A stretch of DNA of 64,000 nucleotides, taken from the NCBI RefSeq assembly GCF_056712565.1, contig NZ_CM160072.1; one strand, given 5' to 3'. How positions within the stretch are numbered: the first letter of the stretch is position 1; the number at the start of each line of letters is the position of its first letter. The notes beneath the pieces are model-generated. The model was not told the origin of the DNA and ran no database searches. It was given only the letters and a program-made list of their open reading frames with translations. Position numbers and translations under genes: made by a program. Below, in pieces: positions 1 through 64,000 of this stretch.

Positions 1-1439
1 TCCCGGTGCAGGACAACGGCATTATTCAGGGCACTTTGCAGGCACCGCAATCCAGCTCCTTTGCCAATATGGCCCAGCGGCAACGCCAGGTCGCGGACGT
101 GATTTTGCAGGATCCGGCAGTGCAAAGTTTGACCTCATTTGTTGGCGTTGATGGCACTAACCCGTCGCTGAACAGTGCGCGTTTACAGATCAATCTCAAA
201 CCACTGGATGAACGAGATGACCGGGTGCAAAAAGTCATCGCCCGTCTGCAAACGGCGGTGGATAAAGTGCCGGGCGTCGATCTCTTCCTGCAACCAACGC
301 AGGACCTGACTATTGATACTCAGGTCAGCCGCACCCAGTACCAGTTTACCTTGCAGGCCACGTCACTGGATGCGCTCAGTACCTGGGTGCCACAGTTGAT
401 GGAAAAACTCCAGCAGCTGCCACAGCTTTCTGATGTCTCCAGCGACTGGCAGGACAAAGGGCTGGTGGCGTATGTCAATGTCGACAGGGACAGCGCCAGC
501 CGTCTGGGGATCAGCATGGCGGATGTCGATAACGCCCTGTACAACGCGTTTGGTCAGCGACTGATTTCCACTATTTATACTCAGGCTAACCAGTATCGCG
601 TGGTACTGGAACACAACACCGAAAATACCCCAGGCCTCGCGGCGCTGGATACCATTCGCCTGACCAGCAGCGACGGTGGCGTGGTGCCGTTAAGCTCAAT
701 TGCCAAAATTGAGCAGCGTTTTGCGCCGCTTTCCATCAACCATCTGGATCAGTTCCCGGTAACGACTATCTCCTTTAACGTGCCGGATAACTATTCGCTG
801 GGCGATGCGGTGCAAGCGATTATGGACACAGAGAAGACGCTGAATCTGCCGGTGGATATCACCACGCAGTTCCAGGGCAGCACCCTCGCCTTCCAGTCAG
901 CGCTGGGCAGCACTGTCTGGCTGATTGTCGCGGCGGTGGTGGCGATGTATATCGTGCTCGGCATTCTGTACGAGAGCTTTATTCACCCGATCACCATTCT
1001 CTCGACGCTACCCACCGCAGGGGTCGGCGCGCTGCTGGCGTTAATGATTGCCGGTAGCGAACTGGATGTGATTGCCATTATCGGCATTATTTTGCTGATC
1101 GGTATCGTGAAGAAGAACGCCATCATGATGATCGACTTCGCGCTGGCTGCTGAGCGCGAGCAAGGCATGTCGCCGCGCGAAGCTATTTACCAGGCTTGTC
1201 TGTTGCGTTTTCGTCCGATCCTGATGACCACTCTGGCGGCTCTGCTTGGTGCGCTGCCGCTGATGTTGAGTACCGGGGTCGGCGCGGAACTGCGTCGTCC
1301 GTTAGGTATCGGCATGGTCGGCGGTCTGATTGTCAGCCAGGTGCTGACGCTGTTTACCACGCCGGTGATTTATCTGCTGTTCGACCGTCTGGCATTGTGG
1401 ACCAAAAGCCGCTTTGCCCGTCATGAAGAGGAGGCGTAA
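1..1439 (+). CDS. mdtB: RND multidrug efflux permease MdtB, C-terminal part (5' end outside window)
   Basis: ORF 6..1439 in frame to window edge; RND transporter C-terminal TM-rich sequence; stop overlaps start of next RND gene (mdtBC arrangement). Confidence 0.9.
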
Positions 1440-4400
1440 GTGAAGTTTTTTGCCCTCTTCATTTACCGCCCGGTGGCGACGATTTTACTGTCGGTCGCCA
1501 TTACCCTGTGCGGCATACTGGGTTTCCGTATGCTGCCAGTCGCCCCGCTGCCGCAGGTCGATTTTCCGGTGATCATGGTCAGCGCCTCGCTGCCCGGTGC
1601 GTCACCAGAAACAATGGCGTCTTCCGTTGCCACGCCGCTGGAGCGCTCACTTGGGCGCATTGCCGGAGTCAGCGAAATGACCTCCAGCAGTTCGCTCGGC
1701 AGCACGCGCATTATTTTGCAGTTTGATTTTGACCGGGATATCAACGGCGCAGCGCGCGATGTGCAGGCGGCGATCAACGCCGCGCAAAGTCTGCTACCCA
1801 GCGGGATGCCCAGCCGTCCGACCTATCGCAAAGCGAACCCGTCGGATGCGCCAATTATGATCCTCACGCTGACATCCGATACTTATTCGCAGGGTGAACT
1901 GTACGATTTCGCCTCGACACAGCTGGCTCCGACGATTTCGCAAATCGACGGTGTCGGTGATGTCGATGTTGGCGGCAGCTCGCTGCCCGCCGTACGCGTC
2001 GGGCTGAATCCGCAGGCGCTGTTTAATCAGGGCGTCTCGCTGGACGACGTACGCACCGCCATCAGCAATGCCAACGTGCGTAAACCGCAGGGGGCGCTGG
2101 AAGATGGTACTCACCGCTGGCAGATCCAGACTAACGATGAACTGAAAACCGCCGCTGAATATCAGCCACTGATTATTCATTACAACAACGGCGGCGCGGT
2201 TCGTCTGGGCGATGTGGCGACGGTGACCGACTCAGTACAGGATGTGCGCAACGCCGGGATGACCAACGCCAAACCGGCTATTTTGCTGATGATCCGCAAG
2301 CTGCCGGAAGCCAACATTATCCAGACGGTAGACAGCATCCGCGCCCGTCTGCCGGAATTACAATCCACCATCCCGGCAGCAATTGATCTGCAAATTGCCC
2401 AGGATCGCTCCCCTACTATCCGCGCGTCGCTGGAAGAGGTTGAGCAGACGCTGATTATCTCGGTGGCGCTGGTGATTCTGGTGGTGTTTTTGTTCCTGCG
2501 TTCGGGTCGCGCCACCATTATTCCCGCCGTTGCGGTGCCGGTTTCGCTGATTGGTACGTTTGCGGCGATGTACCTGTGTGGTTTCAGTCTCAATAATCTT
2601 TCGTTAATGGCGCTCACCATCGCCACTGGCTTTGTGGTGGATGACGCCATCGTGGTGCTGGAAAACATTGCCCGTCATCTGGAGGCGGGGATGAAACCGC
2701 TACAGGCCGCGCTGCAAGGTACTCGCGAAGTCGGCTTTACGGTGCTGTCGATGAGTCTGTCACTGGTGGCGGTGTTCCTGCCGCTGCTGTTGATGGGCGG
2801 ATTGCCGGGTCGCCTGTTACGCGAGTTTGCCGTGACGCTTTCTGTCGCCATTGGTATTTCGCTGCTGGTTTCCCTGACGTTAACGCCGATGATGTGCGGC
2901 TGGATGCTAAAAGCCAGCAAGCCGCGCGAGCAAAAGCGACTGCGTGGCTTTGGTCGCATGTTGGTAGCCCTGCAACAAGGCTATGGCAAGTCGCTGAAAT
3001 GGGTGCTCAATCATACCCGTCTGGTGGGCGTGGTGCTGCTTGGCACCATTGCGCTGAATATCTGGCTGTATATCTCGATCCCGAAAACCTTCTTCCCGGA
3101 GCAGGACACCGGCGTACTGATGGGCGGGATACAGGCTGACCAGAGTATTTCGTTTCAGGCGATGCGCGGTAAGTTGCAGGACTTCATGAAAATTATCCGT
3201 GACGATCCGGCGGTGGATAATGTCACCGGCTTTACCGGCGGTTCACGGGTGAACAGTGGAATGATGTTTATCACCCTTAAACCACGCGGCGAGCGGAGCG
3301 AAACGGCCCAACAGATTATCGATCGCTTGCGTAAAAAACTGGCGAAAGAACCGGGAGCGAATCTGTTCCTGATGGCGGTACAGGATATTCGCGTTGGCGG
3401 ACGTCAGGCTAACGCCAGTTACCAGTACACGTTGTTATCCGACGACCTGGCGGCACTGCGCGAATGGGAGCCGAAAATCCGCAAAAAACTGGCGACATTG
3501 CCAGAGCTGGCTGATGTTAACTCCGATCAGGAAGATAATGGCGCGGAGATGAACCTTATTTACGATCGCGACACCATGGCGCGATTGGGAATTGACGTGC
3601 AAGCCGCCAACAGCCTGTTAAATAACGCCTTCGGTCAGCGGCAAATCTCGACCATTTACCAGCCGATGAACCAGTACAAAGTGGTGATGGAAGTTGATCC
3701 GCGCTATACCCAGGACATCAGTGCACTGGAAAAAATGTTCGTTATCAATAACGAAGGAAAAGCGATCCCGCTGTCGTATTTCGCTAAATGGCAACCGGCG
3801 AACGCTCCACTGTCGGTGAATCATCAGGGATTATCGGCGGCCTCGACCATTTCGTTCAACCTGCCGACCGGGAAATCGCTCTCGGACGCCAGTGCGGCGA
3901 TCGATCGCGCAATGACCCAGCTTGGTGTGCCTTCGACGGTGCGCGGCAGTTTTGCCGGAACAGCGCAAGTGTTCCAGGAGACGATGAACTCACAGGTGAT
4001 CCTGATTATCGCCGCCATCGCCACGGTATATATCGTACTGGGTATCCTTTACGAGAGTTATGTGCATCCACTGACGATTCTCTCCACCCTACCCTCGGCG
4101 GGCGTCGGAGCGCTGTTGGCGCTGCAGCTGTTCAATGCCCCGTTCAGCCTAATTGCGCTGATAGGGATCATGTTATTAATCGGCATCGTGAAGAAAAACG
4201 CCATTATGATGGTCTATTTTGCGCTTGAAGCCCAACGGCACGGTAACCTGACGCCGCAGGAAGCTATTTTCCAGGCCTGTCTGCTGCGTTTTCGCCCGAT
4301 TATGATGACTACCCTGGCGGCGCTGTTTGGTGCGCTGCCGCTGGTATTGTCGGGCGGTGACGGCTCGGAGTTGCGGCAACCATTGGGGATCACCATTGTC

Positions 4401-4517
4401 GGCGGTCTGGTCATGAGCCAGCTTCTGACGCTGTATACCACGCCGGTGGTGTATCTCTTTTTCGACCGTCTGCGGCTGCGTTTTTCGCGTAAACCTAAAC
4501 AAGCGGTAACCGAGTAA
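1440..4517 (+). CDS. mdtC: RND multidrug efflux permease MdtC
   Basis: 1025-aa ORF, RND family, C-terminus paralogous to upstream ORF; synteny mdtB-mdtC-mdtD-baeSR. Confidence 0.93.
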
Positions 4518-5933
4518 ATGACAGATCTTCCCGACAGCACCCGCTGGCAATTGTGGATTGTGGCTTTCGGCTTCTTTATGCAGTCGCTGGACACCACCAT
4601 CGTTAACACCGCGCTTCCCTCAATGGCGCAAAGCCTCGGGGAAAGTCCGTTGCATATGCACATGGTCATTGTCTCTTATGTACTGACCGTGGCGGTGATG
4701 CTGCCCGCCAGCGGCTGGCTGGCGGACAAAGTCGGCGTGCGCAATATTTTCTTTACCGCCATCGTGCTGTTTACTCTCGGTTCACTGTTTTGCGCGCTTT
4801 CCGGCACGCTGAACGAACTGTTGCTGGCACGCGCGCTACAGGGCGTTGGCGGCGCGATGATGGTGCCGGTCGGCAGGTTGACGGTGATGAAAATCGTACC
4901 ACGCGAGCAATATATGGCGGCGATGACCTTTGTCACGCTGCCCGGTCAGGTCGGGCCGCTGCTTGGCCCGGCGCTCGGAGGTCTGCTGGTGGAGTACGCA
5001 TCGTGGCACTGGATCTTTTTGATCAACATTCCGGTGGGGATTATTGGCGCGATCGCCACACTGATGTTAATGCCGAACTACACCATGCAGACGCGGCGCT
5101 TTGATCTCTCCGGCTTTCTGTTGCTGGCGGTTGGCATGGCAGTCTTAACCCTGGCGCTGGACGGCAGTAAAGGTACAGGTTTCTCGCCGCTGGCGATTGC
5201 TGGCCTGGTCGCAGTTGGCGTGGTAGCACTGGTGCTTTATCTGCTGCACGCCCAAAATAACAACCGCGCCCTGTTCAGTCTGAAACTGTTCCGCACTCGT
5301 ACCTTTTCGCTGGGCCTGGCGGGGAGCTTTGCCGGACGTATTGGCAGTGGCATGTTGCCCTTTATGACACCGGTTTTCCTGCAAATTGGTCTCGGTTTCT
5401 CGCCGTTTCATGCCGGACTGATGATGATCCCGATGGTACTCGGCAGCATGGGAATGAAGCGAATTGTGGTACAGGTAGTGAATCGCTTTGGTTATCGTCG
5501 GGTACTGGTGGCGACCACGCTGGGCCTGTCGCTGGTCACCCTGTTGTTTATGACTACCGCTCTGCTGGGCTGGTACTACGTTTTGCCGTTCGTCCTGTTT
5601 TTACAAGGAATGGTCAACTCGACGCGTTTCTCCTCCATGAACACCCTGACGCTGAAAGATCTCCCGGACAACCTGGCGAGCAGCGGCAACAGTCTGCTGT
5701 CGATGATTATGCAATTGTCGATGAGTATTGGCGTCACCATCGCCGGGCTGTTGCTGGGACTTTTTGGTTCGCAGCATGTCAGCGTCGACAGCGGCACCAC
5801 ACAAACCGTCTTTATGTACACCTGGCTTAGCATGGCGTTTATCATCGCCCTTCCGGCGTTTGTCTTTGCCAGAGTGCCGAGCGATACGCATCAAAATGTG
5901 GCTATTTCACGGCGAAAAAGGAGCGCGCAATGA
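4518..5933 (+). CDS. mdtD: MFS transporter MdtD
   Basis: 471-aa polytopic membrane ORF immediately after mdtC (TAA-ATG junction). Confidence 0.9.
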
Positions 5934-7333
5934 AGTTCTGGCGACCCGGTATTACCGGCAAACTGTTTCTGGCGATTTTCGCCACCTGCATTGTCTTATT
6001 GATCACGATGCACTGGGCGGTACGTATCAGTTTTGAGCGCGGCTTTATCGATTACATCAAGCATGGTAATGAACAACGGCTGCAAATGCTCGGCGATGCG
6101 CTTGGTGAGCAGTACGCCCAGCACGGGAACTGGCGCTTCCTGCGTAATAACGATCGCTTTGTATTTCAGATCCTACGTTCACTGGAGCATGATAACAACG
6201 AAGATAAGCCCGGCCCCGGTATGCCACCACACGGCTGGCGCACGCAATTTTGGGTGGTTGATCAAAATAATAAAGTGCTGGTTGGCCCGCGAGCACCGGT
6301 TCCACCCGACGGCACACGGCGGCCCATTATGGTCAATGGTGCGGAAGTTGGCGCGGTGATCGCCTCCCCTGTTGAACGACTGACCCGTAATACTGATATC
6401 AATTTTGACAGACAACAGCGGCAAACCAGTTGGCTGATTGTGGCTTTATCTACCTTATTAGCGGCGCTGGCGACATTCCCACTGGCGCGCGGTTTGCTGG
6501 CTCCGGTAAAACGACTGGTGGATGGCACGCACAAACTGGCAGCGGGTGATTTCACTACTCGCGTAGCCCCCACCAGCGAAGATGAGTTGGGCAGACTGGC
6601 AGAGGATTTCAATCAACTCGCCAGCACACTGGAGAAAAACCAGCAGATGCGCCGCGATTTTATGGCCGATATTTCTCATGAACTGCGCACGCCTTTAGCA
6701 GTACTGCGCGGCGAACTGGAAGCCATTCAGGATGGTGTGCGTAAATTCACGCCGGAGACGCTGGCTTCTTTACAGGCAGAAGTCGGAACACTGACAAAAC
6801 TGGTTGACGATCTCCATCAATTGTCTATGTCTGATGAAGGCGCTCTCGCCTATCAAAAAGCACCGGTAGATTTGATCCCACTGCTGGAAGTGGCGGGAGG
6901 CGCATTTCGCGAACGATTCGCCAGCCGTGGCCTGAAATTGCAATTTTCCCTGCCAGACAGTATTACCGTATTTGGCGATCGCGATCGTTTAATGCAGTTG
7001 TTCAATAACTTACTGGAAAACAGCCTGCGCTACACTGACAGCGGCGGCAGCCTGAAAATCTCTGCCGAACAGCACGACAAAACGGTGCGCCTGACCTTTG
7101 CCGACAGTGCGCCGGGTGTCAGTGACGATCAGCTACAAAAATTGTTTGAACGTTTTTATCGCACCGAAGGTTCCCGCAACCGCGCCAGCGGTGGTTCCGG
7201 GCTGGGGCTGGCGATTTGCCTGAACATTGTTGAAGCACATAACGGCCGCATTATTGCCGCCCATTCGCCTTTTGGCGGGCTTAGCATTACAGTAGAGTTA
7301 CCGCTGGAACGGGATTTACAGAGAGAAGTATGA
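5930..7333 (+). CDS. baeS: Envelope-stress sensor histidine kinase BaeS
   Basis: 467 aa; HAMP plus H-box (ISHELRTPL) and ATPase motifs; 4-bp overlap with mdtD. Confidence 0.92.
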
Positions 7334-8052
7334 CCGAGTTACCAATCGACGAAAACACACCGCGTATTTTGATCGTGGAAGATGAACCGAAGCTGGGGCA
7401 GTTGCTCATTGATTATCTGCGTGCTGCGAGCTATGCGCCAACGTTGATTAGCCACGGCGATCAGGTACTGCCATATGTGCGCCAGACACCACCGGATCTG
7501 ATCCTGTTGGATCTGATGCTCCCTGGCACCGATGGCCTGACGCTGTGCCGGGAAATTCGTCGTTTTTCTGACATTCCGATCGTGATGGTGACGGCAAAAA
7601 TCGAAGAGATCGACCGCCTGCTGGGGTTGGAGATTGGCGCAGATGACTATATCTGCAAGCCGTACAGCCCACGGGAAGTGGTAGCGCGCGTCAAAACCAT
7701 TTTGCGCCGTTGCAAACCGCAGCGTGAGTTGCAGCAACAGGATGCTGAAAGCCCGTTGATTATCGACGAAGGTCGTTTTCAGGCTTCCTGGCGCGGTAAA
7801 ATGCTTGACCTGACGCCTGCAGAATTTCGTCTGCTGAAAACGCTCTCTCATGAACCAGGAAAAGTGTTCTCCCGCGAGCAGTTGCTGAACCATCTTTATG
7901 ACGACTACCGCGTGGTAACCGACCGTACCATCGACAGCCACATTAAAAACCTGCGCCGCAAGCTGGAATCTCTCGACGCCGAACAGTCATTTATCCGCGC
8001 CGTTTACGGCGTCGGTTACCGCTGGGAAGCCGACGCCTGCCGCATCGTTTAA
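7330..8052 (+). CDS. baeR: OmpR-family response regulator BaeR
   Basis: 240 aa; receiver domain plus winged-helix; overlaps baeS stop. Confidence 0.93.
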
Positions 8053-8231
8053 CATTTTTACCTGCCGGAGATGGCCTTCAGACCAGATCCGGCAACATTA
8101 TCCCACGCATGGTCAGCAAACTGACATTATCTCTCCGCCCTGGCAGGCACCAGAAAATCGCTCATACTTTAATTGGCAAACAGTACCTTTAGATGCTGTT
8201 TTCGATACGCAATTTCAATCAAGGAGTCATT

Positions 8232-8564
8232 ATGGCTGGTTGGTTTGAACTCAGTAAGAGCAGTGATAATCAGTTCCGGTTTGTGCTAAAAGCGGGCAAT
8301 GGTGAGACTATCCTCACCAGCGAGCTGTATACCTCAAAAGCCTCTGCGGAAAAGGGCATCGCGTCGGTGCGTAGCAACAGCCCGCAAGAAGAACGCTATG
8401 AGAAAAAAACGGCAAGCAATGGCAAATTCTATTTCAATCTGAAAGCCGCCAATCATCAAATTATCGGCTCCAGCCAGATGTATGCCACCGCGCAATCTCG
8501 TGAAACCGGAATTGCCTCCGTTAAAGTAAATGGCACAAGCCAGACGGTGAAAGACAATACGTAA
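8232..8564 (+). CDS. yegP: DUF1508/YegP-family small protein
   Basis: 110-aa product starting MAGWFELSK with AAGGAG RBS upstream; ORF-track start 8193 is probably too early. Confidence 0.8.
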   Translation: MAGWFELSKSSDNQFRFVLKAGNGETILTSELYTSKASAEKGIASVRSNSPQEERYEKKTASNGKFYFNLKAANHQIIGSSQMYATAQSRETGIASVKVNGTSQTVKDNT

Positions 8565-8571
8565 TTACGAT

Positions 8572-8606
8572 GCCGGGCGTAGGTTGTTGGCGTCCGGCTT
8601 TATATC
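8572..8606 (+). terminator. Rho-independent terminator after yegP
   Basis: GC hairpin gccgggcg...cgtccggc followed by tttatatc. Confidence 0.5.
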
Positions 8607-8688
8607 AAAATAACGCTTATTTATTGATAATTAAGATTAACCTCCGTCATTAAAATAATGAGTAAATAAGTTTCAGTATCAGAATTTA

Positions 8689-9303
8689 TCACGCCCCACA
8701 ATCACCAATCTGATCCACCACCGTCAGATACCAGTCACTGTCATAACTGTAAAGTTGACTTAAATAAAATACCAGTCCATCGTTACTCTCTTCTGGCGCA
8801 GCGACCACACGCACGGCCCCGTATTCCATTCGACGCGCTGCGGCAATCTGCGCATCAGAAATAGTATTTTGCGGTGAACCAAACATCTGCGTGAAGACCA
8901 AACTACGGCTGACTTTATGGTGAACATCGCTATTGCTAATAAAATACCCCTGCTTATTCCAGCCACGTTCGCAGTTAAATTTCGGGATAGCTTTCTTATT
9001 AAATTCGTCATCTCGCGGAACATGTTCCCCTGCCGAGGGCCATGGGAAATACTCGGGAACAGGTTGCCTGAAATTAATTTGCTTAAGATTTTCAACATCC
9101 ATCGAAGCACCACGGTGGAAAAGAACATACAAACCCGTTTTTTTATCAATTAACGAGTTGATTAATTGGGCATCTTCTTGCTGAAAGCCCATAATCACCT
9201 TTCTGGCTGTTTCCTCCAGCGTACACCCGGCATTGGCGGGTAAAGAAAAGAATATCAGCCCCACCAGCATCATTCCTTTTTTTAACATCAGCATTGTTTG
9301 CAT
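8689..9303 (-). CDS. Hypothetical lipoprotein (island gene 4)
   Basis: 204-aa ORF; N-terminal hydrophobic signal ending ANAGC (lipobox-like); AT-rich; last gene of a minus-strand cluster. Confidence 0.65.
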   Translation of the reverse strand: MQTMLMLKKGMMLVGLIFFSLPANAGCTLEETARKVIMGFQQEDAQLINSLIDKKTGLYVLFHRGASMDVENLKQINFRQPVPEYFPWPSAGEHVPRDDEFNKKAIPKFNCERGWNKQGYFISNSDVHHKVSRSLVFTQMFGSPQNTISDAQIAAARRMEYGAVRVVAAPEESNDGLVFYLSQLYSYDSDWYLTVVDQIGDCGA

Positions 9304-9354
9304 CTTCTCATCATGGGGCTCATATTACACATTTAACAATTTTCAGGATAAACC

Positions 9355-11463
9355 TTACACCATACTGTTAACCTGGCCGGGTAATTCGCTAGCTGGAATA
9401 CGAAAGGTATACCAGGCATAACGACAGCGTTTCCACAGGCTGGAGAAATGGAGATGATAAAGGCAATCTGCAATAATTTCGTTATCTGGATATAAAGACT
9501 CGGCAAAATGTGTCCAGCGCGCACTGAGTTTCATGTTAAACAGTTTTTCATCTTCTTTGTTACCATACAGGCGCGACAAAGTAATCATTGCTTCGAGCGT
9601 ACCTTTATTCGCTTCTTCTTGTACCTGTTGGAGGTGCAAATGAGCAAGTGAGAGTTCTTTCACCTCAAAGATATTAAGTAAAAAAAGCCCCCATGCTTTT
9701 TCATGTCCAGCTTCATGAGCCAGAAATAAATTGTCAAGGAGATTTTTTTCATAAATAGCCCGTGTTTCTTTAGAAATTTCTTGTTTATTTAGTGCCTGGT
9801 AGCAGATAGCAATGCTAAAATAAATATTTTGTAGATCTTGTTGATGTTCGCTATAACCATAATTTTTTACCAGTGGATAAGATACCGAGCTATGGAAATT
9901 TAGGTCATCTTGAAGTATTTTAAGTGCCCGTCGAAAATACTCCAAAGCTGTAGATGGTTCATAAGGTAATTTTGTATTGTCTTCCTTATCCAAATATTCA
10001 AGAGCAACTAAATTTAATGCGGCAGGAATATTTCTTTGCTTACCAATTGTCGCAAGCGGAATGAAATAATCAGAAAGGTCAAACCAACTCAAATCTTTTA
10101 TTGCCGACCGCCAATTATGATTGTATTTAATGTCACTAGCTTTTTCCAGCCAAGCATCGCCCTGCCCTTCATCTTTTTCAAAACCCAAAATACCCTCTCG
10201 CTGGAAAAACCCCCTATAAATAACAGGTGTAGCATAAGTTGTATTCTGTGAATTTTGGCAGATAAAATTATATATCCAGAATGAATCTGGATAATAACTT
10301 AATGCAAATTTTATCGCGTACGCAGTGTAATAATTATTGAGCTTCATGTCTTCCATCACCGCTCGCTGTATACAGCACCACAACTTATCGTGATCGTTCT
10401 GCTTGTTATAGCAGGCAAGTAACCACTCTAGGGCATTATGGCGACATTCCTGAAATTGTGCGTACTGAGCAATATTCTCTGCTAAGTCGATTGCATATTG
10501 TTGCTCCTCGGGCGCAATGTCCTCAATGCTGACATCTCGGTAATCATCCCACCAAAGTAAGAGATCCATATAGTCATGTTCTTCGGTAGATAAGTGCTTA
10601 CAGGTTACTGAATCCAGCAATTCGGAAATTTCTTTATGCGACCCTCCCCAGCGTGGCATTCGAAATGGTATATATTCAACAAAAGGATAAAAAGTGTGAG
10701 GAAAAATAGTCAGGCAAACAGAAAGCCAATATTTTTGCCCACCATCATCATCATACTCAGGAAGTATATTGGGGCGAGGCAAAACGGGGCATATTGCATG
10801 CTCAAACGAAAGTCCGGAATACGCCATCAACGCTTCCACTTCTTGCGGGGAGCGGCGGTGATAATTTTTCAGTGCGATCATTAATGGTATTCCTGCGACA
10901 CTATCACCGTTAAGGTGTGCCGCCAGCCAGGCTGGCTGACCAAATACTTTTGAGTTGGTGCTGGTAAGTAATGCAGCCATCCATTGTCGTGGGTCACAAT
11001 CAATTGCTTTAAGTGTAGCGATGACCATTTGTTCATTACATGCACCAGCACAAAGCCACATTGCATGTGTGGTATCATTTGCCCAGCCATAACTGCGATA
11101 TAACCATGCACGGTGATTCCAGTATTGTGCTTCGGCAAGCCAGGCATGTGTAGAATGAGGTCTTGCTTGCTGCCAGGTTTTAATGAGTCTTAAACCTTCT
11201 GTTCCGGCATCAACTAGCGTGTTCATATCATAAAAATAGTTGCACATTTGGGTCCAGGATAAAAAATAGCGCTTTTCAGCCTGACGAGAAGTGAAACTCT
11301 CCTGTAATACCTGGTTATAAATTTCATCTAGTTCCTGATAACGTTTTTCTTGTAACATATAAGGAATATTTGCGATTTGCCATTTTCTCTCAAGAGTATT
11401 AAGTGGCATTTTTTGGTCACACATCTTTTGCATTGCACTGAGTAAACGAGCATCCTGTTCCAT
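9355..11463 (-). CDS. Large hypothetical protein with Sel1/TPR-like C-terminal region and an HExxH motif (island gene 3)
   Basis: ORF 9355..11502; likely start is ATG at 11463 (MEQDARLL) preceded by AAGGA RBS and lying just after the upstream stop; HEAGH encoded at 9703..9717. Confidence 0.65.
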   Translation of the reverse strand: MEQDARLLSAMQKMCDQKMPLNTLERKWQIANIPYMLQEKRYQELDEIYNQVLQESFTSRQAEKRYFLSWTQMCNYFYDMNTLVDAGTEGLRLIKTWQQARPHSTHAWLAEAQYWNHRAWLYRSYGWANDTTHAMWLCAGACNEQMVIATLKAIDCDPRQWMAALLTSTNSKVFGQPAWLAAHLNGDSVAGIPLMIALKNYHRRSPQEVEALMAYSGLSFEHAICPVLPRPNILPEYDDDGGQKYWLSVCLTIFPHTFYPFVEYIPFRMPRWGGSHKEISELLDSVTCKHLSTEEHDYMDLLLWWDDYRDVSIEDIAPEEQQYAIDLAENIAQYAQFQECRHNALEWLLACYNKQNDHDKLWCCIQRAVMEDMKLNNYYTAYAIKFALSYYPDSFWIYNFICQNSQNTTYATPVIYRGFFQREGILGFEKDEGQGDAWLEKASDIKYNHNWRSAIKDLSWFDLSDYFIPLATIGKQRNIPAALNLVALEYLDKEDNTKLPYEPSTALEYFRRALKILQDDLNFHSSVSYPLVKNYGYSEHQQDLQNIYFSIAICYQALNKQEISKETRAIYEKNLLDNLFLAHEAGHEKAWGLFLLNIFEVKELSLAHLHLQQVQEEANKGTLEAMITLSRLYGNKEDEKLFNMKLSARWTHFAESLYPDNEIIADCLYHLHFSSLWKRCRYAWYTFRIPASELPGQVNSMV

Positions 11464-11473
11464 AGATATCCTT

Positions 11474-12190
11474 TTAATTAGGTTCAAAAATTTTAAATTC
11501 ATTCCACGGCAATTTTTTCCAGTTACTGGATGGATCTTTCAACCATGCAGTGACTTCCTTTAAATCACGGTTCGCAGTGGCGACGGGGGTATCGTATATC
11601 ATTAACCATTTTTGTCGGGCGCGAACATAAGCACTGGCATAATCTTCCCATGAAGCGAAACAATCTTGTGCTCTTTGAGCATTCAGTAATAACACTATCC
11701 AGGCCTGGTTTTCATCGCACCAGCCTAAACCGGCGATGCAACGAGTTAAAAAAGCAGTGCGCATACAGTCAAACGCCAGCCCATCCAGAACCTGGCCTTG
11801 TGCTGCCAGTTGTTCGTAAAAATCATGTGGAGAATTACCAAGCCCTGTAGCCCAGCGCTGTAATATAACGCCAATTTGTTGACGGAAATCTTCGTTGCTT
11901 TGGTAAGTTTCTGTTCCTAGCTCTTGTTTAACCTGTAGTGCAAGTTGTTGACGCTTATCATCAGTCAACTTTAAATCTAACGTGAAGCCATTTACTGACA
12001 GTCCATTACGACGAGCAACTATATCACCAATTGCTAATGCCCACTTACGTCTCTTTGTTGCTCGTCTTTTGTCCTTGATTAGATCCTTTTCTTTTTCTTT
12101 AGCAATAAAAGCATCGATTTGTGGTTTGTTTTTTTTGTATCTATAGATAAAAATAAATATTGCGACCAGGAGAACAATGATAAGACTCAT
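11474..12190 (-). CDS. Single-pass membrane-anchored hypothetical protein, possibly DUF1266-like (island gene 2)
   Basis: 238 aa; N-terminal TM helix LIIVLLVAIFIFIY then basic stretch; start ATG overlaps the upstream stop by 1 nt (TAATG). Confidence 0.65.
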   Translation of the reverse strand: MSLIIVLLVAIFIFIYRYKKNKPQIDAFIAKEKEKDLIKDKRRATKRRKWALAIGDIVARRNGLSVNGFTLDLKLTDDKRQQLALQVKQELGTETYQSNEDFRQQIGVILQRWATGLGNSPHDFYEQLAAQGQVLDGLAFDCMRTAFLTRCIAGLGWCDENQAWIVLLLNAQRAQDCFASWEDYASAYVRARQKWLMIYDTPVATANRDLKEVTAWLKDPSSNWKKLPWNEFKIFEPN

Positions 12191-13404
12191 TATTTTTCAA
12201 CCTCTGACAGGGGTAAGTAATGAGATGTCTGTAATGTCAAACTCTCTATCTCAAAGGAAATGTTGCTGATATTTTGACCTGCAAATTGCGGATGCCACTC
12301 AGCGCCAGGGAATAACATTTCCGCAGAAGTAGCAACTATAGGGTCAATAGCATTAAGATAATGTAACTTATCAGGTGCGCTGTGTAACAGTAACCACTGC
12401 AACTCCACTGAAGGATTTGTAAAATGTTCTAATAAATGAAAGTTATTATGTAGTACGCTTAGTAAAAAACTGGTTTCGTATACTTCCGTTACATATTTCC
12501 ACCCCTGATATTCAGGTGTATTTTCATAAACAATACCCATACCTTCACAATCACTATGTCGAACTGCTTGTGGTGATAATAGTTGCAAAAGAGACAAAAC
12601 ATCGTCCGCATATTTTTTAACTGGATGACGATTTTGCTTACCTTTTATTTGATCAATTTCAAGTGAATCACCAACAACATTGAGAGCAATAGTAACATGA
12701 GGAATATTATTATTATCACGCAAACTGAATAACCGTAATTTATGTTGCTCAATTTGATTTGCATAATACTCACCATAACCACCGGTAAGATTTTTTCGAT
12801 CATCAAACTGGCCTACGCAATGTTGCATATGCCATGATTCATAAGCCATTTCACGACGAAGGTTCGAATGACTGGCATCAAACTCAACAATTTTTCCGTC
12901 TGGCACATCAAGTATTGACTTTACAGTATTTTGTTCACTCGGCTGCCACCCTTTCTCGCGTCGTTGAAGCATCTTTTCATGCTCTTCTTCACGCATTCTG
13001 AACGCAACGTAGCAGGTTATGCGCTGTAGTTTTGATTCCAGACGGGTACCACATTTCCTGGAAAGAAATTCCACCAACTCCCGTTCTTTGGTTAATATTT
13101 GTTGATGATCGGTTTCGATATAATAAAGTGTCGCAGTTGATACTGAGGCAGTATTAAACTTCGATACCAGCCATTCCGGGATTACATCATCATTTTTATT
13201 AAACAGTGAATATTCTGCAAGCGAGTTAATTTGTTGCACCATTGGAAAGTCACTAATTAGCCATCGATAAAAATGGTTGAGTAACCATTTTTGGATGGTC
13301 TCATTATCCTGGCGAAACAGACTTCTTTGCAAAATTGCTGTTTTTACTTCCGGGGCATTAATTACATCCCTTGCATTATAATTCTGGTGAATATTTCCAG
13401 TCAT
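12190..13404 (-). CDS. Hypothetical protein (island gene 1)
   Basis: 404-aa ORF, first gene of the minus-strand cluster, AT-rich upstream region; no motif I can name with confidence. Confidence 0.65.
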   Translation of the reverse strand: MTGNIHQNYNARDVINAPEVKTAILQRSLFRQDNETIQKWLLNHFYRWLISDFPMVQQINSLAEYSLFNKNDDVIPEWLVSKFNTASVSTATLYYIETDHQQILTKERELVEFLSRKCGTRLESKLQRITCYVAFRMREEEHEKMLQRREKGWQPSEQNTVKSILDVPDGKIVEFDASHSNLRREMAYESWHMQHCVGQFDDRKNLTGGYGEYYANQIEQHKLRLFSLRDNNNIPHVTIALNVVGDSLEIDQIKGKQNRHPVKKYADDVLSLLQLLSPQAVRHSDCEGMGIVYENTPEYQGWKYVTEVYETSFLLSVLHNNFHLLEHFTNPSVELQWLLLHSAPDKLHYLNAIDPIVATSAEMLFPGAEWHPQFAGQNISNISFEIESLTLQTSHYLPLSEVEK

Positions 13405-13891
13405 AACATCCGCCCGTGTTTATTATATCACTCAAAGCAATAATTGTTGACTATAGATTTTTTATCTAAATCAGCATGGTTGCAGGTACATACTCAAGTA
13501 AGCCACTCAAGAAAATAACGTAAACTCAATAGTGGCAGCGTCACAAACTTTGGAAATTATGTCTTATATTTGCAGTTTATTTTAGTGAATAATTGAGATA
13601 AATGACATTATTTTACATCCTCAATAATTCAGGCTGTAAGAGGACGGCAAATACATTCATAATTATCAGGGGATGAACATTCAGGAAAGTAGTCAGTATC
13701 GTCAACTTTTTCTTTTATCACTACATGAAGATTTCGTGTAGATACTCCCATCTCTGCCACTTCTCCCCTCACATTTACACTGGAGCTAAACCCGCCGATT
13801 GCGCTACAATGCCCGCCCTTAAAGTGGGGGCACTCCCCTAACCGCTTCATCAGGTGAAGCGGCTCTGACCTGTCATCAGAACGAGAGAATT

Positions 13892-15253
13892 ATGTTTAAA
13901 CCGGAACTCCTTTCCCCGGCGGGAACGCTGAAAAATATGCGTTACGCTTTCGCTTATGGCGCAGATGCTGTTTATGCGGGCCAGCCGCGTTACTCCCTGC
14001 GTGTACGCAACAACGAATTCAACCACGAAAATCTTCAGCTCGGCATCAATGAAGCCCACGCGCTGGGGAAAAAGTTTTATGTCGTGGTCAACATTGCACC
14101 GCACAACGCCAAGCTGAAAACCTTTATCCGTGACCTGAAACCGGTGGTGGAAATGGGGCCGGATGCGCTGATTATGTCCGATCCAGGGCTGATTATGCTG
14201 GTGCGTGAACACTTCCCGGAAATGCCAATCCACCTCTCGGTACAGGCTAACGCCGTAAACTGGGCGACGGTGAAATTCTGGCAGCAAATGGGTCTGACCC
14301 GCGTGATCCTCTCTCGCGAACTGTCACTGGAAGAGATTGAAGAGATCCGCAATCAGGTGCCGGATATGGAGATCGAAATCTTCGTTCACGGCGCGCTGTG
14401 CATGGCCTACTCCGGTCGCTGCCTGCTCTCTGGCTATATCAACAAGCGCGACCCGAACCAGGGCACCTGCACCAACGCCTGCCGCTGGGAGTACAATGTC
14501 CAGGAAGGGAAAGAAGATGACGTCGGCAACATCGTACACAAGTACGAGCCGATTCCGGTGCAAAATGTTGAGCCGACGCTGGGTATCGGCGCGCCAACCG
14601 ACAAAGTGTTTATGATCGAAGAAGCCCAGCGTCCGGGCGAGTATATGACCGCGTTTGAAGATGAGCACGGCACTTACATCATGAACTCGAAAGATCTGCG
14701 CGCCATCGCCCATGTTGAACGCCTGACCAAAATGGGCGTGCATTCGCTGAAAATCGAAGGCCGTACCAAATCTTTCTACTATTGCGCACGCACCGCGCAG
14801 GTTTACCGTAAAGCTATCGATGACGCCGCTGCGGGCAAACCGTTCGATACCAGCCTGCTGGAAACGCTGGAAGGTCTGGCGCATCGTGGCTATACCGAAG
14901 GTTTCCTGCGTCGTCATACCCACGACGATTATCAGAACTACGAATACGGTTATTCGGTTTCTGACCGCCAGCAGTTTGTTGGTGAGTTTACCGGTGAGCG
15001 CAAGGGGGAGCTCGCGGCGGTAGCGGTGAAAAATAAATTCTCCGTTGGCGACAGCCTTGAGCTGATGACGCCGCAAGGCAACATTAACTTTACCCTTGAG
15101 CATATGGAAAACGCCAAAGGTGAAGCGATGCCGGTCGCACCAGGCGATGGTTATACTGTGTGGCTCCCGGTGCCGCAGGATCTTGAGCTAAATTACGCGC
15201 TGCTGATGCGTAATTTCTCCGGGGAAACCACGCGTAACCCCCACGGTAAGTGA
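13892..15253 (+). CDS. yegQ: Peptidase U32-family protein YegQ
   Basis: 453 aa starting MFKPELLSPAGTLKNMRYAFAYGADAVYAG; conserved position next to cyaR. Confidence 0.9.
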   Translation: MFKPELLSPAGTLKNMRYAFAYGADAVYAGQPRYSLRVRNNEFNHENLQLGINEAHALGKKFYVVVNIAPHNAKLKTFIRDLKPVVEMGPDALIMSDPGLIMLVREHFPEMPIHLSVQANAVNWATVKFWQQMGLTRVILSRELSLEEIEEIRNQVPDMEIEIFVHGALCMAYSGRCLLSGYINKRDPNQGTCTNACRWEYNVQEGKEDDVGNIVHKYEPIPVQNVEPTLGIGAPTDKVFMIEEAQRPGEYMTAFEDEHGTYIMNSKDLRAIAHVERLTKMGVHSLKIEGRTKSFYYCARTAQVYRKAIDDAAAGKPFDTSLLETLEGLAHRGYTEGFLRRHTHDDYQNYEYGYSVSDRQQFVGEFTGERKGELAAVAVKNKFSVGDSLELMTPQGNINFTLEHMENAKGEAMPVAPGDGYTVWLPVPQDLELNYALLMRNFSGETTRNPHGK

Positions 15254-15337
15254 TTAATTTCGATTATTTTTCCCGGATGGAAAATTCTTAGAAACCGATC
15301 ACATACAGCTGCATTTATTAAGGTTATCATCCGTTTC

Positions 15338-15424
15338 GCTGAAAAACATAACCCATAAAATGCTAGCTGTACCAGGAACCACCTCCTTAGCCTGTGTAAT
15401 CTCCCTTACGCAGGCTTATTTTTT
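15338..15424 (+). ncRNA. cyaR: Hfq-dependent small RNA CyaR (RyeE); 3' terminator overlaps the prophage att core
   Basis: Sequence GCTGAAAAACATAACCCATAAAATGCTAGCTGTACCAGGAACCACCTCCTTAGCC followed by terminator hairpin and T-run, matching the CyaR sequence as I recall it. Confidence 0.8.
15398..15424. repeat. Prophage left attachment core (27 bp, AATCTCCCTTACGCAGGCTTATTTTTT)
   Basis: Near-identical copy (2 mismatches) of the 27-bp core at 49972..49998; embedded in the cyaR terminator. Confidence 0.8.
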
Positions 15425-15525
15425 ACGCGTAACACAATGAAATAAAAGGATTTATTTCTGGTCACGTCCACACATTGACCACATCGACAAAAAAGCCCCT
15501 CGACTGAGGGGCTTCCTGTTTGTAA

Positions 15526-15744
15526 TTACATCCACATAATTTGCTGCCCTGACGGCAACGGGTGCGGTCTTACGGCGTGGACTTCTCCCGGCTTCACGAT
15601 GTATCGCTGTACCGACTCATAAGTGATGAATGTGGCGCTGCAATTCACGTTCTGACACTGGTGATAACGCTCTTTTGTCGTGTCAGTGATATAGCGGCTT
15701 GTACGCGCATGTGCGGCATGCTGGCATAAAGGACAATGAAACAT
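15526..15744 (-). CDS. ogr: Late-gene transcription activator Ogr (zinc finger)
   Basis: 72-aa product MFHCPLCQHAAHARTSRYITDTT... with C-x2-C...C-x4-C; ORF-track start 15807 is upstream of the real ATG. Confidence 0.9.
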   Translation of the reverse strand: MFHCPLCQHAAHARTSRYITDTTKERYHQCQNVNCSATFITYESVQRYIVKPGEVHAVRPHPLPSGQQIMWM

Positions 15745-15825
15745 CGCGAGCACCTCTTCCGGTTTTGTTGATGGTGCTATTTTAGTTAATTTATCCTTAT
15801 AAAACAAATAGATAAAATAAAAACA

Positions 15826-16989
15826 TCACTCATCATCTTCTGTTTCGTACTCCACATCAGAAAGCCTGACCTCAAGCTCCAAGGACGTCGTGAAGCCGCT
15901 ATTATTCAGAAAATGTGTCACCTTAGTGATTGTCCAGTCCTGCTCGTCTATGACGCGCTTAAAGCCTGACACTTTAACCGGTGTTTCCGTGTAAATATCT
16001 GCCCGACCGGTAGCCAGGCTGATGGAGAACTCCGCAACGCCCCGTTGCAGCTTATCCCACTTCGCCTGAGCGGCGCGCATGGCCTGCGCTTTCGTGGCAT
16101 ATACCGCGGTCAGGGCAAAAACATTGTCAGCCTCACCTGCCATGTATTCACCTTCGCGCGCTTCCGGTACTTTTGGCGCTTTCTTCTGCGTGACTGGTTT
16201 CGCTTTCGGGTGCTCCAGTGCGCGCAGGTGTTTCTCTTTCTTTTTGCGTTTCAGTTTTACCTTCTGCTTTTGTGGCTTCGGGTCTTTGGTGTGTAACCAC
16301 TTTGCCGTTACGCCGGTATAGGCTCCACGGTCAGCAATCGCAAAATGATGGCGGTCGCCGTCGCTGCGGGTGATGGTAATCTGCGGGATTTTTTTACCGC
16401 TGGCCGTCACCCCCTGCCCCGCCTTGAGAAACAACAGTTTTCCCATTTTTACCGACACCTCACCGCCGTTGCGTTCAGCAAGGCGGGTCAGGAATTTTGC
16501 ATCAGACTCCTGCGACTGGTCGATGTGCGGGATTTTAATTCCGGCCAGTGACGGAGCGACACTGGCTTCCAGCCTGTTACGGGAGGCTATCGCTTCAACA
16601 ATCGCACCGAGCGTGGTGTCATGCCAGGAGCCTTCACGGCGGGAATTGAGCGTCCCGCGAAAATCTGCACTCCGGGCGCGGATGGTGACCACATCCGGTG
16701 CGCCCCGGTGTTCAACCTCATCAACGGTAAATTTCCCTTTGCATACCAGGGCAAAACCTTTCCAGCCGATATACACCGTCAGGACAGCGCCACGAACCGG
16801 CAGCCCGACCTGCCCGTCGGCATCGTTCAGTTCAATATCAAGCTGGTCAGCCTCAAAGCCCCGGTTATCCGTCAGGGTCATGCTCATCAGACGGTCGCTG
16901 ATATTGCCGGTAATATCCCTGTTGTCGAGCATCAGCATGTAATCCGGCGTCAGCGTACTGCCTGCATCAAATGTCAGTGCATCCAGCAT
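15826..16989 (-). CDS. D: Tail protein D
   Basis: 387 aa, P2 gpD size and position. Confidence 0.85.
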   Translation of the reverse strand: MLDALTFDAGSTLTPDYMLMLDNRDITGNISDRLMSMTLTDNRGFEADQLDIELNDADGQVGLPVRGAVLTVYIGWKGFALVCKGKFTVDEVEHRGAPDVVTIRARSADFRGTLNSRREGSWHDTTLGAIVEAIASRNRLEASVAPSLAGIKIPHIDQSQESDAKFLTRLAERNGGEVSVKMGKLLFLKAGQGVTASGKKIPQITITRSDGDRHHFAIADRGAYTGVTAKWLHTKDPKPQKQKVKLKRKKKEKHLRALEHPKAKPVTQKKAPKVPEAREGEYMAGEADNVFALTAVYATKAQAMRAAQAKWDKLQRGVAEFSISLATGRADIYTETPVKVSGFKRVIDEQDWTITKVTHFLNNSGFTTSLELEVRLSDVEYETEDDE

Positions 16990-17468
16990 TATCCCGCCCC
17001 CGTCATATCCGTGAATTTAGTCGCCATACTGCCAGCCTTACCGATGAGCGATTCTGCCTGTTTACCGATATCGCCATAAAGCGCGGCCAGTGATTCATCA
17101 ACGCGGGTGAGCGACAGCGTAAAATCAATTTTCCGGGGTGTGCCGTCTGCAAAGAAAATACTCCCTGTTTCACTCACCCTGCTGATGACATACATGCCGT
17201 AAATCATGCCGGTGCCATCCAGCAACGGCCACGCCCGGCCTTCCTCAGCCATCAGCCTGAGCGTGGTCATCGTCAGCTTGCCGCCGGTCAGTTCGGGATA
17301 AAGCACACCGGCAAGCGTGATATTTTCCTCGCCAACACCGAGAAACTGAAAGGCATCCCGTTTGCCGATACGGGAATTTGACGCCCAGCGATAATCTGAT
17401 TCACGCTGCATGGTCTGGTGTGGCAGCGTCTGGCGCATAAAAACAAACATACCTAACGCGAGCATCAT
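16989..17468 (-). CDS. U: Tail protein U
   Basis: 159 aa, P2 gpU size and position. Confidence 0.85.
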   Translation of the reverse strand: MMLALGMFVFMRQTLPHQTMQRESDYRWASNSRIGKRDAFQFLGVGEENITLAGVLYPELTGGKLTMTTLRLMAEEGRAWPLLDGTGMIYGMYVISRVSETGSIFFADGTPRKIDFTLSLTRVDESLAALYGDIGKQAESLIGKAGSMATKFTDMTGAG

Positions 17469-17482
17469 TTTTCGTCACCTCC

Positions 17483-19930
17483 TTAACCGTCATGCATCAT
17501 GCTGGCACGGGCGCGCGCACGTTTATCCCGCTCGTATTTTTCGAGCGCATCCTGTAACTGGCGGTCAAGCTGTGTCCCCGGCGCAGTACCACCCGTCAGG
17601 CTGATGTGATATTCGTTTTTACTCTGGTCCACATAAGAGCGGCCAGCCGGTGCCGTGACCGGCTGATAAGCCTGATAGCCTGCATAAGAGCTGGTCGCCG
17701 GAATATAACCACCGGTGCCATACGTGGCGGCATGAGTTCTGGCGGCGGTCTGGTCAAGTGTGTCTGACTCTTTGTTGATAACACCGAGTTTTTCCAGTAC
17801 CCAGTCAATACCGCTGCGCAGTTTGTTGAACGCATTAAGCGGCAGCATCAGCGCGTCAGCCAGTGCCTGCCCGAACATGACGCCCGTGTCACGGCAACGG
17901 TTCAGGGTGTCCCGGGTGGCTTTAACCGGAGCAATCAGGTTTGTAAACCACTGCCACGCGGCCTGTAACTTTTCGCCCAGCCAGTCAAACACCGGCTTAA
18001 GTGGCGTGAACAGCTCCCCCACCGGCGCAAATGCCGCTTTCAGCCCTTCAACCACACCGCCAAAGAATGCGCTGACAGGCTCCCAGTATTTACGGATAAG
18101 CAACGCCCCGGCGACAATGGCAGCCACCACGGCCACAACCGGCCAGCTAATCGCCCCGATGGCCGTCATAACAGCACTGCCAACCGTCGTGAAGATTGCC
18201 CCCATTGCGCCTGCTGCCGCGATAATAGCATTGATGCCGGTGATAACCGGCCAGGCTACGAGGCCAATGGCACCAATGATGCCAGTCAGCGCCAGTGCAC
18301 CACCGGCAATTAGGCCAATGGTTAACGCCAGTGATTTGTTTTTCTGGATCCAGCCGTCGAGTTTTAACACATACTTTGTGGCCGTCTGCGTGAGCTTACG
18401 CAGTGCGCCTTCCTGCTGGTCAAACAGGTCAGTCCCCACCGCCTCATAAGCGGACTGAAACTCCTTAAAGTCACCGCCGAGGTTGTCCTGCATGATATTT
18501 ACCAGTTCTGCGGTCTTTCCGTCTGAGGCTTTAAACGCAGCGGTCAGTTTGTCCAGCTTTCCGGTTGAGGCGGCAGTCATCAGCACGGCGGCGGCTGAAC
18601 TGGCCTCCTCCCCGAAAATGGTTTTCATGTATTCAGCCTGCTGGGCAGTACCGAGCCGGTTTTTCTCAAAACTGGCCTGCATTTCTTTCAGAATGGTAAA
18701 TACTGGTCGGGTGTTTCCCTTACTGTCTGAGGTTTTCACACCAAGCTCTTTGAGTGCATCCCATGCTTTTCCCGTCGGTGCCTGCAGGCGGCTTAACACG
18801 GCACGGCTTCCCGTTCCCGCCATTGAACCGGTAATTTTTGCATCATGCAGCGCCCCGACCATTGCGGCTGTTTCTTCAATGCTGACACCGGCATTTTTTG
18901 CCACAGGTGCGGCATAGGTCAGCGCATCGCTCATACCGTCAAAATCGGCGGCGGTTTTGTTCATCGTCATGGAGAGAACATCCCCGATATGAGCGACCTT
19001 ATCGTTTGAAAGCTGAAAGGCGGATTTCATCCCCATCAGCAGGGCGGCGTTTTCTTCCATCGTGCGGCGGTTCGCCAGCGCCATATTCAGCGTGACCGGC
19101 GTTGCCGCCTGAATGGCATCAACATCCCCACCGGCTTTCGCAATGATAATCTGCGCACCGGCAGCATCATCCGCCGAGGCGGCTGTGTTGTCGCCGAGCT
19201 GGCGCGCCTGTTTGCGTAGCGCGGCCATTTCGGCAGAATCTTTTGCCACACCGAGCACGGCCTGTAATTCTGAGTTTTTCTGCGCAAACTCATAACCGGG
19301 CATCAGCAGCTTAACACCGGCCATCGTTCCCGCCGCCGCAATCCCCACACCGGCAGCGCCCACTGAGGCCATATTTCCGGCCAGTTCCTTTCCGGCCTGA
19401 TAACGCTGTTTGACTGCGTTAAGTTTTGCCTGTTGCGCACTGACACGCGCCAGCGCGTCACGCTGCCGGTTAAGCTGGGCGGTGGTTTCACTGATACGGT
19501 TTTTCAGTCCCTGCTCATCATGTGCAAGATTGCGGGTATTAATTCCCACAGCGGCCAGTTCCCGCTGCTGGCGTTTAACGGAATCTGTCAGGCGGTTATA
19601 TTTCGCCTGTAAGTCCTCCGCCGCACGCTTTGCGGATTCCAGCACTTTCGCCTGAGCACGGGTCGGGCGTTCGGTGTTTTTAAACTGTGTGGCAAGGGCT
19701 TCGGCCTGCTGCCGTGCCTTTTCAAGTGCATGACCAGTCACGGCGAGCTGTGCACTGGTCTTGCGGAATCCCTCAATACGGGATGCGTGACCGTTCAGCT
19801 CGCGCAGTGATTTTTGTGTTTCCCGGATATCCCCCGACAGCAACTTACTCGCTGTGCGGATGGATTTAAACGGGCGGGACGCCTGGTCAACAGCCCTGAG
19901 CAATACCTGTAATTTTACATTGTTACTCAT
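17483..19930 (-). CDS. T: Tail tape-measure protein T
   Basis: 815 aa, Ala/Gly-rich with coiled-coil N-terminus; P2 gpT size. Confidence 0.88.
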   Translation of the reverse strand: MSNNVKLQVLLRAVDQASRPFKSIRTASKLLSGDIRETQKSLRELNGHASRIEGFRKTSAQLAVTGHALEKARQQAEALATQFKNTERPTRAQAKVLESAKRAAEDLQAKYNRLTDSVKRQQRELAAVGINTRNLAHDEQGLKNRISETTAQLNRQRDALARVSAQQAKLNAVKQRYQAGKELAGNMASVGAAGVGIAAAGTMAGVKLLMPGYEFAQKNSELQAVLGVAKDSAEMAALRKQARQLGDNTAASADDAAGAQIIIAKAGGDVDAIQAATPVTLNMALANRRTMEENAALLMGMKSAFQLSNDKVAHIGDVLSMTMNKTAADFDGMSDALTYAAPVAKNAGVSIEETAAMVGALHDAKITGSMAGTGSRAVLSRLQAPTGKAWDALKELGVKTSDSKGNTRPVFTILKEMQASFEKNRLGTAQQAEYMKTIFGEEASSAAAVLMTAASTGKLDKLTAAFKASDGKTAELVNIMQDNLGGDFKEFQSAYEAVGTDLFDQQEGALRKLTQTATKYVLKLDGWIQKNKSLALTIGLIAGGALALTGIIGAIGLVAWPVITGINAIIAAAGAMGAIFTTVGSAVMTAIGAISWPVVAVVAAIVAGALLIRKYWEPVSAFFGGVVEGLKAAFAPVGELFTPLKPVFDWLGEKLQAAWQWFTNLIAPVKATRDTLNRCRDTGVMFGQALADALMLPLNAFNKLRSGIDWVLEKLGVINKESDTLDQTAARTHAATYGTGGYIPATSSYAGYQAYQPVTAPAGRSYVDQSKNEYHISLTGGTAPGTQLDRQLQDALEKYERDKRARARASMMHDG

Positions 19931-20350
19931 TCGTGTTTCCGCTTCGCCTGAGCGCCTTTTCGCGCCATGTGATGAGTTCGGTCAGGCTCATGGGATACAG
20001 TTCTGATGGCGGCCAGTGAAATATCACTGCCACATCCGCCATCAGGTCATCGACCGACAGATTTTTCGGAAGCGTCACTGCACCGAGTTCGGCGACAAAA
20101 AACCGACCACCTTACCGGCCAGCGCCACAAGGTCAGGCAGTTCCAGCGCGGCGACTTCCTGCTCGGTCAGCATCGGTGCCGTCATGCGCGGCAGCACCTT
20201 AATCAGTGCATCGACTTCGGAGTTCGCGACCGCAGCCAGACTGACACCGCGCAGCGTCCCGGCATTAGGTTTCATCAGCGTGACCTGTTCGATAACCTGC
20301 TCACCACGCTTGACCGGATTGTCCAGGGTAATCACATTTTCTTTGTTCAT
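19924..20350 (-). CDS. E': Tail assembly chaperone E+E' (-1 programmed frameshift product)
   Basis: -1 frame after TTTTTTG (20096..20102) stays open to a TAA at 19924..19926 that overlaps the T start codon (ATGAGTAA). Confidence 0.75.
20075..20350 (-). CDS. E: Tail assembly chaperone E
   Basis: 91 aa between T and FII; ends just after the slippery heptamer. Confidence 0.85.
   Translation of the reverse strand: MNKENVITLDNPVKRGEQVIEQVTLMKPNAGTLRGVSLAAVANSEVDALIKVLPRMTAPMLTEQEVAALELPDLVALAGKVVGFLSPNSVQ
20096..20102 (-). other. Slippery heptamer T_TTT_TTG for the E/E' -1 frameshift
   Basis: Complement of caaaaaa at 20096..20102, in frame as G-F-L within the gpE C-terminus. Confidence 0.75.
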
Positions 20351-20406
20351 GGTTTTCTCACTTCTGAATCGGGGTTAACCGGTCAGCCAGGCTGACCGGA
20401 TGAAAA

Positions 20407-20925
20407 TCACAGGCCGATATTGCGGCGGTGTTGCTCCAGCCGGTCGACGCCGTTCACCTTCTCAATCATGTTGATGGTGTCGATTTCGACCAGCTCCTTA
20501 CCGTCCATCGTCAGCCGGAAATAGGTGCAGACCACGGAGATTTTCGACTCGGTGTCTTCTCCCTGTTTGCCCTCGCCGGTGTCGATTTCTTTCTGACGTC
20601 CACGCATGACCACCTCGACGGCCACCGTTTCGCCGGTATCGTCGCGCTGGTAAGAGCCTGCAAAACGAATCGGTACGGAATCCACACCGGTTGCGGCGTA
20701 AAGCTCCCAGATAACCGAATCCGGGAAGCCACCGAGCGACCACTCCATTGACAGCGCATCGTCATCAAGGCCGAGGTCTACCGGTGCGCTGCCGTTCATC
20801 CCCGCACCGCGATAGTTTTCGAGCTTACGGGTCAGTTTTGGTAGCGTGACGGACTTCGCGACGCCCTGATAGCTGTAGCCGTTCAGAAAGACGTTCATTA
20901 ACTTGAGTTTGCGCGGCATTGCCAT
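20407..20925 (-). CDS. FII: Tail tube protein FII
   Basis: 172 aa, P2 gpFII. Confidence 0.88.
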   Translation of the reverse strand: MAMPRKLKLMNVFLNGYSYQGVAKSVTLPKLTRKLENYRGAGMNGSAPVDLGLDDDALSMEWSLGGFPDSVIWELYAATGVDSVPIRFAGSYQRDDTGETVAVEVVMRGRQKEIDTGEGKQGEDTESKISVVCTYFRLTMDGKELVEIDTINMIEKVNGVDRLEQHRRNIGL

Positions 20926-22130
20926 CGGTCAGGCTCCTTATAATTGCTGTTAACCGAGGTGACCAGATTTGCCAGGTATTTATCGGTAATACGCTGGCGC
21001 AGGGTCAGGTTTTCAAGAGGAGGCACCGGTGTATAGTCGTAGTCGATATACAGTTTTCCGGCCTTGAGGGTTTCCGCATCGTTGGATTCTTCGCTGAACC
21101 AGCAGGTCGCATCCACGATATAGCCGTTTGTTTTCAGCTCACGGAATTTGGCATTGATGCCGTCAACGATGTCGCGAATCAGCGTTGCGGTGATGGGCTT
21201 GTCCACCGCCCACATGTGCGCCTCAGCCATCGTGTCAGCCAGTACCTGCGCGGTGCGGGTGTAGTTTTCAAAGAGGAACAGCGGGTCATCAGAGCAGGTA
21301 CGGTTACCCCAGAATCGGAAACCGTCGCGGCGAATCAGCGTAGTGACGCCTGACTCGTTAAGCAGGTCAGCATCGGTGCCGGACTCCTGCAAATCCCAGA
21401 ATACAGATGCGCTGATGCCGGTAACACCGTTTACCCCGACGTTGGACAGCGTTTTATGCCAGCCCTGCTCCTGGTCGATTTTAGCGCGCAGACCCAGCGC
21501 ACGGGCGGTGGCATACGCGGTAGCGGTGGTACTGGTGACCGTATCCCATGCGAGGAAATCCGGCCAGATGACCATCAGCTCACGCTGGCTGAAATTCTGG
21601 CGGTAGGCTTTCACCTCGGAAATGGTCTTACAGCCCCATGCGCTGATATATCCGAAAGCGCGCAGCTTCTGACAGACGGATGCCAGTGCAACAGCCACCT
21701 CTTTGGTATCCAGTCCCGGCACACCGAGAATACGCGGTTTAACACCGGTTACCGACTCCGCCGCCAGCAGGGCTTTTAGTCCGGTGTACTGACCGTTTTC
21801 GTCGGTGGTGCCGATGATATTGGAAACGGTCTGCGCGAGTTTCGTTTCCTCGTCATCACCGGTGCAGTCTTCCACGCGCACGACAACGGTGACCGGTTTT
21901 GACTGGTCAGCGATGGCCTGCAACGATGCCGCCAGCGTGCCTTTTTTACCGGCCTTTGCAATTGCGCTTTGCACATTGGTAATCAGCACCGGTTTATTGA
22001 GGGGGAAGGTTTCCGCATCCGCATCGCTGGCCGTGCAGACCATGCCGACAATGGCAGTGGATACGGTGGAAATGACGCGGGTGCCGTCGTTAATCTCCAG
22101 CACCTGCACGCCATGATGATAGTCACTCAT
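20898..22130 (-). CDS. FI: Contractile tail sheath protein FI
   Basis: 410 aa starting MSDYHHGVQVLEINDGTRV. Confidence 0.88.
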   Translation of the reverse strand: MSDYHHGVQVLEINDGTRVISTVSTAIVGMVCTASDADAETFPLNKPVLITNVQSAIAKAGKKGTLAASLQAIADQSKPVTVVVRVEDCTGDDEETKLAQTVSNIIGTTDENGQYTGLKALLAAESVTGVKPRILGVPGLDTKEVAVALASVCQKLRAFGYISAWGCKTISEVKAYRQNFSQRELMVIWPDFLAWDTVTSTTATAYATARALGLRAKIDQEQGWHKTLSNVGVNGVTGISASVFWDLQESGTDADLLNESGVTTLIRRDGFRFWGNRTCSDDPLFLFENYTRTAQVLADTMAEAHMWAVDKPITATLIRDIVDGINAKFRELKTNGYIVDATCWFSEESNDAETLKAGKLYIDYDYTPVPPLENLTLRQRITDKYLANLVTSVNSNYKEPDRWQCRANSS

Positions 22131-22222
22131 CCGTTTAACTCCGTGGTTAATGGGTACAACTATTTTCTGTTGTGCAGAGCATAAGACGCTATTTGACCTG
22201 GCTGGTCAGTGGATGAAACAAC

Positions 22223-22253
22223 AGATAAAGAAAAGGCGGGCAATTCGCCCGCC
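22223..22253 (-). terminator. Rho-independent terminator between cargo region and the FI operon
   Basis: 7-bp GC stem ggcgggc/gcccgcc with a T-run on the minus strand (complement of agataaagaaaa). Confidence 0.5.
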
Positions 22254-22460
22254 TGTCCTGATTTGTACTCACTCATTTTCCGCCTGACAATTTACATAGC
22301 CCAAATGCTATCAAACCTGACAGTCTGCTTTGAGCGAAAAGTGGACATTAGAGTTACAAAAGCAAGTTTAAATCATCCAAAATATTACAATGTCCTTATC
22401 TATCTGATATCGTTATGATAAAAAGCTCCTGAATATAATCGATAGTAGGTGGTTATTTCC

Positions 22461-22838
22461 ATGAAATCAATTTTAGAGGTCTTTACTCAAGGAAATACTA
22501 AAGAAAAACTGGCTGTTATCGCCGATCTCACAACCATTGCGGGAATATCGATTGCAACTATTATTGCTGGTTTGTTAACCCTAGTTGCAAAAACAGATAA
22601 ACTAGATGTTGGAAATCTGTTTGGAGTTGTCATAATATCTCTGCTCGGATTGGCTGGTGTTTGCTGTTTTGTGGCCTTATTTATTTGGGTTATAACCCAA
22701 ATGTCTAAACCATGGGGAACACCTCGGGGGGTTCAGCCCTTAGTTAAGTGTGCTATTTCCCTTATCTTTATCTGTATGTTTTTGCTGGCTGTCTTTACAT
22801 TTTATGAGTTTATTTCTTCGATGAGCATACGCTATTGA
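22461..22838 (+). CDS. Small hydrophobic membrane protein (3 predicted TM helices), prophage cargo
   Basis: ORF 22449..22838; likely start ATG 22461 (MKSILEVF) with AGGTGG RBS; AT-rich. Confidence 0.6.
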   Translation: MKSILEVFTQGNTKEKLAVIADLTTIAGISIATIIAGLLTLVAKTDKLDVGNLFGVVIISLLGLAGVCCFVALFIWVITQMSKPWGTPRGVQPLVKCAISLIFICMFLLAVFTFYEFISSMSIRY

Positions 22839-22860
22839 ATATAAAATCAGCCCCCATAAC

Positions 22861-23445
22861 TTAAAAGAGACCTTCTATATCGACTTCAATGCCCAAATAA
22901 CGGACTGTGCTTTCCAGTTTCTTATGGCCCAACAGAAGTTGGATCACCCGGAGACTCTTGGTTTTCTTGTAGATTAAGTAAGGTTTTGTTCTTCTCATGG
23001 AATGTGTGCTGTACAGCGAATCTTCGAGACCAAGCTTTTCTACCCACCCATGAAAAATTCGGTTGTATTGCCGGGTTGATATATGGTGGTTAGTTCCGAC
23101 CCGAGAGCGGAACAGGAAGCCTTTACTATGCCAGTTGCCGAGCTTTATCAATGCAGTAACCGCTTCCCTTGTCCCTTTGGTTATCTCAAATTGGACAGGG
23201 CTGCCGGTTTTCTGTTGCAACACCGTTGCTCTGCTTGAGACAGAACTGCCATATGCAGCATCTGATACTTTGAGTTTGACCAAATCACAGCCCCGTAGCT
23301 TAGTGTCCAAAGCCATGTTGAACAGAGCTAGATCGCGTGTTTTACCTTCCAACTCAAGTCTAATCCGGATCCCCCAGATATGAAATATCTGAAGTGGCCT
23401 TTTTTGACCGATGGTACGGTCTTTATTCCACGGTGACGTTTTCAT
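22861..23445 (-). CDS. Small tyrosine recombinase (phage-integrase family, FimB/FimE-sized)
   Basis: C-terminal catalytic signature HSMRRT...LLGHKKLESTVRYL (R, H-x-x-R, Y); likely start ATG 23445 with AGGAGA RBS giving 194 aa. Confidence 0.7.
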   Translation of the reverse strand: MKTSPWNKDRTIGQKRPLQIFHIWGIRIRLELEGKTRDLALFNMALDTKLRGCDLVKLKVSDAAYGSSVSSRATVLQQKTGSPVQFEITKGTREAVTALIKLGNWHSKGFLFRSRVGTNHHISTRQYNRIFHGWVEKLGLEDSLYSTHSMRRTKPYLIYKKTKSLRVIQLLLGHKKLESTVRYLGIEVDIEGLF

Positions 23446-24275
23446 ATTCAAATCTCCTGCAATGTGGGAGATTTGAGTATGGTTGTCTCTCAAGAGCGAA
23501 AATAAGTCAACTATCACTAGTTGTTGCGCATGTACGTATTCTGTCAATTAATTATTGACAATCATCAATTCTGGAATGATCAAAATCATCATATCGAATT
23601 ATAGTCTGGTTGACTGTATCTATTGTTGGTGTCATTTCTGTTATAATATCCTGATAACCTAAAGAGTTAAATACATTTACTAAGGCCTCACACCGAAGGG
23701 CCGTAGCAATTACAAAATTATAAATTGCCAGCCGTTTATTTTCTTGTTTAACTGCAAGAATGAATTCGATAGCAGTATTTTCATCACTTTGGATTGCATT
23801 ATATAGAGATACTATATTTACCATATCATCAGAGAATGTATGTATTGAATCACAAAGGGGAACGTAATGGGCATGATAGTGTGTTTCCCAGCCAATTAAT
23901 TCAAAAAGTCTTCTGGTTCCTGGATATTCAGGTGTATTTGGCCACAATCTATTAAATAGATCAGTTAGTTCTTTTCCCATGCGAATCCTTTCATTTGCTG
24001 CTGGATTAGTCATTCCTTTGGATTTTAAACACTCCAGCCACCGTTTTCCATTACTATGAACTAATTTCTTACTAGCCTTGAGTAATGCTTGTGCATTTTC
24101 GCCATCATCTATTGCTATATAAAATTGATTGGCAGCCTGTTCTATTATAACCCTAGCTAATACTTCCGATGCTGAAAAGGCTCCTATATTCAAAGAAGAG
24201 ATAGCCTGATTACTAAGTTCATTCAGTACATTAAAGTACTGTAAGACCATCAATTTTTGTTCCACACCCTTTAGG

Positions 24276-24280
24276 TTGTC
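24276..24280. repeat. IS2 target-site duplication, TTGTC (copy 1)
   Basis: 5 bp immediately flanking the IS2 terminus, identical to 25612..25616. Confidence 0.85.
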
Positions 24281-24291
24281 TGGATTTGCCC

Positions 24292-25197
24292 CTATATTTC
24301 CAGACACCTGTTATCACTTAACCCATTACTGGCTTGCTGCCGTAGATATTCCCGTGGCGAGCGATAACCCAGTGCACTATGCGGATGCCATTCGTTATAA
24401 TGCTCGAACGCCTCTGCAAGGTTCTTTGCTGCCGTTAACCCGTCTGGTTTGGGCATGACACTGATGTAGTCACGCTTTATCGTTTTCACGAAGCTCTCTG
24501 CTATGCCGTTACTCTCCGGACTCCGCACCGCCGTGCTCTTCGGTTCAAGCCCCAACATCCGGGCAAACTGCCGTGTTTCATTAGCCCGGTAGCATGAACC
24601 ATTATCCGTCAGCCACTCTACTGGAGACGCCGGAAGCTCGTTGCCGAAGCGGCGTTCCACCGCTCCCAGCATGACGTCCTGTACTGTTTCACTGTTGAAG
24701 CCGCCCGTAGTGACCGCCCAGTGCAGTGCCTCACGGTCACAGCAGTCCAGCGCGAACGTGACTCGCAGTTTTTCTCCGTTATCACAGCGGAACTCGAACC
24801 CGTCAGAGCACCATCGCTGATTACTTTCTTTCACAGCCACTCTGCCTGTATGTGCCCGTTTCGATGGCGGTACAGCAGGTTTTCGCTCAAGCAACAGCGC
24901 ATTCTGGCGCATGATCCGGTAAACACGTTTGGCATTGATCGCAGGCATACCATCAAGTTCTGCCTGTCTGCGAAGCAGCGCCCATACCCGACGATAACCA
25001 TACGTGGGCAGCTCTCCGATAACATGGTGTATACGGAGAAGCACATCCGTATCATCAGTGTGACGACTGCGGCGGCCATCCATCCAGTCATCGGTTCGTC
25101 TGAGAATGACGTGCAACTGCGCACGCGACACCCGGAGACAACGGCTGACTAAGCTTACTCCCCATCCCCGGGCAATAAGGGCGCGTGCGCTATCCAC
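24292..25197 (-). CDS. insD: IS2 transposase InsD (orfB, DDE domain)
   Basis: 301-aa ORF inside IS2. Confidence 0.9.
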
Positions 25198-25520
25198 TTT
25201 TTTGCCCGTCCATATTCAACGGCTTCTTTGAGGAGTTCATTTTCCATCGTTTTCTTGCCGAGCAGGCGCTGGAGTTCTTTAATCTGCTTCATGGCGGCAG
25301 CAAGTTCAGAGGCAGGAACAACCTGTTCTCCGGCGGCGACAGCAGTAAGACTTCCTTCCTGGTATTGCTTACGCCAGAGAAATAACTGGCTGGCTGCTAC
25401 ACCATGTTGCCGGGCAACGAGGGAGACCGTCATCCCTGGTTCAAAGCTCTGCTGAACAATTGCGATCTTTTCCTGTGTGGTACGCCGTCTGCGTTTCTCC
25501 GGTCCTAAGACATCAATCAT
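25155..25520 (-). CDS. insC: IS2 InsC (orfA, HTH)
   Basis: 121-aa product [41 protein letters not shown]...; overlaps insD in -1 frame. Confidence 0.9.
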
Positions 25521-25611
25521 CTGCTCTCCAATGACTAGTCTAAAAACTAGTATTAAGACTATCACTTAAATAAGTGATATTGGTTGTCTGGAGATTCAGG
25601 GGGCCAGTCTA

Positions 25612-25616
25612 TTGTC
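25612..25616. repeat. IS2 target-site duplication, TTGTC (copy 2)
   Basis: 5 bp immediately flanking the other IS2 terminus. Confidence 0.85.
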
Positions 25617-25768
25617 TATTTTATTTTTATGCTCCTCAAATTTTGCATGGATATATTTATTTATCGCGGCTATTTTTTTTACATCTTCGTCAAGATCAAA
25701 CGGGCAACGTCCAAACAATTCTTTTTTCATATATTTCTCCTGTTGTACAAGCTTCCATAAGTTGGCAG

Positions 25769-25794
25769 ATTATACACTGAAGATTACCTATAAA
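25769..25794 (-). promoter_or_regulatory. Candidate sigma70 promoter for the IS2-disrupted cargo gene
   Basis: Minus-strand TATAAT (25769..25774) with TTTATA upstream (25789..25794); spacing about 14 bp, so tentative. Confidence 0.35.
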
Positions 25795-26151
25795 TAGCTG
25801 TGCGGGATAGCAGATCAGTGCAAGAAGTACAACCAAGTGAACTGTGCGTATTCAGATACCTGGCCTAACGTTCGCGATAGCCGTCCCCTGCACGAAGCCA
25901 TATATTAGATGTATTAGCTCAGACCTTATCTGACAGGTTGAGTAGGTAGAATCTAATCAAAGCTGACAGTCTGGTTTGGACTGTGAGTTCAACCGATGGA
26001 TGCAACACACAGCGATCTACGGACATTACTAGCATAGCTGTGTATTAATCATCGGGAAGCAGGTCAGTCCGCTCCTAGCACAGAGCAGACTGTCAGATTA
26101 GGCTTTACTCTGTGCTATAGATACGTTAGCTCACTCCAGAGATCATACAAC

Positions 26152-26679
26152 TTATTGCGGCATTTCCGGCCATTCAGGATTTGCAGGATCCACACGGCTG
26201 ACCAGAACACTGTAGCGTTCCCATGCTTCCAGTCGGCTACGCTCCTCATCTGTTGCCATATTCAGTCTGACAGAGCGTTCCAGTGGCTGAATGATAGTTT
26301 CAGCTTCGGAAAGCAAAGCTGACTTCTGTAATTCCGCCAGTTGCAGCTGTTCGTCTGCCGTATAAATCCGCTTAATCACGGCACCATCCTTAAACATCCA
26401 TTTACCTGAGTCATCAGCACGTCGGTTGGCGGTAATATCAGGAACCTCGACAACGCTAAAACCTTCAGGGTTGAGCGTTGAAGCATCTCTGGTGATGCCG
26501 ACAATTATATTATTCTCATCGTAAACAATCTTTATCGTGTCTTCCTGAAAATTACTTACTTCCTCATACCAGTTTTTTCCCTCTTCGGACCATAACCAGA
26601 TAACATCAAAATTTTTTGTCAGTTGATATTGGGCAACAGTTTTTGGATTACCCGCAGTAATATTTTTTAAATGCTGCAT
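26152..26679 (-). CDS. G: Tail fiber assembly protein G
   Basis: 175 aa immediately downstream of tail fiber gene H. Confidence 0.85.
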
Positions 26680-26682
26680 AAA

Positions 26683-29412
26683 TTACACCTGTGCGACGTT
26701 ATACCATGTGCCATTGATGTATTTTTGTATTGGTCTGAATACTGCGGGGTCATCACCATCGACTTCACCGACAATACCAAGCCCGGTAATTACGTGCCCT
26801 GCTTTCTCATACATCACCCCTTTCTGCATGGTCTGGACAACACGTGTGCCAAGTCTGACATCTCTCACATAGCGGGAATCAAAGTTACCGTAATCCGAGG
26901 GATTAACACGCCCCGTAATATTTATGGTTTTATTACTTTGAACGCTTCCGGAGACAAAGCGCATAACATGGACGCTATTAGCATAAACATCCAGATTACC
27001 ATCACCATTTTGTTTAAAGCCCGTGTCATTATCACCCAAAACAATCGAATTACCGCCAAGAGCACTGGATGTTCCTATACCCAGAGCACCATTCAATTGA
27101 CCACCAGATAACGGCAGTGCACCGACATCTCCCGCTGTAGGTTTTCGCGTTGTGGTATAAAACTCAGACCAGTCAGCCTCGAATCCGTAACCGTCACGAG
27201 CAGAACGATAAAAAATACCACCGTTCTTATAATTAACGCGAAACTGGGCGGCGGGACAACTTCCTTCCCCGATATTAAAATGAAGAATTAACGTTGATGC
27301 CCCACCAATAGTTGCGTTATAGGCTCCGCTACTCCAGTTCCATCCAACGGCTTTATCATTCGCAACGGTGTCTCCTGTTTTTCCTGAAGCAAATGCACCA
27401 ATATTTTTCGGCGTCAGGTTAATATCTGATGTTCCATCAAACGAAACGTTATTAATTTTACGGGCTGTTTTCAGCTTTGTTGCTGTCGCCGCATTGCCGG
27501 ACAGTTCACCAGAAAGGCCAGCACTGAATGTCTGTTTCGCGCCCCATGTCTGGGCTTCGTCGATAATTGGCACACGTCTTGTCGTGATCGTGCGGCTTCC
27601 CGGATTTCCTGAAATACGCACCATAAAAAAGCGGTAGTTGGCTTTACTTACAGTGCTGCGCCATACATGCATTGAGCGTCCCGAACCAGAATCATCACTC
27701 GGACCGACTGAGATGTTTATCAGGTTGCCATCAATGACGCCCCAGTCCATACCGTCGGGAATATTGGTCATGTTATCCAGCCGAACGGTTATCAGACTGC
27801 CCGGCACAAAATCGTATGTCTGCCAGTCCAGGCTGGTGAGTTTTGCCACTGCGCCACCGATACCCAACTCTAACGGCAAAGAGTTTGAGTTATAAATCTG
27901 TCGCCACTCCCCCCACGCGTTAAATGAGCCACCAAGAAACACTCGCTCATATAAACGGTCTTTTGTAGCTGCGCTGGTTCCTGTGGTCGTGTAACGTTGC
28001 AAAACATAGACACCATCCTTGCGCCTGATGACTTCCAGAAAACCAGACTGCCCCTGGATTGGGGTGTGGGTCGCTTTGCCTGTCACACTGTAAATACCTG
28101 GAGACATCAAATCATCCAGGTCATCCTCATAGAAGGTACTACTGGTCTGATAACCAATTTGGATCCAGTCTTCCCACTGTGGATTTTCTGCATCCCATTT
28201 GGCTGTCAGGCCGCGAATATACATAGTCCCGTTACGGGTTGTATAACGCTGTGTGCGTCCATATAGCCCACCTTCGAAAATTTCCAGAATGCCCTGCGCG
28301 TCTCCTCCCTGCTCGGGGTAATGTCGTTCAAAAGAAGCTATTGCTGAACTGCTGTTTCTCCATAGACCTAAATGTTCTGCGCCACCGAGAGAGTTAAGGT
28401 CAATGGTCGTACTTAGAGCTCGCGTTACAGCCTGAACATGGCGCCATGCTCCCCATGGTCCATCATTACCATTCCATGTTCCAATGAGTTTGCGGATATA
28501 CAAATTTCCGTCACGTGTGGTATAGCGTTGCGTGCCTGCAAAATTGCCGCCAGTAAAAACCTCAAGCACACCGACAGCATTATCTTCAGGGAAGTTTTTC
28601 TCCAGTGTTGCGTTGGTGGACGTTGCTTTAGACCAGATACCTGAATAAGCCTTAACAGAACCAAACGTATTCAGATCAGCATCAACCGGCATTTCGCCAT
28701 TGTTTTTCATAAACGTCAGGCTGGTAACGCCAACATTGTCCAGAAAAGCTGATTTATCCTGGATATCTGCACCATTCTGATTTTTCGCCAGACGTGAATT
28801 TGCGTTGTCATTTGCTGCCTTGACCGCTTTTGGCGTTGCTGCCAATGACTCACTGGTGCTGTTTGTTGCACTGCTTAACTGAGTAAAACCTTTTTCTGTC
28901 AGCGTGGCGTCAGGATGGCGGCGGGACTGCTCATGCTCTGCGATTTTGTCATCGACGTAATCCTGCGTCGCCATCACTGTGCTGGCATCAATACTCAGCT
29001 CAACGGACGCCACGTTACTGACAATAATAACCATGCGGCAGGTCTGCGCACGCCCGGAGCCTTCAGCCAGTTCTGGCTTATAGCTTTCAGCCATGTTGGA
29101 TACCGCAATCAGTGTTCCGGCATCGTCATACAGACCAAGCTCACGCATCCAGAAGCCGCCCACTTCGGGCGGTACAACCAGTTCAGCCACGATATAGTTT
29201 TTATTCTTGTTATCCACGCTGACTTTATTCAGAGCGTGACGCCAGACCTCATGCACCAGTTTCGTCTGACCGGCATCCGGCACCGGCAATTTGCCATTAC
29301 CGTCACCCACGGCCATTGCAGACAGGGTTACTTTTTTCCCGCCGGGGACAGTGGCGGCTGCCAGCTTTGCGGCTCCGGCAGTAGTGATAACGGTTTTAAA
29401 TTTCGTGCTCAT
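26683..29412 (-). CDS. H: Tail fiber protein H (909 aa, enlarged distal region)
   Basis: Conserved N-terminus MSTKFKTVITTAGAAKLAAATVPGG; internal repeated modules in distal half. Confidence 0.88.
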   Translation of the reverse strand: MSTKFKTVITTAGAAKLAAATVPGGKKVTLSAMAVGDGNGKLPVPDAGQTKLVHEVWRHALNKVSVDNKNKNYIVAELVVPPEVGGFWMRELGLYDDAGTLIAVSNMAESYKPELAEGSGRAQTCRMVIIVSNVASVELSIDASTVMATQDYVDDKIAEHEQSRRHPDATLTEKGFTQLSSATNSTSESLAATPKAVKAANDNANSRLAKNQNGADIQDKSAFLDNVGVTSLTFMKNNGEMPVDADLNTFGSVKAYSGIWSKATSTNATLEKNFPEDNAVGVLEVFTGGNFAGTQRYTTRDGNLYIRKLIGTWNGNDGPWGAWRHVQAVTRALSTTIDLNSLGGAEHLGLWRNSSSAIASFERHYPEQGGDAQGILEIFEGGLYGRTQRYTTRNGTMYIRGLTAKWDAENPQWEDWIQIGYQTSSTFYEDDLDDLMSPGIYSVTGKATHTPIQGQSGFLEVIRRKDGVYVLQRYTTTGTSAATKDRLYERVFLGGSFNAWGEWRQIYNSNSLPLELGIGGAVAKLTSLDWQTYDFVPGSLITVRLDNMTNIPDGMDWGVIDGNLINISVGPSDDSGSGRSMHVWRSTVSKANYRFFMVRISGNPGSRTITTRRVPIIDEAQTWGAKQTFSAGLSGELSGNAATATKLKTARKINNVSFDGTSDINLTPKNIGAFASGKTGDTVANDKAVGWNWSSGAYNATIGGASTLILHFNIGEGSCPAAQFRVNYKNGGIFYRSARDGYGFEADWSEFYTTTRKPTAGDVGALPLSGGQLNGALGIGTSSALGGNSIVLGDNDTGFKQNGDGNLDVYANSVHVMRFVSGSVQSNKTINITGRVNPSDYGNFDSRYVRDVRLGTRVVQTMQKGVMYEKAGHVITGLGIVGEVDGDDPAVFRPIQKYINGTWYNVAQV

Positions 29413-29422
29413 TGTTTCTCAC

Positions 29423-29953
29423 TTATCCGGGATAAACAGTAATAACATCACCATCACAGACCACACCGCCTGTATACAGACAGCCGGGAATGTCCTGGAT
29501 AATGTTCAGACCGATAAGGTGGCGACTTGCGGGTTTGGCATCGGCAATAAGCCGTTCCATTTCCAGATACATCTCCTCCGTGATGCCGCTTTCCAGCACA
29601 CCGATATCAAGGCGAAAGGTTCCGGGCGGGTCGTTTGTCTCCCACCATTCCTTTACGTTAATGAGATAGCCGAGCGGCTCCACCACACGCCGGATTGCGC
29701 CTATAGTGCCCTTATGGCAGTGAATGAAATACGCATCGCGGATAACGGCGCGTTTTGTTGCTTCCGGCCACTTTTCATCCCACCTGTCAACAGAAAACGC
29801 CCACGCCAGCCACGGCAGCAGATTTGCCGGACAGGTGTCCGGGTTCCACAGCTCACGAATACTGACCGGCGTTTTTTCAATTTCCGCACAGGCTTTTGCG
29901 GCGGCAACTTCAAGCGGTGATGAGCCGGTCGGCAGCAGGCGCGAATCACTCAT
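29423..29953 (-). CDS. I: Baseplate protein I
   Basis: 176 aa, position between J and H. Confidence 0.85.
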   Translation of the reverse strand: MSDSRLLPTGSSPLEVAAAKACAEIEKTPVSIRELWNPDTCPANLLPWLAWAFSVDRWDEKWPEATKRAVIRDAYFIHCHKGTIGAIRRVVEPLGYLINVKEWWETNDPPGTFRLDIGVLESGITEEMYLEMERLIADAKPASRHLIGLNIIQDIPGCLYTGGVVCDGDVITVYPG

Positions 29954-30854
29954 CAGAGCCTCCGGTCACGACGCGGTATTCGGTACAGAAAGACGCCTGC
30001 GTACTGTTGAGCACGATGTCGGCCAGCGGTGCAGTCAGTTCGACACGCTGCACGCCTTCCACATGCAAAGCGGCATAAATGGCAGACAGACGGATGTCGC
30101 GCCCCAGCCGGTGCTGTGCCGTGATATACGCTTCCAGTTTTTTTACTGCGGCCGCGCGGATGGGTTCGCTTTCGGGACCAGGGTAAAGGTAAAGCGTGGC
30201 GTTTATCTGGTATTCAACGATGGCGGCAGACTGCACGGTCACGCGGTCAGCCACCGGCCTGACATCCTCGCCATTAAGGGCGTTACGTACCACCGCCAGC
30301 AGGTCTTCGGATGCCACACCGTTATTCTCACGTGACAGCACAGAGATGGTGACGCAGGCCGGAGACGGACTGGTGACAGAGATATCCGCGACACGCCCGT
30401 CGGCACTGCGGCCATGATACTGATAGGCACCCACCGACCCGGCGACGCTTAAGCCTTCAAACGCCTGCTGAATACGCAGCCGGTAATCGGTGTCAGACTC
30501 CATCACTGCCGGTGTCGGCGGGATAGTCGAATCATCTGCCGGGGTGATAATCAGGCGCGTGGTGTTGTAATTGGCACCAATCACATCAAGGTCATTACCG
30601 GCAGCACAGGCCAGCATCACCGCCCGTGCGGCCTCATTCACACGCTGACGCCAGATAAGTTCACGATAAGCATTTTCCTCCAGCAGTTTGACGAGAGGCT
30701 CGGATTCCAGCGTCAGGGTACGGGCGACCGCCTCCTGCTGGTCTTCCGGGTAAAGGGAAATCAGTGTCGCCTTGCGTTCGGCAAGAATGGTTTCAAAGTC
30801 CAGCTCCTCGACCACATCCGGTGCGGGTAGCTGGTTCAGGTCGATAATCGGCAT
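29946..30854 (-). CDS. J: Baseplate wedge protein J
   Basis: 302 aa. Confidence 0.85.
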   Translation of the reverse strand: MPIIDLNQLPAPDVVEELDFETILAERKATLISLYPEDQQEAVARTLTLESEPLVKLLEENAYRELIWRQRVNEAARAVMLACAAGNDLDVIGANYNTTRLIITPADDSTIPPTPAVMESDTDYRLRIQQAFEGLSVAGSVGAYQYHGRSADGRVADISVTSPSPACVTISVLSRENNGVASEDLLAVVRNALNGEDVRPVADRVTVQSAAIVEYQINATLYLYPGPESEPIRAAAVKKLEAYITAQHRLGRDIRLSAIYAALHVEGVQRVELTAPLADIVLNSTQASFCTEYRVVTGGSDE

Positions 30855-30858
30855 GGTT

Positions 30859-31206
30859 TCAACTCACAGGGATGGTTAACGAAAGTGGCTGGCCGGTGTC
30901 GTTGTGCTGACCGGTTAACGTGACCGTCATTCGCCCGTCAAAACTGCGCTCAGTGGTGACGGATGACAGGGTGACGCGGGGTTCCCATTTCAGCACCGCC
31001 ATGTAACAGGCGACCTTAATCTGCAACTCAAGCGCCGGAGTCTGCGGCTGGTCAATCATTGACGCCAGCAACGAGCCGTAATCACGACGCATCACCCGCG
31101 AGCCGACCGGTGTGCGCAGGATATCGCCGATACTCTGGCTGATATGCTCAAGGTCAGTGACAGTCAGGCCATCACTGCGATTCATTCCGAGATAACGCGC
31201 AGTCAT
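30859..31206 (-). CDS. W: Baseplate protein W
   Basis: 115 aa. Confidence 0.85.
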   Translation of the reverse strand: MTARYLGMNRSDGLTVTDLEHISQSIGDILRTPVGSRVMRRDYGSLLASMIDQPQTPALELQIKVACYMAVLKWEPRVTLSSVTTERSFDGRMTVTLTGQHNDTGQPLSLTIPVS

Positions 31207-31838
31207 AGAGGTCCTCCGGTTGTGCCGCCGCTGTCGCCGGGGTGTTTATGGGTATGCAGTACCTTACCGTTTGATGAGAGTTCACCGCCGGTGTGTTCAA
31301 TGTTGCCGCGCATCGTCCCGCCCTTCTGCACTTCCAGCGTGCCGGTAATCAGCCTGTTGGTGCAGACCACCTCCGGTGTGTCCAGGGTGACGCGGGTTGA
31401 TGCTTTCACCATGACCACCGGCACCGTGGCAGTAACAGAATCAGAAGCCGTCACGCTGGCCGTTTTAATTCCGCTTGCCGTGAGCGCACTGGTTTCGGGT
31501 TCATACTCAATCACCGCCCCGTCAGGGAAACGGATGTACAGGGCATCCGCCGACGCAGACGGCGCGGGGTTATCACCGGAATAAATCCCCGGCAGAACGA
31601 ACGCCGTGTCGAGTTCACCGCCCACGGCCAGAATCAGCACCTGTTCCCCCTCGGAAGGTGCCCACCACGTGCGCGAACGTCCGGCGCGATGGGTCAGCCA
31701 CTGAAGCCAGTCGGTGCACATGCCGCCGGTCTGCACACGGCAGCGACCGGCGTTAAGGTCGGTTTCGACGATAATGCCGGTGCGGATCATGTTGCGCAGT
31801 GCGCGCGCGAGTTCCTGAATATTTGCGAGAGTGTTCAT
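31203..31838 (-). CDS. V: Baseplate spike/assembly protein V
   Basis: 211 aa. Confidence 0.85.
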   Translation of the reverse strand: MNTLANIQELARALRNMIRTGIIVETDLNAGRCRVQTGGMCTDWLQWLTHRAGRSRTWWAPSEGEQVLILAVGGELDTAFVLPGIYSGDNPAPSASADALYIRFPDGAVIEYEPETSALTASGIKTASVTASDSVTATVPVVMVKASTRVTLDTPEVVCTNRLITGTLEVQKGGTMRGNIEHTGGELSSNGKVLHTHKHPGDSGGTTGGPL

Positions 31839-31904
31839 AACGGGAAGGATGCCGTCGGGTCATACCGGCGGCAATGTGACGATGAGGTGTCGGGAATGGC
31901 ACAA

Positions 31905-32357
31905 CTAACGGTCGAGGTGAGCCAGGATAATCTCTTCAATCATCTGCACATCCTCACCGGTAAAGCCGAGCAGAGGACGCGCCGGATAATCAATTTTCTT
32001 ACCGTCTTTCCGGTTTTCTTCCGACAGACCGAACTGATGCACGCTGGCAATTTTCGGTGACTTCCCGCCGTAAAACTCCATTGATGCCTGTTCCGGGCTG
32101 GCGCGGATATGCAAAAAACGACTGGTGATAAGTTTCGCAAACATTTTTCGCTTAACGCGACCGGTCTTTTTTCTGGCGCTCTGCTGCTGGCGTGGTGCGT
32201 AGGGTGTGCCGTCCGGGGCTTTCTGTGCCATCACCCGGCGCTGCTGACTCTGCCGCAGACGTTTCGCCAGTTCGGAGCTCAGTCGCCGACGCCCTGACGG
32301 TGACAGCGATTCAGTCAGTCCGGTCAGCCGGTCTTCAAAACGCTTAAACTCATTCAT
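31905..32357 (-). CDS. S: Tail completion protein S
   Basis: 150 aa. Confidence 0.8.
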   Translation of the reverse strand: MNEFKRFEDRLTGLTESLSPSGRRRLSSELAKRLRQSQQRRVMAQKAPDGTPYAPRQQQSARKKTGRVKRKMFAKLITSRFLHIRASPEQASMEFYGGKSPKIASVHQFGLSEENRKDGKKIDYPARPLLGFTGEDVQMIEEIILAHLDR

Positions 32358-32817
32358 CCCACTTACTCACCAGTTCGCCATTGATATAAAGCTCCATCGG
32401 GCGGGTGACCGGCTCCGGCGGCGGAGGTTCCGGGATATTCTTCACATGCAGCGCACCGTCAACCTCACTGACCAGCGTGCGCTCGGTCAGCATCAGGCTG
32501 ATGCTGATATCAAAGCTGCTGTCATTGTTGATGTCCGCATAAAACGTGAAGCCCTTTTTCTGGCCTTCGTCGGTGGTCATGATGTCGGGCTGATTTTCCC
32601 GCAGCCACGCCAGCACCGGCACGATGAGCAGGTCAAAATCACCGGTAAAGTCGGTCACAATGACATTGAGCGTGTAACGCTTTTCGAATGACAGCGACGT
32701 CGCCAGTGTGGAGGCAATACTCCCGTTATCCACGAATATCCGCAGCATATCGGGGTTAGTTTTCAGCACCGTGACGGCATCAGTCAGCGCCCTGCGCAGG
32801 CTGTCGGGTTTGAGCAT
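32350..32817 (-). CDS. R: Tail completion protein R
   Basis: 155 aa. Confidence 0.8.
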   Translation of the reverse strand: MLKPDSLRRALTDAVTVLKTNPDMLRIFVDNGSIASTLATSLSFEKRYTLNVIVTDFTGDFDLLIVPVLAWLRENQPDIMTTDEGQKKGFTFYADINNDSSFDISISLMLTERTLVSEVDGALHVKNIPEPPPPEPVTRPMELYINGELVSKWDE

Positions 32818-33070
32818 CGTTTTCGTCCTGACAGTGTTTAATCATTTTTACCTGGCTGGCACAGCGTGCCAGCGCGTTCTCAAGCTGCCGGATATCGGCA
32901 CTTAAATCGCCGTTCGTCTGCGGGTCACTGCCCGGCATCGGGCAAAGGCTCACTTTCGGGCAGGCGTTGGCGACAATCACTGGCGTCAGTGCAGGCCGGA
33001 CGCTGGTGCAACCGGCGCACAGCATCAGGCAGGTCAGCGCCATACCAGCGGCGAAAATCCTCGTTTTCAT
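32780..33070 (-). CDS. lysC: LysC, Rz1-like outer-membrane spanin lipoprotein (embedded in lysB, different frame)
   Basis: 96-aa product MKTRIFAAGMALTCLMLCAGC (lipobox); nested in lysB region. Confidence 0.75.
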   Translation of the reverse strand: MKTRIFAAGMALTCLMLCAGCTSVRPALTPVIVANACPKVSLCPMPGSDPQTNGDLSADIRQLENALARCASQVKMIKHCQDENDAQTRQPAQGAD

Positions 33071-33350
33071 TAAGTAACCTCGTGATGGTTTTCTCGCGCT
33101 GTGCTTCACGTTTCGCGGCGTTCTCCAGTTCCTGACGCAGTGCCACCTGCGCCAGCTCGTTTTTGTCTGCCCTGGTAAGGGCAACATGAAGCTGGTTTTT
33201 CAGCATGGTGATGGTCGTCTGCTGTTCACTGGCGACGTTGTTCGCCCTGTCCAGCGAGGCGCGCAGGCTGGCATTTTTATGTTTCACCAGAAACAGACCG
33301 GCCACCGCCAGCGATAACAACACGACCAGCACAATCATCAGCTTTGACAT
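32925..33350 (-). CDS. lysB: LysB, Rz-like inner-membrane spanin
   Basis: 141 aa, N-terminal TM then coiled coil. Confidence 0.8.
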   Translation of the reverse strand: MSKLMIVLVVLLSLAVAGLFLVKHKNASLRASLDRANNVASEQQTTITMLKNQLHVALTRADKNELAQVALRQELENAAKREAQREKTITRLLNENEDFRRWYGADLPDAVRRLHQRPACTDASDCRQRLPESEPLPDAGQ

Positions 33351-33763
33351 AGTTCCCGCCCCTCAAGACGCTGACGACAGGCTTTACGTATCAGCCGGAA
33401 AAACAGCGACGCCACAAGATAAATCAGCGCGGTAAAAATCCACCCGGCAGCGACCAGCGAGATAAACGTCGCCACCATCACCACCAGAGCCGCCGCCCGT
33501 CTGCGCCACGGCACCGGCTGCAAAAACAGCGACGTGACAATCTTCACGGCCAGCGATTCCGGCGGCAGCTCCCGCCCGTAGCGTTCCAGCACATACTCCG
33601 TGGCATACACGCCGACACCACCGGCAACCACACAGATAACCGTCGCCAGAATCGCCCAGGTGGCGACAAAACTGACGGCCACGCTCTGCGGGTAAATCAG
33701 GGACAGTGCCAGCATCAGCGCCAGCGACACGTTCAGCATCAGTGAAAGGGATAATTTCTTCAT
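33338..33763 (-). CDS. lysA: LysA lysis-timing membrane protein
   Basis: 141 aa, multiple TM helices, after endolysin. Confidence 0.8.
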   Translation of the reverse strand: MKKLSLSLMLNVSLALMLALSLIYPQSVAVSFVATWAILATVICVVAGGVGVYATEYVLERYGRELPPESLAVKIVTSLFLQPVPWRRRAAALVVMVATFISLVAAGWIFTALIYLVASLFFRLIRKACRQRLEGRELCQS

Positions 33764-33777
33764 GGTGTTTACTCCGT

Positions 33778-34275
33778 TTAAGCCGGTACGCCGCCAGCGG
33801 TACGCCAGACGGTGACCAGTTTTTCCAGTGAATGCTCACGCTGACCGTAACCGGCACCCGGCAGGGACGCCCAGATATTGCGACAGCGTGAAATGGCGCG
33901 CTCAATACGTCCCGCCCGGACGTCATCCAGTGCACCGCGTTCGCGGATCAACTGAATGGCAAGTCTGTCCTGTGACAACGGACTGAAATCCGGCAGGGCA
34001 AGCTGTTTGCGGTAATGCGGCCAGAACAGGTAAAGCTGCTGATAGCGACCGGAGGCCGTGGATTTTTCACCGCGACGGTTAAACACCTTCGCCGGTCGGC
34101 CATGCGCGAACGGGTGGTCACTGTAGTCGGTGAAAATTTCCGGCTTTCCGTCCAGTCCGGTGACTATCACGTCATAGCCCCGGTTTTTCGTCAGCGGATG
34201 GTTCGCCGTCCCTTCGGACACTGCCAGCATGTCGAGAAAGGCGGCGATATTCTGATGCGTGTTAATTACCGGCAT
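33778..34275 (-). CDS. K: Endolysin K (lysozyme)
   Basis: 165 aa with EGT-type lysozyme motif (LAVSEGT). Confidence 0.85.
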   Translation of the reverse strand: MPVINTHQNIAAFLDMLAVSEGTANHPLTKNRGYDVIVTGLDGKPEIFTDYSDHPFAHGRPAKVFNRRGEKSTASGRYQQLYLFWPHYRKQLALPDFSPLSQDRLAIQLIRERGALDDVRAGRIERAISRCRNIWASLPGAGYGQREHSLEKLVTVWRTAGGVPA

Positions 34276-34556
34276 TACGGTTTCCCCCTGCCCTTAAAGC
34301 GGCGCTGAATGGCAATCTCAATCACCTGATAACCGGCGATACCCAGCATGGAGCCGATGCCGCACACCGCAGGCAGTGACAGGTCAGGAAACTGCACCAG
34401 AACAACACCGGCAACCATCGAGACAAAACCACCGAGCAACATGCGCCCGATAAACAGACGCGGGGTGATGGGTTCACCACCGGCAAGCACCTTGCCGACA
34501 ACAATCAGCACCCCAATCATGAAAAGCGACAGGACGCTTTTTTCTTCTGCTGTCAT
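34275..34556 (-). CDS. Y: Holin Y
   Basis: 93 aa, hydrophobic, immediately upstream of endolysin. Confidence 0.85.
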   Translation of the reverse strand: MTAEEKSVLSLFMIGVLIVVGKVLAGGEPITPRLFIGRMLLGGFVSMVAGVVLVQFPDLSLPAVCGIGSMLGIAGYQVIEIAIQRRFKGRGKP

Positions 34557-34559
34557 GCG

Positions 34560-34763
34560 TTACTCCCACAGATTGACAGTTTCAGCCACGGGCGCGGTCT
34601 GAACGTCGGGCAGTTCGACGGCGGAGCCATGTGGCAGCACCGCACCCAGTTCAGCCAGTCCCGGATTTGCGGCGAGCACGGTCTCAACCACGCCCTCAGT
34701 GCGCCCGTAATACCGGACACAAATGGCGTCGAGCGTGTCGCCCTGTAGCGCAAAGGTCTTCAT
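34560..34763 (-). CDS. X: Tail protein X
   Basis: 67-aa product MKTFALQGDTLDAICVRYYGRTEG...; ORF-track start is further upstream. Confidence 0.8.
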   Translation of the reverse strand: MKTFALQGDTLDAICVRYYGRTEGVVETVLAANPGLAELGAVLPHGSAVELPDVQTAPVAETVNLWE

Positions 34764-35272
34764 CAGATTTGACTCACGATGCAGCGCGGCTTGTCCTGGA
34801 TGCGCGCCGCTGCCCAGCGCATATCCCGCCACAGCTCATCAATGGTGCTGTCAATGCTGTCGGCCTTCTTGTCTCCTTTCGCACTGGCATCCACGCCGCG
34901 GTAACGCTCATAAAGCGACGCGGTCGCCATCGCACACACGGCGCGCTCGTAGTAAAAAACTTTGATACTTTCACCGTCGATATCGTCCGCCGGAACGTCC
35001 GCCAGACGCGTAAAACCGGCGGCAATTTTCTGTTCGCGGTACTCGTACAGCTCCGCATTTGTTTCCGCCATGCCTGACTTGATGGCCTCACGCAGACGGG
35101 CGGGGGCGACGGTCTGCTCAAGGCGCATACGTTCCCGGACGCGCTTCGGGTCGATATCGGGAAAAAAGAACGTGTTTTTAATCACCGGCTCGTCGCCTGC
35201 CGGTTGCGGGATGACCACCGTACCCTCACCGGACACGGGAGCCTCCTTTCGCGGAATAATCAGCGTCATCAT
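34763..35272 (-). CDS. L: Capsid completion protein L
   Basis: 169 aa starting MTLIIPRKEAP. Confidence 0.8.
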   Translation of the reverse strand: MMTLIIPRKEAPVSGEGTVVIPQPAGDEPVIKNTFFFPDIDPKRVRERMRLEQTVAPARLREAIKSGMAETNAELYEYREQKIAAGFTRLADVPADDIDGESIKVFYYERAVCAMATASLYERYRGVDASAKGDKKADSIDSTIDELWRDMRWAAARIQDKPRCIVSQI

Positions 35273-35371
35273 GACTACCTCTGAAAAGTCGGGCGGTGGA
35301 CGCCGGTGCAGTGTCAGGTGATTCACCCTCACTGACCGGCGTGCCGCCCTGGCGCGGGGCGCATTCGGTTG

Positions 35372-36115
35372 TTAACTGGCTTTCTTTTTCGGGCGTCCAC
35401 GTTTTGCCGGTGTCACGCTCCGGGTCTTACGCGTGGCACGGGTGGCCGCTTTGGGTTGCGGCTCCGGCTTAGGTTTCAGCTCCCGCTCCAGTCGCTCAAT
35501 CTCTTTTTTGACGCCTGCCTGACAGTCGAGCTGTGTCGCACGTTGCAGGTGAGCCAGCGCACCGGCGGCATCACCACCGTCACGCAGAAACAGACCGGTG
35601 ATTTTGTGCAGCTTTGCGCGCACTTCATCAGGCATGTCAGCAGCGGCAGTCAGTTCAAGGGTCTCCGTCAGCAGGCGGGTATCCACAGACTCACCGGCCG
35701 CGTGGGCGCGCATGGCCGCGAGCGCGACCTCCTCGGTGAACATATACGGCGGGGTGCGGCGGTGTTTACCCGGCATGGTCAGACCGTATTTCAGGGCATA
35801 ACGGGCAATCTCCAGCGCACCGGCAATATCGCCGGTATCCAGACGCCACAGCATGACCGTCATCAGAATGTCATCCTGTGCGCCTTTGCCCTGCTCCAGC
35901 ACGCCGTTCACCCACGGCAACCAGAACGGCAGCAGTTCGCGCTTTTTCGCGGCCTTCAGCTCTTTTGAATAAATCGCTTTCAGTGTGCGCTGGTCTGCGG
36001 CCAGCTTGACCAGCATCTGCTCATAGACAGTTGCATGTCGCAGCGGGGCGGCTTCCCGCTGCGCGGTCATCGCTGCCGAGACCCGCATCATGTGGCGCTG
36101 TGCGGGACTCGTCAT
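35372..36115 (-). CDS. M: Terminase small (endonuclease) subunit M
   Basis: 247 aa. Confidence 0.85.
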   Translation of the reverse strand: MTSPAQRHMMRVSAAMTAQREAAPLRHATVYEQMLVKLAADQRTLKAIYSKELKAAKKRELLPFWLPWVNGVLEQGKGAQDDILMTVMLWRLDTGDIAGALEIARYALKYGLTMPGKHRRTPPYMFTEEVALAAMRAHAAGESVDTRLLTETLELTAAADMPDEVRAKLHKITGLFLRDGGDAAGALAHLQRATQLDCQAGVKKEIERLERELKPKPEPQPKAATRATRKTRSVTPAKRGRPKKKAS

Positions 36116-36118
36116 CGG

Positions 36119-37192
36119 TTACGCTCCCGGCTCTGCGGTCGCCTTAGCCGGTGTGGAGAAATCACCGACCTTAATTTTTTCCACCAGACAACCGGCGGCG
36201 TAGTCTTCCACCACGTAATCAATGTTCATTGACTCGTAGTTCTCCACGCGGTCGAGTTTCGGGTTTTCCACAATCACGCGGCGATGGCTGTCATCCATGT
36301 AGTAGATGGACAGGTTTTCCAGCTTCGTGATGAGCATCGCATCCGCCGGGAAGTACGGGACGCGTACCGCCGGCAGGTTACCGATGCGTTTCTGGCTGAT
36401 GATGACGTCAGCGGCCAGCATTTCGCTGTTGTCCTGCTCCTTGTTAACGATGGGGAAATACTTGTCCGCCAGTAGCTGACGCCCCACAATCACCACAAGG
36501 TCAGGGTCTTCCTGATACCACGGTTCAATCAGGTTGTTGGTCGCATCCATCACCAGTGCATCAAGGCTGGCATAATCACCGCCCTTACCCACGCGGATGA
36601 CCTCAGAGGTCGTGTGACCTTCCTCGTCAGTGACCTTGCTCATCACACGCGCCGGGGCTTCATTGCGGTATTTCTGCAGCCAGCCGACCGCCACATCCTG
36701 CAACATCGGATTACTGTTGCGGTCAGAGGTTTCTGCACGCTTCACGCCGTTAAAACCGGCCATGATGAAATCAAGGGACTGGCGTTTGATAATGGCGTTA
36801 CGGATACGGAGCTGGAAATCCTGATAACGCGCCCACAGGTCCAGCGTTTTGTAGCGGATATAAAAATCGAAGTTAATCTGGTCGCATTCGTACTTGTTAG
36901 ACGCCAGCTTCGAGAAGTCCTTCGGCTGACGCTCGGTGCCACCGGCGGTGTCGGTGGTGCTGGCGATGGAGCCGGTGACACCGATACCAATTTTTTCCCC
37001 TTTCATTTCGCTGACCGGCACAATGTTGATGCGGGTCAGAAAGTCAGAGGACTCCTGCATGGTGTTCATCAGGGTCTGGGTGACCGACGGTTCAACGGTG
37101 AATTTTTTCGACACATCACCGGCGTCGATGCCGTTCAGCTCGGCAACACGGGACAGGTAGGCATTAAATTTAAAGCGGGTTTCCTGGCGCAT
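36119..37192 (-). CDS. N: Major capsid protein N
   Basis: 357 aa. Confidence 0.88.
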   Translation of the reverse strand: MRQETRFKFNAYLSRVAELNGIDAGDVSKKFTVEPSVTQTLMNTMQESSDFLTRINIVPVSEMKGEKIGIGVTGSIASTTDTAGGTERQPKDFSKLASNKYECDQINFDFYIRYKTLDLWARYQDFQLRIRNAIIKRQSLDFIMAGFNGVKRAETSDRNSNPMLQDVAVGWLQKYRNEAPARVMSKVTDEEGHTTSEVIRVGKGGDYASLDALVMDATNNLIEPWYQEDPDLVVIVGRQLLADKYFPIVNKEQDNSEMLAADVIISQKRIGNLPAVRVPYFPADAMLITKLENLSIYYMDDSHRRVIVENPKLDRVENYESMNIDYVVEDYAAGCLVEKIKVGDFSTPAKATAEPGA

Positions 37193-37250
37193 AGTTTTTC
37201 CTGAAATTAAGGGTTAATCGTGAAGGTTTTCCCGGACTGACTGACGCCGG

Positions 37251-38105
37251 TCAGCAGTTCGTCATCAGGGCGTCACCGCCACCACCGGTGGCCTTGCTGC
37301 GGCGCTGCTGGGTCAGACTTTCGGTGTGGTCGAGACTGTTTTTCAGGCGGGTGAATGCCTGGCTGGTTTCATCCGCCCTGTCAGTCACCTCCTGCTTAAG
37401 TGCGGAAAAGGCGGTTTCCATCTCAGCGAGGCGCTGCTCAGTGGCGCTCAGTTTTTCCTGCACATGTTCAGCAACAGCGGTCACCGCTTCATGCACGTCA
37501 TTCAGACGGGCATCATCGCTGGCCTGTTTGCGGCCAAAAATGGACTTCACCTTTTCGGTCAGGACGGTGAACACTGTTTCAGGCAGGTCTTCAAATTCCA
37601 GCTCAACAGGCGTTGCCACTGAAATCAGGTTTTCAGGGCTTAATTTGAAGCGGTTCAGGGGGTTGTGTTTTGCCGTGCGGCAGAATTCCAGGTATTCCGT
37701 GCCGAGGCTTGCCGGGTCATCGGTGACGGCCAGACCCACCAGATAACATTTGCCGGTGTTGGCAAAGTTCGGCTGAATTTCCATTGAGGTGTAGACCTTC
37801 TGCGCGGCCTTGTTCATCGCGATAAGGTCATCGGTCGGGGTGATTTTCGCAAACAGCGCCCATTTGCCTTTCAGCGCCGAATCATCGTCAATCTTTTCGG
37901 CCTTAAGTTCGGCCACATCGCCATAACGTTTAAAAATACCGTCAGGCAGGATGCCGCGCAGATGTTCCAGGTTAATGCGGCAACCGTAGACACGCGGGTC
38001 AAAGGTTTCAGCCATTTCCTGAATATCCTGCGCACTGATGACACGCCCGTCACAGGTGTCACCCTCAACGCCGATACGAAAGAATTTTGAGACTTTTTTT
38101 GCCAT
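37251..38105 (-). CDS. O: Capsid scaffold protein O
   Basis: 284-aa product starting MAKKVSKFFRIGVEGDTCDGR. Confidence 0.85.
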   Translation of the reverse strand: MAKKVSKFFRIGVEGDTCDGRVISAQDIQEMAETFDPRVYGCRINLEHLRGILPDGIFKRYGDVAELKAEKIDDDSALKGKWALFAKITPTDDLIAMNKAAQKVYTSMEIQPNFANTGKCYLVGLAVTDDPASLGTEYLEFCRTAKHNPLNRFKLSPENLISVATPVELEFEDLPETVFTVLTEKVKSIFGRKQASDDARLNDVHEAVTAVAEHVQEKLSATEQRLAEMETAFSALKQEVTDRADETSQAFTRLKNSLDHTESLTQQRRSKATGGGGDALMTNC

Positions 38106-38278
38106 TGTCAGGAGTCCTGAATAGTGATTAGAGGAGTCACATGTCGGCATCAGTTTCCCGACGATGCGCATCCTCCGCCATCAGTCCCGGATGGCTTATC
38201 ACTGACACAACAGCACCTTAGCGAATCGCAGGGCGCGACTCAGTAGCCTTGCCGTGTATTCATCACGGCGAGGTATTC

Positions 38279-40051
38279 ATGACCATCACCACAGACACCA
38301 CTCTTTTACACGACCCGCGTCGTCAGGCGGCGCTGCTGTACTGGCAGGGATTTTCCGTGCCGCAGATTGCCGCCATGTTGCAGATGAAACGCCCGACAGT
38401 GCAGAGCTGGAAACAGCGCGACGGCTGGGACAACGTTGCCCCCATCAGCCGTGTCGAAATGAGCCTGGAAGCGCGGCTGACCCAGCTCATCATCAAACCG
38501 CAGAAAACCGGCGGTGACTTCAAGGAAATTGACCTGCTGGGACGCCAGATTGAACGACTGGCACGGGTAAATCGTTACAGCCAGACCGGCAACGAGGCAG
38601 ACCTTAATCCGAACGTCGCTAACCGCAACAAAGGCGGGCGGCGCAAACCGAAAAAAAATTTTTTCAGTGACGAGGCCATCGAAAAGCTGGAGCAGATTTT
38701 CTTTGAGCAGTCTTTCGACTATCAGTTGCACTGGTATCGCGCCGGGCTTGAGCACCGCATCCGCGATATCCTGAAATCCCGCCAGATTGGCGCGACGTTT
38801 TATTTTTCCCGCGAGGCGCTGCTGCGCGCCCTGAAAACCGGCCATAACCAGATTTTTCTGTCGGCCAGTAAAACGCAGGCGTATGTGTTCCGCGAATACA
38901 TCATCGCCTTTGCCCGGCTGGTTGACGTTGACCTGACCGGTGACCCGATTGTCCTGGGCAATAACGGCGCAAAACTGATTTTTCTCGGCACCAACTCCAA
39001 CACCGCACAGAGCCATAACGGCGACCTGTACGTCGACGAGATTTTCTGGATCCCGAATTTTCAGGTACTGCGTAAGGTGGCATCAGGTATGGCCTCACAG
39101 AGTCACCTGCGCTCGACCTATTTCTCCACCCCGTCCACGCTGGCGCACGACGCCTACCCGTTCTGGTCAGGTGAACTGTTCAACCGGGGACGCGCCAGCG
39201 CCGCCGAACGCGTGGAAATCGACGTCAGTCATAACGCCCTTGCCGGTGGGCTTCTCTGTGCGGACGGCCAGTGGCGGCAGATTGTCACCATTGAGGACGC
39301 CCTGAAAGGTGGCTGCACGCTGTTCGACATTGAACAGCTCAAACGCGAAAACAGCGCCGACGATTTTAAAAACCTGTTCATGTGTGAATTTGTTGACGAC
39401 AAGGCGTCGGTGTTCCCGTTCGAGGAGCTGCAACGCTGCATGGTCGACACGCTGGAAGAATGGGAAGACTATGCGCCGTTTGCCGCCAATCCGTTCGGCT
39501 CCCGCCCGGTCTGGATTGGTTACGACCCGTCACACCGTGGCGACAGCGCCGGATGCGTGGTACTGGCACCGCCGGTGGTGGCCGGTGGCAAATTCAGAAT
39601 ACTTGAGCGTCACCAGTGGAAAGGCATGGACTTTGCCACTCAGGCGGAATCCATCCGCAAACTCACCGAAAAATACAACGTCGAATACATCGGTATTGAT
39701 GCCACCGGCCTCGGTGTCGGCGTGTTCCAGCTCGTGCGCTCGTTCTATCCCGCCGCGCGCGATATCCGCTACACGCCGGAAATGAAAACCGCAATGGTGC
39801 TCAAGGCAAAAGACGTCATCCGCCGTGGCTGTCTGGAATATGACGTCAGCGCCACCGACATCACCAGCTCGTTTATGGCTATCCGCAAGACCATGACCAG
39901 CAGCGGACGCAGCGCCACTTATGAGGCCAGCCGCAGCGAGGAAGCCAGCCACGCCGACCTCGCCTGGGCGACCATGCACGCCCTGTTAAATGAGCCACTC
40001 ACCGCCGGTATCAGCACCCCGCTGACATCCACCATTCTGGAGTTTTACTGA
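38279..40051 (+). CDS. P: Terminase large (ATPase) subunit P
   Basis: 590-aa product starting MTITTDTTLLHDPRRQ; divergent from O. Confidence 0.88.
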   Translation: MTITTDTTLLHDPRRQAALLYWQGFSVPQIAAMLQMKRPTVQSWKQRDGWDNVAPISRVEMSLEARLTQLIIKPQKTGGDFKEIDLLGRQIERLARVNRYSQTGNEADLNPNVANRNKGGRRKPKKNFFSDEAIEKLEQIFFEQSFDYQLHWYRAGLEHRIRDILKSRQIGATFYFSREALLRALKTGHNQIFLSASKTQAYVFREYIIAFARLVDVDLTGDPIVLGNNGAKLIFLGTNSNTAQSHNGDLYVDEIFWIPNFQVLRKVASGMASQSHLRSTYFSTPSTLAHDAYPFWSGELFNRGRASAAERVEIDVSHNALAGGLLCADGQWRQIVTIEDALKGGCTLFDIEQLKRENSADDFKNLFMCEFVDDKASVFPFEELQRCMVDTLEEWEDYAPFAANPFGSRPVWIGYDPSHRGDSAGCVVLAPPVVAGGKFRILERHQWKGMDFATQAESIRKLTEKYNVEYIGIDATGLGVGVFQLVRSFYPAARDIRYTPEMKTAMVLKAKDVIRRGCLEYDVSATDITSSFMAIRKTMTSSGRSATYEASRSEEASHADLAWATMHALLNEPLTAGISTPLTSTILEFY

Positions 40052-41085
40052 TGAGCAAGAAAAAAGGGAAAACACCGCAACCTGCGGCAAAAAAAATGAC
40101 CGCCAGCGCCCCGAAAATGGAGGCATTCACCTTTGGTGAGCCGGTGCCGGTACTCGACCGCCGTGACATTCTGGATTACGTCGAGTGCATCAGTAACGGC
40201 AGATGGTATGAGCCGCCGGTCAGCTTTACCGGTCTGGCGAAAAGCCTGCGTGCTGCCGTGCATCACAGCTCACCGATTTACGTTAAACGCAATATTCTGG
40301 CCTCGACATTTATCCCGCATCCGTGGCTTTCGCAACAGGATTTCAGCCGCTTTGTGCTGGATTTTCTGGTGTTCGGTAATGCGTTTCTGGAAAAGCGTTA
40401 CAGCACCACCGGTAAGATCATCAGACTGGAAACCTCACCGGCAAAATATACCCGCCGTGGCGTGGAGGAGGATGTTTACTGGTGGGTGCCGTCCTTCAAC
40501 GAGCCGACACCTTTCGCGCCCGGTTCCGTGTTTCACCTGCTGGAGCCGGATATTAATCAGGAGCTGTACGGCCTGCCGGAATATCTCAGCGCCCTTAACT
40601 CTGCCTGGCTGAATGAGTCGGCCACGCTGTTCCGCCGCAAGTATTACGAAAACGGCGCGCATGCCGGATACATCATGTACGTCACCGATGCCGTGCAGGA
40701 CCGCAACGATATCGAAATGCTTCGCGAAAACATGGTGAAGTCGAAAGGCCGCAATAACTTTAAAAACCTGTTTCTCTATGCCCCACAGGGGAAAGCCGAC
40801 GGCATTAAAATTATCCCGCTCAGTGAAGTGGCGACGAAGGACGATTTTTTTAATATCAAAAAAGCCAGCGCCGTTGACCTGCTGGATGCGCACCGCATCC
40901 CCTTTCAGTTGATGGGCGGCAAGCCGGAAAACGTCGGGTCTCTGGGTGATATTGAGAAAGTGGCAAAGGTCTTTGTCCGCAATGAACTTATCCCGCTACA
41001 GGACAGGATTCGGGAAATAAACGGCTGGCTCGGTCAGGAGGTCATCCGCTTTAAAAACTACTCACTGGACACTGACAACGGCTGA
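40051..41085 (+). CDS. Q: Portal protein Q
   Basis: 344 aa, downstream of P, adjacent to cos. Confidence 0.88.
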   Translation: MSKKKGKTPQPAAKKMTASAPKMEAFTFGEPVPVLDRRDILDYVECISNGRWYEPPVSFTGLAKSLRAAVHHSSPIYVKRNILASTFIPHPWLSQQDFSRFVLDFLVFGNAFLEKRYSTTGKIIRLETSPAKYTRRGVEEDVYWWVPSFNEPTPFAPGSVFHLLEPDINQELYGLPEYLSALNSAWLNESATLFRRKYYENGAHAGYIMYVTDAVQDRNDIEMLRENMVKSKGRNNFKNLFLYAPQGKADGIKIIPLSEVATKDDFFNIKKASAVDLLDAHRIPFQLMGGKPENVGSLGDIEKVAKVFVRNELIPLQDRIREINGWLGQEVIRFKNYSLDTDNG

Positions 41086-41254
41086 ACATCGCCGCCTGCG
41101 GGCGGCTTTTTTACACCCCGTCATCACGCCCTCACACGCTCACCACCGCACAAAACACCCCGCAGACACACCAGCGCCTCAACGGGCAGACTAAGCGCCG
41201 TCACGACGCGCTGAGACGCTGAAAAAATAAAATCAGCACCACCGCCAGCGCGCA

Positions 41255-41273
41255 GTGCTTTCCCCGCCTCGCC
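41255..41273. other. cos site (19-nt cohesive-end sequence, complement of GGCGAGGCGGGGAAAGCAC)
   Basis: Exact match to the P2 cohesive-end sequence as I recall it, between Q and the right-hand cargo gene. Confidence 0.8.
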
Positions 41274-41588
41274 CGCCCGCTTCATGGGGCGGTTTTAATG
41301 CAGTTGCATGATGAAACTGAAATCACATCAGCACTGACCGAAACTGACAAAAAGAATAGTATCTGACACATGCAAAAACACGCACTTAATATACGCCTAT
41401 CTATAGCTCCTACAGGATTGTCAAAAAACGACCAACTCGTCATAGCGTAAACACATTTGGCTCAACGAACACTTACGTTATATGCCTCTTGAACATATCA
41501 AAGTCTTAAGGTAGATCTTTACCACTAAGTGGCTATATTAAGCTGCTTTTTTACATACAATAAAAGCTTTATCGTATGAGGCATAAAA

Positions 41589-43805
41589 ATGGAACTTAGA
41601 TTAAAAAATGTTACCAGTTATAAGAAAGACGCCTTCACAATACTGAATCTTGAAAAAAGAGTAAACATACTATACGGCCAAAATGGTTGTGGCAAATCTA
41701 CCATTTCAAATTATTTCTACGACTCTACACACACAGATTATAACGAGTGTGAATGTACCCTTCTTGACAATTACAAACCTCTTGTTTACAACACTAAATT
41801 TATTGAAGATAACTTCTATAATGCACAGGAACAAAAAGGTGTTTTTACATTAAGTAAAGAAAATGCAGATATTGAAAAACAATTAATTGAAAAAGAAGCA
41901 ATTAAACAGCAACTCACAGAGCAATATAGACAAAAAAAAGGAGTGTTATTGAAATTAGAAGCAGAAATGGAAAAAAAAGAAAATGAATACATCGAATCGA
42001 TCTGGAAAAAAACAGAACCAATCAGAAACTCTGTACTAAAAACCTTAATGAAAGGTAAAGTTGGCTATAAAAGACCTTTTTTTGAGATGATAAAATCATC
42101 CTCACCAATCACCTTTATTAATTTAAATGATATAGCAAAAGAATACTCTATACTATTAGAAAATAGAAACAATGAAACCGCATTAATAACTCCTTTACAT
42201 CCATATACCCCATCAATTGATGATGTAAATACATTAGCAACACCTATAATAGATACAAGCAATAGCTATTTATCAGAAACCATTAATAAACTTCATAATC
42301 TTGACTGGGTAAAAAAAGGTAAAGAACATTATTTAGACGGTTCTACATGTCCGTTTTGTCAGGAAAAAACTATTAGTCACGAATTTTTAAATGCCCTTAA
42401 ATCAATATTTGACGAAAGTTATTCAAAGAAAGTAAAACAGCTCTCAGATATAAAGTCAGTTTATGAGAAAAATACCATATATCATTTTAACGAAATACAA
42501 AACAATATATCATCATGTGCACTAATCAATGAGAAAGATAAAGAGAACATTATTTCCAATATTAAAATATTGCAAAACATTGCAGAAAAAAATTTAATAA
42601 ACATTATTGATAAGATCAACAATCCATCAACATGCGTTACATTAGAAATTGATAAAGAACTAGAAAATCATGTTCAGGAAAGCATAGGCGCTGTTAACAA
42701 GAAAATAAGAGACATAAATGATAAGGTTAAAAAACTCAAAGAGTATGAGAATAAAATCGGAAAACAAGTTTGGGGGGCTCTCCATGCTTTTTGCAGCGAT
42801 GATTTAGAGAATTTATCCAAACACAAAGAAAAATTCTTTGATATCAAAAAGAAAGTTCATGATGAATTAAATAATATTGAGCAACAAGGAAAAGAAAATA
42901 ATCTCACAATAAAAGCATTGCGAGATAAAATATCTAACATTGATTCTACGATAGACTCAATAAACACCCATTTAAAAAATCTAGGGATCTCTGGTTTTTG
43001 TATTGAAAAACATGCAGAAAGAAAAGATATGTACATTATATCTCGACCAGGGCATACAAAAAACCAAAATGTTTATAGATCTCTTAGCGAAGGTGAAAAA
43101 ACACTAATAACGTTTCTTTATTTTTTAGAGTGCTGTAAAGGTAAAACCGATAAAAATGATACCGATAGCAGGGATATTTTTATTGTTATTGACGATCCAA
43201 TATCTAGTCTATCGCAAAACTATGTCTACGACATCGCATCAATTATTCATCACCACATTATAAAAAATGAATTAACAAAGAAGGTATTAATCCTTACTCA
43301 CAATCTTTATTTCTTTCATGAACTTATTAAGCTATCTCCTAAAAGCAGAGAAGACAAACTATTTAAGAAAAACTATTATCTAGGTAGAGTAACGAAAAAT
43401 GATTTTAGTATAATTACTGAAATACAAAAAAACAGCATACAGAATGAATATCAATCTTTGTGGCAAATATTAAAAGATGCAAAAGATGGCAAAGCAAACA
43501 AAATCATAATACCGAATATTATGAGAAACATACTAGAATATTATTTTGCATTTGTTCATAGAACAGATGCTCTACAAGATGAATTAACAAAGTTGGCACG
43601 CGACGATAGCAACAGTGATTTCAAAGCATTCTACAGATACATTAACAGAGGTTCTCACTCTGATGCGGTAAATATTACTGATATGGGCGACATAGACCCA
43701 GATAAATACCTAAAACAATTGAGAACAATATTTTCAGCTACTGGTGACGAAATGCATTATTTAAAAATGATGGACGAACTAGAAGAGGAAAACGTTACCG
43801 CTTAG
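41589..43805 (+). CDS. SMC/ABC-type P-loop ATPase with CxxC and C-terminal R-x3-E...H tail; RloC/PrrC-like anticodon-nuclease candidate (prophage cargo, tin/old position)
   Basis: Walker A GQNGCGKST near N-terminus; CPFC about aa 253; Walker B IFIVIDDP and LILTHN H-loop about aa 525-560; C-terminal RNILE...H; strongly AT-rich. Confidence 0.7.
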   Translation: MELRLKNVTSYKKDAFTILNLEKRVNILYGQNGCGKSTISNYFYDSTHTDYNECECTLLDNYKPLVYNTKFIEDNFYNAQEQKGVFTLSKENADIEKQLIEKEAIKQQLTEQYRQKKGVLLKLEAEMEKKENEYIESIWKKTEPIRNSVLKTLMKGKVGYKRPFFEMIKSSSPITFINLNDIAKEYSILLENRNNETALITPLHPYTPSIDDVNTLATPIIDTSNSYLSETINKLHNLDWVKKGKEHYLDGSTCPFCQEKTISHEFLNALKSIFDESYSKKVKQLSDIKSVYEKNTIYHFNEIQNNISSCALINEKDKENIISNIKILQNIAEKNLINIIDKINNPSTCVTLEIDKELENHVQESIGAVNKKIRDINDKVKKLKEYENKIGKQVWGALHAFCSDDLENLSKHKEKFFDIKKKVHDELNNIEQQGKENNLTIKALRDKISNIDSTIDSINTHLKNLGISGFCIEKHAERKDMYIISRPGHTKNQNVYRSLSEGEKTLITFLYFLECCKGKTDKNDTDSRDIFIVIDDPISSLSQNYVYDIASIIHHHIIKNELTKKVLILTHNLYFFHELIKLSPKSREDKLFKKNYYLGRVTKNDFSIITEIQKNSIQNEYQSLWQILKDAKDGKANKIIIPNIMRNILEYYFAFVHRTDALQDELTKLARDDSNSDFKAFYRYINRGSHSDAVNITDMGDIDPDKYLKQLRTIFSATGDEMHYLKMMDELEEENVTA

Positions 43806-43833
43806 GCCGCATATTATCGTTTTGGGTAAGAAC

Positions 43834-43853
43834 GACGGTGCTTACGCACCGTC
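43834..43853. terminator. Possible hairpin between convergent ATPase gene and gene A
   Basis: 8-bp stem gacggtgc/gcaccgtc with 4-nt loop; no clear T-run. Confidence 0.3.
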
Positions 43854-44028
43854 TCCCAACGCCCAAAGCGGTAGCGGTTGTACTGGCGTACATTCACTAG
43901 CTTTAACATGAGGCAATCTCCATGCCAGCACTATTGTTGCCAATAGCAGCCTTTATACCCTTTGTACAAAGCTAATACCAAGAGTAATGCAAAGTAGATG
44001 TCCCAAGCGGTAACGGGGCTATTCTATG

Positions 44029-46320
44029 TCAAACACAGAAAAAATCAAAGCGCCCTATGAATCCCCCCCAACCATCAGCGACCGGATACGTGAATTTTTT
44101 CCCGTCATAATTTACGGTCGCTCCACGCGCCAGCGCCTCAAGCTCCCATCGCTGCGGCATGATACCGTTCTGAGCAAGGTCAACGCGGATACGGGTGATT
44201 TGCAATCGTTCAGACCTGGTCAGTCTGGCAGATGGTGCAATTTCATGCGGTTTTAACGGGCTTCCGTTTCTTTGCTGACGGTTTGGCGTTCTCAGGTCGT
44301 ATTTTAATGCGCCCCTGAGCGCCCTCACGACCTCCGGTTCATTCCATTCAATAACACCGTCATCAACCAGATTAAGCACTGCTGCGGCGTGCTCAGAAGG
44401 TGTGGGAGCCGGTAACGAAGTATCACCACCGGTGAGCTTTCCACAGTTATTGACAGGACTCCGAGGCGCGGCGATGCCGCTTTTTAAAGTCAAAGGCTCA
44501 ACGACCGGAACTTTCGGCACAATGCGCCAGTCCGTCGTTCTGGTGATATGAATATGACGCGCGCCGAGATGCGGCGCGTAAATGCCGACCACTCTCTCGA
44601 CTTCTTCCTCGTACTCGTTAACGTCATCCGACGGGCTACGGGCAACCCTGACAGTCTGACAATCGCGCGGGACATTTGCCCCACCCTGCGCGCTGATATA
44701 CAACGCAAAATCACCACTGTCTGCGGCAGCGCGAGCAGCCTCGACGCGTTCGTCAAACTCATCAGCAATACTGACGCCGCGAGGCAATTTGCGTAGTTCA
44801 CGGTAAGCCCCCATTGTCGGCAGGCCAACCGTTTTAAATTGCGGAATTCGCCACGTTGACGCCCATGCGGTAACAGCCGCAGCAGTATCTTTCAGCGGCC
44901 TGCCGGTATCATTATCGAGCTGACCATCCAGTGCATAGCCATCGATGTTTTTTGAGATGTATTTTGCGATATACCCCGCAGCACCGCCCCGGTTAAGATG
45001 TTTTGCCTGAAAACGGTTTCGCGCGGCTCCTCTTTCGTCGCCATCCTCTTTGAGCGCATAGCGACGCATGATTTCGATAATCTGGTTACGCTGGCGTGGA
45101 TTACAAAAAAGCATCATATGCCAGTGCGGCGTTCCGTCGTGGTGTGGCTCGACGACACGCAAACCGTAGACCTGTAAATCATTATCCTTGAATGCCGTGC
45201 GCATCAGGCTCCAGATATGGCAGAGATAACGCTGCGCATCCTTTGGATTAAATGCCTCATCGTTCCAGCCGTGATTTAGCTGGACGGTTTTACTTTCGCC
45301 TTTTCCGACCTGACGTGTCGGGTGATACTTTGACGGCGCGGTAAGCGTGATAAACATCCCCACATCACCCTCTGCGGCGGCGTAACGCTCAATACCGGCA
45401 ATGGTGTTCATCAGCTCCATCCGGCGAATTTCAGGATTAGAAATACTGCCCATCACCTTACTGATAAGGTCGATGCGTTCGCCGGTTTCCCTGTTTTCAA
45501 GGTCACACGATTTAAGAAATTCCAGATTTGCCTGGCGGCGTGCACGCACATCACGAATGGCATGTTTACTGGCATAAGGTGAACGGTCTTTATTGACCTC
45601 CCCGACAGCAATCAGTAACGCCTCATGCCAGCGCATACGCTGGCCTTTAAGCTGACTAATCCACCACTCATCGTTAAACAGGCGGGCAATGGCAGAATAT
45701 GCCTGCCTCGTGGTCATCTGTCCTTTACGGTATTTTTTCCAGTAGAGCGGGGAAATATTGAAAGCACGTGCAGCGCCAGCAACATGACCATAGAGGTGAG
45801 CCTGCGCCTCATCCGTAAACAGCGATTCTTTTTCGCCATGCGCATCCACCCAGGCATCGCAGAGTTCCTCATACATCATGAAAAGCTGCGATGAGATACG
45901 GGCGGCAAACTTTTTCAGCTCCTTATCATTCATCCCCGGCAGACGCGCATAATGGTCACGCTCTGCCAGAAACAGCAACGACGCGTCGGTGTTCATTTCA
46001 TGGCGCTGATTCACACGCTCAATGCGCGGCCATAAACGACGCTGAAAAGTGGATGTGAGGAAATAAAACCCGTGCACCGGGCTTTTATTGCGCCGGATGT
46101 AGTCATAGCGTGAAGTAAACAGCGAGCGCAAAAAGTAAGGCAGGCGGTTAATCGTGGATAAAACACCTTGCACCTGACGCATCTCGTCACGTGTAAGGGG
46201 TCTTTCGCGCCCGACGGCCTCGCGTGGCGCGTTCCATGCATAAGCACCGGTAAACGTCTTACCGGTGCCTGCGGTAAATGCTGACGGAGGGACAAAACGC
46301 CCGGAGGCTTTAACGGCCAT
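44029..46320 (-). CDS. A: Replication initiation protein A (rolling-circle nickase)
   Basis: ORF 44029..46362; probable start MAVKASGRF at 46320. Confidence 0.88.
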   Translation of the reverse strand: MAVKASGRFVPPSAFTAGTGKTFTGAYAWNAPREAVGRERPLTRDEMRQVQGVLSTINRLPYFLRSLFTSRYDYIRRNKSPVHGFYFLTSTFQRRLWPRIERVNQRHEMNTDASLLFLAERDHYARLPGMNDKELKKFAARISSQLFMMYEELCDAWVDAHGEKESLFTDEAQAHLYGHVAGAARAFNISPLYWKKYRKGQMTTRQAYSAIARLFNDEWWISQLKGQRMRWHEALLIAVGEVNKDRSPYASKHAIRDVRARRQANLEFLKSCDLENRETGERIDLISKVMGSISNPEIRRMELMNTIAGIERYAAAEGDVGMFITLTAPSKYHPTRQVGKGESKTVQLNHGWNDEAFNPKDAQRYLCHIWSLMRTAFKDNDLQVYGLRVVEPHHDGTPHWHMMLFCNPRQRNQIIEIMRRYALKEDGDERGAARNRFQAKHLNRGGAAGYIAKYISKNIDGYALDGQLDNDTGRPLKDTAAAVTAWASTWRIPQFKTVGLPTMGAYRELRKLPRGVSIADEFDERVEAARAAADSGDFALYISAQGGANVPRDCQTVRVARSPSDDVNEYEEEVERVVGIYAPHLGARHIHITRTTDWRIVPKVPVVEPLTLKSGIAAPRSPVNNCGKLTGGDTSLPAPTPSEHAAAVLNLVDDGVIEWNEPEVVRALRGALKYDLRTPNRQQRNGSPLKPHEIAPSARLTRSERLQITRIRVDLAQNGIMPQRWELEALARGATVNYDGKKFTYPVADGWGGFIGRFDFFCV

Positions 46321-46585
46321 ATGAGCCAAAAGCCTCTGAACAACGCTTGCTGAGTTGCTCAACCTGCGCGTTTAAATCAGCAAAAGACTTTGCGCTTCCG
46401 GTCAGAATATCGTGATGCATCAGGCCGGAAACGAGCTGGCTTAATTTCGGGTAATAACCAACCACCGCCAGCCATTCCTGACCGGCGTTTTTACCGCTTT
46501 CCGCTCTCTTTTTCTCGTGGAGAATAAACTGAAAGCTGTCACTGGTAACGACATAACGTTCGCCAATTTCAATACGAATACTCAT
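46310..46585 (-). CDS. Small early-region phage protein (P2 orf83 position)
   Basis: 91-aa ORF between B and A. Confidence 0.6.
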   Translation of the reverse strand: MSIRIEIGERYVVTSDSFQFILHEKKRAESGKNAGQEWLAVVGYYPKLSQLVSGLMHHDILTGSAKSFADLNAQVEQLSKRCSEAFGSYGR

Positions 46586-46806
46586 GCCGTTCTCCGGTAA
46601 TGTTTGTTTTTTGCTTCAAAGACTGACTGACAGGAAACACAACGCGTGGCTGACGGATAAGCCGCACGACGGGCAGCAGGTATTGGCGCGTCACACTCTT
46701 CGCAAACCAGCGCAGAAGCACCGCAATGTTTTACCCTTGCCGCGTTAATCTGGCGCTCCAGTAATTCAGCCTGTTGTTCCTGAATAAAATCTACGTTGTC
46801 CGGCAT
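46582..46806 (-). CDS. TraR/DksA-type C4 zinc-finger protein (P2 orf82 position)
   Basis: 74 aa with CEEC...C-x2-C. Confidence 0.65.
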   Translation of the reverse strand: MPDNVDFIQEQQAELLERQINAARVKHCGASALVCEECDAPIPAARRAAYPSATRCVSCQSVFEAKNKHYRRTA

Positions 46807-46808
46807 TA

Positions 46809-47111
46809 TCAGCTCCTTTTATCGTTAAGTTTCCTGGATACATCAGCGCAATAACTGGCAAGTTCTGTCGTTAATTTTGTCAGTTCATCCACTGAGGAAA
46901 TTTGCTTGTGGAATACAGCGCGTTTAACAAGTAAATTGACCACATCAGACAGGAGGTTTAATTCATTCTGATAAATCGCGATAACAGATTCAGTGATGTC
47001 GCGTTTTTCTTTATCAAGACAAAGTTGAATAAGAGACAAATCGCCATTTTTCATAACGGCGATTTTTAAGGCGTTATTCAGTAATACAACTGAATGAGAA
47101 CAGGACATCAA
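46809..47111 (-). CDS. Small early-region phage protein (P2 orf81 position)
   Basis: 100-aa ORF. Confidence 0.55.
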
Positions 47112-47332
47112 AGTACCTCCCCGCGAGACAATCCGATATTGTGAAATTTTTCCGACTCCTGACTGAGCAGCTCGACTATCTCCACGCGGGATAACTCCGC
47201 CTTTGTGATATGGCGAATCATGGCGTCAAGATGAGAAGAAAAGCGCGTCGCAGCGTCGGCCTGTGCTTCGGTTCTGGCCTGTTGCAGCAGTAATGCGTAT
47301 TTACCGCACTGATTTTCAGAAACTGTATGCAT
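47108..47332 (-). CDS. Small early-region phage protein (P2 orf80 position)
   Basis: 74-aa ORF. Confidence 0.55.
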
Positions 47333-47395
47333 GACTTTCTCCGGGCAAAAAGAAGCCCCGCACGATTAAGCGCGTTAAAAACTCTGGTTAATTAC

Positions 47396-47902
47396 TTAAT
47401 GCAGATATTGCTCTGGTTTTACCGACGTCAGAATTGTCGGTGCATACTCAAACAGACTGAATAATTCACGTAATGCACGGAATAAAGCATCACGCCAGTA
47501 ACATGATTCCTCATTAATTCGCCAGTATGGCTGGTTAAATTCTTTTTCTGTCAGTCGTGCGTGCATAAATAAAGTGCGACGCTGACTGACTGTTAAAAAA
47601 CTAATATATGCATACTCACTTGCGCCAACCTGACGGCGTTTTGAGAATGCCCCACGCAACTCATCAATTGCACATACCAGTCGTTCACGTTCGACGTCGT
47701 TCATTTCTTCAAAACGCATCGTTGCGTGACGCTGTTTTAACTGCGCATGAAAGCAAACCGTTAGCCGTTCGCGCTCCATCATCTGATTATAATAATCACA
47801 TGTATCCTGCCAGCGAGGAACGGCAAGATGCTTACCAATTATCCGGCGCATAGCTGCTGGCTGTTTTTCAACGAGATTGAGCGTCATCACTGTCATTTCC
47901 AT
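47396..47902 (-). CDS. B: Replication protein B (helicase loader)
   Basis: 168 aa. Confidence 0.85.
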   Translation of the reverse strand: MEMTVMTLNLVEKQPAAMRRIIGKHLAVPRWQDTCDYYNQMMERERLTVCFHAQLKQRHATMRFEEMNDVERERLVCAIDELRGAFSKRRQVGASEYAYISFLTVSQRRTLFMHARLTEKEFNQPYWRINEESCYWRDALFRALRELFSLFEYAPTILTSVKPEQYLH

Positions 47903-48087
47903 ACCCTCCGGCTTTTCAGAAAGGTCAGAGCCTTTTTTAACGGACTCTGTTTTTTGGTGCGGATAATGATTCCCTTACGCCCCTTACCGTGGGTGATGGT
48001 GAAGTCAATCGCCCTGGGGCTTTCGTTACGCAATAACTGAGCAATACAACGAGGCTCGTTCATACGGTTCTCCTTAACGTGGTTCAC
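47893..48087 (-). CDS. Small protein (P2 orf78 position)
   Basis: 64-aa ORF between cox and B. Confidence 0.55.
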   Translation of the reverse strand: MNHVKENRMNEPRCIAQLLRNESPRAIDFTITHGKGRKGIIIRTKKQSPLKKALTFLKSRRVWK

Positions 48088-48349
48088 CGAGACCTAACCA
48101 CATCAACCAGCCGTCACGAATCTCTTTAGGGCGGCTTTCATAAGCCAGTTTTAGTCCGTTATTCCATGCCGGAAGGTATACCCAATATTCACCTGCACGA
48201 CCTGAAGCTGATTGTGGATCGGTCATATCAATTACAGGCAGCTTTCCTTTATCGATCATCCGACGAACCGCTCCTGTCGATTTTCCTATTAGTTTTGCGA
48301 ACTCCTGATAAGGAATCGCATCAGTCATGAGTGTTACTTGCTTGCTCAT
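48074..48349 (-). CDS. cox: Cox (excision directionality factor and Pc repressor)
   Basis: 91 aa starting MSKQVTLMTDAIPYQEFAKLIGKSTGAVRRMIDKGKLP. Confidence 0.88.
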   Translation of the reverse strand: MSKQVTLMTDAIPYQEFAKLIGKSTGAVRRMIDKGKLPVIDMTDPQSASGRAGEYWVYLPAWNNGLKLAYESRPKEIRDGWLMWLGLGEPR

Positions 48350-48463
48350 GTCGTCCCCCAGCCCTCATGAATTGCGTTTAATGCCTTATAATGCCTTTTA
48401 GTGCCCACATCCAAGCACTAAACAATCTACATCTAAACTAAATACCATTGAGATCTAAACACC
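48350..48463. promoter_or_regulatory. Immunity switch region (divergent early and repressor promoters with operator direct repeats)
   Basis: Intergenic between divergent cox and C; direct repeats catctaaac / gatctaaac about 22 bp apart. Confidence 0.5.
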
Positions 48464-48763
48464 ATGTCAAACACGATAAGCGAGAAGATAGTCTTAATGC
48501 GAAAATCAGAGTATTTGAGCAGACAACAACTTGCTGATTTAACAGGGGTTCCGTATGGCACGCTGAGTTACTATGAAAGTGGTCGTTCAACACCTCCAAC
48601 AGATGTCATGATGAACATCCTGCAGACCCCACAATTCACCAAATACACTTTATGGTTCATGACCAATCAGGTCGCTCCTGAGTCCGGGCAAATTGCGCCC
48701 GCTCTCGCACACTTTGGGCAAAACGAAACAACGTCGCCCCACTCCGGTCAAAAGACTGGTTAA
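48464..48763 (+). CDS. C: Immunity repressor C
   Basis: 99 aa starting MSNTISEKIVLMRKSEYLSRQQLADLTGVPYGTLSYYESG. Confidence 0.88.
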   Translation: MSNTISEKIVLMRKSEYLSRQQLADLTGVPYGTLSYYESGRSTPPTDVMMNILQTPQFTKYTLWFMTNQVAPESGQIAPALAHFGQNETTSPHSGQKTG

Positions 48764-48878
48764 CAATTTATCGTGAATATATTCATCACAAGTGCCTACT
48801 ATTGGTGGCTAAATTTCAGCCACCACGAAAAAAGCGATTAGTAGTAGCAAAAAAAAGTACCACTCGGAGGGTTTTCTG

Positions 48879-49892
48879 ATGGCAATCAAAAAACTCGATG
48901 ATGGTCGATATGAAGTGGACATCCGCCCTACTGGACGTAACGGAAAACGCATCCGTAGGAAGTTTGATAAGAAAAGCGAAGCTGTCGCTTTCGAAAAATA
49001 CACGTTGTACAACCACCACAATAAAGAATGGCTATCAAAACCAACAGACAAACGACGTCTGTCGGAACTGACACAGATCTGGTGGGATTTAAAGGGTAAA
49101 CACGAAGAGCATGGGAAATCTAATCTTGGAAAAATTGAAATCTTCACAAAAATAACGAATGACCCATGCGCATTTCAAATCACGAAATCCCTTATCAGCC
49201 AGTACTGCGCCACCCGAAGAAGCCAGGGTATTAAACCTTCGAGTATCAATCGTGATTTAACATGTATTAGCGGCATGTTTACAGCCCTGATTGAAGCGGA
49301 GTTATTCTTTGGTGAGCACCCTATCAGAGGGACAAAGAGGCTTAAGGAGGAAAAACCAGAAACAGGCTATCTCACACAGGAAGAAATTGCCTTACTGCTT
49401 GCAGCACTTGACGGCGACAATAAAAAGATTGCGATTCTTTGCCTGAGTACAGGAGCACGTTGGGGAGAAGCAGCTCGTTTGAAAGCAGAAAATATCATCC
49501 ATAACCGCGTCACGTTTGTTAAAACGAAAACAAACAAACCACGCACCGTCCCGATTTCAGAGGCTGTTGCCAAAATGATCGCGGATAACAAACGAGGTTT
49601 TTTATTCCCTGATGCTGATTACCCTCGCTTCAGACGAACAATGAAAGCAATAAAACCGGATTTGCCAATGGGGCAAGCCACACATGCACTAAGGCACAGC
49701 TTTGCCACTCATTTCATGATTAATGGAGGAAGTATTATCACGCTACAACGGATACTAGGTCACACGCGGATTGAGCAAACTATGGTTTACGCTCATTTTG
49801 CGCCAGAGTACCTTCAGGACGCCATTTCTCTTAATCCGCTAAGAGGTGGTACTGAGGCCGAGAGTGTCCACACAGTGTCCACAGTAGAGTAA
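48879..49892 (+). CDS. int: Integrase (tyrosine recombinase)
   Basis: 337 aa; catalytic R...HALRHSFATHF...GH...YAH; adjacent to att core. Confidence 0.9.
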   Translation: MAIKKLDDGRYEVDIRPTGRNGKRIRRKFDKKSEAVAFEKYTLYNHHNKEWLSKPTDKRRLSELTQIWWDLKGKHEEHGKSNLGKIEIFTKITNDPCAFQITKSLISQYCATRRSQGIKPSSINRDLTCISGMFTALIEAELFFGEHPIRGTKRLKEEKPETGYLTQEEIALLLAALDGDNKKIAILCLSTGARWGEAARLKAENIIHNRVTFVKTKTNKPRTVPISEAVAKMIADNKRGFLFPDADYPRFRRTMKAIKPDLPMGQATHALRHSFATHFMINGGSIITLQRILGHTRIEQTMVYAHFAPEYLQDAISLNPLRGGTEAESVHTVSTVE

Positions 49893-49971
49893 CGTTTAAG
49901 GGCTTTCAGTGGTAATTTATGCCGCTCAAACCCGCATTGTACCGTTGAAAGCCCCTACTGGTGACACCCTA

Positions 49972-49998
49972 AATCTCCCTTACACGGGCTTATTTTTT
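49972..49998. repeat. Prophage right attachment core (27 bp, AATCTCCCTTACACGGGCTTATTTTTT)
   Basis: Matches P2 att core; paired with 15398..15424. Confidence 0.8.
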
Positions 49999-50326
49999 AT
50001 GCATAAGCCCTATCCCTGGTCACCGTCTTCCATTGACCACATCGATAGAATCCTCCTTCATAGCACGATGCTTTTCACTTATCGACATCGTGCTCGCACA
50101 GGTTCCGGTTACGCACAGCCAGAACGCGCATGTTTGACGCTTACCAAAAAATGAACCTAAAGCATTGGAACATTTTTGACATCATTTTCTGATGGCTGCA
50201 TAAAATAAAAATTCTGCTTTAGTTTCATCTATCTGTTTGTCATTATTACTCACATTCAATAATGGTGTTGAAGAATATCCCATCACAGATAAAATAAATA
50301 TGTGCATGGTAGTCTTGAATCTATTC

Positions 50327-50644
50327 TCACTCTCCACATTTGAATGTCAGACGAGCGACGCCATGTAATCCTGCACCTTCTGTCTTCAGGTCAACTATCT
50401 GCATTTTTTTGCCCTGAGTAACACAGAAATGAACTGCATCATTTTTTACTATATTTTCTGCACCAGATATTCTACCCCTGGCTAAAGAAGCTTCGGCTTC
50501 GGTGTAGTATTGGTTATCGAGTTTACGCTGAATATTACTTTTATATGCAAGACCAAATTTACCGATACTTGTCTCATCATTATGTACAGCACACCCAGAC
50601 ATAAGAAAAACACTAATTAATGATATAGCAGCTATCTTTTTCAT
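50327..50644 (-). CDS. yegR: Small lipoprotein YegR
   Basis: 105-aa product MKKIAAISLISVFLMSGC (lipobox); ORF-track start is further upstream. Confidence 0.75.
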   Translation of the reverse strand: MKKIAAISLISVFLMSGCAVHNDETSIGKFGLAYKSNIQRKLDNQYYTEAEASLARGRISGAENIVKNDAVHFCVTQGKKMQIVDLKTEGAGLHGVARLTFKCGE

Positions 50645-51059
50645 CTCACCTTCCCCCATTAAATACCAACGACACTCTCTAGTGTTTAAATATAATAATG
50701 GCATGATTATTATAATTGAATAGGATTATAATAAATGTTCTGTACAACATTTCCTACATAAGTAGGAATTACAGACATGGTGGCCCTTCCGGGTAACCCT
50801 ATGGGGGGCTTAAATATATTTTGAATAGTATATTTAAGATGCCACTATTTAGTTGAATATTAGATATTTGCTCTTTTTTCAAATTTACTGGTGGCTACCG
50901 TTAATATTCGCTGTTCCCATTGCAAGCTCCTGGTGGTAACCACTGAATCCTCCATACTTGAACTGACTTTTTATCCTCCGACTTTCATCCTGTTCTGACT
51001 CCACCTTTTCTTTTCTGCTCTACACTATCTACAGACCAATCATAAAGGCACATACGATC

Positions 51060-51959
51060 ATGGCAGAATTTCCCGCCAGCTTACTGATTCTTAATGGCAA
51101 AAGTACTGACAATCTACCCTTGCGCGAAGCAATTATGCTGTTGCGTGAGGAAGGAATGACGATCCATGTGCGGGTCACCTGGGAGAAAGGCGATGCCGCA
51201 CGATATGTAGAGGAGGCACGGAAGTTGGGCGTCGCAACGGTGATTGCCGGTGGTGGCGATGGCACCATTAATGAAGTTTCTACGGCGTTGATTCAGTGTG
51301 AGGGGGATGACATACCCGCGCTGGGAATTTTACCATTAGGAACCGCCAATGATTTTGCCACCAGTGTAGGGATTCCTGAGGCACTGGATAAGGCGCTGAA
51401 ACTGGCAATTGCCGGTAACGCCATTGCGATAGATATGGCGCAGGTCAATAAACAAACCTGTTTTATTAATATGGCGACAGGCGGATTTGGGACGCGTATT
51501 ACCACAGAAACGCCGGAAAAATTAAAAGCCGCGCTGGGTGGCGTCTCTTACATCATTCATGGCTTAATGCGCATGGATACTCTGCAACCGGACCGTTGTG
51601 AGATCCGCGGTGAAAACTTTCACTGGCAAGGTGACGCCCTGGTCATTGGTATTGGTAACGGGCGTCAGGCCGGTGGCGGTCAACAATTGTGCCCGAACGC
51701 ATTAATTAACGATGGCTTGCTGCAACTGCGCATTTTTACCGGCGATGAAATTATTCCGACTCTCGTATCAACCTTAAAATCTGACGAAGATAACCCGAAT
51801 ATTATCGAAGGTGCTTCGTCGTGGTTTGATATACAAGCCCCACACGAAATCACTTTTAATCTTGATGGCGAACCGTTGAGTGGGCAAAACTTCCATATTG
51901 AAATACTTCCGGCGGCGTTGCGTTGTCGATTACCACCAGATTGTCCATTGTTGCGTTAA
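51060..51959 (+). CDS. yegS: Lipid kinase YegS (DAGK-like catalytic domain)
   Basis: 299 aa with GGDGT motif. Confidence 0.88.
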
Positions 51960-52040
51960 TAAAACTATTCTCTGTTGAACCAGAGAGAATCCGTAATGCC
52001 GGATGCGGTGTAAACACCTCATCCGGCATACAGAACAATA

Positions 52041-52820
52041 CTACACCGTAATTAATTTTACCCGTGTCTTCTGCAATGCCAGTTTATCCACCTCAGACAC
52101 AGCATCATCGGTAATAATAATGTCAATTTTTTCGATTGGCAGTACCTGATTAAAACCGCGACGGTTAAATTTCGATGAATCGAGAACGGCAATCACTTTA
52201 TTCGCCGCTGTCACCATCGCACCGCTAACGGAATAACCTTCATTAAAGGTCGTAATACCATTAACCGCATCAATACCATCAGCACCGACAAACATTAAAT
52301 CGGCATTAATATCCTGCAGGGAACGTTCAGCAATAGATCCATGCATAGATCGCGTTTTATGGCGGACCGTGCCACCGCAGACGACCAGAGTAATGTCTTT
52401 ATTTTCGGAAAGGGCAAACGCCGCCGGGAGACTGTTGGTAATCACCGTGATATTTTTGGCGGTCATTAAACCTTCGGCGATAAGCATTGTGGTACTTCCG
52501 CTGTCGAGAATAACGGTCATCCCTTCGTGGATCATTTTGACTGCCGCCTGCGCTATTCTGTTTTTTGGCGCACTGGCGAGCTGAAATCGCTCTTTAAACC
52601 CAACTTCCTGGGTCTCGGTTTCACTATTACCGGACATTATTTTCGCCGCACCGCCATGAAAGCGCGTAACCACGCCTTTTTGTTCGAGAAAGCGCAAATC
52701 GGCACGGATTGTCGCTTCCGAGGCAGCAAATACTCCCGCCAGATCCTGAACAAGCACGGTTCCCTGTTCATTCACTAATTGGATGATCTTATTCCTTCGC
52801 TCGAATGAATTCATCGTCAT
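52041..52820 (-). CDS. gatR: DeoR-family repressor of the galactitol operon GatR (full length)
   Basis: 259 aa, HTH N-terminus plus sugar-binding domain; upstream of gatD. Confidence 0.85.
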   Translation of the reverse strand: MTMNSFERRNKIIQLVNEQGTVLVQDLAGVFAASEATIRADLRFLEQKGVVTRFHGGAAKIMSGNSETETQEVGFKERFQLASAPKNRIAQAAVKMIHEGMTVILDSGSTTMLIAEGLMTAKNITVITNSLPAAFALSENKDITLVVCGGTVRHKTRSMHGSIAERSLQDINADLMFVGADGIDAVNGITTFNEGYSVSGAMVTAANKVIAVLDSSKFNRRGFNQVLPIEKIDIIITDDAVSEVDKLALQKTRVKLITV

Positions 52821-52919
52821 TTACCCATATTCAATTGTGGCTAGTGTAAACGAAGGGGGACCATTGGTGAATGATCTGTTTTGCACAATACCGGGCCAGC
52901 ATCACGCTGGCCCGCGGTT

Positions 52920-53960
52920 TCAGGGAATGAGCAACACTTTGCCCGGCATAGCATTACGAGCGATGTCACGCACCGCCTGGGCGAAGCTTTCAAAGCTTCC
53001 ACGGTGAGCGATTAATGGCTCCAGGCTTAACTTACGTTCTGTCAGCAACCGGCTCGCCGTTTCCCACTCCTGCCCCGGCCAAGGGCTGGAGTAGTTCATC
53101 CAACTGCCGATAACCGTCAGCTCTTTACGTAATATTTTGCCAAACGTTGTCGATGTTAAATGCAGATCCTGATGCAACGTGCCCACCAGCGCCAGCTGGG
53201 CATGAGGCCCGGCAATCTCTACCGCCAGTTCGACAGTTTGCGGGACGCCAGCCGTCTCGAGGATAAGCTGATTAAAGCGCAGCTCGCGTAAAACGCCCTG
53301 CATTTGCGGCGCGCTCATTTCAAGGCTGTTAAATGTTTGCATCGCACCGAAAGATTTTGCCAGTGCCAGTTTTTCTGAGCTAATGTCGATAGCCGTCACA
53401 CTCTTTGCTCCCAGCGCGACAGCGCACTGAATAGCCAGCAGGCCAATGGTTCCGGCACCAATAATAATAACGTTTTTATTCTCACAACCTTGCGCTAAAT
53501 GAAAAGCATGCAGGCCAACGGTAATCGGCTCAATAAAAGCCCCATCCTCAATAGGCATATCCGTGGGTAGAGCAAAGACATTTTTTCGCTTAACGACAAT
53601 ATATTCAGCAAGTCCACCATCACGCCGCGAGCCAATAAAATCATATTTTGCGCACTGGGAATAAAACCCTTTCAAACACTCTGGACAAGTAAAACAGGGT
53701 AATAACGGCACACAGGCAACCACATCGCCAGGGTGTAAATCATCAACACCGGATCCCACCGCATCAATATAGCCGCTAAATTCATGACCTAACGTTATTG
53801 GATAATAATGTGCACCATTTTTAAATATCCTGGGTAAATCGGAACCACATAAGCCCGAGCTGGCAATTTTTACCCGCACCTCATCCTGATGTTTAATTTC
53901 AGGAATGACGCTTTCTGCAACGCGCACGATACCATCAGTATCATTCACCACTGATTTCAT
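52920..53960 (-). CDS. gatD: Galactitol-1-phosphate 5-dehydrogenase GatD
   Basis: 346 aa, zinc-ADH/MDR family. Confidence 0.9.
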   Translation of the reverse strand: MKSVVNDTDGIVRVAESVIPEIKHQDEVRVKIASSGLCGSDLPRIFKNGAHYYPITLGHEFSGYIDAVGSGVDDLHPGDVVACVPLLPCFTCPECLKGFYSQCAKYDFIGSRRDGGLAEYIVVKRKNVFALPTDMPIEDGAFIEPITVGLHAFHLAQGCENKNVIIIGAGTIGLLAIQCAVALGAKSVTAIDISSEKLALAKSFGAMQTFNSLEMSAPQMQGVLRELRFNQLILETAGVPQTVELAVEIAGPHAQLALVGTLHQDLHLTSTTFGKILRKELTVIGSWMNYSSPWPGQEWETASRLLTERKLSLEPLIAHRGSFESFAQAVRDIARNAMPGKVLLIP

Positions 53961-54007
53961 AAAAACTCCTGATTATTAAGGGGGATAACCTCCCCCTCAG
54001 GTAAAAA

Positions 54008-55363
54008 TTATTCTGCGAGAACGGCTTTCTCTTGTTTAATAAAGCCACGCGCTCTACGCCAGGTCATGAAAATACCGGTAAGATAAATGGCACCGATAAT
54101 AATGAAACCGGGAATATTTTGCGGGGAGAAAACCTGAATCAGTAACCAGGTAATGGGAGAACCGCCCTGATCCATTGAAGCCACCATGCCCCCGGCTTTT
54201 AACGCCCCAGCATTAGCCGCCAGTTGGGTGTGCAAACCAATAGTTTGCGTCGCGATCCACAGGGTGATGCTCATAATGATGACACCCGAGATTAAGGTGC
54301 GGAACAGATTTCCACGATGCACGGCAACTGCCATCGCCACAAAGAAGCCGATAGTTGCAAGATCGCCAAACGGCAGCACCTGATTACCCGGAACACAAAC
54401 AGCAATTAAAATGGTGAGAGGGATAAAAATCAGGCTTGCCGATACCACCGCCGTATGCCCCAGCAGCAACGCCGGATCAAGGCCAATCAGGAACTCCTGA
54501 CCGCCGAACTTCGCCTGTAAACGACTACGGGCCTGCTTAGCGATGGGCGTTAAACCATCCATGATGGGTTTAATCACCCGTGGCATCAGCAGCATAACTG
54601 CCGCCGTTTTTACCGCCAGCTGCAATACACCTTTGACATCGTAACCCGCGAGGATGCCGGTAATCAGCCCCATCACAAAGCCCACGGTGACAGGTTCGCC
54701 AAATGGGCCAAATTTGCGCTGAATATCGTCGGCGCTAAATTTAATACGGTTAACGCCTGGGATTTTCTCGATGATAGCATCCACCAGCACCGCAATTGGC
54801 CCCAGATACGCCGACGTACCGTGCGGAATAGCAATGCCTTCCAGCTCAAAGAAATTTCGAGTATCGCGGGCAAACCAGTCGCCGAGCTTATAAACAAACG
54901 CCGCGTGAATTACCACACCCGCCATCCCTATCATCCATGAACCGGTTGCCAGATGCAGCAATGCGCCGGTGAAGGTCATATGCCAGATATTCCAGATATC
55001 AACATTTACCACCCGCGTCATACGGGTCAGTAGCATCGCCACGTTAACCAGAATCGCAATCGGAATCGCCACCAGCGCAATTTGCGACGCCCAGGTCATT
55101 GGTGAAGAGCCCGGCCAACCGACATCGACCACATGCAGATTCAGGTCAAAATTTTCCGCCATCGCTTTCGCCGCCGGGCCAATGGAATCCAGCATTAAGC
55201 CAATCACAAGGCCAATACCAACAAAGCCAATCCCGATATGCAGACCTGCTTTAAAGCAATCGCCTGCCTTCATGCCTAATATTTTAGAAAAAATAATGAT
55301 GACAATCGGCAGCATCACCGTAGGGCCGAGGTCGAGAATATAACGCATGACTTCTGAAAACAT
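54008..55363 (-). CDS. gatC: PTS galactitol EIIC GatC
   Basis: 451 aa, polytopic. Confidence 0.9.
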   Translation of the reverse strand: MFSEVMRYILDLGPTVMLPIVIIIFSKILGMKAGDCFKAGLHIGIGFVGIGLVIGLMLDSIGPAAKAMAENFDLNLHVVDVGWPGSSPMTWASQIALVAIPIAILVNVAMLLTRMTRVVNVDIWNIWHMTFTGALLHLATGSWMIGMAGVVIHAAFVYKLGDWFARDTRNFFELEGIAIPHGTSAYLGPIAVLVDAIIEKIPGVNRIKFSADDIQRKFGPFGEPVTVGFVMGLITGILAGYDVKGVLQLAVKTAAVMLLMPRVIKPIMDGLTPIAKQARSRLQAKFGGQEFLIGLDPALLLGHTAVVSASLIFIPLTILIAVCVPGNQVLPFGDLATIGFFVAMAVAVHRGNLFRTLISGVIIMSITLWIATQTIGLHTQLAANAGALKAGGMVASMDQGGSPITWLLIQVFSPQNIPGFIIIGAIYLTGIFMTWRRARGFIKQEKAVLAE

Positions 55364-55366
55364 AGG

Positions 55367-55651
55367 TCACCCCTGTAAGATAGTCAGAATTTTATTTTGT
55401 AATGCTTCGATACCGACACCAGAAACAAAAGGCATGCCGTGAACTAACGGAATATTGCCAAAACTACGATCCACCCTGGCAGTGGTGCATATCAAATGCA
55501 CGCCATCCATATAGGTTTCTATTTCATTAACCCGACACTGGATTAATTCAACAGGAATATTATGACTCTGACACAACTCTTTAATTTCTTCCGCCGCCAT
55601 CGTAGAGGTCGCAACCGCGCCTCCGCAAGCGACAATAATTTTGCGTTTCAT
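55367..55651 (-). CDS. gatB: PTS galactitol EIIB GatB
   Basis: 94 aa. Confidence 0.9.
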
Positions 55652-55681
55652 AAATAGTCCTTTTTATTGTTACAGAGGGAT

Positions 55682-56134
55682 TTATTCGTCTGAATCTAAA
55701 ACATACTTTGTGAAGTATTCCTTTAACTGGGTTTCAGGAAGAGTGATTAGTGTCTCGACGATATCGGGCTGTTGTAACTTGCCAAATAAACAGCGTAAAA
55801 GTTTCAATTGCTGCTGCGGATTTTCCACAATCAACGCAATAACCAACGATACCGCCACGTCGTTATCATCATCCGCTTGCTGAAAATGAACTTTATTTGT
55901 TGGCCTTAACAGATAAATGGCTGACGACTTAGCATGAATCGCCTCACAATGCGGTATTGCAATGGCGTGCTGCTGAAGCATTATCCCGGTAGGGAATTCT
56001 GCTTCTCTGGTAATTAATGCCTGTGGCCAGGTATCATGAACCACACCTTTCGCGAGCATCTCATTACCGATATGGGTTAAAACTTCGCTACGATCGACAA
56101 AAGAAATTCCGCTACGAACAAACAGGTTAGTCAT
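55682..56134 (-). CDS. gatA: PTS galactitol EIIA GatA
   Basis: 150 aa. Confidence 0.9.
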   Translation of the reverse strand: MTNLFVRSGISFVDRSEVLTHIGNEMLAKGVVHDTWPQALITREAEFPTGIMLQQHAIAIPHCEAIHAKSSAIYLLRPTNKVHFQQADDDNDVAVSLVIALIVENPQQQLKLLRCLFGKLQQPDIVETLITLPETQLKEYFTKYVLDSDE

Positions 56135-56143
56135 ATACCGTCC

Positions 56144-58301
<2,158 letters not shown>

Positions 58302-58405
58302 TCATTTATTTTCGATTTCAAAACATAATGAAATTATTTGTTTTTAAATGTCGCGATAACGATCACAAAAACGACAATATGAAAATCAATCCAGGAATGA
58401 AAGGC

Positions 58406-58434
58406 AAAAAAAACGGCCTCCCGGGGGAAGCCGT
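58406..58434 (-). terminator. Rho-independent terminator downstream of fbaB
   Basis: Minus strand: 9-bp stem ACGGCTTCC/GGAGGCCGT, 4-nt loop, then TTTTTTTT. Confidence 0.6.
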
Positions 58435-58517
58435 AACAAAGTACGCGTGGTTTTATGCCGGATGTGGCGTTAACGCCTTTTCCGGCCTACGGGGTAGTGC
58501 TGTTCGTATGAAGCGCA

Positions 58518-59570
58518 TCAGGCGATAGTAATTTTGCTATCGAGATAAACGTCCTGCACGGCGTTAATCAGTTTCACGCCGTCAGCCATCGATTTCTTGA
58601 ACGCCTTACGTCCAAGAATCAGCCCCATTCCGCCTGCGCGTTTGTTGATAACCGCAGTACGCACTGCATCGCTGAGGTCAGTTTCACCGCCTGCAGCACC
58701 GCCGGAGTTTATCAACCCGGCCCGGCCCATATAGCAGTTAGCTAACTGATAACGCACCAGGTCAATCGGGTTTTCGCTGGTCAACTTGCTGTACACTCGA
58801 TCGTCGGTATAACCGTAATTAATCGCTTTATAGCCGCCGTTATTTTCCGCCATTTTTTGTTTGACGATATCTGCACCTATGGTTGCCGCCAGATGGTTCG
58901 CCTGACCGGTCAGGTCGGCGGAAACATGGTAATCAACGCCATCTTTTTTAAAGGCGGAGTTACGCAAATAGGCCCACAGCACTGTCACCATGCCCAGCTC
59001 GTGCGCACGTTCAAAAGCCGCAGAAATTTCTTCAATCTGGCGACGTGACTCTTCCGAGCCAAAATAGATAGTCGCACCAACGGCCACCGCGCCCATATTG
59101 AACGCCTGCTCCACGCTGGCATACAGCGTTTGATCGTAGGTATTCGGGTAACTTAGCGTCTCGTTGTGATTAAGTTTGACGAGAAATGGGATGCGATGCG
59201 CGTAGCGCCGCGATACCGATGCCAGCACGCCGTAAGTTGACGCCACACAGTTACAGCCCGCTTCGATCGCCAGTTCAACAATGTTTTTCGGGTCAAAGTA
59301 GAGCGGGTTAGCGGCAAATGAAGCTCCGGCAGAGTGCTCAACGCCCTGGTCAACCGGCAGAATAGAAAGATATCCTGTGCCAGCCAGACGCCCGGTGTTG
59401 TACAACGTCTGCATATTACGTAACACCGCTGGCGGGCGATTATTGTCAATCATCACGCGGTCTACGTAGTCATGTCCGGGGAGATAAAGCTGGTCAGAAG
59501 GAATAGTCATACAACGGTGCTGTAAAAGGTTGTCGGCGTCTTTGCCAAGCAACTGCGCAATATCTGTCAT
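58518..59570 (-). CDS. fbaB: Class I fructose-bisphosphate aldolase FbaB
   Basis: 350-aa product starting [18 protein letters not shown]; ORF-track start is upstream. Confidence 0.88.
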
Positions 59571-59827
59571 TACTATGCTCCCGTAAATTCCGATTGGATA
59601 TCGGCTATGGATTGTCCTGGCCCGCCTTTTGCGGGCAATCATAATCCTGGTCGTTACGGGCGAGTTTTTCCATCTTTTGGATGTTTTTTCAGCGTTTTCT
59701 GTTGGCTCGATTCATCAGAAAAAATGTTACCGCGGTCAAGTTTTCACCGCAAAAGGTATTTAAAAGGTATTACTAAGTGGTATTGTCATCGCGTACCTTA
59801 CATTACCTGTCATGAAGGAATTAAAAG

Positions 59828-61105
59828 ATGAAAACAACAGCAAAGCTGTCGTTCATGATGTTTGTTGAATGGTTTATCTGGGGCGCGTGGTTTGTGCCAT
59901 TGTGGTTGTGGTTAAGTAAAAGCGGTTTTAGTGCCGGAGAAATTGGCTGGTCGTATGCCTGTACCGCCATTGCGGCGATCCTGTCGCCGATTCTGGTTGG
60001 CTCCATCACTGACCGCTTTTTCTCGGCGCAGAAAGTGCTGGCGGTATTGATGTTCGCTGGTGCGGTGCTGATGTATTTCGCCGCGCAACAGACCACTTTT
60101 GCCGGGTTCTTCCCGTTACTGCTGGCCTACTCGCTAACCTATATGCCGACCATTGCGCTGACTAACAGTATCGCTTTTGCCAACGTGCCGGATGTGGAGC
60201 GTGATTTCCCGCGCATTCGTGTGATGGGCACTATCGGCTGGATTGCCTCTGGTCTGGCATGTGGTTTCTTGCCGCAAATGCTGGGGTATGCCGATATCTC
60301 ACCGACGAACATCCCGCTGCTGATTACTGCCGGAAGTTCTGCTCTGCTTGGTGTGTTTGCATTTTTCCTGCCCGACACACCGCCAAAAAGCACCGGCAAA
60401 ATGGATATTAAAGTCATGCTCGGCCTGGATGCGCTGATCCTGCTGCGCGATAAGAACTTCCTCGTCTTTTTCTTCTGTTCATTCCTGTTTGCGATGCCAC
60501 TGGCGTTCTATTACATCTTTGCCAACGGTTATCTGACCGAAGTTGGCATGAAAAACGCCACTGGCTGGATGACGCTCGGCCAGTTCTCTGAAATCTTCTT
60601 TATGCTGGCATTGCCGTTTTTCACCAAACGCTTTGGTATCAAAAAGGTATTATTGCTTGGTCTGGTCACCGCCGCGATCCGTTATGGCTTCTTTATTTAC
60701 GGCAGTGCGGATGAATATTTCACTTACGCTCTCTTGTTCCTCGGCATTTTGCTGCACGGCGTAAGTTACGATTTTTACTACGTTACCGCTTACATCTATG
60801 TCGATAAAAAAGCCCCCGTGCATATGCGTACTGCCGCGCAGGGGCTGATCACGCTCTGCTGCCAGGGCTTCGGCAGTTTGCTCGGCTATCGTCTTGGCGG
60901 TGTGATGATGGAAAAGATGTTCGCTTATCAGGAACCGGTAAACGGACTGACTTTCAACTGGGCCGGGATGTGGACTTTCGGCGCGGTGATGATTGCCATT
61001 ATCGCCGTGCTGTTCATGATTTTTTTCCGCGAATCCGACAACGAAATTACGGCTATCAAGGTCGATGATCGCGATATTGCGTTGACACAAGGGGAAGTTA
61101 AATGA
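59828..61105 (+). CDS. yegT: MFS nucleoside transporter YegT
   Basis: 425 aa, 12-TM. Confidence 0.88.
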   Translation: MKTTAKLSFMMFVEWFIWGAWFVPLWLWLSKSGFSAGEIGWSYACTAIAAILSPILVGSITDRFFSAQKVLAVLMFAGAVLMYFAAQQTTFAGFFPLLLAYSLTYMPTIALTNSIAFANVPDVERDFPRIRVMGTIGWIASGLACGFLPQMLGYADISPTNIPLLITAGSSALLGVFAFFLPDTPPKSTGKMDIKVMLGLDALILLRDKNFLVFFFCSFLFAMPLAFYYIFANGYLTEVGMKNATGWMTLGQFSEIFFMLALPFFTKRFGIKKVLLLGLVTAAIRYGFFIYGSADEYFTYALLFLGILLHGVSYDFYYVTAYIYVDKKAPVHMRTAAQGLITLCCQGFGSLLGYRLGGVMMEKMFAYQEPVNGLTFNWAGMWTFGAVMIAIIAVLFMIFFRESDNEITAIKVDDRDIALTQGEVK

Positions 61106-62106
61106 AAACAGAACGTATTCTCGGTGCTCTTTATGGGCAGGCGTTAGGGGATGCGATGGGGATGCCCTCCGAGCTTTGGCCGCGCAGTCGCGTCAAAGCA
61201 CACTTTGGCTGGATTGACCGTTTTCTGCCTGGGCCAAAGGAGAATAACGCAGCCTGTTATTTTAACCGCGCCGAATTCACCGACGATACCTCGATGGCGC
61301 TGTGTCTGGCGGATGCGTTACTGGAACGTGAAGGCAAGATCGATCCGGATCTGATTGGGCGTAATATTCTCGACTGGGCGCTGCGTTTCGACGCCTTTAA
61401 CAAAAACGTACTAGGTCCGACCTCGAAGATTGCGCTTAACGCCATTCGCGACGGTAAACCCGTTGCTGAACTGGAAAATAACGGCGTGACCAACGGCGCA
61501 GCGATGCGCATCTCGCCATTAGGTTGTTTGCTTCCGGCGCGTGATGTTGATTCCTTTATTGATGATGTGGCGCTGGCCTCCAGCCCGACACATAAATCCG
61601 ATCTGGCGGTTGCGGGGGCGGTAGTCATCGCATGGGCGATTTCTCGTGCCATTGACGGAGAAAGCTGGTCAGCAATTGTTAATTCACTGCCTTCAATTGC
61701 GCGACATGCTCAACAAAAACGCATCACTACCTTCAGCGCCTCACTGGCTGCTCGTCTGGAGATTGCGCTGAAAATTGTGCGCAATGCTGACGGCACCGAA
61801 TCCGCCAGCGAACAGCTTTACCAGGTCGTTGGCGCAGGTACCAGCACTATTGAGTCCGTTCCGTGCGCCATTGCGCTGGTTGAACTGGCACAAACCGACC
61901 CGAACCGTTGCGCCGTCCTGTGCGCTAACCTTGGCGGCGACACAGACACCATCGGTGCTATGGCGACGGCAATTTGCGGCGCGTTGCATGGCGTTAACGC
62001 TATCGATCCTGCGTTAAAGGCGGAACTGGATGCAGTAAATCAGCTTGATTTCAACCGCTATGCCACGGCGCTGGCGAAGTATCGCCAACAACGGGAGGCG
62101 ATATGA
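61102..62106 (+). CDS. yegU: ADP-ribosylglycohydrolase-family protein YegU
   Basis: 334 aa; overlaps yegT stop. Confidence 0.88.
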   Translation: MKTERILGALYGQALGDAMGMPSELWPRSRVKAHFGWIDRFLPGPKENNAACYFNRAEFTDDTSMALCLADALLEREGKIDPDLIGRNILDWALRFDAFNKNVLGPTSKIALNAIRDGKPVAELENNGVTNGAAMRISPLGCLLPARDVDSFIDDVALASSPTHKSDLAVAGAVVIAWAISRAIDGESWSAIVNSLPSIARHAQQKRITTFSASLAARLEIALKIVRNADGTESASEQLYQVVGAGTSTIESVPCAIALVELAQTDPNRCAVLCANLGGDTDTIGAMATAICGALHGVNAIDPALKAELDAVNQLDFNRYATALAKYRQQREAI

Positions 62107-63068
62107 GCGGCGCTCGATTACACACGCTGCTGCCTGAATTAGCCACGCATCAGCCGGTGATGGTCGTCGGCGCGGCGGTCATTGATGTGATCGCCGACGC
62201 TTATGCCCTCCCCTGGCGTGGGTGCGATATCGAACTGAAACAGCAGAGCGTTAACGTTGGCGGCTGCGCCCTGAATATTGCCGTGGCATTAAAGCGCCTC
62301 GGCATCGAAGCGGGTAATGCCTTGCCGCTCGGTCAGGGGGTGTGGGCGGAGATTATTCGCAACCGCATGGCAAAAGAGGACTTAATCAGCCTGATCGATA
62401 ACGCCGAAGGTGATAACGGCTGGTGTCTGGCGCTGGTTGAGCCGGATGGCGAACGCACTTTTATGTCATTCAGCGGTGTGGAAAATCAATGGAATCGCCA
62501 GTGGCTGGCGCGATTAACCGTTGCGCCTGGCAGCCTGCTCTATTTTTCCGGTTATCAACTGGCCTCGCCCTGCGGCGAATTGTTAGTGGAATGGCTGGAA
62601 AAGCTACAAGACGTGACGCCGTTTATCGATTTTGGCCCACGTATTGGCGATATCCCGGATGCATTACTGGCGCGGATCATGGCCTGTCGACCTTTAGTGT
62701 CACTCAATCGTCAAGAGGCTGAGATTGCCGCCGAACGTTTTGCTTTATCCGCAGAGATAACAACACTTGGCAAGCAATGGCAGGAGAAATTTGCCGCGCC
62801 GTTGATCGTTCGCCTCGATAAAGAAGGCGCATGGTATTTCAGCAACGACGCTTCTGGCTGCATTCCGGCATTTCCAACGCAAGTTGTAGACACCATTGGG
62901 GCGGGCGACAGTCATGCCGGTGGCGTACTTGCCGGGCTGGCCTCTGGTCTGCCACTGGCGGATGCCGTATTACTGGGCAATGCAGTGGCGTCGTGGGTTG
63001 TCGGGCATCGGGGCGGTGATTGTGCGCCAACGCGCGAGGAACTACTCCTCGCACACAAAAACGTATAG
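62103..63068 (+). CDS. yegV: PfkB-family sugar kinase YegV
   Basis: 321 aa; GAGD motif. Confidence 0.88.
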   Translation: MSGARLHTLLPELATHQPVMVVGAAVIDVIADAYALPWRGCDIELKQQSVNVGGCALNIAVALKRLGIEAGNALPLGQGVWAEIIRNRMAKEDLISLIDNAEGDNGWCLALVEPDGERTFMSFSGVENQWNRQWLARLTVAPGSLLYFSGYQLASPCGELLVEWLEKLQDVTPFIDFGPRIGDIPDALLARIMACRPLVSLNRQEAEIAAERFALSAEITTLGKQWQEKFAAPLIVRLDKEGAWYFSNDASGCIPAFPTQVVDTIGAGDSHAGGVLAGLASGLPLADAVLLGNAVASWVVGHRGGDCAPTREELLLAHKNV

Positions 63069-63788
63069 ATCGCTGCGACAGTGGCTGATGCTGTACTCAA
63101 TAGGCCGTTGCTGTTGGTCAAGCGCCACTTGCTTGATCACCAGCACCGGTATTTTGCTATCTAACTGAATATGTGACTGAAACTCGGCATCCGGCATCCG
63201 GGCGCTAACGCGGGAACGCGTACGTTGTGGGTAAATGTGCTGGCTGCGGAAGTAGTCATAAAGAGAAATCCCGATGGCATCAACATCATGAATTAAATGT
63301 GCCGGAACCCACGATTCCTCAATCGATACCGCCTCTTCATCGACATAGCGAATACGCTTAAGCAAAAAGACATCACTTCCCGCTTCGACCGCCAGCTGCT
63401 GCGCGACTTCTTCGGGACATTTCACGACACGCTTGTTAACCCATAACGTATCGGGCTTTTTCCCGCGCAATACCACCTGCTGAGAAAACCCCCGCGCTTC
63501 TTTCAGCGAGTATTCGAAGATGTTGTTGATCTGCGTGCCGTAACCACGCGAACGCGTCACCACGCCCTCTTCTTCCAGCGACTGCATCGCCTTGCGCACC
63601 GTAATGCGCGAAACGCCGGTTAACTGACTTAAATCACGCTCACCGGGCAAAATATTGCCATGCTCCAGCACCCCGCTGCGCACGGCATTTTTTACCGTTT
63701 CGGCAAACTTAATATAAAGCGGCGTGTTATCCGCCGCTAAAATACGCTCGTTCAGTTGGGCAATCAGCTGGGTATGCGCTTGTTCCAT
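63042..63788 (-). CDS. yegW: GntR-family transcriptional regulator YegW
   Basis: 248 aa; HTH N-terminus plus UTRA-like C-terminus. Confidence 0.88.
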   Translation of the reverse strand: MEQAHTQLIAQLNERILAADNTPLYIKFAETVKNAVRSGVLEHGNILPGERDLSQLTGVSRITVRKAMQSLEEEGVVTRSRGYGTQINNIFEYSLKEARGFSQQVVLRGKKPDTLWVNKRVVKCPEEVAQQLAVEAGSDVFLLKRIRYVDEEAVSIEESWVPAHLIHDVDAIGISLYDYFRSQHIYPQRTRSRVSARMPDAEFQSHIQLDSKIPVLVIKQVALDQQQRPIEYSISHCRSDLYVFVCEE

Positions 63789-63839
63789 TTGTCTTTTTCC
63801 TGCCGGGGAATCTGGTGGGAGTATATCACTGCTTCTTAT

Positions 63840-64000
63840 TTAAGGCGTTTCTTTAATCCCATCAACGAATGCCTGCAACTCCTCCACCGTGCCATTAAAC
63901 ACATTAAAATCCACCGGACCATTAATGCCATCGACCTGTCCACGGTCGGAATGCTGCCAGAAGCGCCAGGCCATGCCGTCATTGTCCGGGCGACGTTGAT
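63840..64000 (-). CDS. yegX: 3' end of yegX-like gene (glycoside hydrolase family 25-like), 5' end outside window
   Basis: Minus-strand frame open to window edge, ending ...DGINGPVDFNVFNGTVEELQAFVDGIKETP-stop. Confidence 0.55.
   Translation of the reverse strand, partial: QRRPDNDGMAWRFWQHSDRGQVDGINGPVDFNVFNGTVEELQAFVDGIKETP

Follow-up and report, generated by a model that had tools for sequence, protein, structure and literature searches.

A mosaic cargo between two inverted palindromes in the Z/fun slot of a P2-like prophage

The tail sheath gene FI and the tail fibre assembly gene G of a P2-like prophage enclose 4 kb of foreign DNA that carries a membrane gene, a small tyrosine recombinase gene and a gene split by IS2. 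The question raised by this locus is whether the three genes form one system controlled by the recombinase or arrived independently. The locus lies in a window, the whole stretch of DNA analysed, which comprises 64,000 nucleotides of contig NZ_CM160072.1 (assembly GCF_056712565.1). The joint reading proposed here, to which a probability of about 0.6 is assigned, is that the insert is a mosaic cargo of three independently circulating units, framed by the two inverted 24-bp palindromes of the hotspot. It would include a recombinase that is probably a passenger and a candidate defence gene with a DUF5677 domain, and would have been shaped by cassette exchange.

The insert and its separate units

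FI starts at 22130 (minus strand) and G stops at 26152, leaving an insert at 22131-26151. The annotated products of these two genes are a tail sheath and a tail fibre assembly protein, and the RefSeq annotation of an IS-free twin agrees with these boundaries. The features considered below are as follows.

22234..22254, minus strand: intrinsic terminator hairpin of the P2 backbone (terminator scan, L001 6104-6124: 9-bp stem, 7 GC pairs, T-run)
22314..22346, plus strand: left slot boundary, "site A", with backbone flank AACCTGACA and the 24-bp L-type palindrome GTCTGCTT-TGAGCGAA-AAGTGGAC (22323-22346); inverted repeat annotated in AJ512677
22461..22838, plus strand: 125-aa three-TM membrane protein (PHROG 4155), hydrophobic stretches at residues 16-45, 47-83 and 90-123
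22861..23445, minus strand: 194-aa tyrosine recombinase (Pfam Phage_integrase PF00589, E 1e-17)
23443..23481, minus strand: 15-9-15 hairpin, inverted repeat I6 (dG -11.4 kcal/mol, z -4.1)
23485..23508, plus strand: degenerate L-type site upstream of the recombinase, GTCTCTCA-AGAGCGAA-AATAAGTC (alignment of eight recombinase loci)
23552..24280, minus strand: DUF5677 gene, 3' part, codon 39/40 to stop (reconstruction, Pfam)
24281..25611, minus strand: IS2, 1331 bp, with the 5-bp target duplication TTGTC at 24276-24280 and 25612-25616
25617..25730, minus strand: DUF5677 gene, 5' part, codons 1-38 (reconstruction)
25731..26070, minus strand: leader of the DUF5677 cassette, about 92% identical to the lambdoid locus L002, the homology ending at the R site
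25930..25978, plus strand: "site B", a cargo-borne decayed L-type site (GTCTGGTT-TGGAC) without the 11 central bases; direct repeat D1 of site A (49 nt, 71% identity)
26067..26099, plus strand: right slot boundary, "site C", with the 24-bp R-type palindrome GTCCGCTC-CTAGCACA-GAGCAGAC (26067-26090) and backbone flank TGTCAGATT (repeat scan, P2-EC31 and slot alignments)

The GC content of the cargo is 0.30-0.45 compared with 0.56 for FI, and the repeats annotated in P2-EC31 can be aligned with sites A and C. The position between FI and G, the low-GC foreign ORFs and the annotated left and right inverted repeats are those of the P2 Z/fun hotspot (Nilsson, Karlsson and Haggard-Ljungquist 2004, Mol Biol Evol 21:1; AJ512676-AJ512685), although no cargo of the type present here was found in the phage collection searched. 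This type occurs without the insertion sequence in E. coli ATCC 11775 (locus L001), an IS-free copy of the kind that a preliminary description of the locus had proposed to seek among other P2-like prophages. After removal of IS2 and one copy of the duplication, the window matches it base for base (0 mismatches over 2150 + 535 nt). The intact module was found in about 35-36 of 5426 complete E. coli genomes, always in one arrangement, which is conserved at 99.7-100% in about 35 of them; these near-identical copies may represent one recent lineage. The backbone terminator at 22234..22254 is kept in P2-EC31 and is predicted to stop leftward transcription of the slot shortly ahead of the FI promoter region.

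The preliminary description had presented the insert as non-P2, AT-rich cargo of the Z/fun slot with an intact recombinase, a gene knocked out by IS2 and a possible defence role, and this much stands, all three genes being located where it had placed them. It had also treated the genes as a single unit under phase-variable control, and neither of these two views found support. Each gene is found separately elsewhere, with other partners or with none.

The membrane gene pairs in Enterobacter and Serratia with a convergent gene for a 556-aa STAND-like NTPase. In another P2 slot its partner is a DUF6650 gene, and the membrane segment alone is 96% identical there. At loci L022, L038 and L040 it occurs without the recombinase or the DUF5677 gene. 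Its homology to copies elsewhere stops at window position 22879, within a bidirectional terminator hairpin. The gene is apparently the remnant of a two-gene cassette of membrane protein and STAND NTPase.

The recombinase, as can be read directly from the sequence, retains all of its catalytic residues (R51, K79, H148-x-x-R151, H173 and Y183). This agrees with the earlier view of a protein with an intact R...H-x-x-R...Y signature and the size and architecture of FimB/FimE. Residues 1-189 share 95% identity with a canonical 200-aa form, and the native last 11 residues, the terminator hairpin and the R-type end have been replaced from window position 22879 leftward. The recombinase segment has sharp homology limits (L001 6749-7370) and recurs with 88-91% nucleotide identity next to unrelated genes, in about 950 plasmids as well as in about 875 E. 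coli genomes. Judged by these comparisons, it is a captured member of a 200-aa "junction" family that is very widespread and highly conserved. The hairpin at 23443..23481 buries the Shine-Dalgarno sequence and the start codon of the recombinase; both of its arms are kept in all close intact copies, and decayed lambdoid copies retain one. The native gene sits between an R-type and an L-type palindrome. The copy in the window lacks both the 3' end and the R-type end, and the L-type site, canonically GTCCCTTA-TGAGCGAA-GAGCGGAC, has decayed. It is probably a passenger that does not regulate its neighbours, a status deduced from the damaged flanks because the catalytic residues of this copy all remain.

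The DUF5677 gene interrupted by IS2

IS2 is expected to measure 1331 bp and to generate a 5-bp target duplication. The element in the window has both properties, and its proteins score above the NCBIfam cut-offs for IS2 TnpB (713 bits, cut-off 597) and IS2 TnpA (276 bits, cut-off 229). It splits the 280-aa gene at codons 39-40, and the gene is dead in this strain, as had been proposed. The reconstructed protein matches Pfam DUF5677 at 2e-9.

Homologues of this protein (86% and 41% identity) are encoded in the lambdoid hotspot located after the replication genes, next to Septu PtuA/PtuB, and the leader accompanies the gene into lambdoid prophages. The recombinase is absent from these loci or is frameshifted and decayed. 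The AlphaFold2 model of the DUF5677 protein has a mean pLDDT of 95 and ten helices. The Foldseek search with this model found an LA2681-like HEPN protein (E 3e-7, TM 0.71), as well as Apea-like and AbiU2-like HEPN proteins, so the predicted model has a HEPN-like helical fold. Residues R81, E85, Y173 and H185 are invariant in 46 DUF5677 sequences, the invariant R and H being 104 residues apart.

The DUF5677 protein differs from the HEPN abortive-infection proteins of the AbiU2-like, LA2681-like and Apea-like types in that its sequence matches no HEPN or Abi model and the canonical Rx4-6H motif is not seen in its linear sequence. PADLOC and NCBIfam gave no match for it either. A distant DUF5677 protein assayed in E. 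faecalis was outside the active defence genes (bioRxiv 10.1101/2025.10.07.681051). The structural prediction confidently assigns the protein to all-helical HEPN-like proteins of the LA2681/AbiU2-like kind. As a candidate single-gene factor, it would most likely be expressed from the prophage and serve in abortive infection or exclusion, and we infer that it may act as an RNase-type defence effector. The role in defence or exclusion suggested earlier is plausible, the slot being a known defence hotspot and the lambdoid homologues adjoining Septu.

Palindromic sites and possible cassette exchange

The slot contains three exact copies of the 11-mer CTGACAGTCTG, and the search allowing one mismatch at most found five matches across the 64-kb window compared with 0.63 expected. 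Two of the three exact copies belong to the conserved P2 backbone, so the repeats are not specific to the cargo. The inverted repeats of the slot were annotated in GenBank entries as early as 2004. In the passages of the literature seen on the repeats of Nilsson et al. 2004, no recombinase is linked to them, and a passage of PMC8987985 quotes the idea that the P2 slot repeats allow site-specific exchange with bacterial genomes. What is new here is the form of the repeats, namely 24-bp palindromes GTCCGCT-N10-AGCGGAC with two types of centre. The L-type site adjoins FI and the R-type site adjoins G; the two have opposite orientations and differ in their centres. In most of 12 P2-like slots (11 aligned together and L241), the outer arms stay the same and the inner ones differ from cargo to cargo. 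The exceptions concern site A: its outer arm has diverged in L045, and in Yersinia phage vB_YpM_22 (L047), the clearest case, 62 nt left over from the 5' end of a recombinase unit, together with its L site, form the left boundary. Site B is missing from P2-EC31 and found in the lambdoid copy.

Sites A and C are present in P2 slots without any recombinase, and most P2 slots have the sites and not the gene. The preliminary description had linked a structured, repeat-bearing stretch to the recombinase; the repeats proved to be the generic frame of the P2 slot, and the idea that the two belong together survives in another form, that of the proposed cassette exchange. Doublets of an R and an L site 18 nt apart occur in 816 E. 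coli genomes, the median number per genome being one, and many of them lie 1.5-2 kb from the recombinase. In general, the sites far outnumber the recombinase gene and extend to taxa where the recombinase was not seen in cis.

One cassette, PD-T7-1, is 98.9-99.6% identical in three settings: next to the recombinase at L020, in the lambdoid phage mEp460, and in Yersinia phage vB_YpM_46, where it occupies the Z/fun slot. Its homology begins and ends inside the L and R palindromes. Of all homology-block endpoints, 15.6% are located at most 15 nt from a site centre, compared with 0.9% at random, a 17-fold enrichment. In all lineages seen, the two site types flank the recombinase gene. Its close copies (about 79% identity and above, four lineages) are bounded upstream by GTCYGCT-nCT-CGCTC and downstream by a hairpin and CTGTGCCAnnAGCGGAC, and further sites were found in 15 of 16 close recombinase loci of viral contigs. 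Distant lineages have variant site centres (CGGCCA, TGACCCA) and the same variant in the motif next to their own stop codon.

Also new are the breaks of cassette homology within the palindromes and the framing of the recombinase gene by the same two site types. Taken together, these patterns suggest, without proving, cassette exchange mediated by the recombinase, which may swap cargo cassettes because the palindromes framing its gene also frame the slot. The geometry counts against a simple version of this exchange: the L and R sites are mutually inverted and have different centres, so a single crossover cannot explain it. The 200-aa family would act by double exchange at heterotypic inverted sites. 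It is possible, if less than probable, that this family is the dedicated enzyme of a previously unrecognised cassette-exchange system, with 24-bp heterotypic inverted sites framing cassettes of one or two genes. In that case, the P2 Z/fun slot, the lambdoid hotspot after the replication genes and the islands and plasmids of Proteobacteria would be docking sites of one system, which would explain the rapid, scarless swapping of defence cargo among unrelated mobile elements.

Alternative explanations and related systems

An unlikely alternative is that the palindromes are real recombination hotspots acted on by homologous or illegitimate recombination or by another enzyme, the recombinase being a passenger with another role, e.g. 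dimer resolution. Host XerCD (as proposed for pdif modules), an HUH transposase (as for REPINs) or a phage function might serve as such an enzyme. It would suit this explanation that the sites are vastly more numerous than the gene, that most P2 slots carry them without it, that they are abundant in a Hyphomicrobiales MAG and a Nitrosospira MAG, in the fetched DNA of which no recombinase was seen, and that the doublets fold as long REPIN-like hairpins (dG -12.5, z -2.95). Among 120 loci picked by the site pattern alone, five contain the recombinase gene; this low share fits a passenger, but it is still at least 10-fold above chance, which by our own estimate would give about 0.2-0.6. The framing of the recombinase by both site types in all lineages seen, including copies of 79% identity, the covariation of site centres with the recombinase lineage, and the position of breakpoints inside the 24-bp site and not scattered along the homology also argue against it. 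The palindromes also show no similarity to the dif sequence, a further point against it.

Quite improbable is a true three-component defence system, composed of a membrane effector, a DNA cleaver of the recombinase fold and a HEPN-like sensor or RNase, with the IS2 insertion selected because the system is toxic. The constant arrangement in about 35 genomes, the location in a defence hotspot and the assignment of PHROGs 4155 and 4167 to phage families agree with it, but a single recent lineage could account for the constancy, and older comparisons give each gene other partners or none. The junctions of the segments, moreover, are illegitimate, cutting the terminator hairpin and the 3' end of the recombinase, and a search of PADLOC-DB 2.0 that accepted E values up to 1 found no family for the membrane protein, the recombinase or the DUF5677 protein.

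Least probable of all is the switch proposed earlier, in which the small recombinase would control one three-gene accessory system by inversion or excision between the repeats in the manner of FimB/FimE: the recombinase does resemble these invertases in its size of about 200 aa, its catalytic domain without N-terminal domains and its full set of catalytic residues, inverted repeats A/C and B/C and direct repeat A/B exist, and a weak NCBIfam match to a tyrosine-type DNA invertase was found (E 5e-5), but the scores with the invertase models PRK09871 and PRK09870 are 22.9 and 14.4 bits against cut-offs of 222 and 221, the flanking sites of the recombinase itself have decayed, sites A and C occur in slots free of it, and the genes are found apart elsewhere. 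The junctions that inversion between A and C or between B and C, or deletion between A and B, would create were built as synthetic sequences and matched none of the 5426 complete E. coli genomes, of which 35-36 have the module in one arrangement, although assemblies cannot show minority orientations within a culture; no invertible segment or orientation variant was found among them.

The proposed exchange of cassettes at heterotypic sites has counterparts in several known systems. Like integrons, it involves small promoter-poor cassettes of one or two genes, carrying defence and other accessory functions and bounded by imperfect palindromes able to form hairpins, with a dedicated tyrosine recombinase gene beside the array. 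Unlike IntI, the recombinase has 200 aa without the IntI-specific insertion and scores 18 bits against cut-offs of 265-435 for the integron-integrase models. The attC consensus has R and L boxes GTTRRRY, and the junction sites here are the 24-bp palindromes GTCCGCT...AGCGGAC and not attC. The cassettes are found in both orientations, each between two inverted sites with different centres, and there is no attI/Pc platform.

The pdif modules of Acinetobacter plasmids, which Blackwell and Hall are said to have described in 2017, are reportedly gene modules flanked by XerC/XerD sites. They resemble the cassettes considered here as discrete modules between inversely oriented sites, shared by different replicons, with a mechanism of exchange that is unproven. 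The differences are that the sites here are not dif-like, that the junctions contain a dedicated gene for a small recombinase, and that phages, islands and plasmids of Enterobacterales and other Proteobacteria serve as hosts.

The REPIN/RAYT system, reportedly described by Bertels and Rainey in 2011, is said to combine REP doublets with REP-associated tyrosine transposases. There too, palindromes are single or form inverted doublets about 18 nt apart that make up a long hairpin when folded, repeats lie on either side of the enzyme gene itself, and some genomes contain many copies. The enzyme framed by the sites here, however, has a Phage_integrase fold and is not an HUH Y1 transposase, and the same site sequence extends across classes of Proteobacteria on mobile elements, with about one doublet per E. 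coli genome.

Gene content of the insert and origin of its parts

The gap between the tail sheath gene FI and the tail fibre assembly gene G of the P2-like prophage, whose tail genes lie on the minus strand, comprises 4021 bases with a GC content of 0.30-0.45, compared with 0.56 in FI.

Features of the FI-G slot (window coordinates)
start 22130, minus strand: tail sheath gene FI, prophage backbone
22461-22838, plus strand: 125-aa protein with three hydrophobic segments
22861-23445, minus strand: 194-aa tyrosine recombinase with the full catalytic residue set (Pfam PF00589, E 1e-17)
23552-24280 and 25617-25730, minus strand: DUF5677 gene in two pieces (Pfam DUF5677, E 2e-9)
24281-25611: IS2 of 1331 bp, with TTGTC duplicated, splitting the DUF5677 gene
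end 26152, minus strand: tail fibre assembly gene G, prophage backbone

Both IS2 proteins exceed the curated NCBIfam cut-offs. When IS2 and one TTGTC copy are removed, the insert agrees without a mismatch with the corresponding slot of E. coli ATCC 11775 (locus L001), whose genes are labelled in RefSeq as a hypothetical protein, a tyrosine-type recombinase and a DUF5677 protein. The preliminary description of an AT-rich membrane gene, a recombinase and an IS2-split gene between FI and G was confirmed in all details by annotation, profile matches and identity to this IS-free copy, which it had proposed to seek among relatives. The intact module is present in about 35 of 5426 complete E. coli genomes, and the IS2 allele in none of them. 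The DUF5677 gene, interrupted at codons 39-40, is dead in the window strain, and the recombinase copy is probably a relic; the orphan membrane gene is the only intact, normally framed gene of the insert. As cargo of the Z/fun hotspot, the insert is a new example of an already known type.

A search with the cargo alone divided it into three segments with sharp limits. The membrane segment (L001 6217-6749) has a 96% identical copy in a second P2 slot, next to a DUF6650 gene and without the recombinase. In Enterobacter and Serratia the membrane gene is convergent with the gene of a 556-aa STAND-like NTPase, and the homology of the window to these copies ends within the loop of the bidirectional terminator that separates the two genes. 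This indicates that the membrane gene in the window is the remnant of a two-gene cassette. The recombinase segment (L001 6749-7370) occurs with 88-91% nucleotide identity in about 950 plasmids of Klebsiella, Escherichia, Pantoea and others, and also in about 875 E. coli genomes, with unrelated neighbours in plasmids and genomes. The protein family of the recombinase is very large and unusually conserved, with 72-92% identity from Escherichia to Proteus, Idiomarina and Cycloclasticus. Over residues 1-189 the window copy shares 95% identity with the canonical 200-aa form, while its last 11 residues, the terminator hairpin and everything beyond have been swapped for the 3′ flank of the membrane gene.

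An 86% identical relative of the DUF5677 gene was found in lambdoid prophages directly after the replication genes, adjoined by Septu (PtuA E 1e-165, PtuB E 1e-83); the recombinase beside it is a frameshifted pseudogene. Relatives with 41% identity occupy the same lambdoid position and have no recombinase. Judged by these limits of homology, the three genes do not form one system. One compared locus (L002, NZ_CP148379.1) is an 8461-bp circular ‘plasmid’ record made of lambdoid prophage genes, including a repressor, O/P-like replication genes, DUF5677, Septu, hokD and rem; rather than a true plasmid, this record may represent a piece of prophage that was excised or misassembled.

Palindromic sites of the slot and of other replicons

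Of the three CTGACAGTCTG copies in the slot, two are in DNA common to P2-like phages with quite different cargo. In 2004 GenBank records of Nilsson and co-workers, the DNA holding these two copies bears the labels left and right inverted repeat, and a later review (PMC8987985) credits that work with showing that phages and bacteria can exchange fun site-specifically through the repeats. Comparison of twelve P2-like slots, the twelfth being that of the Yersinia phage vB_YpM_46, resolved the repeats into two 24-bp palindromes.

Palindromes at the slot boundaries
left, next to FI (site A): AATCTGACA-GTCTGCTT-TGAGCGAA-AAGCGGAC, then cargo
right, next to G (site C): cargo, then GTCCGCTC-CTRGCACA-GAGCGGAC-TGTCAGATT

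In the majority of slots the outer arms do not change, and the inner ones vary with the cargo, so the border of backbone and cargo crosses the centre of each palindrome; phage vB_YpM_22 is the clearest exception. The third copy of CTGACAGTCTG marks the cargo-borne site B, a decayed left-type site without the 11 central bases; it is part of the DUF5677 cassette leader and accompanies it into lambdoid prophages. Distant DUF5677 homologues (41-54% identity) have no flanking palindromes, so this gene family predates its cassette form. No family was found by Rfam at the junction elements, and a full-text literature search found no paper with the 24-bp site sequence. A role of the palindromes as terminators was rejected, since no T-run follows them on either strand and the true terminator lies at 22234-22254. 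A fourth exact copy of CTGACAGTCTG (window 44648-44658), in the GC-rich gpA coding region, has no extended similarity to the slot repeats and was judged to be due to chance.

It had been suggested that the recombinase controls the module by inversion or excision between the repeats. The junctions expected from A-C inversion, B-C inversion and A x B deletion were built and searched in 5426 E. coli genomes. Neither the A-C inversion nor the A x B deletion junction was found in any of them, and the full-length matches to the B-C inversion junction were the uninverted allele at 88% identity and nothing else. The best 30 carriers of the module show a single arrangement. The recombinase scored 22.9 and 14.4 bits with the FimB/FimE invertase models, far under the cut-offs of 222 and 221, and searches of PADLOC, NCBIfam and PDB sequences with the three proteins gave generic recombinase matches only. 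A recombinase-controlled module is not supported; nothing supports phase variation, although assemblies could miss a rare minority orientation within a culture. The reading of A and B as attL and attR of an integrated three-gene element was also rejected: A is backbone DNA, B is a decayed site moving with the DUF5677 leader into lambdoid prophages, and the A x B deletion product was not found.

The palindrome scan covered all loci fetched through the recombinase. The sites have the arms GTCCGCT and AGCGGAC and the centre TGAGCGA or TGGCACA, and they are intergenic, on plasmids, chromosomal islands and Proteus islands. A frequent arrangement is a doublet of a right-type site, 18 nt and a left-type site, which folds as a long hairpin (dG -12.5, z -2.95). 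In E. coli, two cassettes adjoining the recombinase, with the known defence gene PD-T7-1 (E 7e-157) and the candidate defence gene HEC-08 (E 1e-173), each lie between a left-type and a right-type site. The PD-T7-1 cassette is 98.9-99.6% identical across three contexts.

Contexts of the PD-T7-1 cassette
L020 6885-8234: beside the recombinase, E. coli YJ1, Qin-like prophage
L242 2779-4128: lambdoid phage mEp460, interval from the replication genes to hok/rem/Q
L241 1774-3123: Z/fun slot of the P2-like Yersinia phage vB_YpM_46

At the left end, the identity of the three copies begins at the centre TGAGCGAGGAGTGGAC, and the outer arm alone differs (GTCCCTTA, GTCCGCTT and GTCTGCTT). At the right end, they are identical through GTCCGCTCTT and diverge inside the centre. 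Cassette boundaries fall inside the site in three kinds of mobile element. Over all loci, 15.6% of the endpoints of homology blocks (≥150 nt and ≥80% identity) are at most 15 nt from a site centre, compared with 0.9% for random positions. The inverted repeats of the slot are part of a dispersed 24-bp palindrome family, and the exchange of cassettes among P2-like phages, lambdoid phages, islands and plasmids takes place at its members.

The P2-like slot of E. coli KKo003 (L172 3852-6563) contains two cassettes, with a DUF3800 protein and a 461-aa hypothetical protein, divided by a right-type/left-type doublet; the Z/fun slot is therefore able to hold a small cassette array. In the metagenome-assembled genomes of Hyphomicrobiales (JAJFHV01, L060-L074) and Nitrosospira (QIFK01, L113-L119), the palindrome is present in many copies on many contigs, an abundance resembling that of REPINs and different from that in E. 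coli. In the former, a second palindrome, GTCCGCTTTACCCCCGAAAGCGGAC, is usually located about 18-20 nt upstream of each copy. In two loci of Enterobacter ludwigii, the recombinase leader is separated from the membrane-gene cassette by an IS110-family element (L037 2615-3853, L039 2093-3331), which is missing from the otherwise identical locus L038. This element may target the junction palindrome or hairpin.

The recombinase as a candidate enzyme of cassette exchange

The window recombinase is a member of the single gene family that these palindromes themselves frame. Upstream of close copies there is GTCYGCT-nCT-CGCTC, a left-type site, and after it a 15-9-15 hairpin in which the ribosome-binding site and the start codon are buried; downstream come a terminator hairpin and then CTGTGCCAnnAGCGGAC, half of a right-type site. 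This framing is valid in E. coli, Proteus, Idiomarina and marine lineages, and in 16 further viral-contig loci. In distant lineages (55-66% identity), the dispersed sites have the centres CGGCCA and TGACCCA, and the motif by the recombinase stop codon bears the same centre variant. In the P2-like Yersinia phage vB_YpM_22 (L047 340-420), the first recombinase codons, the leader hairpin and a left-type palindrome stand in place of the usual left frame and are fused directly to cargo, a fossil recombinase unit at a slot boundary.

The doublet occurs in 816 E. coli genomes, with a median of one per genome, a number close to the 875 recombinase-bearing genomes, and it lies 1.5 kb from the recombinase gene in two of five sampled E. 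coli cases. A scan for the site pattern with one genome per species gave at least 120 loci, and those listed belong to Enterobacterales, Idiomarina, Rheinheimera, Hyphomicrobiales, Nitrosospira and others. Among the matches listed, a recombinase gene was present in only 5 of 120 loci; this is well above the estimated chance number of 0.2-0.6, but shows that most sites do not adjoin the gene. A different enzyme recurring near the sites was also sought, and the commonest neighbours, LysR regulators, SDR oxidoreductases (short-chain dehydrogenases) and TetR regulators, are cargo and not mobility genes. The prevalence of LysR regulators and short-chain dehydrogenases also indicates that the cassettes are not defence genes alone.

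Catalysis of cassette exchange at the palindromes by the recombinase family is given a probability of about one third. A single crossover cannot yield the cassette geometry, because the two flanking sites are inverted and differ in their centres. A double exchange would fit, as in the recombinase-mediated cassette exchange of the laboratory and as proposed for pdif modules; alternatively, the step might proceed on folded single strands, for which integrons are a precedent. Another enzyme may also be the one that acts at the sites.

The late operon ending with G runs towards the slot, where the only clear terminator is that at 22234-22254, so late transcripts can extend across the minus-strand cargo. 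Translation of the enzyme from such transcripts would be blocked by the hairpin that covers its start (dG -11.4, z -4.1). IS10 and IS50 use the same device, a hairpin shielding the start from read-through transcripts. An enzyme that is selfish or under tight control fits this arrangement better than one regulating its neighbours.

Few carriers of anti-phage defence genes are as well studied as P2-like prophages, and the cargo of their hotspots turns over very quickly. The novelty here is the apparent tie of the slot repeats to a dispersed palindrome family and to the recombinase gene family framed by it. The question of how cargo is swapped obtains a testable form, with a defined 24-bp site of two types, boundaries inside it and a named candidate enzyme. 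If confirmed, cassettes, and hence new defence genes, could be delimited directly from sequence by their sites, as integron cassettes are by attC.

The DUF5677 protein and the second hotspot

Only ten close relatives of the DUF5677 protein were found in a collection of 5.8 billion proteins, and a full HMMER scan gave 51 relatives at E ≤0.001. The AlphaFold2 model built from 46 sequences has a mean pLDDT of 95 and ten helices. In a Foldseek search against AFDB50, DUF5677 relatives rank first, followed by HEPN-annotated proteins, namely LA2681-like (E 3e-7, TM 0.71), Apea-like and AbiU2-like proteins. R81, E85, Y173 and H185 are invariant in the 46-sequence alignment, but the sequence shows no obvious canonical Rx4-6H motif. 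With moderate confidence, DUF5677 is a candidate single-gene HEPN-type abortive-infection or exclusion factor. Enrichment of the domain beside serine recombinases led to the testing of a distant DUF5677 protein of Bacillota in E. faecalis, where its gene did not appear among those active in defence (bioRxiv 10.1101/2025.10.07.681051). Intact alleles exist for the study of DUF5677 as a candidate HEPN-like defence factor; for the window strain, with this gene dead and the recombinase probably a relic, the practical message is modest.

The other P2 hotspot of the window, between the portal gene Q (40051-41085) and gpA (44029-46362), has no palindrome of the Z/fun type. It encodes a 738-aa protein (41589-43805, plus strand) with a match to PDC-S06, a candidate defence family of PADLOC (E 1e-254), and weaker similarity to PrrC and LmuB.

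Follow-up and report, generated by a model that had tools for sequence, protein, structure and literature searches.

A complete IS2 element has jumped into codon 39/40 of an 843-bp gene for a DUF5677 domain-containing protein, carried in a cassette of a P2-like prophage, and has duplicated the target pentamer TTGTC. The resulting allele would be null, and the event looks recent and private to the strain or to a narrow lineage; a probability of about 0.96 is attached to this reading as a whole. All coordinates refer to the window, that is, the whole stretch of 64,000 nucleotides of contig NZ_CM160072.1 (assembly GCF_056712565.1) that was analyzed.

Location of the Disrupted Gene in the Prophage

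The P2-like prophage lies between yegQ and yegR, at ∼15.5–49.9 kb of the window, in an E. coli chromosome. Homology to P2-type backbones carrying other cargo, such as P2-EC46, stops at 22337 and 26067, and these two points coincide with the features named 'right' and 'left inverted repeat' in AJ512680 (Nilsson et al.). By gene order, the segment between them has gene G, for tail-fibre assembly, on one side and the tail-sheath gene FI on the other, and it contains three cargo genes, namely the DUF5677 gene, which is the first, a short tyrosine recombinase gene and a gene for a hypothetical protein of 125 aa. The disrupted gene had been described as cargo in the preliminary description, which agrees with its place in the variable part of the P2 Z/fun locus, flanked by the conserved inverted repeats.

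22338..26066, no strand: variable (cargo) segment, P2 Z/fun hotspot; backbone homology ends at both points
22314..22346 and 26067..26099: conserved inverted repeats with CTGACAGTCTG core, borders of the cargo segment
22861..23445, minus strand: second gene of the cassette, lying downstream of the DUF5677 gene; short tyrosine recombinase with only the catalytic domain, 194 aa by the RefSeq start
22461..22838, plus strand: third cargo gene, hypothetical protein, 125 aa, phrog_4155 (ORF list, PHROG match)

The hydrophobic sequence of the 125-aa protein suggests that it is a membrane protein. An invertible promoter for the short recombinase was considered and rejected, as the long inverted repeat that flanks the cassette is the conserved P2 backbone repeat annotated in the AJ5126xx records. 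Elsewhere in the window, an apparent extra 196 bp in mdtD (5322..5517) was traced to a deletion in the comparator genome and is no peculiarity of the window.

A sister prophage is carried by the type strain ATCC 11775, and at its other hotspot (old/tin) ISEc12 has entered the PDC-S06-type ATPase gene, a gene that is intact in the window (41589..43805). All core genes are untouched in both the window prophage and the ATCC 11775 sister prophage.

The IS2 Element

The segment from 24281 to 25611 comprises 1331 bases and, from its sequence, is a complete IS2 of the IS3 family on the minus strand. The InsC and InsD frames from which this identity had been proposed are borne out by both protein models and DNA identity. 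OrfA matches the NCBIfam model 'IS2 repressor TnpA' over positions 1–121 of 121 with 276 bits (cut-off 229), and OrfB matches 'IS2 transposase TnpB' over positions 1–301 of 301 with 713 bits (cut-off 597). At the DNA level the element is identical at 1330 of 1331 positions (99.9%) to the annotated, K-12-derived IS2 (InsC/InsD) in phage PhiR11_1 (PV340547), and it shares 97.7% identity with the IS2 of Shigella phage SfX (U82084). The copies in PhiR11_1 and SfX have the same terminal bases, with 5-bp duplications of GTTTC and CAGGC.

24281..25611, minus strand: complete IS2 (IS3 family); NCBIfam TnpA and TnpB at full length
24281..24321, minus strand: IRR, 41 bp, TGGATTTGCCCC... on the plus strand (alignment of the two ends; length from PMC3299598)
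25570..25611, minus strand: IRL, 42 bp, TAGACTGGCCCCC... on the minus strand (alignment of the two ends; length from PMC3299598)
25155..25520, minus strand: orfA (InsC), 121 aa from the canonical ATG; residues 16–136 of the listed ORF match IS2 TnpA 1–121/121
24292..25197, minus strand: orfB (InsD), 301 aa, catalytic part of the OrfAB transposase
25197..25203, minus strand: A6G slippery site, AAAAAAG (from the sequence; role from PMC3299598)

On the plus strand the segment starts with TGGATTTGCCCC and ends with GGGGGCCAGTCTA, so that the terminus on the IRR side (24281) reads TGGATTTGCCCC... and that on the IRL side (25611), as the reverse complement, reads TAGACTGGCCCCC.... When aligned, the two ends form imperfect inverted repeats that need a single 1-base gap, and the termini agree with the 41-bp IRR and 42-bp IRL of published IS2 (PMC3299598). 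Two overlapping minus-strand ORFs, orfA and orfB, fill the element, orfA being given in the ORF list in a longer, GTG-started form (25155..25565). The A6G site falls within their overlap, and in IS2 a −1 frameshift at such a site joins OrfA to OrfB (PMC3299598). This copy is full-length and apparently transposition-competent. A second copy of IS2, as would be found in a composite element or as a donor, was not detected in the 64-kb window.

Target Duplication and the Empty Site

The element is flanked directly by the pentamer TTGTC on both sides, as had been noted beforehand. The chance of finding the same 5-mer on both flanks is ∼1/1024, and what decides the matter is that the allele without IS2 carries TTGTC only once.

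24276..24280, no strand: target-site duplication, copy 1, TTGTC; single copy in the ATCC 11775 empty site
25612..25616, no strand: target-site duplication, copy 2, TTGTC

In the empty site the base that follows the pentamer (T) is the same as the first base of the IS, and the letters alone would also permit the repeat to be read as 6 bp and the element as 1330 bp; the boundary is fixed by the canonical ends of IS2, however, and the duplication is therefore 5 bp and the element 1331 bp. The sister prophage of ATCC 11775 is 99.97–99.99% identical to the window on both sides of IS2, and its two alignment blocks share nothing in the reference but TTGTC(T), which is the single-copy target.

Removal of the IS and of one TTGTC joins 25617..25730 to 23552..24280 and yields, as the preliminary description had predicted, one uninterrupted minus-strand ORF, 843 nt in length and encoding 280 aa, which reads ...HKNKIDNLKGVEQ... 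/ ...EEHKNKIDNLKGVEQKLMV... across the junction. The duplicated bases, GACAA in the direction of the gene, are codon 39 (Asp) and the first two bases of codon 40 (Asn). Alignment to IS-free homologues, which had been proposed as the check on this reconstruction, gave a single-piece match of 843/843 to the gene for WP_000711883.1, the product of the intact gene, with no differing junction or frame. Matches to the reconstructed ORF were found in 56 of 5,426 complete E. coli genomes, and in all 56 there is a place that covers at least 80% of the query. Among the 30 matches listed, 19 (including ATCC 11775) are identical over 843/843 nt in a single piece, and all 30 are annotated as 'DUF5677 domain-containing protein'; in each of the five complete genomes that were opened, the full 843-nt gene is annotated. 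The reconstructed protein also matches phrog_4167 from 1 to 280 of 280 positions (E 2e-202).

Gene Fragments and the Start Codon

25612..25730, minus strand: 5′ part of the split DUF5677 gene, running from Met1 to codon 40 (ORF list, reconstruction, genome match)
23552..24280, minus strand: 3′ part of the split DUF5677 gene, running from codons 39/40 to codon 280 and the stop (ORF list, reconstruction, Pfam)
25673..25680, minus strand: A8 homopolymer in the 5′ fragment, codons 17–19 (DVKKIA); A7, hence frameshifted, in several other assemblies, loci L015, L017, and L018 among them

The 5′ fragment reads on into IS2 and ends after RLAP, forming an ORF of 44 aa (25596..25730). The 3′ fragment of 240 codons is left with no start of its own, the 1331 bp of IS2 lying between it and the start codon. 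The ORF list offers in its place a 251-aa ORF (23552..24307) that begins at a GTG inside the right end of IS2, with no Shine-Dalgarno sequence before this GTG. As the GTG and first nine codons (24307..24281, MSGNIGANP) are IS sequence, this start is an artefact, which is how it had been regarded from the outset. Annotation pipelines will mis-call this 251-aa ORF, when the true gene encodes 280 aa and is here a pseudogene. Because only a 44-residue N-terminal stub and a 3′ fragment separated from its start codon are left, we infer that the allele is null, although read-through from IS2 could in principle give a truncated product, initiated at the GTG at 24307, which is in frame, or at Met49.

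This reading depends on the gene starting at Met1. Were the true start Met49, IS2 would instead lie in the 5′ leader or promoter region and would alter expression of the gene, and it is the case that a 232-aa product from Met49 is called in 19 contigs and that the AFDB has an entry from Shigella flexneri with 232 residues and 99% identity to the query. These shorter calls are, however, explained by a frameshift: a change from A8 to A7 in the homopolymer at codons 17–19 forces the 232-aa call, and A7 was found upstream in five of the six loci retrieved, of which L015, L017, and L018 are otherwise clean. The RefSeq annotation is 280 aa in length, as is the PHROG profile, which is matched end to end, and homologues at 38–54% identity align from residues 1–12 onward, with the conserved K35 and Q46 preceding Met49. 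In the AlphaFold model (mean pLDDT 94.9) the helix formed by residues 13–40 is modelled at pLDDT 97–98, and a strong AGGAG is located eight bases before Met1, with nothing comparable before Met49. Conservation of the N-terminus, the ribosome-binding site and the structure model all speak against a start at Met49, which was rejected as very improbable. Since the region before Met49 is coding, IS2 sits inside the coding sequence and not in a leader, and the earlier claim that the IS splits the gene holds.

Age, Rarity, and Proposed Mechanism of the Insertion

A 300-base query over the left junction was covered to at least 80% in 0 of 5,426 complete E. coli genomes, whilst 4,383 of these genomes match part of the query, at a median of 3 places. 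Neither the 44-aa nor the 251-aa fragment product is on record by exact look-up, and both halves of the gene are identical to intact alleles. With the IS intact, the duplication perfect, the gene halves the same as intact alleles and the junction absent elsewhere, the insertion looks recent, as had been supposed, and private to the strain or a narrow lineage. A single assembly stands behind the window, and the insertion may have arisen during laboratory culture.

The rarity of the junction also bears on whether IS2 was placed here by the assembly, as a repeat that was collapsed or put into the prophage by mistake. Most E. coli carry several copies of IS2, as the number of genomes with partial matches indicates, and the junction is absent from every other genome searched. 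Misassembly would not, however, yield a perfect 5-bp duplication of bases that are single in the empty site, and both ends of the IS2 are complete to the last base, unlike what is expected of a misassembly. An artefact is accordingly considered exceedingly improbable, and a true transposition event is preferred.

Such an event would follow the pathway published for IS2, which proceeds through a figure-of-eight and a minicircle intermediate by copy-out/paste-in (PMC3299598). A donor copy elsewhere in the genome would give rise to the minicircle, which would insert itself at TTGTC through cuts staggered by 5 bp, whose repair would leave the pentamer duplicated. IS2 has the same orientation as the DUF5677 gene, so transcription from a cargo promoter would run into IRL and orfA. 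The element may be polar on the recombinase gene, which is 106 bp downstream of the DUF5677 stop codon; a promoter and terminator scan of 22100..26300 returned counts at or below shuffle expectation and gave no signal on polarity.

The DUF5677 Protein

For the cargo protein Pfam gives DUF5677 (PF18928) only, with residues 50–194 aligned to positions 4–158 of the 166 in the model (independent E-value 2e-09). NCBIfam has no match for the protein, PADLOC-DB v2 no family at E ≤ 0.01 for it, the recombinase or the small hypothetical protein, and tblastn of the protein against 50,697 phage records found no match. A scan of 1.84 billion representatives returned 51 relatives at E ≤ 0.001, and R81, E85, Y173, and H185 are invariant across 47 aligned sequences. 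Searching PDB sequences with the 47-sequence profile returned noise only (E ≥ 0.3), and a Foldseek comparison with the PDB had no hit with E below 0.1.

Among known systems, the protein was compared with HEPN-superfamily Abi proteins (AbiV, AbiU2-like, LA2681-like, Apea-like HEPN), and its predicted fold appears to resemble the AbiV, AbiU2, and LA2681-type families. The Rx4-6H motif is, however, absent, as there is no Arg 4–6 residues before the invariant H185 (...PLCDSIH...) and no His 4–6 residues after the invariant R81 (RVIIEQAAN). For this reason the protein is called HEPN-like and is not filed as a HEPN nuclease. The more remote homologues are found within lambdoid prophages, as solitary genes of the accessory regions, and their neighbors include DUF4365, PRTase-CE/NADAR, AAA_15/AAA_21, and DNA methylase genes. 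A role in defence or abortive infection is at present no more than a reasonable guess. The only experiment found in the literature is one in which a DUF5677 ORF from a Bacillota genome was expressed in E. faecalis, where it was not among the ORFs reported to protect.

Selection or Neutral Decay

If a HEPN-like, possibly Abi-type gene is costly or toxic to its carrier, then the insertion may have been selected, with knock-outs by IS2 or in the homopolymer either favored or acting as an on/off switch. Consistent with this, a second, independent inactivating allele, with A7 in place of A8 at 25673..25680, is present in other assemblies that carry this type of prophage, as seen from the 232-aa calls and the A7 tracts described above, and in the sister prophage of ATCC 11775 ISEc12 interrupts a cargo gene at the other hotspot, with the core genes spared in both prophages. 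The apparent likeness of the fold to AbiV, AbiU2, and LA2681-type HEPN families points the same way. Nevertheless, the gene appears intact wherever it was checked in complete E. coli genomes, whether in the 56 matching genomes, among the listed matches that are 100% identical or in the five genomes opened, and a survey of P2/P4 elements reports that pseudogenes similar to defence genes are rare (10.64898/2026.02.27.708500). The gene is not known to have any toxicity or defence phenotype, the ORF tried in E. faecalis fell outside the protective set, and within a prophage only the accessory genes tolerate IS hits. Selection for the insertion is therefore regarded as improbable.

Taken together, the A7 allele and ISEc12 suggest that cargo genes of this prophage lineage have been hit repeatedly, which fits either the cargo being the only tolerated target or selection against costly genes. 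A further proposal, doubtful on present evidence, is that the three-gene cassette, with its tyrosine recombinase of FimB/E size and its bounding Z/fun inverted repeats, is a prophage-borne anti-phage or Abi module whose first gene is recurrently switched off, by IS2 and by A8/A7 slippage, because it is costly. Were this so, the locus would offer a natural knock-out and wild-type pair for testing the function of DUF5677. The prophage and its near-identical sisters in any case form a natural allelic series, in which the gene is intact, disrupted by IS2 or frameshifted at A7, and they run counter, in a small way, to the rarity reported for IS elements and for recognisable defence-gene pseudogenes in P2 hotspots (10.64898/2026.02.27.708500).

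Comparison With Known Systems

IS2 is among the best-studied insertion sequences, and disruption of a gene with a 5-bp duplication is textbook behavior for it. The element in the window has the same 1331 bp, termini, OrfA/OrfB arrangement with A6G and 5-bp duplication as the IS2 of E. coli K-12 (IS3 family, IS2 group), including an IRR and IRL that are one base apart in length. In structure the two are identical, and the insertion site alone is new, being absent from the 5,426 complete E. coli genomes.

Several other insertions likewise fall in non-structural prophage genes, each with a target gene and site different from the present ones. IS2 splits int of Shigella phage SfX (U82084), IS2 is also found in NleG-like effector genes of Stx2 phages with the core intact, and ISEc12 in the ATCC 11775 sister prophage also splits a non-structural gene and spares the core genes.

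The cassette occupies the same position between G and FI as the P2 Z/fun hotspot (Nilsson et al., 2004, AJ512676-83; iLund4u preprint, 10.1101/2024.10.15.618418). The inverted repeats of the window share 92–93% identity with those of the P2-EC46 Z/fun locus and have the same borders, but Z/fun is replaced by the DUF5677 gene, the recombinase gene and the gene for the small predicted membrane protein. The event is one of a known IS with known behavior in a known hotspot, and the family of the disrupted gene is already catalogued, so the value of the locus is modest and lies in a natural knock-out allele of a possible HEPN-like cargo gene, produced by a routine event.

Inactivation and transfer of the DUF5677 cargo gene

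The DUF5677 gene, the 280-aa cargo gene split by IS2 in the window, carries a homopolymer near its start:

25673..25680, minus strand: A8 run, codons 17-19 of the DUF5677 gene

In several other assemblies with the same prophage type (L015, L017, and L018), the run is A7 instead of A8, which shifts the DUF5677 reading frame, and because of this frameshift the gene is called as a 232-aa protein from Met49, a call found in 19 contigs. Assemblies L019 and L020 also have A7, but contain many further homopolymer errors and are therefore unreliable. The A7 frameshift is a second, independent route of inactivation of the same cargo gene, with the A7 allele possibly arising through slippage or phase variation.

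A variant of DUF5677 with 86% identity is present in a lambdoid prophage (L010, CP027587.1, 3483..8877; also loci L011-L013), where it adjoins an IS3-family element, a truncated integrase, and an AAA_15/AAA_21 ATPase pair. The DUF5677 gene passes between phage types, accompanied by DNA resembling the start of the recombinase gene. Most draft contigs with this variant end 260-350 bp upstream of the gene, and such a common breakpoint suggests a repeat (IS) at that position.

The start of the short tyrosine recombinase gene, the second cargo gene, is itself covered by a potential secondary structure:

23442..23482: hairpin of 19 pairs over the start of the short tyrosine recombinase gene

In the IS-free locus the hairpin has 15-nt arms with 93% complementarity, and it overlaps both a GGAG resembling a Shine-Dalgarno sequence and the start codon of the recombinase gene, ATG (23445). 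It could block translation initiation or serve as a protein-binding site.

Comparison with ATCC 11775 and its sister prophage

The second P2 hotspot, old/tin, which is flanked by the portal gene and gene A, is occupied in the window by an intact gene:

41589..43805, plus strand: 738-aa AAA ATPase gene, match to PADLOC PDC-S06

The match of this ATPase to the candidate system PDC-S06 has an E-value of 1e-254. The same gene is interrupted in the near-identical prophage of the type strain ATCC 11775 (L002, 3293..8096) by ISEc12, an IS21-family element of 2.58 kb. The two sister prophages therefore differ both in the IS they carry and in the cargo gene it has entered.

The two also differ in the tail-sheath gene:

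20898..22130, minus strand: tail-sheath ORF, altered stop codon at 20939..20940

Relative to ATCC 11775, a TA insertion at 20939..20940 changes the sheath stop TAA to TAT AAG. The sheath protein thereby gains length, with 410 aa instead of 396, and its reading frame runs through the region where the tail-tube gene starts. As three other assemblies (L015, L017, and L019) call this 410-aa form too, the allele is genuine and not due to faulty sequencing.

Approximately 196 bases of mdtD (window 5322..5517), lying between GCTGGGCCTG direct repeats, are absent from ATCC 11775; this was rejected as a feature of the window, being an in-frame deletion in the mdtD of ATCC 11775.

Inverted repeats of the Z/fun segment

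A motif centered on CTGACAGTCTG occurs five times in the window, where 0.63 matches would be expected, with three copies in or at the borders of the Z/fun cargo:

22314..22346: motif copy
25960..25987: motif copy
26067..26099: motif copy

The copy at 25960..25987 lies within the cargo, approximately 100 bp in, and may represent a leftover of an earlier cassette exchange. The other two are the conserved inverted repeats flanking the Z/fun variable segment, corresponding to the left and right inverted repeats annotated in record AJ512680.

Follow-up and report, generated by a model that had tools for sequence, protein, structure and literature searches.

Inverted repeats at the Z/fun or 'TO' locus of phage P2 were reportedly described by Nilsson, Karlsson and Haggard-Ljungquist in 2004 (Mol Biol Evol 21:1), and site-specific recombination is said to have been proposed for them there. 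The window analysed here (the whole stretch of DNA, 64 kb in length) carries repeats of the same sequence at the same locus, after the tail-fibre assembly gene G (26152..26679) and before the sheath gene FI (20898..22130), and in both cases diverse foreign genes are flanked. The inverted pair of motif copies at 26086 and 22317 is the already described left/right inverted repeat of P2 Z/fun, and this pair is the functional bracket of the cargo. Unlike the described repeats, those of the window include a third end. Probably, each of the three motif copies is the core of an end of about 90 nt, and these three ends belong to a cargo platform bounded by inverted repeats in the P2-like G-FI slot. 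What is added to the P2 repeats is a 24-bp core with two kinds of spacer, the alternation of left (L) and right (R) types, occurrence in other replicons, 7-bp duplications and a candidate recombinase, and the model of the 2004 paper may overlap with these additions.

Other systems of gene cassettes offer comparisons. In integrons, the IntI integrase has about 320 aa, and each cassette carries one attC site; these sites all have the same orientation and lie downstream of attI, divergent from intI. The present locus resembles an integron in that the gene of a tyrosine recombinase (here called rec200) lies beside a site where diverse promoter-less or self-contained cassettes accumulate in arrays, in the imperfect palindromes between cassettes, and in boundaries that fall at a GTT triplet. 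However, rec200 has 200 aa, is devoid of the IntI-specific insertion and scores far under the integron-integrase models; its site is downstream of the gene, not upstream and divergent; the cassette is bounded by two inverted, non-identical cores and not by one attC of fixed orientation; and nothing points to a single-stranded folded substrate. In the pdif modules of Acinetobacter plasmids, gene modules are flanked by inverted XerC/XerD sites, and dif is 28 bp long with an 11-6-11 layout. Here too, modules lie between inverted sites of alternating polarity, are common to unrelated replicons and mostly have no recombinase of their own. In contrast to pdif, the core here is 8-8-8, GTCYGCTY-N8-GAGCGGAC, and by inspection is unlike E. 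coli dif, a dedicated small recombinase is associated in place of the host XerCD, and the hosts are phages, satellites and plasmids of Enterobacterales. Engineered cassette exchange with heterospecific lox or FRT sites is similar in its principle, in which a cassette is held stably between two inverted sites whose spacers are incompatible and a donor with the same pair permits double-reciprocal exchange, whereas spacer incompatibility here is inferred from a constant two-position difference. Finally, the class 1 integron embedded in Tn402 has the same two layers of mobility, namely a transposing platform, whose transposase usually acts in trans, and site-specific turnover of cargo. The ends here differ in being about 90 nt long, the duplications are 7-bp and not 5-bp, and a cognate transposase was not found in the units inspected.

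An initial annotation of this region had noted repeated motif copies and a stem-loop, and all of them are present in the sequence, with coordinates off by 1-3 nt. The exact 11-mer CTGACAGTCTG starts at 22317 and 25963 and, inverted, at 26086, which is well beyond chance. With at most one mismatch allowed, the 64-kb window contains it 5 times (4 exact), where 0.63 matches would be expected, and none of the shuffles reached 5; the degenerate 23-mer has 2 matches there against 0.00 expected. Thus, the placement is unlikely by chance, as had been claimed. The fourth exact copy, at 44648, lies in G+C-rich surroundings with flanks unlike those of the other three, and is probably there by chance. The middle copy, placed earlier at 25958..25979, was found at 25956..25978, and the far direct copy, placed at about 22307..22329, at 22310..22332 with the same 21 of 23 positions matching. 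The coordinates of the inverted cagactgtcag (26086..26096) were exact. The perfect 10-bp stem, given as 26074..83 and 26107..16, is formed by tagcacagag at 26076..26085 and ctctgtgcta at 26108..26117, and the inverted copy indeed lies in its loop, where the 11-mer makes up the first part of the 22 nt. The surrounding stretch, 25731..26151, was rightly described as free of genes, having only trivial ORFs of 44-46 aa. The features of the ends, ordered by position, are as follows.

22234..22254, - strand: intrinsic terminator of the phage backbone, present also in empty-site relatives and outside the insert
22264..22346, + strand: R-type end ('right inverted repeat' of P2 Z/fun), nhmmer E = 4e-24
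22310..22332: far 23-mer copy ATCAAACCTGACAGTCTGCTTTG, matching the middle copy at 21/23 positions
22323..22346, + strand: R-type core GTCTGCTT-TGAGCGAA-AAGTGGAC, inverted relative to the L core and different from it at spacer positions 3 and 6
25910..25981, + strand: middle (M) end, the third, R-type, nhmmer E = 3.9e-7 over profile positions 4-74
25956..25978, + strand: middle 23-mer copy ATCAAAGCTGACAGTCTGGTTTG, from the degenerate 23-mer search
25982..26010, + strand: solo terminal inverted repeat of the IS30 family (ISCfr4-like), TGTGAGTTCAACCGATGGATGCAACACAC, matching an annotated IS30-like ISCfr4 family transposase
26025..26066, + strand: inner extension of the M end, 42 nt, semi-conserved, reading inward and always joined to ..CGGAC
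26065..26149, - strand: L-type end ('left inverted repeat' of P2 Z/fun), nhmmer E = 1.6e-21
26067..26090, - strand: L-type core GTCTGCTC-TGTGCTAG-GAGCGGAC (8-8-8), with cargo-specific DNA directly after it
26076..26117: stem-loop with a perfect 10-bp stem and a 22-nt loop that starts with the 11-mer
26086..26096, - strand: inverted 11-mer cagactgtcag, which reads CTGACAGTCTG on the - strand

The ends have a general layout, in which an outer tip (TGTAT...) is followed by two CTGACAG boxes and a 24-bp palindrome of 8-8-8, and variable cargo comes directly after. The core palindrome consists of (CA)GTCYGCTY, an 8-nt spacer and then GAGCGGAC. The 11-mer is the platform-side arm of this palindrome plus 4 flanking bases, and the stem-loop is the outer hairpin of the L-type end. 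The 8-8-8 definition is provisional, because the left arm of the site adjacent to rec200 is the arm of a hairpin and shows no clear inverted GAGCGGAC. The spacers read TGTGCCAn in the L type and TGAGCGAn in the R type, so that two positions (3 and 6) differ, and the cores are inverted and face each other. An alignment of L ends with reverse-complemented R ends and with ends of other genera extends over about 95 nt with rare gaps, and an nhmmer search with a profile of 73 ends finds exactly three ends in the window. The outer tip of the L end, TGTATGATC, begins 2 nt past the stop codon of gene G, and its inner edge (..GAGCGGAC) adjoins the cargo DNA; the last 7 nt of the inverted 11-mer and the following 3 nt (CAGTCTGCTC) form the platform-side arm of the L core. 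The R end has its outer tip, TGTACTCAC, at 22264, beside the backbone terminator, and its inner edge toward the cargo. The junctions are sharp and symmetric, in that variable DNA begins after GAGCGGAC(G/A)TT and stops before (A)AC GTCCGCT, and the boundary of conservation at the L core is seen across 38 cargo types.

These positions fit the P2 repeats, of which the left lies at or just after the G stop codon and the right upstream of the FI terminator and promoter. The L and R copies lie in features annotated in GenBank as 'left' and 'right inverted repeat' of P2-EC phages (AJ512676-85). The L end is 87-92% identical to the 'left inverted repeat' over 84-87 nt, with homologous features in AJ512683 and AJ512681, and the R-type consensus matches the 'right inverted repeat' of AJ512683. 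Seven P2-like loci have an unoccupied G-FI gap of 127-136 nt, and both outer ends are missing there. The 38 distinct occupied gaps contain unrelated foreign genes between the same boundaries. In the majority of them, position 47 or 59 of the gap (62 in one locus) is where the left copy is found, and the right copy precedes the FI start codon by 195-200 nt, mostly 196; some occupied gaps are without one or both copies at one mismatch or fewer. Thus, the view that the copies bracket the module stands for the inverted pair 26086/22317 and falls for the direct pair 25963/22317. A late-promoter role (Ogr site) was considered for the right copy and rejected, since the motif is upstream of the backbone terminator and outside the DNA common with empty-site phages.

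The M end has its outer tip, TGTATTAGCTCAGA, at 25910, the outer CTGACAG box at 25930-36 and the 11-mer at 25963-73, and the rest of its core (AGCGATCTACGGAC) is found at 26011..26024. Between them, the solo IS30-type repeat occupies the spacer of the M core and breaks that core, and in our reading the M end would be a dead site. Intact IS30-like elements are at the identical position of an end in L138 and L173, and in L159 and L105 the same IS30-type terminal repeat adjoins that position. The best matches of the M end are ends in Pectobacterium and Kosakonia genomes. Together with the L end it makes up a 246-bp empty unit, and it also accompanies the DUF5677-recombinase module into a lambdoid prophage of E2348/69.

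The cargo proper lies between this empty unit and the R end.

22461..22838, + strand: ORF of a small membrane protein, a separate piece of cargo between the lost recombinase site and the R end
22861..23445, - strand: rec200, tyrosine recombinase of a 200-aa family with the catalytic domain only (Pfam PF00589, E = 1e-17)
23552..25730, - strand: DUF5677 gene split by IS2, with its C-terminal part at 23552..24280 and its N-terminal part at 25612..25730
24281..25611: IS2 within the DUF5677 gene, with target duplication TTGTC

The slot is thus ordered as an empty unit (L plus the IS30-scarred M), the IS2-split DUF5677 gene, rec200 without its own L site, a membrane-protein cassette and the R end. 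The ORFs of IS2, which we take to be InsC and InsD, were assigned by recognition of their translations. An intact DUF5677 gene of 280 aa is present in ATCC 11775 and many other strains. The module common to the window and the lambdoid prophage of E2348/69 runs from 26067 to 22879. The membrane-protein ORF is outside this module, and the same gene is also found near the L end of another P2-like phage (L035). In the rec200 gene of the window, the native last codons and the downstream L-type site have been replaced, the altered C-terminus reads ..IEGLF, and homology to other copies ends at 22879; by inspection of the translation, the catalytic residues appear to be retained. PADLOC and NCBIfam searches with the three cargo proteins gave no match to a defence family and only generic similarity to tyrosine recombinases.

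The rec200 family is widespread. It has more than 7,900 homologs. Of 5,426 complete E. coli genomes, 868 (16%) carry relatives and 1,197 have L-type ends. The protein (194-200 aa) is far under the cut-offs of the NCBIfam Xer and integron-integrase models, scoring 18 bits against TIGR02249 and NF011946, for which the cut-offs are 265 and 435, and a PDB sequence search with rec200 gave only weak XerD matches. More than 20 distinct contexts of rec200 were compared. In nearly all of them, a hairpin lies a few nt past the stop codon, then GCCAnnAGCGGAC(r)TT follows, and then the sequences diverge. In most contexts examined on the upstream side, the start codon is preceded at about 50 nt by an R-type core, beyond which the sequences diverge. 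Four subfamilies of rec200 have four unrelated stem sequences at the same hairpin position. In the P2 phage L049, a hybrid L end contains the last codons of rec200 together with the rec200 site. The link to the adjacent tyrosine recombinase that had been suggested for the motif thus holds for the inner part of the ends (TGTGCCAnGAGCGGAC) and not for the 11-mer itself. Besides copies of the window's own type, no rec200 was found in 80 P2-like loci of IMG/VR.

The ends are not confined to P2-like phages. A contig scan by a short 16-mer returned 120 loci, mostly chance matches in unrelated phyla, and about 20 matches in Enterobacterales were informative. Inverted pairs of ends, 0.5-5.8 kb apart, are found in genomes of Mixta, Enterobacter, Serratia, Kosakonia, Pantoea, Yersinia and Rheinheimera, and also on plasmids. 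The Mixta pair adjoins an integrase, smpB and a Psu-like ORF, and we take this element to be a P4-like satellite. In every pair with both cores typeable, one spacer is of the TGTGCC type and the other of the TGAGCG type. A cassette of 1,957 nt, 98.9% identical, is common to the P2-like phage L039 and a lambdoid-prophage element (L222-225). Its homology starts inside the L core and stops at the border between the spacer and the outer arm of the R core, with unrelated DNA outside. The two replicons have only about 8-24 nt in common at the junctions, which is too little for ordinary homologous recombination. L222 carries an array ordered [L|cargo|R][L|cargo|R]-rec200-[L|cargo|R]. The CTGACAG 11-mer is missing from the lambdoid L and R sites; thus, it is not essential to every platform.

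Among the roles envisaged by the initial annotation, the comparative evidence favours recombinase sites, and regulatory and RNA functions found no support. The motifs are rather likely to be sites for site-specific exchange of cassettes, a reading drawn from sequence comparison. The palindromes would be the core sites of a tyrosine recombinase. Since the two core types, L and R, lie in inverted orientation and have spacers that differ at two positions, the cassette between them would be neither excised nor inverted. The whole cassette could be swapped with any replicon carrying an L/R pair, by recombination of L with L and R with R. The candidate enzyme is rec200, encoded in this cargo, which could also act in trans on elements without the gene. 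Most P2 cargo regions are without rec200, so that the enzyme would have to act in trans there, and this counts against the model. So do the state of rec200 in the window, which is without its own C-terminal codons and adjacent site, the lack of significant stem covariation and the lambdoid sites without the 11-mer. The platform itself may originally have been inserted by a transposition-like event that makes 7-bp target duplications.

Transposition could also be invoked for the whole pattern. According to this unlikely but conceivable explanation, the ends belong to a non-autonomous DDE-type transposon as its terminal inverted repeats, the CTGACAG boxes bind its transposase, and passenger-carrying copies hit the same favoured spot. 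Indeed, each end measures about 90 nt, has a 5'-TGT tip and contains three related boxes, the left version is distinct from the right, empty sites are without the whole unit, and direct duplications of 7 bp flank the units perfectly (7/7) at L176 (CTTAATC), L159 (AATAATT) and L086 (TTTCATG) and at 6/7 at L202. At the P2 site, a decayed ATTTATT would fit (5/7, as at L103); pair 1 of L215 has 7/7, which may be a duplicated tip, and no 7-bp duplication was found at L216 or at pair 3 of L215. However, inside about 20 units there is no transposase, only unrelated insertions of IS30, IS1182 and IS2. Since the duplications point to a transposase and none was found, the CTGACAG boxes could be transposase-binding sites instead of parts of the exchange sites. 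What transposition leaves unexplained is that identical outer ends have different cargo joined at the same inner nucleotide, and the homology of the cassette common with the lambdoid element stops inside the cores, not at the tips. Most likely, transposition explains the arrival of the platform and not the exchange of cargo. A mechanism without a dedicated recombinase, in which the ends are conserved linkers and cargo is swapped by ordinary or phage-encoded homologous recombination, is less likely still. Recombination of the Red or RecET type could make do with about 90 nt at 80-95% identity, P2 carries no rec200, and homologous recombination has been proposed for other P2 and P4 hotspots (Rousset et al., 2022; PMC9122126). 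Against it, DNA outside the cores is unrelated between the P2-like and lambdoid elements, with about 8-24 nt common per junction; dozens of unrelated contexts have their junction at the same nucleotide, also directly beside a recombinase gene; and the strict alternation of L and R cores is not expected from homology alone.

The other two explanations fare worse. It is very improbable that the stem-loop and the motif act on RNA or transcription, either at the 3' end of the late V-G operon, as stabiliser or terminator, or as insulators against transcription of the cargo. The hairpin is stable (the late-strand RNA of 26055..26125 folds at -26.2 kcal/mol, z = -3.3 against shuffles) and lies about 32 nt past the G stop codon, and expression of cargo in the lysogen must not read into the late genes. 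However, the 26076-26117 stem was rejected as an intrinsic terminator because no U-tract comes after it (the sequence there is AGGAGCGG), and the sole terminator reported by the scan is that of the backbone at 22234..22254, which is found also in empty-site phages. The 10-bp stem is 93% paired among 30 L-type ends. The covariance and structure analysis that had been recommended was run on these 30 P2 ends and gave no significant covariation in either of the two candidate stems, and Rfam 15 had no match at E <= 1 on either strand of 21500..27000. As the stems are conserved and covariation is not significant, there is no case for RNA structure. In addition, plasmids and other prophages have cargo between these same ends, which can lie either way round with respect to the adjoining genes. 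Least probable of all is that the direct repeats at 25956 and 22310 are like attL and attR, and that the adjacent recombinase moves the DUF5677-recombinase-membrane module as one element. The repeats do match at 21/23 positions in direct orientation around a module that encodes a tyrosine recombinase, but the module common with E2348/69 runs about 90 nt past the middle copy and ends before the membrane ORF, the prophage of E2348/69 has one copy of the motif only, the middle core is interrupted by the IS30-type repeat, and no excised or empty variants were seen among the E. coli genomes carrying the module.

Returning to cassette exchange, a wider reading is put forward more tentatively: the locus may represent an uncharacterised cassette-exchange system of Enterobacterales and other Gammaproteobacteria, in which rec200 would recognise two heterospecific inverted 24-bp cores and swap cassettes, on a transposon-like platform with ends of about 90 nt. 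The replicons that might be served by it are P2-like phages, P4-like satellites, lambdoid prophages, SXT-like elements and plasmids, and many of the cassettes look like anti-phage genes. If true, integrons and pdif modules would be joined by a third kind of cassette system, one that does in nature what engineered recombinase-mediated cassette exchange does. If the exchange model holds, new cargo genes could be mined in any replicon with the L and R cores as sequence markers, and the system could become a compact, orthogonal tool for cassette exchange. The recombination pathway has been said to need experimental work (Rousset et al., 2022; PMC9122126). With its likely parts named (the two-spacer core, the junction nucleotides, the candidate enzyme, and one cassette in two unrelated phages), the pathway question is directly testable. 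Should the model be wrong, what is left is the P2 inverted repeats described before and one extra, inactivated copy.

Some resemblances to other elements were examined and set aside. A Hin/Gin crossover site and an ERIC repeat were suggested by short similarities (ATCAAA..TTTGAT; GAGCTTACAT), but their spacing and overall sequence do not fit, and a search of literature text with the site sequences gave only unrelated primer coincidences. A Fim-type invertible promoter switch was rejected, because the orientation is the same in 35 E. coli genomes (at >=99% identity, with no orientation variants of the interval between L and M) and no cargo was found in both orientations among the P2-like loci compared. 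The 42-nt segment beside the L end had looked like an invertible switch of its own, as it is inverted relative to other P2 cargo types; this was also rejected, since its apparent inversion arises because the segment belongs to the M end. Inner extensions like these 42 nt are carried by many other ends of both types, and many E. coli genomes and plasmids contain relatives that are about 88% identical. The extension could be a promoter.

An E. coli P2-like prophage lies in the window with its late genes on the minus strand, and the 4-kb interval between G and FI corresponds to the classical variable "TO" or Z/fun slot of P2. The slot contains a DUF5677 gene, a 194-aa tyrosine recombinase, a small membrane-protein ORF and a non-coding stretch of about 400 nt.

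26683..29412, minus strand: tail fibre gene H
26152..26679, minus strand: fibre-assembly gene G
24281..25611: IS2 (1,331 bp) splitting the DUF5677 gene, with target duplication TTGTC at 24276-80 and 25612-16
20898..22130, minus strand: sheath gene FI
20407..20925, minus strand: tube gene FII

The IS2-free version of this cargo, 100% identical, is present in ATCC 11775, the type strain of E. coli, and in many ExPEC/APEC strains; in strain 98208 the cargo is instead interrupted by ISEc12. The FI ORF (20898..22130) encodes 410 aa and overlaps the FII start. Most close relatives match residues 1-396 alone, and a few more distant phages match 1-408; the C terminus may be extended, or the stop codon may have shifted.

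The initial annotation had described a repeated motif and a perfect stem-loop around the non-coding stretch, and all of these elements were found, with positions off by 1-3 nt. The 23-mer copies lie at 25956..25978 and 22310..22332 and agree at 21 of 23 positions; the inverted 11-mer is located at 26086..26096, and 26076..26085 pairs with 26108..26117 in a perfect 10-bp stem. That this is not chance is borne out by the counts: the 11-mer (at most one mismatch) has five matches in the window, four of them exact, against 0.63 expected, and the 23-mer has two against 0 expected. The fourth exact 11-mer (CTGACAGTCTG, 44648..44658) is in G+C-rich, coding-looking DNA with flanks unlike those of the other copies, and is probably a chance occurrence. 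A search of phage records matched GenBank AJ512676-AJ512683, the "proviral Z-region" of P2-EC phages, in which a "left inverted repeat" after G and a "right inverted repeat" before FI are annotated. These records come from Nilsson, Karlsson and Haggard-Ljungquist, 2004. Two of the three motif copies, the L and R repeats, were already described in that year; the core anatomy, the strict alternation of its two spacer types, the occurrence of the ends in satellites, lambdoid prophages and plasmids, the outer layer that resembles a transposon and the candidate recombinase appear to go beyond that description.

Through the sheath protein, 80 P2-like loci were fetched, and the G-FI gap was extracted from 45. 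The gap is empty in seven loci (127-136 nt, comprising stop codon, terminator and late promoter), and both repeats are missing from all seven. The 38 distinct occupied gaps measure 1.1-4.4 kb and hold many unrelated cargo types. Most of them carry the left copy at gap position 47 or 59 (62 in one locus), and their right copy falls 195-200 nt (mostly 196) ahead of the start codon of FI; in some, one or both copies are missing at up to one mismatch. This comparison indicates that the repeats are part of the insert, not of the phage backbone. Among the P2-like loci compared, no cargo type was found in both orientations. In one comparison locus (L007), the usual ends are missing and a gene resembling a serine DNA invertase (C-terminal ..GRIGGRRPKLT motif) lies in the gap immediately ahead of FI, suggesting that this lineage has an invertible tail-fibre segment.

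An alignment of L ends, R ends taken as reverse complements, and related sequences of other genera extends over about 95 nt with rare gaps, and a profile made from it detects exactly three ends in the window.

26153..26065, minus strand: L end (profile E = 1.6e-21)
26067..26090, minus strand: L core, GTCTGCTC-TGTGCTAG-GAGCGGAC
25908..25978, plus strand: M end, the middle copy (E = 3.9e-7), stopping at profile position 74
22259..22354, plus strand: R end (E = 4e-24)
22323..22346, plus strand: R core, GTCTGCTT-TGAGCGAA-AAGTGGAC

Each end begins with the tip TGTAT(T/G/C)A.CTC, followed by an outer CTGACA(G/A) box and an inner box holding the 11-mer, and its inner edge reads ..GAGCGGAC(G/A)TT, beyond which the sequences diverge. 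The inner 24 nt form the core, a palindrome of 8-nt arms and an 8-nt spacer, and the 11-mer is its outer arm, on the side of the platform (the ends that bound the cargo), plus four flanking bases. Across loci, the spacer is TGTGCCAn in L-type and TGAGCGAn in R-type ends, with positions 3 and 6 constantly different. The long stem originally noticed, (G/A)GCACAGAG / CTCTGTGC(C/T), belongs to the L-type ends; in R-type ends a short one, CAAA / TTTG, flanks the 11-mer, and its arms are the ATCAAA and TTTG flanks of the initial annotation. At 25901..25918, a near-copy of the M tip stands directly ahead of the tip (ATATTAGA abutting TGTATTAGC), and tip-like 7-mers likewise precede the tips in three comparison loci (L103, L215, L216). 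The terminal 9 nt may have been duplicated, which makes target duplications harder to call. A 42-nt semi-conserved inward extension of the ends (..rTTACTrACATCA...TGTTAAT..ATAGrGAGCAGGTCA) is present at 26025..26066 and in many loci, with relatives of about 88% identity in well over 100 E. coli genomes, and also on plasmids; it may act as an inward promoter or as an accessory site.

The comparison that we consider decisive among these sequences is that of a 1,957-nt cassette, 98.9% identical, common to a P2-like phage (L039) and an element adjoining the replication genes of a lambdoid prophage (L222-L225). At the left junction, homology runs from GTCCGCT.TGTGC.AAGAGCGGAC and the upstream DNA is unrelated; at the right, it stops after ..GTCCACTCCTCGCTCA, at the border of spacer and outer arm. 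The junctions have so little sequence in common that ordinary homologous recombination is unlikely to have produced them. In the lambdoid element, three cassettes form an array in strict alternation, (L-cargo-R)(L-cargo-R)-recombinase-(L-cargo-R).

The ends are also found outside P2. In a genome-collection scan with a 16-mer, most matches were chance ones, the query being too short, and about 20 Enterobacterales loci carry full ends. Inverted pairs, spaced 0.5-5.8 kb, occur in Mixta, Enterobacter, Serratia, two Kosakonia species, Pantoea and Rheinheimera, in a Yersinia plasmid-like region, and in plasmids of Salmonella, Klebsiella, Yersinia and Providencia. In Mixta the pair comes directly after an integrase gene that neighbours smpB, and a Psu-like ORF lies on its other side; from a reading of the translations this locus is taken to be the hotspot of a P4-like satellite. 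Every pair with both cores typable has one L-type and one R-type end. Several pairs have 7-nt direct duplications at their tips (CTTAATC, AATAATT, TTTCATG, CTTTATA/CTTTACA), and the P2 site is compatible with a decayed ATTTATT duplication; from this, the unit in its entirety looks to have been put in place by an earlier transposition. None of the end-bounded units inspected contained a transposase.

From G to FI, the slot consists of the L end, the 42-nt inner extension and M end, the DUF5677 gene and recombinase, the membrane-protein cassette and the R end. The M end is R-type, and with the L end and the extension it makes up a 246-bp empty unit. Its core is split by a solo IS30-family (ISCfr4-like) terminal repeat at 25982..26010, inserted in the 8-nt spacer between ..TTTGAGC and TGTGAGTTCAA, at the same nucleotide as in four other genomes. 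Intact IS30-like elements occupy the identical position in Pectobacterium and Raoultella (L138 5397-6600; L173 2315-3600), and the same type of repeat abuts it in Kosakonia and another enterobacterium (L159, L105); this recurrence marks the core palindrome as an IS30-family target. IS1182-family elements adjoin cores in two further loci (L100 and L090), and IS elements seem to insert preferentially at the palindromic core. The DUF5677-recombinase block, 26067 to 22879, is also present at 86-91% identity in a lambdoid prophage of E. coli E2348/69, where the M copy is the sole motif copy. In that locus (L204, 1271924-1282081), the recombinase of the module is a pseudogene, and an AAA ATPase and HNH endonuclease pair, likely another defence cassette, comes right after the recombinase-adjacent site.

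Of the readings offered initially, recombination sites are the best supported by these comparative data. If the repeats were simply transposon ends, the tips and duplications would be explained, but the inner junctions would not. Exchange of cargo through linker sequences by homologous recombination does not fit the shared 1,957-nt cassette, whose flanks in the two elements are unrelated. An RNA or terminator role is contradicted by the ends' absence from empty-site phages, and the stem has no U-tract after it, no Rfam match and no significant covariation. The idea that the direct copies at 25956 and 22310 bracket the module, as its attL and attR, conflicts with the module boundaries in E2348/69 and with the broken M core. 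With the motif copies as recombination sites, a single exchange in which a longer donor segment recombined with the L and R cores of the phage, then a small deletion and the IS2 insertion, would account for the slot structure in the window; all mechanistic steps of this exchange model are what we infer from sequence.

A candidate enzyme is the recombinase of the slot. Its family (rec200) is about 200 aa long, consists of the catalytic domain only and is very conserved, with more than 7,900 homologs, 75-92% identity across Enterobacterales, Idiomarina, Rheinheimera and others, and relatives in 868 of 5,426 complete E. coli genomes. The contexts examined, more than 20 distinct ones, include lambdoid prophages, islands beside P4-type integrases and SXT-like elements. 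In nearly all, a hairpin begins within a few nt of the stop codon and GCCAnnAGCGGAC(r)TT comes next; in most of those examined upstream, the start codon is preceded at about 50 nt by an R-type core. The loci diverge past both. The gene therefore sits at the platform position between two cassettes, where a recombinase belonging to the platform would be expected, an association rather than proof. Four subfamilies keep the hairpin, each with a stem unrelated to those of the other three. Many loci retain just the last 20-40 codons and the site, and in one P2 phage (L049) such a remnant is fused into the L end. The window recombinase ends (22861..22879) in ..GIEVDIEGLF*, and its relatives in ..GIEVDDALEISESIEV*; at the junction with the membrane-ORF segment, other sequence has replaced its 3' end and the neighbouring site, and the L-type site expected there was lost along with the last codons. 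At 23442..23482, a conserved 11-bp perfect inverted repeat (CTCAAATCTCC-N9-GGAGATTTGAG), likewise present ahead of the gene's start codon in comparison loci L217-L231, overlaps the recombinase RBS and could be an operator or translational hairpin controlling the gene.

Follow-up and report, generated by a model that had tools for sequence, protein, structure and literature searches.

Why does the tail fibre of this P2-like prophage carry the same module three times in a row, and does the repetition tell us anything about how the phage chooses its host? The gene in question, gene H, is a 909-residue open reading frame on the minus strand at 26683..29412 of the 64,000-nucleotide stretch of DNA that was analysed (the window), where it is flanked by homologues of genes I and G. 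It sits in the tail cluster of a P2-type late operon with the gene order V-W-J-I-H-G, which is followed by a cargo locus and then by the FI sheath gene. E. coli ATCC 11775 encodes a 100% identical protein (WP_000104719.1), and the window matches the prophage of that strain. At its N-terminus H has a tail-collar, baseplate-attachment domain (aa 1–151, 28960..29412, minus strand; Pfam PF12571, E 1.7e-57) and behind it a phage tail fibre repeat (aa 170–211, 28780..28905, minus strand; PF03406, E 1.6e-20) that resembles residues 110–176 of Mu S. Downstream of H lies gene G (26152..26679, minus strand), which encodes a tail fibre assembly chaperone of 175 residues with the Caudo_TAP domain (PF02413, E 6.7e-34), 89% identical to P2 gpG and 93% identical to gpG of phage L-413C. 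The cargo locus also contains a recombinase-like open reading frame, a small tyrosine-recombinase homologue, and scanning the cargo genes beside G with PADLOC gave no match.

The preliminary description of this locus reported three consecutive copies of one module in H, and this observation holds: the three modules are mutually homologous and lie in tandem. Each spans roughly 95 residues, with module A at aa 226–330 (28423..28737), module B at aa 331–422 (28147..28422), and module C at aa 423–516 (27865..28146), all on the minus strand. Their position differs from the one first given, as the array does not lie in the distal half but occupies about 25–57% of the length, in the proximal to central part of the fibre, with two of the three modules in the N-terminal half. 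The motif G[VIF]LE[VI] recurs at aa 281, 374, and 457 and is followed in each copy by QRYTT (aa 295, 388, and 472). A BLAST comparison of the whole protein with itself reported the identity match alone, so that a segment-wise comparison was needed; by BLASTP, modules A and B then share 33 of 83 residues (40%, E 2e-22) and A and C align with E 7e-4, while the similarity between B and C is weak (E 0.17). When Smith–Waterman scores were set against those of 2000 shuffles, A–B gave z 29.4 and A–C z 6.7 (0 of 2000 shuffles in both cases) and B–C z 3.3 (25 of 2000), with z ≤ 2.6 for the controls against non-knob segments of H. With an iterated profile, H yields exactly three domains, at aa 226–331, 326–429, and 420–516, with E-values of 2e-33, 1e-30, and 6e-18. 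Module C is the divergent copy, and is nevertheless detected at E 1.3e-6 by a profile made from A/B-type modules of other proteins only. It keeps GFLEV, QRYTT, and W..W and has an insertion after QRYTT, so that the common sequence pattern proposed earlier stands for the motifs in all three copies and fits the third only partially.

What kind of domain is repeated here? Over aa 226–516, neither Pfam nor NCBIfam nor a member-by-member Pfam scan returns a match, and a single-sequence search of the PDB with H yielded only Mu S/S′ and a T4-like gp37 tip, all outside the repeated region, so that the pyocin knobs came within reach only with a profile of the whole family. Such a profile (A3), assembled from 40 diverse module copies and searched against the PDB, matches the R2 pyocin fibre 6cl6 with E 5e-15 (E 2.7e-11 for the Knob2 region and E 0.046 for the Knob1 region), the R1 pyocin fibre 6cl5 with E 1e-11, and 6ct8 with E 1.7e-11. 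In the pyocin knob fold, some 85–95 residues form five or six antiparallel β-strands, joined in one sheet that bears surface loops (PMC6116203). The same architecture, a 5–6-strand antiparallel sheet with loops, is predicted for all three H modules in an AF2 model of the monomer, which is of moderate confidence (pLDDT 70); knob A is modelled with 5–6 strands at a pLDDT of about 70–84. Foldseek assigns a probability of 1.00 to 6cl5 and 6cl6, and structural comparison scored 9.7 for the AS12 gp42 tailspike (6eu4), 9.5 and 9.1 for the R2 pyocin fibre (6cu2 and 6cl6), 8.8 and 8.1 for the phi812 baseplate proteins (9euf), 8.4 for phi11 gp45 (5efv), 7.2 for phage K gp144 (5m9f), and 6.7 for T4 gp34 (5nxh). 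Global TM-scores are low (0.2–0.3) because a monomer model places the domains arbitrarily relative to one another, and for aa 509–909 the model (pLDDT 47) is too poor for a fold search.

Close homologues of H carry the NCBI name “pyocin knob domain-containing protein”, which presumably stems from a CDD model that is absent from the Pfam and NCBIfam libraries searched. Knobs of this type are currently without a detecting model in Pfam and NCBIfam, and because these libraries are silent, the family assignment is based on our own profile, the predicted fold, and the NCBI names. A published list of mobile pseudo-domains found in different fibre classes includes the pyocin knob (PMC12143355). We conclude that what is repeated in H is an ordinary fibre domain, the pyocin knob, and that the three copies were inherited together in an old and widely shared cassette.

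Could the repeat instead be spurious, a short motif that happens to recur by chance because the fibre protein is of low complexity? The lone identity match of the whole-protein self-BLAST and the weak B–C similarity would be in keeping with that reading, but neither the strength of the A–B and A–C alignments, nor the recovery of module C by an independent profile, nor the recurrence of one predicted unit in all three copies, nor the match of the family profile to solved knob structures is expected from it. The BLASTP, shuffle, and profile statistics refute chance recurrence, to which we assign a vanishingly small probability, and the repeat is real. A recent triplication within the H gene of this particular prophage, giving a larger fibre with a new receptor-binding region, accounts for the adjacency of three copies with a conserved motif and for the 240 residues by which H exceeds P2 gpH. 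It conflicts, however, with the DNA, in which the direct repeats of the H gene amount to just three chance-level pairs of 16–26 nt, so that a recent duplication is rejected, and with the low amino-acid identity between the copies (about 25–40%), by which the duplication must be old. It conflicts equally with the distribution of the array, as the same knobs stand in the same order in gpH of L-413C, in six further phage H proteins of 909–919 residues, and in T6 gp37, and as the allele is present in many E. coli genomes (see below). Colinear orthology with T6 gp37 and L-413C gpH refutes a recent triplication, and we regard it as highly improbable. It is very probable, for the explanation as a whole, that the array of three knobs is ancient and has moved as one unit, both in inheritance and in exchange.

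The spread of the array shows that the triplication is not peculiar to this prophage. A tblastn search with the knob block matched 230 of 50,697 phage records, about 200 of which are T-even phages (Tequatrovirus) that hold the whole block inside gp37, the distal subunit of the long tail fibre, at 55–58% identity, and among 1.84 billion cluster representatives there are 222 relatives at E ≤ 1e-3. The relatives that were collected carry from one to six knobs (62, 71, 51, 9, 2, and 3 proteins with one, two, three, four, five, and six knobs, respectively), and many of these entries are partial. A census of architectures among the database hits is confounded by partial proteins and is used qualitatively only. 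Full-length matches to the H allele of about 910 residues, at a coverage of at least 80%, number 28 among phage records, and 170 of the 5,426 complete E. coli genomes contain one; the hosts of isolation of the phages that have it are Y. pestis EV76 and E. coli, the latter including E. coli C as well as a UPEC strain. Hence, H may be called enlarged when it is held against P2 gpH, as the preliminary description did, whereas among fibres of its own kind its length is common.

Do the knobs contribute to the choice of host? In fibres whose collar, mid segment, and tip are 96–100% identical, no segment varies as much as the knob block, with knob identities of about 41–85%. Some natural pairs differ almost solely in their knobs: between H or the fibre of phage 899 and that of vB_YpM_50, identity is 100% in the tip and 97% in the mid segment but 58.5% in knob C. 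Compared with H, the six phage homologues are 50–95% identical in knob A, 68–100% in knob B, and 41–100% in knob C. Among 33 database proteins chosen for at least 96% identity to H in aa 517–767, knob C is either 100% or 54–60% identical and knob B either 100% or 67–76%, and the extreme tip (aa 768–909) forms a second variable region that is either at least 95% or 73–75% identical. [quoted passage not shown] The two variable regions of H mirror this arrangement, which suggests, by analogy with the R-pyocin fibre, that the knobs contribute to specificity. Taken further, the knob array of L-413C-type P2-like fibres, with its discrete alleles (54–85% identical between fibres of nearly the same flanks and tip), could be a second exchangeable specificity module that makes lateral contacts with O-antigen or outer-core sugars, with host range set by the combination of knob and tip alleles. 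We put this forward tentatively and with considerable doubt, as a receptor-contact role for the knobs would be assigned purely by analogy.

The knobs might, on the other hand, be purely architectural, serving as folding nuclei and as spacers that set the length of the fibre, in which case their diversity would be neutral mosaicism and host range would be decided by the tip and G only. The published host-range determinants of P88, a P2-like phage, are located near the C-terminal tip, at aa 716–746, with no knob region among them (PMC5285337), and the receptor of L-413C lies within the LPS core, where L-413C and P2 vir1 both need the terminal GlcNAc of Y. pestis LPS (PMC3182234); the gpH proteins of L-413C and P2 have different middles, yet the same LPS residue is critical for L-413C and P2 vir1. 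The existence of two allele classes in the tip itself points in the same direction, as does the emphasis that Buth et al. place on the role of knob domains in folding. The high diversity of the knobs could, moreover, have arisen by recombination between neutral alleles. Less easily reconciled with a merely structural function is the contrast, in fibres with the same tip, between the knob block and its almost invariant neighbours, a contrast of the kind that diversifying or frequency-dependent selection typically leaves in surface regions, and the implication of pyocin Knob2 and the K1F prism in ligand binding also argues against it. To our judgement the architectural explanation falls somewhat short of an even chance. 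That the host range of this prophage is altered relative to P2, as had been suggested as a possibility from the triplication, is plausible.

How might such a fibre be built and work? We consider it very likely that H serves a P2-like prophage as its receptor-binding protein, a trimeric tail fibre of the L-413C type with ancient duplicated pyocin knobs. The P2-type collar (aa 1–207) would dock on the baseplate, and the three knobs (aa 226–516) would have arisen through ancient tandem duplication. Judging from the R-type pyocin fibre, each knob may form a compact trimeric bead in which the β-sheets gather at the three-fold axis and the loops are exposed. The knobs would then act as nuclei of folding and trimerisation that bring the chains together in register, and as rigid spacers they may stiffen and lengthen the fibre, while their variable loops probably offer lateral sites of saccharide contact beside a tip that binds the LPS core. 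The tip cassette (aa 612–909), whose folding is presumably assisted by G, the chaperone encoded downstream, would engage the LPS core itself.

As a discovery the finding carries little weight, since the type strain of E. coli has an identical protein that is annotated in RefSeq, the architecture is that of the published L-413C gpH, and the module is the pyocin-knob domain, which is known and whose mobility among fibres has been described before. The observation is thus confirmed and its first interpretation partly supported, for a feature that is known both in kind and in sequence. The main use of the result is in annotation, and we propose that the gene be named [quoted passage not shown]. 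What stands out modestly is the hypervariability of the knob block among otherwise near-identical fibres, which fits a role in specificity of the sort proposed for pyocin Knob2.

Finally, comparison with known fibres allows the parts of H to be traced. P2 gpH (AAD03286.1, 669 aa), which bears out the statement that H is longer than the P2 tail fibre, has the same place between genes I and G and, like H, belongs to the P2 family (Peduoviridae) of collar-bearing fibres. It shares with H only aa 1–207 (84%, the collar and the first fibre repeat) and aa 768–909 (52%); between aa 208 and 767 of H there is no similarity to P2 gpH, in which the iterated profile finds no knob and the central shaft is unrelated to that of H. 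The P2-like fibre P0267 (696 aa) has a P2-type shaft and no knobs, and shares aa 1–207 (66%) and aa 612–909 (76%) with H. It also lacks the gp37-like shaft segment of H (aa 517–611, 27580..27864, minus strand), which moves together with the knob block and was recognised by its colinearity with T6 gp37. In the latter (YP_010067397.1), aa 105–562 are colinear with aa 226–686 of H (52.7% identity over 471 aa, E 5e-164), and aa 104–400 contain the same three knobs in the same order. T-even gp37 has its own gp36-joining N-terminus and differs also in its distal part, which acts together with the gp38 adhesin, whereas H begins with a P2 collar and ends in a tip of the Mu/P2 type, not of the gp38 or needle type; alignment is confined to aa 226–686, and the two proteins share a cassette but are not orthologues. 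Elsewhere, knob blocks precede yet other tips, such as PF25670 or a Gp34_trimer followed by a Peptidase_S74 intramolecular chaperone.

The distal tip cassette of H (aa 612–909, 26686..27579, minus strand) consists of a Mu S′-like/gp37_C segment (aa 669–766) and a P2/Mu S-like tip (aa 768–909). Its segment at aa 669–766 has almost the same pattern as the S′ portion of the chimera 8JU3 (E 4.9e-49), the Mu S tip in 5YVQ matches aa 833–908, and the Mu S fibre repeat resembles H aa 167–233. Mu S differs in its N-terminal attachment region, and the three-knob block is absent from it by sequence. In Mu, the variable part of the fibre is switched by an invertible G segment. An invertible segment of the Mu G or P1 C type behind the Mu S′-like tip of H was considered and rejected, as neither a serine invertase nor an inverted alternative cassette adjoins H–G. 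The R-type pyocin fibres of P. aeruginosa (R2 PA0620, PDB 6CL6/6CU2; R1, PDB 6CL5), from which the knob fold is known, have two knobs where H has three, at a sequence identity to the H knobs of only about 12–18%, and end in a lectin-like β-sandwich after an iron-binding shaft, in contrast to the Mu S/P2 H-type tip of H; they also belong to a tailocin in a different organism, whereas H is a phage fibre.

The segment-wise matches to P2, T6, Mu, and P0267 therefore resolve H into a collar, three knobs, a gp37-like shaft, and a Mu/P2-type tip, and H is a textbook case of tail-fibre segments exchanged horizontally. The middle differs from that of P2 gpH and is shared with T-even gp37, so the fibre is a mosaic and in this respect reshuffled, as first proposed, while the triplication is no sign of recent reshuffling. 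The gpH of the Yersinia phage L-413C (AAP04455.1, 913 aa) is colinear with H over its full length (81.6% identity over 914 aligned columns) and corresponds to it in the collar, the three knobs at matching positions, the mid segment, the tip, and the downstream gene G. Collar and tip are about 98% identical and the mid segment 79.6%, and identity in knobs A, B, and C is 49.5%, 82.6%, and 41.5%. L-413C gpH has been published as a four-part mosaic receptor-binding protein that shares its N-terminal 207 and C-terminal 137 residues with P2 gpH, and its binding to Y. pestis cells has been shown (PMC7460101, citing Garcia et al. 2008). The boundaries of the ends that H shares with P2 gpH are close to these published ones, and H is an L-413C-type allele of P2-like gpH.

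The three tandem pyocin-knob domains of the tail fibre protein H (aa 226-516; window 27865-28737) are detected by no model in Pfam-A (2025 copy) or NCBIfam release 20. A simple profile built from 40 sequences reaches the solved pyocin knobs at an E-value of 5e-15; the silence of both libraries over this region is an annotation gap and not a biological anomaly. The extreme tip of H (aa 768-909; window 26686-27108) is a second variable region that is not tied to the knob alleles. Among otherwise near-identical fibres, this tip falls into two allele classes, being either at least 95% or ~73-75% identical to that of H, with P2SIDE7, P0225 and P0226 as examples of the latter class.

Between the tail fibre assembly chaperone gene G and the FI sheath gene lies a low-GC cargo locus (22200-24310), with a GC content of 34-46% compared with ~55-60% in the flanks. 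Its products are a DUF5677 protein, a Phage_integrase-family protein of only 228 aa and, from the opposite strand, a predicted membrane protein of 129 aa; PADLOC returned no matches in this locus. The 5' part of the DUF5677 gene is disrupted by the insertion of an IS3-family element of 1330 bp (24282-25611), IS2-like as judged by its size, which comprises orfA with an HTH_Tnp_1 domain and orfB with an rve domain. The reference of the type strain ATCC 11775 (CP033092.2), 100% identical in other respects, lacks this element, and a target duplication of 5-6 bp is implied for the insertion. The window must accordingly derive from another isolate or assembly than CP033092.2. In P2, the site taken here by the cargo locus corresponds to the Z/fun position, which is a known hotspot for anti-phage cargo.

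Follow-up and report, generated by a model that had tools for sequence, protein, structure and literature searches.

The window, by which we mean the whole 64,000-nt stretch of DNA analysed here, carries a complete P2-type prophage in which the regulatory genes cox and C are arranged divergently on either side of a short spacer. The ORF listing places this spacer at 48350-48463 and gives it a length of 114 bp, as described in the sequence-only reading that our analysis followed up. The switch features annotated in the P2 record AF063097 could be transferred to the window at a constant offset (window position = position in locus L001 + 46499) and are compiled in Table 1 together with the features that we found by repeat search and consensus matching.

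Table 1. Features of the prophage and of its cox-C switch, in window coordinates
Feature	Position	Strand	Basis
Complete P2-type prophage under control of the switch	15398..49999	.	blastn/tblastn against P2; junction alignment
27-bp att core copies	15398-15424, 49972-49998	.	junction alignment
cox, 91 aa, repressor of Pc and excision directionality factor	48074..48349	-	ORF; tblastn; AF063097 annotation
Putative Shine-Dalgarno region of cox, GGGGGA (P2: AGAGGA)	48354..48359	-	sequence and P2 alignment; Shine-Dalgarno role putative
Pc -35	48367..48372	+	AF063097 annotation, transferred
cox-box 1, TTAAACGCA	48381..48373	-	consensus match 9/9
cox-box 2, TATAAGGCA	48390..48382	-	consensus match 7/9
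Pc -10, TATAAT	48387..48392	+	AF063097 annotation and sequence
cox-box 3, TAAAAGGCA	48400..48392	-	consensus match 8/9
Perfect 8-bp inverted repeat, TTTAGTGC/GCACTAAA, gap 10 nt	48397..48422	.	repeat search
Partial third half-site copy, CTAAACA (last 6 bases of O1 and the next base)	48418..48424	+	repeat search
O2 half-site of the C operator, ATCTAAAC	48431..48438	+	equals 'O2 repressor binding site' of AF063097
Pe -10, TGGTAT (P2: TAGTAT)	48442..48447	-	AF063097 annotation and alignment
O1 half-site of the C operator, ATCTAAAC	48453..48460	+	equals 'O1 repressor binding site' of AF063097
Pe -35, TTGACA, over codons 1-3 of C	48465..48470	-	AF063097 annotation and sequence
C, P2-type immunity repressor, 99 aa	48464..48763	+	ORF; PDB match
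int, P2 integrase, 337 aa, co-transcribed with C from Pc	48879..49892	+	ORF; P2 comparison

Promoter layout and prophage context

The cox and C genes diverge, yet their promoters Pe and Pc converge and stand face to face. Because of this convergence, the operator adjoins the start codon of C and not cox. The gene order int-C/cox, a C protein of 99 aa, a spacer of 114 bp and cox-boxes over Pc are all found here and characterise a P2-like C-type switch. The earlier description of the spacer as an immunity switch is therefore right for the region as a whole, but the operator forms only one part of it, since Pc and the cox-boxes occupy the half nearer to cox.

Pc combines a TATAAT -10 element with a -35 hexamer at a spacing of only 14 bp, so that the -35 assignment is the depositor's call and lacks a consensus match. 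Scanning with the published cox-box consensus TTAAA(G/C)NC(A/C) (PMC3936717) yielded three phased boxes at 48373-48400 that cover Pc; they follow each other at 9-10 bp, in line with the 10-11 bp reported for P2 Cox. On the opposite strand, the Pe -10 lies between O1 and O2, separated from the Pe -35 by 17 bp. Judged from the -10 elements, transcription would start near 48435 from Pe and near 48399 from Pc, giving an overlap of 37 nt, in agreement with the ~35 nt by which the P2 Pe and Pc transcripts overlap (PMC1904263). The inverted repeat at 48397-48422 falls within the stretch transcribed from both promoters and is identical in P2; as RNA, it is predicted to form an 8-bp hairpin (centroid -7.6 kcal/mol, z = -2.2). 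An Rfam search of the switch gave no match.

Compared with P2, all essential genes, namely Q, P, O, N, M, L, X, Y, K, R, S, V, W, J, I, G, FI, FII, E, T, U, D, and ogr as well as int, C, cox, B, and A are full length. The tail-fibre gene H (26683-29412, minus strand) is P2-like over the first ~207 residues only (84% identity). Its ORF encodes 909 aa, compared with 669 aa in P2, and the remainder is different, suggesting a different receptor specificity. P2 orf30 is absent (around 31838-31903). At the fun(Z) position of P2, the region 22449-25565 contains an IS3-type transposase pair with HTH_Tnp_1 and rve domains (24292-25565, minus strand), a DUF5677 protein (23552-24307, minus strand) and a short tyrosine recombinase of 228 aa (22861-23547, minus strand). 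At the old/tin cargo position, 41589-43805 on the plus strand encodes a 738-aa AAA_13 ATPase that matches the PADLOC candidate defence family PDC-S06 (E = 1e-254) and, in its C-terminal part, the PrrC model (E = 1e-12). This protein is likely to be an anti-phage cargo gene product of the P2 variable region.

The attachment site touches a small RNA gene. The CyaR/RyeE sRNA gene (15336-15421, plus strand; Rfam RF00112, 100 bits) reaches into the left att core, so that the P2 attachment core corresponds to the terminator region of the sRNA, which is rebuilt by the prophage end. The right core is followed by host yegR (region to 50704). The same int-yegR junction occurs in 64 complete E. coli genomes. 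Our search of the literature on the prophage of strain APEC O1 and on cyaR and att found nothing usable.

The direct repeats and the C repressor

The sequence-only reading had pointed to the repeats catctaaac and gatctaaac, about 22 bp apart. Both are present, at 48430-48438 and 48452-48460, and they share the exact 8-mer ATCTAAAC, whose two copies start 22 bp from each other. A GATC (Dam methylation) site at 48452-48455 overlaps the start of O1 (gATCTAAAC), and O2 is preceded by C (cATCTAAAC).

Taken alone, the ATCTAAAC repeat is statistically unremarkable. Exact direct repeats of at least 8 bp occurred in 9.7% of 5000 dinucleotide shuffles of the 114-bp spacer, in 6.1% of these shuffles when the repeat was limited to within 40 bp, and in 9.5% of the 114-bp tiles of the window. 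The longest repeat of the spacer is not the operator pair but TAATGCCTT, present twice in the cox-box region at a distance of 10 bp, and an automated repeat search listed an overlapping CTAAACA pair (48418 and 48455) and assigned the ATCTAAAC pair to no family. We nevertheless accept the ATCTAAAC pair as real, because a direct pattern search of both strands of the 64 kb found only these two copies, both inside the cox-C spacer, and because they fit O2 and O1 of P2 exactly: the half-site sequence, the 22-bp distance and the position are all those of the annotated P2 operator. We also considered secondary operators elsewhere in the window and rejected them, as copies of ATCTAAAC with one mismatch were fewer than expected (24 observed, 41.6 expected).

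The partial half-site copy at 48418-48424 lies 14 bp beyond O2, and P2 has the identical sequence. In P2, the C footprint reaches ~12 nt past O2, to about +16 of Pe (PMC1904263), and the partial copy may be tied to this extension.

The repressor gene leads to the same assignment. The C protein matches P2 C in PDB 2L49/2XCJ with E = 8.5e-64 and is identical to it at 98 of 99 residues, the sole change, I70V, being conservative. Residues Y31, S35, Y36, and R41, which have been proposed to contact bases in P2 C (PMC2995052), are unchanged, and tblastn found Cox and Int to be 100% identical to their P2 counterparts. The earlier proposal of a direct-repeat operator for a P2-type C repressor thus holds base for base. 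Taken together, the ATCTAAAC repeats are almost certainly O2 and O1, the half-sites of the operator at which C, the immunity repressor of phage P2, acts, and the E. coli prophage that carries them is intact and of P2 type. The operator itself is an object already known in detail from phage P2.

C proteins of one immunity group are at least 95% identical and share a recognition site (PMC3448106). By this criterion of C identity, the prophage is of the P2 immunity class and does not represent a new specificity. The claim that the region defines the immunity specificity of the prophage accordingly stands insofar as the region defines a class; that class is the classical P2 one. Over 901 bp around the site, the window is 98.7% identical to P2 (AF063097/NC_001895) and to five further P2 isolates. 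The neighbouring orf78/B sequence is shared by 71 P2-like phage records, only 10 of which also have the cox-C region in common with the window, and most of the remaining records lose homology at ~48064-48078, at the end of cox. In the heteroimmune relatives 720R8, 11W, and P24E6b, C is identical to the C protein of the window at 65, 50, and 50 of 99 residues, respectively, and their spacers contain neither ATCTAAAC nor the W-phi half-site. As judged by alignment, the homology of heteroimmune relatives stops exactly at the cox-C module. In the comparison with P2-like operators that had been suggested as a check, O1 and O2 equal those of P2, and ATCTAAAC is absent from the three heteroimmune spacers.

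The spacer was found at a minimum of 95% identity in 403 of 5426 complete E. coli genomes (~7%). For an unbiased sample, we used 54 IMG/VR loci retrieved through a 20-mer inside the C gene, so that presence of the operator was not a condition. O2 is invariant in all 54 loci and O1 is identical in 53. Variable positions amount to 1 of 16 in the operator and 11 of 98 in the rest of the spacer, and the conservation of the half-sites is not statistically separable from that of their surroundings, because no available relative of the class falls below 96% identity in the spacer. Some related prophages of the P2 immunity class have decayed: int is annotated as frameshifted in E. coli S88 (locus L144, 3030-4039), and strain B1.H1.1 (hit H146) carries an IS1 insertion in cox. 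The prophage in the window has neither of these lesions.

Phage P2 (AF063097, 2XCJ/2L49) is the closest known system. It has the same half-sites at the same 22-bp distance and the same placement relative to Pe -35 and -10, the C start, and Pc, and it differs in four spacer substitutions, in residue 70 of C, and in its non-essential cargo genes. W-phi and P2 Hy dis likewise have a C repressor of ~100 aa acting on two direct repeats at Pe and convergent Pe and Pc promoters. However, W-phi uses 10-bp half-sites (TATTGGTGAC, Pe strand) placed 34 bp apart around the -10, whereas P2 Hy dis uses 8-bp half-sites placed 26 bp apart around the -35, and the repressors of the two phages share 43% and 63% identity with P2 C, respectively (PMC1904268). 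Neither of their half-site sequences is present here. Phage 186, also of the P2 family, similarly has lytic and lysogenic promoters that face each other and a second, Cox-like repressor, Apl, but differs in its larger, unrelated CI, an extra cII gene and another operator architecture, whereas the repressor here is of the C type (PMC3448106). A more distant parallel is lambda cII, which also uses a helix-turn-helix to bind direct repeats (TTGC-N6-TTGC) that straddle a promoter element. Lambda cII is an activator that binds as an asymmetric tetramer to repeats one turn apart, whereas P2 C is a repressor that binds as symmetric dimers to repeats two turns apart (PMC2995052).

Regulation expected from the P2 model

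Identity of sequence, spacing, position, and repressor was established here, whereas binding, cooperativity, bending, and repression are carried over from the P2 literature. P2-type C repressors of ~100 aa bind two direct repeats and not a palindrome (PMC1904268), and P2 C is a symmetric dimer (PMC2995052). The P2 operator consists of 8-bp half-sites, 22 bp apart from centre to centre, that span the Pe -10 (PMC2995052, PMC1904268), and binding of C to it has been demonstrated by EMSA and SPR (PMC2995052, PMC1904268, PMC1904263). When one half-site is mutated, repression in vivo is kept, whereas mutation of both raises Pe to 24% of its derepressed level (PMC1904268).

Transferred to the window, this model would work as follows. 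In the lysogen, the weak Pc promoter would yield C together with Int. One C dimer would bind each half-site cooperatively, with the repeats flanking the Pe -10 at a distance of two helical turns from each other, and C binding would bend the DNA and exclude RNA polymerase from Pe. As Pe reads leftwards into cox-orf78-B-...-A, its repression would result in a silent prophage and in immunity to phages of P2 immunity. If Pe wins instead, Cox would occupy the phased cox-boxes and wrap Pc, turning off C and int and directing excision. We infer that the P2 mechanism holds for this prophage, including its I70V repressor and an altered base in the Pe -10.

Base 48446 and alternative readings of the switch

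Four substitutions, at 48357, 48359, 48384, and 48446, distinguish the spacer from that of P2. The first two fall into the ribosome-binding region of cox, where they change AGAGGA to GGGGGA, and the third, between the -35 and -10 of Pc, occupies the N position of cox-box 2. The fourth, C instead of T on the plus strand, changes the Pe -10 to TGGTAT (TAGTAT in P2), so that the A at hexamer position 2 is lost. This A, at -11, belongs to the pair of bases that promoters conserve most strongly. A consensus promoter scan found TTGACA-17-TAGTAT in P2, and the identical scan found no promoter in the window.

Both the loss of this highly conserved A and the outcome of the scan speak for a switch that is partly disabled in spite of its intact operator. 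TGGTAT would weaken Pe and bias the prophage towards lysogeny or lock it there; the operator would have little to repress and would still confer immunity against incoming P2. We regard this reading as tentative and, weighing the evidence, as somewhat unlikely. It is favoured by the rarity of the C allele. Searches with diagnostic 55-mers, which seed only where base 48446 matches, found C in 19 and T in 376 complete E. coli genomes, and C is present in 2 of the 54 IMG/VR loci. C was found in none of the 10 isolated-phage records of the P2 immunity class, but these correspond to only ~6 distinct phages, which makes their count uninformative at an allele frequency of ~5%. Strain PE144, moreover, equals the window over 5114 bp including host flank, save for base 48446, which points to a recent point mutation in a resident prophage. 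On the other hand, the Pe -35 is a perfect TTGACA at 17 bp, a mitigating feature that can support a weak -10, and the change itself could create a putative extended -10, TGG-TATTTA, shifted by 3 bp. The prophage also shows no decay, all of its essential genes being full length, and the distribution of the allele across diverged hosts is compatible with phages that are still spreading. With the strength of Pe uncertain in this prophage, the share of the operator in silencing it is uncertain as well.

Genomes with the C allele include APEC O1, SF-468, HS13-1, and several O1/O2:K1:H7 strains, and all C-allele prophages examined use the attachment site described above. The allele occurs on at least four spacer/switch haplotypes, and the yegR flanks of the hosts differ by 3-5%. 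UTME-13 and JCKP02 carry it on other backgrounds, and no other genome matches the 1001-bp switch region of either strain perfectly; at least 24 genomes are one mismatch away from the region of UTME-13 and at least 13 from that of JCKP02, and none of these is on the list of C-allele genomes. LD27-1 represents a fourth background. The number of haplotypes, the diverged host flanks, and the near-identical sister genomes with T refute the idea that the allele marks a single clone, and the change at 48446 very probably arose more than once.

We rejected the recurrence as a sign of selection. When the 33 haplotypes of 61 unbiased loci are arranged in a neighbour-joining tree, site 48446 requires 2 parsimony steps and is no more homoplasious than its neighbours: 15 of 54 variable sites require at least 2 steps, and 48033, 48439, and 48463 require 4-5. 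The C allele is a real minority polymorphism that may weaken the promoter. A more far-reaching version, in which 48446 is a natural down-mutation of Pe that originated independently several times in resident prophages (the lineage of the window as compared with PE144; UTME-13, JCKP02, and LD27-1), appears improbable to us.

A second alternative concerns the repeats themselves: abundant Cox might also, or instead, use them in the manner of cox-boxes to repress Pe, the promoter from which cox itself is read. On the plus strand, O1 (CTAAACACC) and O2 (CTAAACTAA) match the cox-box consensus at 8 and 7 of 9 positions, respectively; Cox is autoregulatory, and its published footprint extends beyond Pc in the direction of Pe once the Cox concentration is high. 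The published account, however, describes growth of a filament from the Pc boxes, without nucleation at O1/O2 (PMC3936717), and binding of C at O1/O2 has been shown directly for P2 (PMC2995052, PMC1904268). In addition, the 22-bp distance does not fit the 10-11 bp phasing of cox-boxes, and in a spacer so rich in A/T, a degenerate consensus that is itself A/T-rich is often matched at 7 of 9 positions. We therefore consider a role of the repeats as Cox sites very unlikely. That the repeat is a functionless coincidence can practically be dismissed: although an 8-bp direct repeat arises in 6-10% of shuffled 114-mers, the positions here are those of the experimentally defined P2 operator with its published binding and mutation data, the window holds only 2 copies in 64 kb, and 53-54 of 54 relatives have kept them.

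The assignment of the repeats to the P2 C operator is the correct recognition of a textbook phage operator and adds little beyond what is known from P2. Its value lies in annotation, as it fixes the immunity class as P2 and places Pe, Pc, O1, O2, and the cox-boxes at exact coordinates. It also predicts that the lysogen would be immune to P2 and sensitive to W-phi, P2 Hy dis, and 186. The sole lead that might matter more widely is the natural substitution in the Pe -10, which affects the most conserved position of this element. If it were a true down-mutation, the host lineage would keep a prophage that serves immunity and defence while its lytic potential is cut by one point mutation between the two half-sites, and base 48446 would offer a cheap example of a prophage that one base change might tune or ground.
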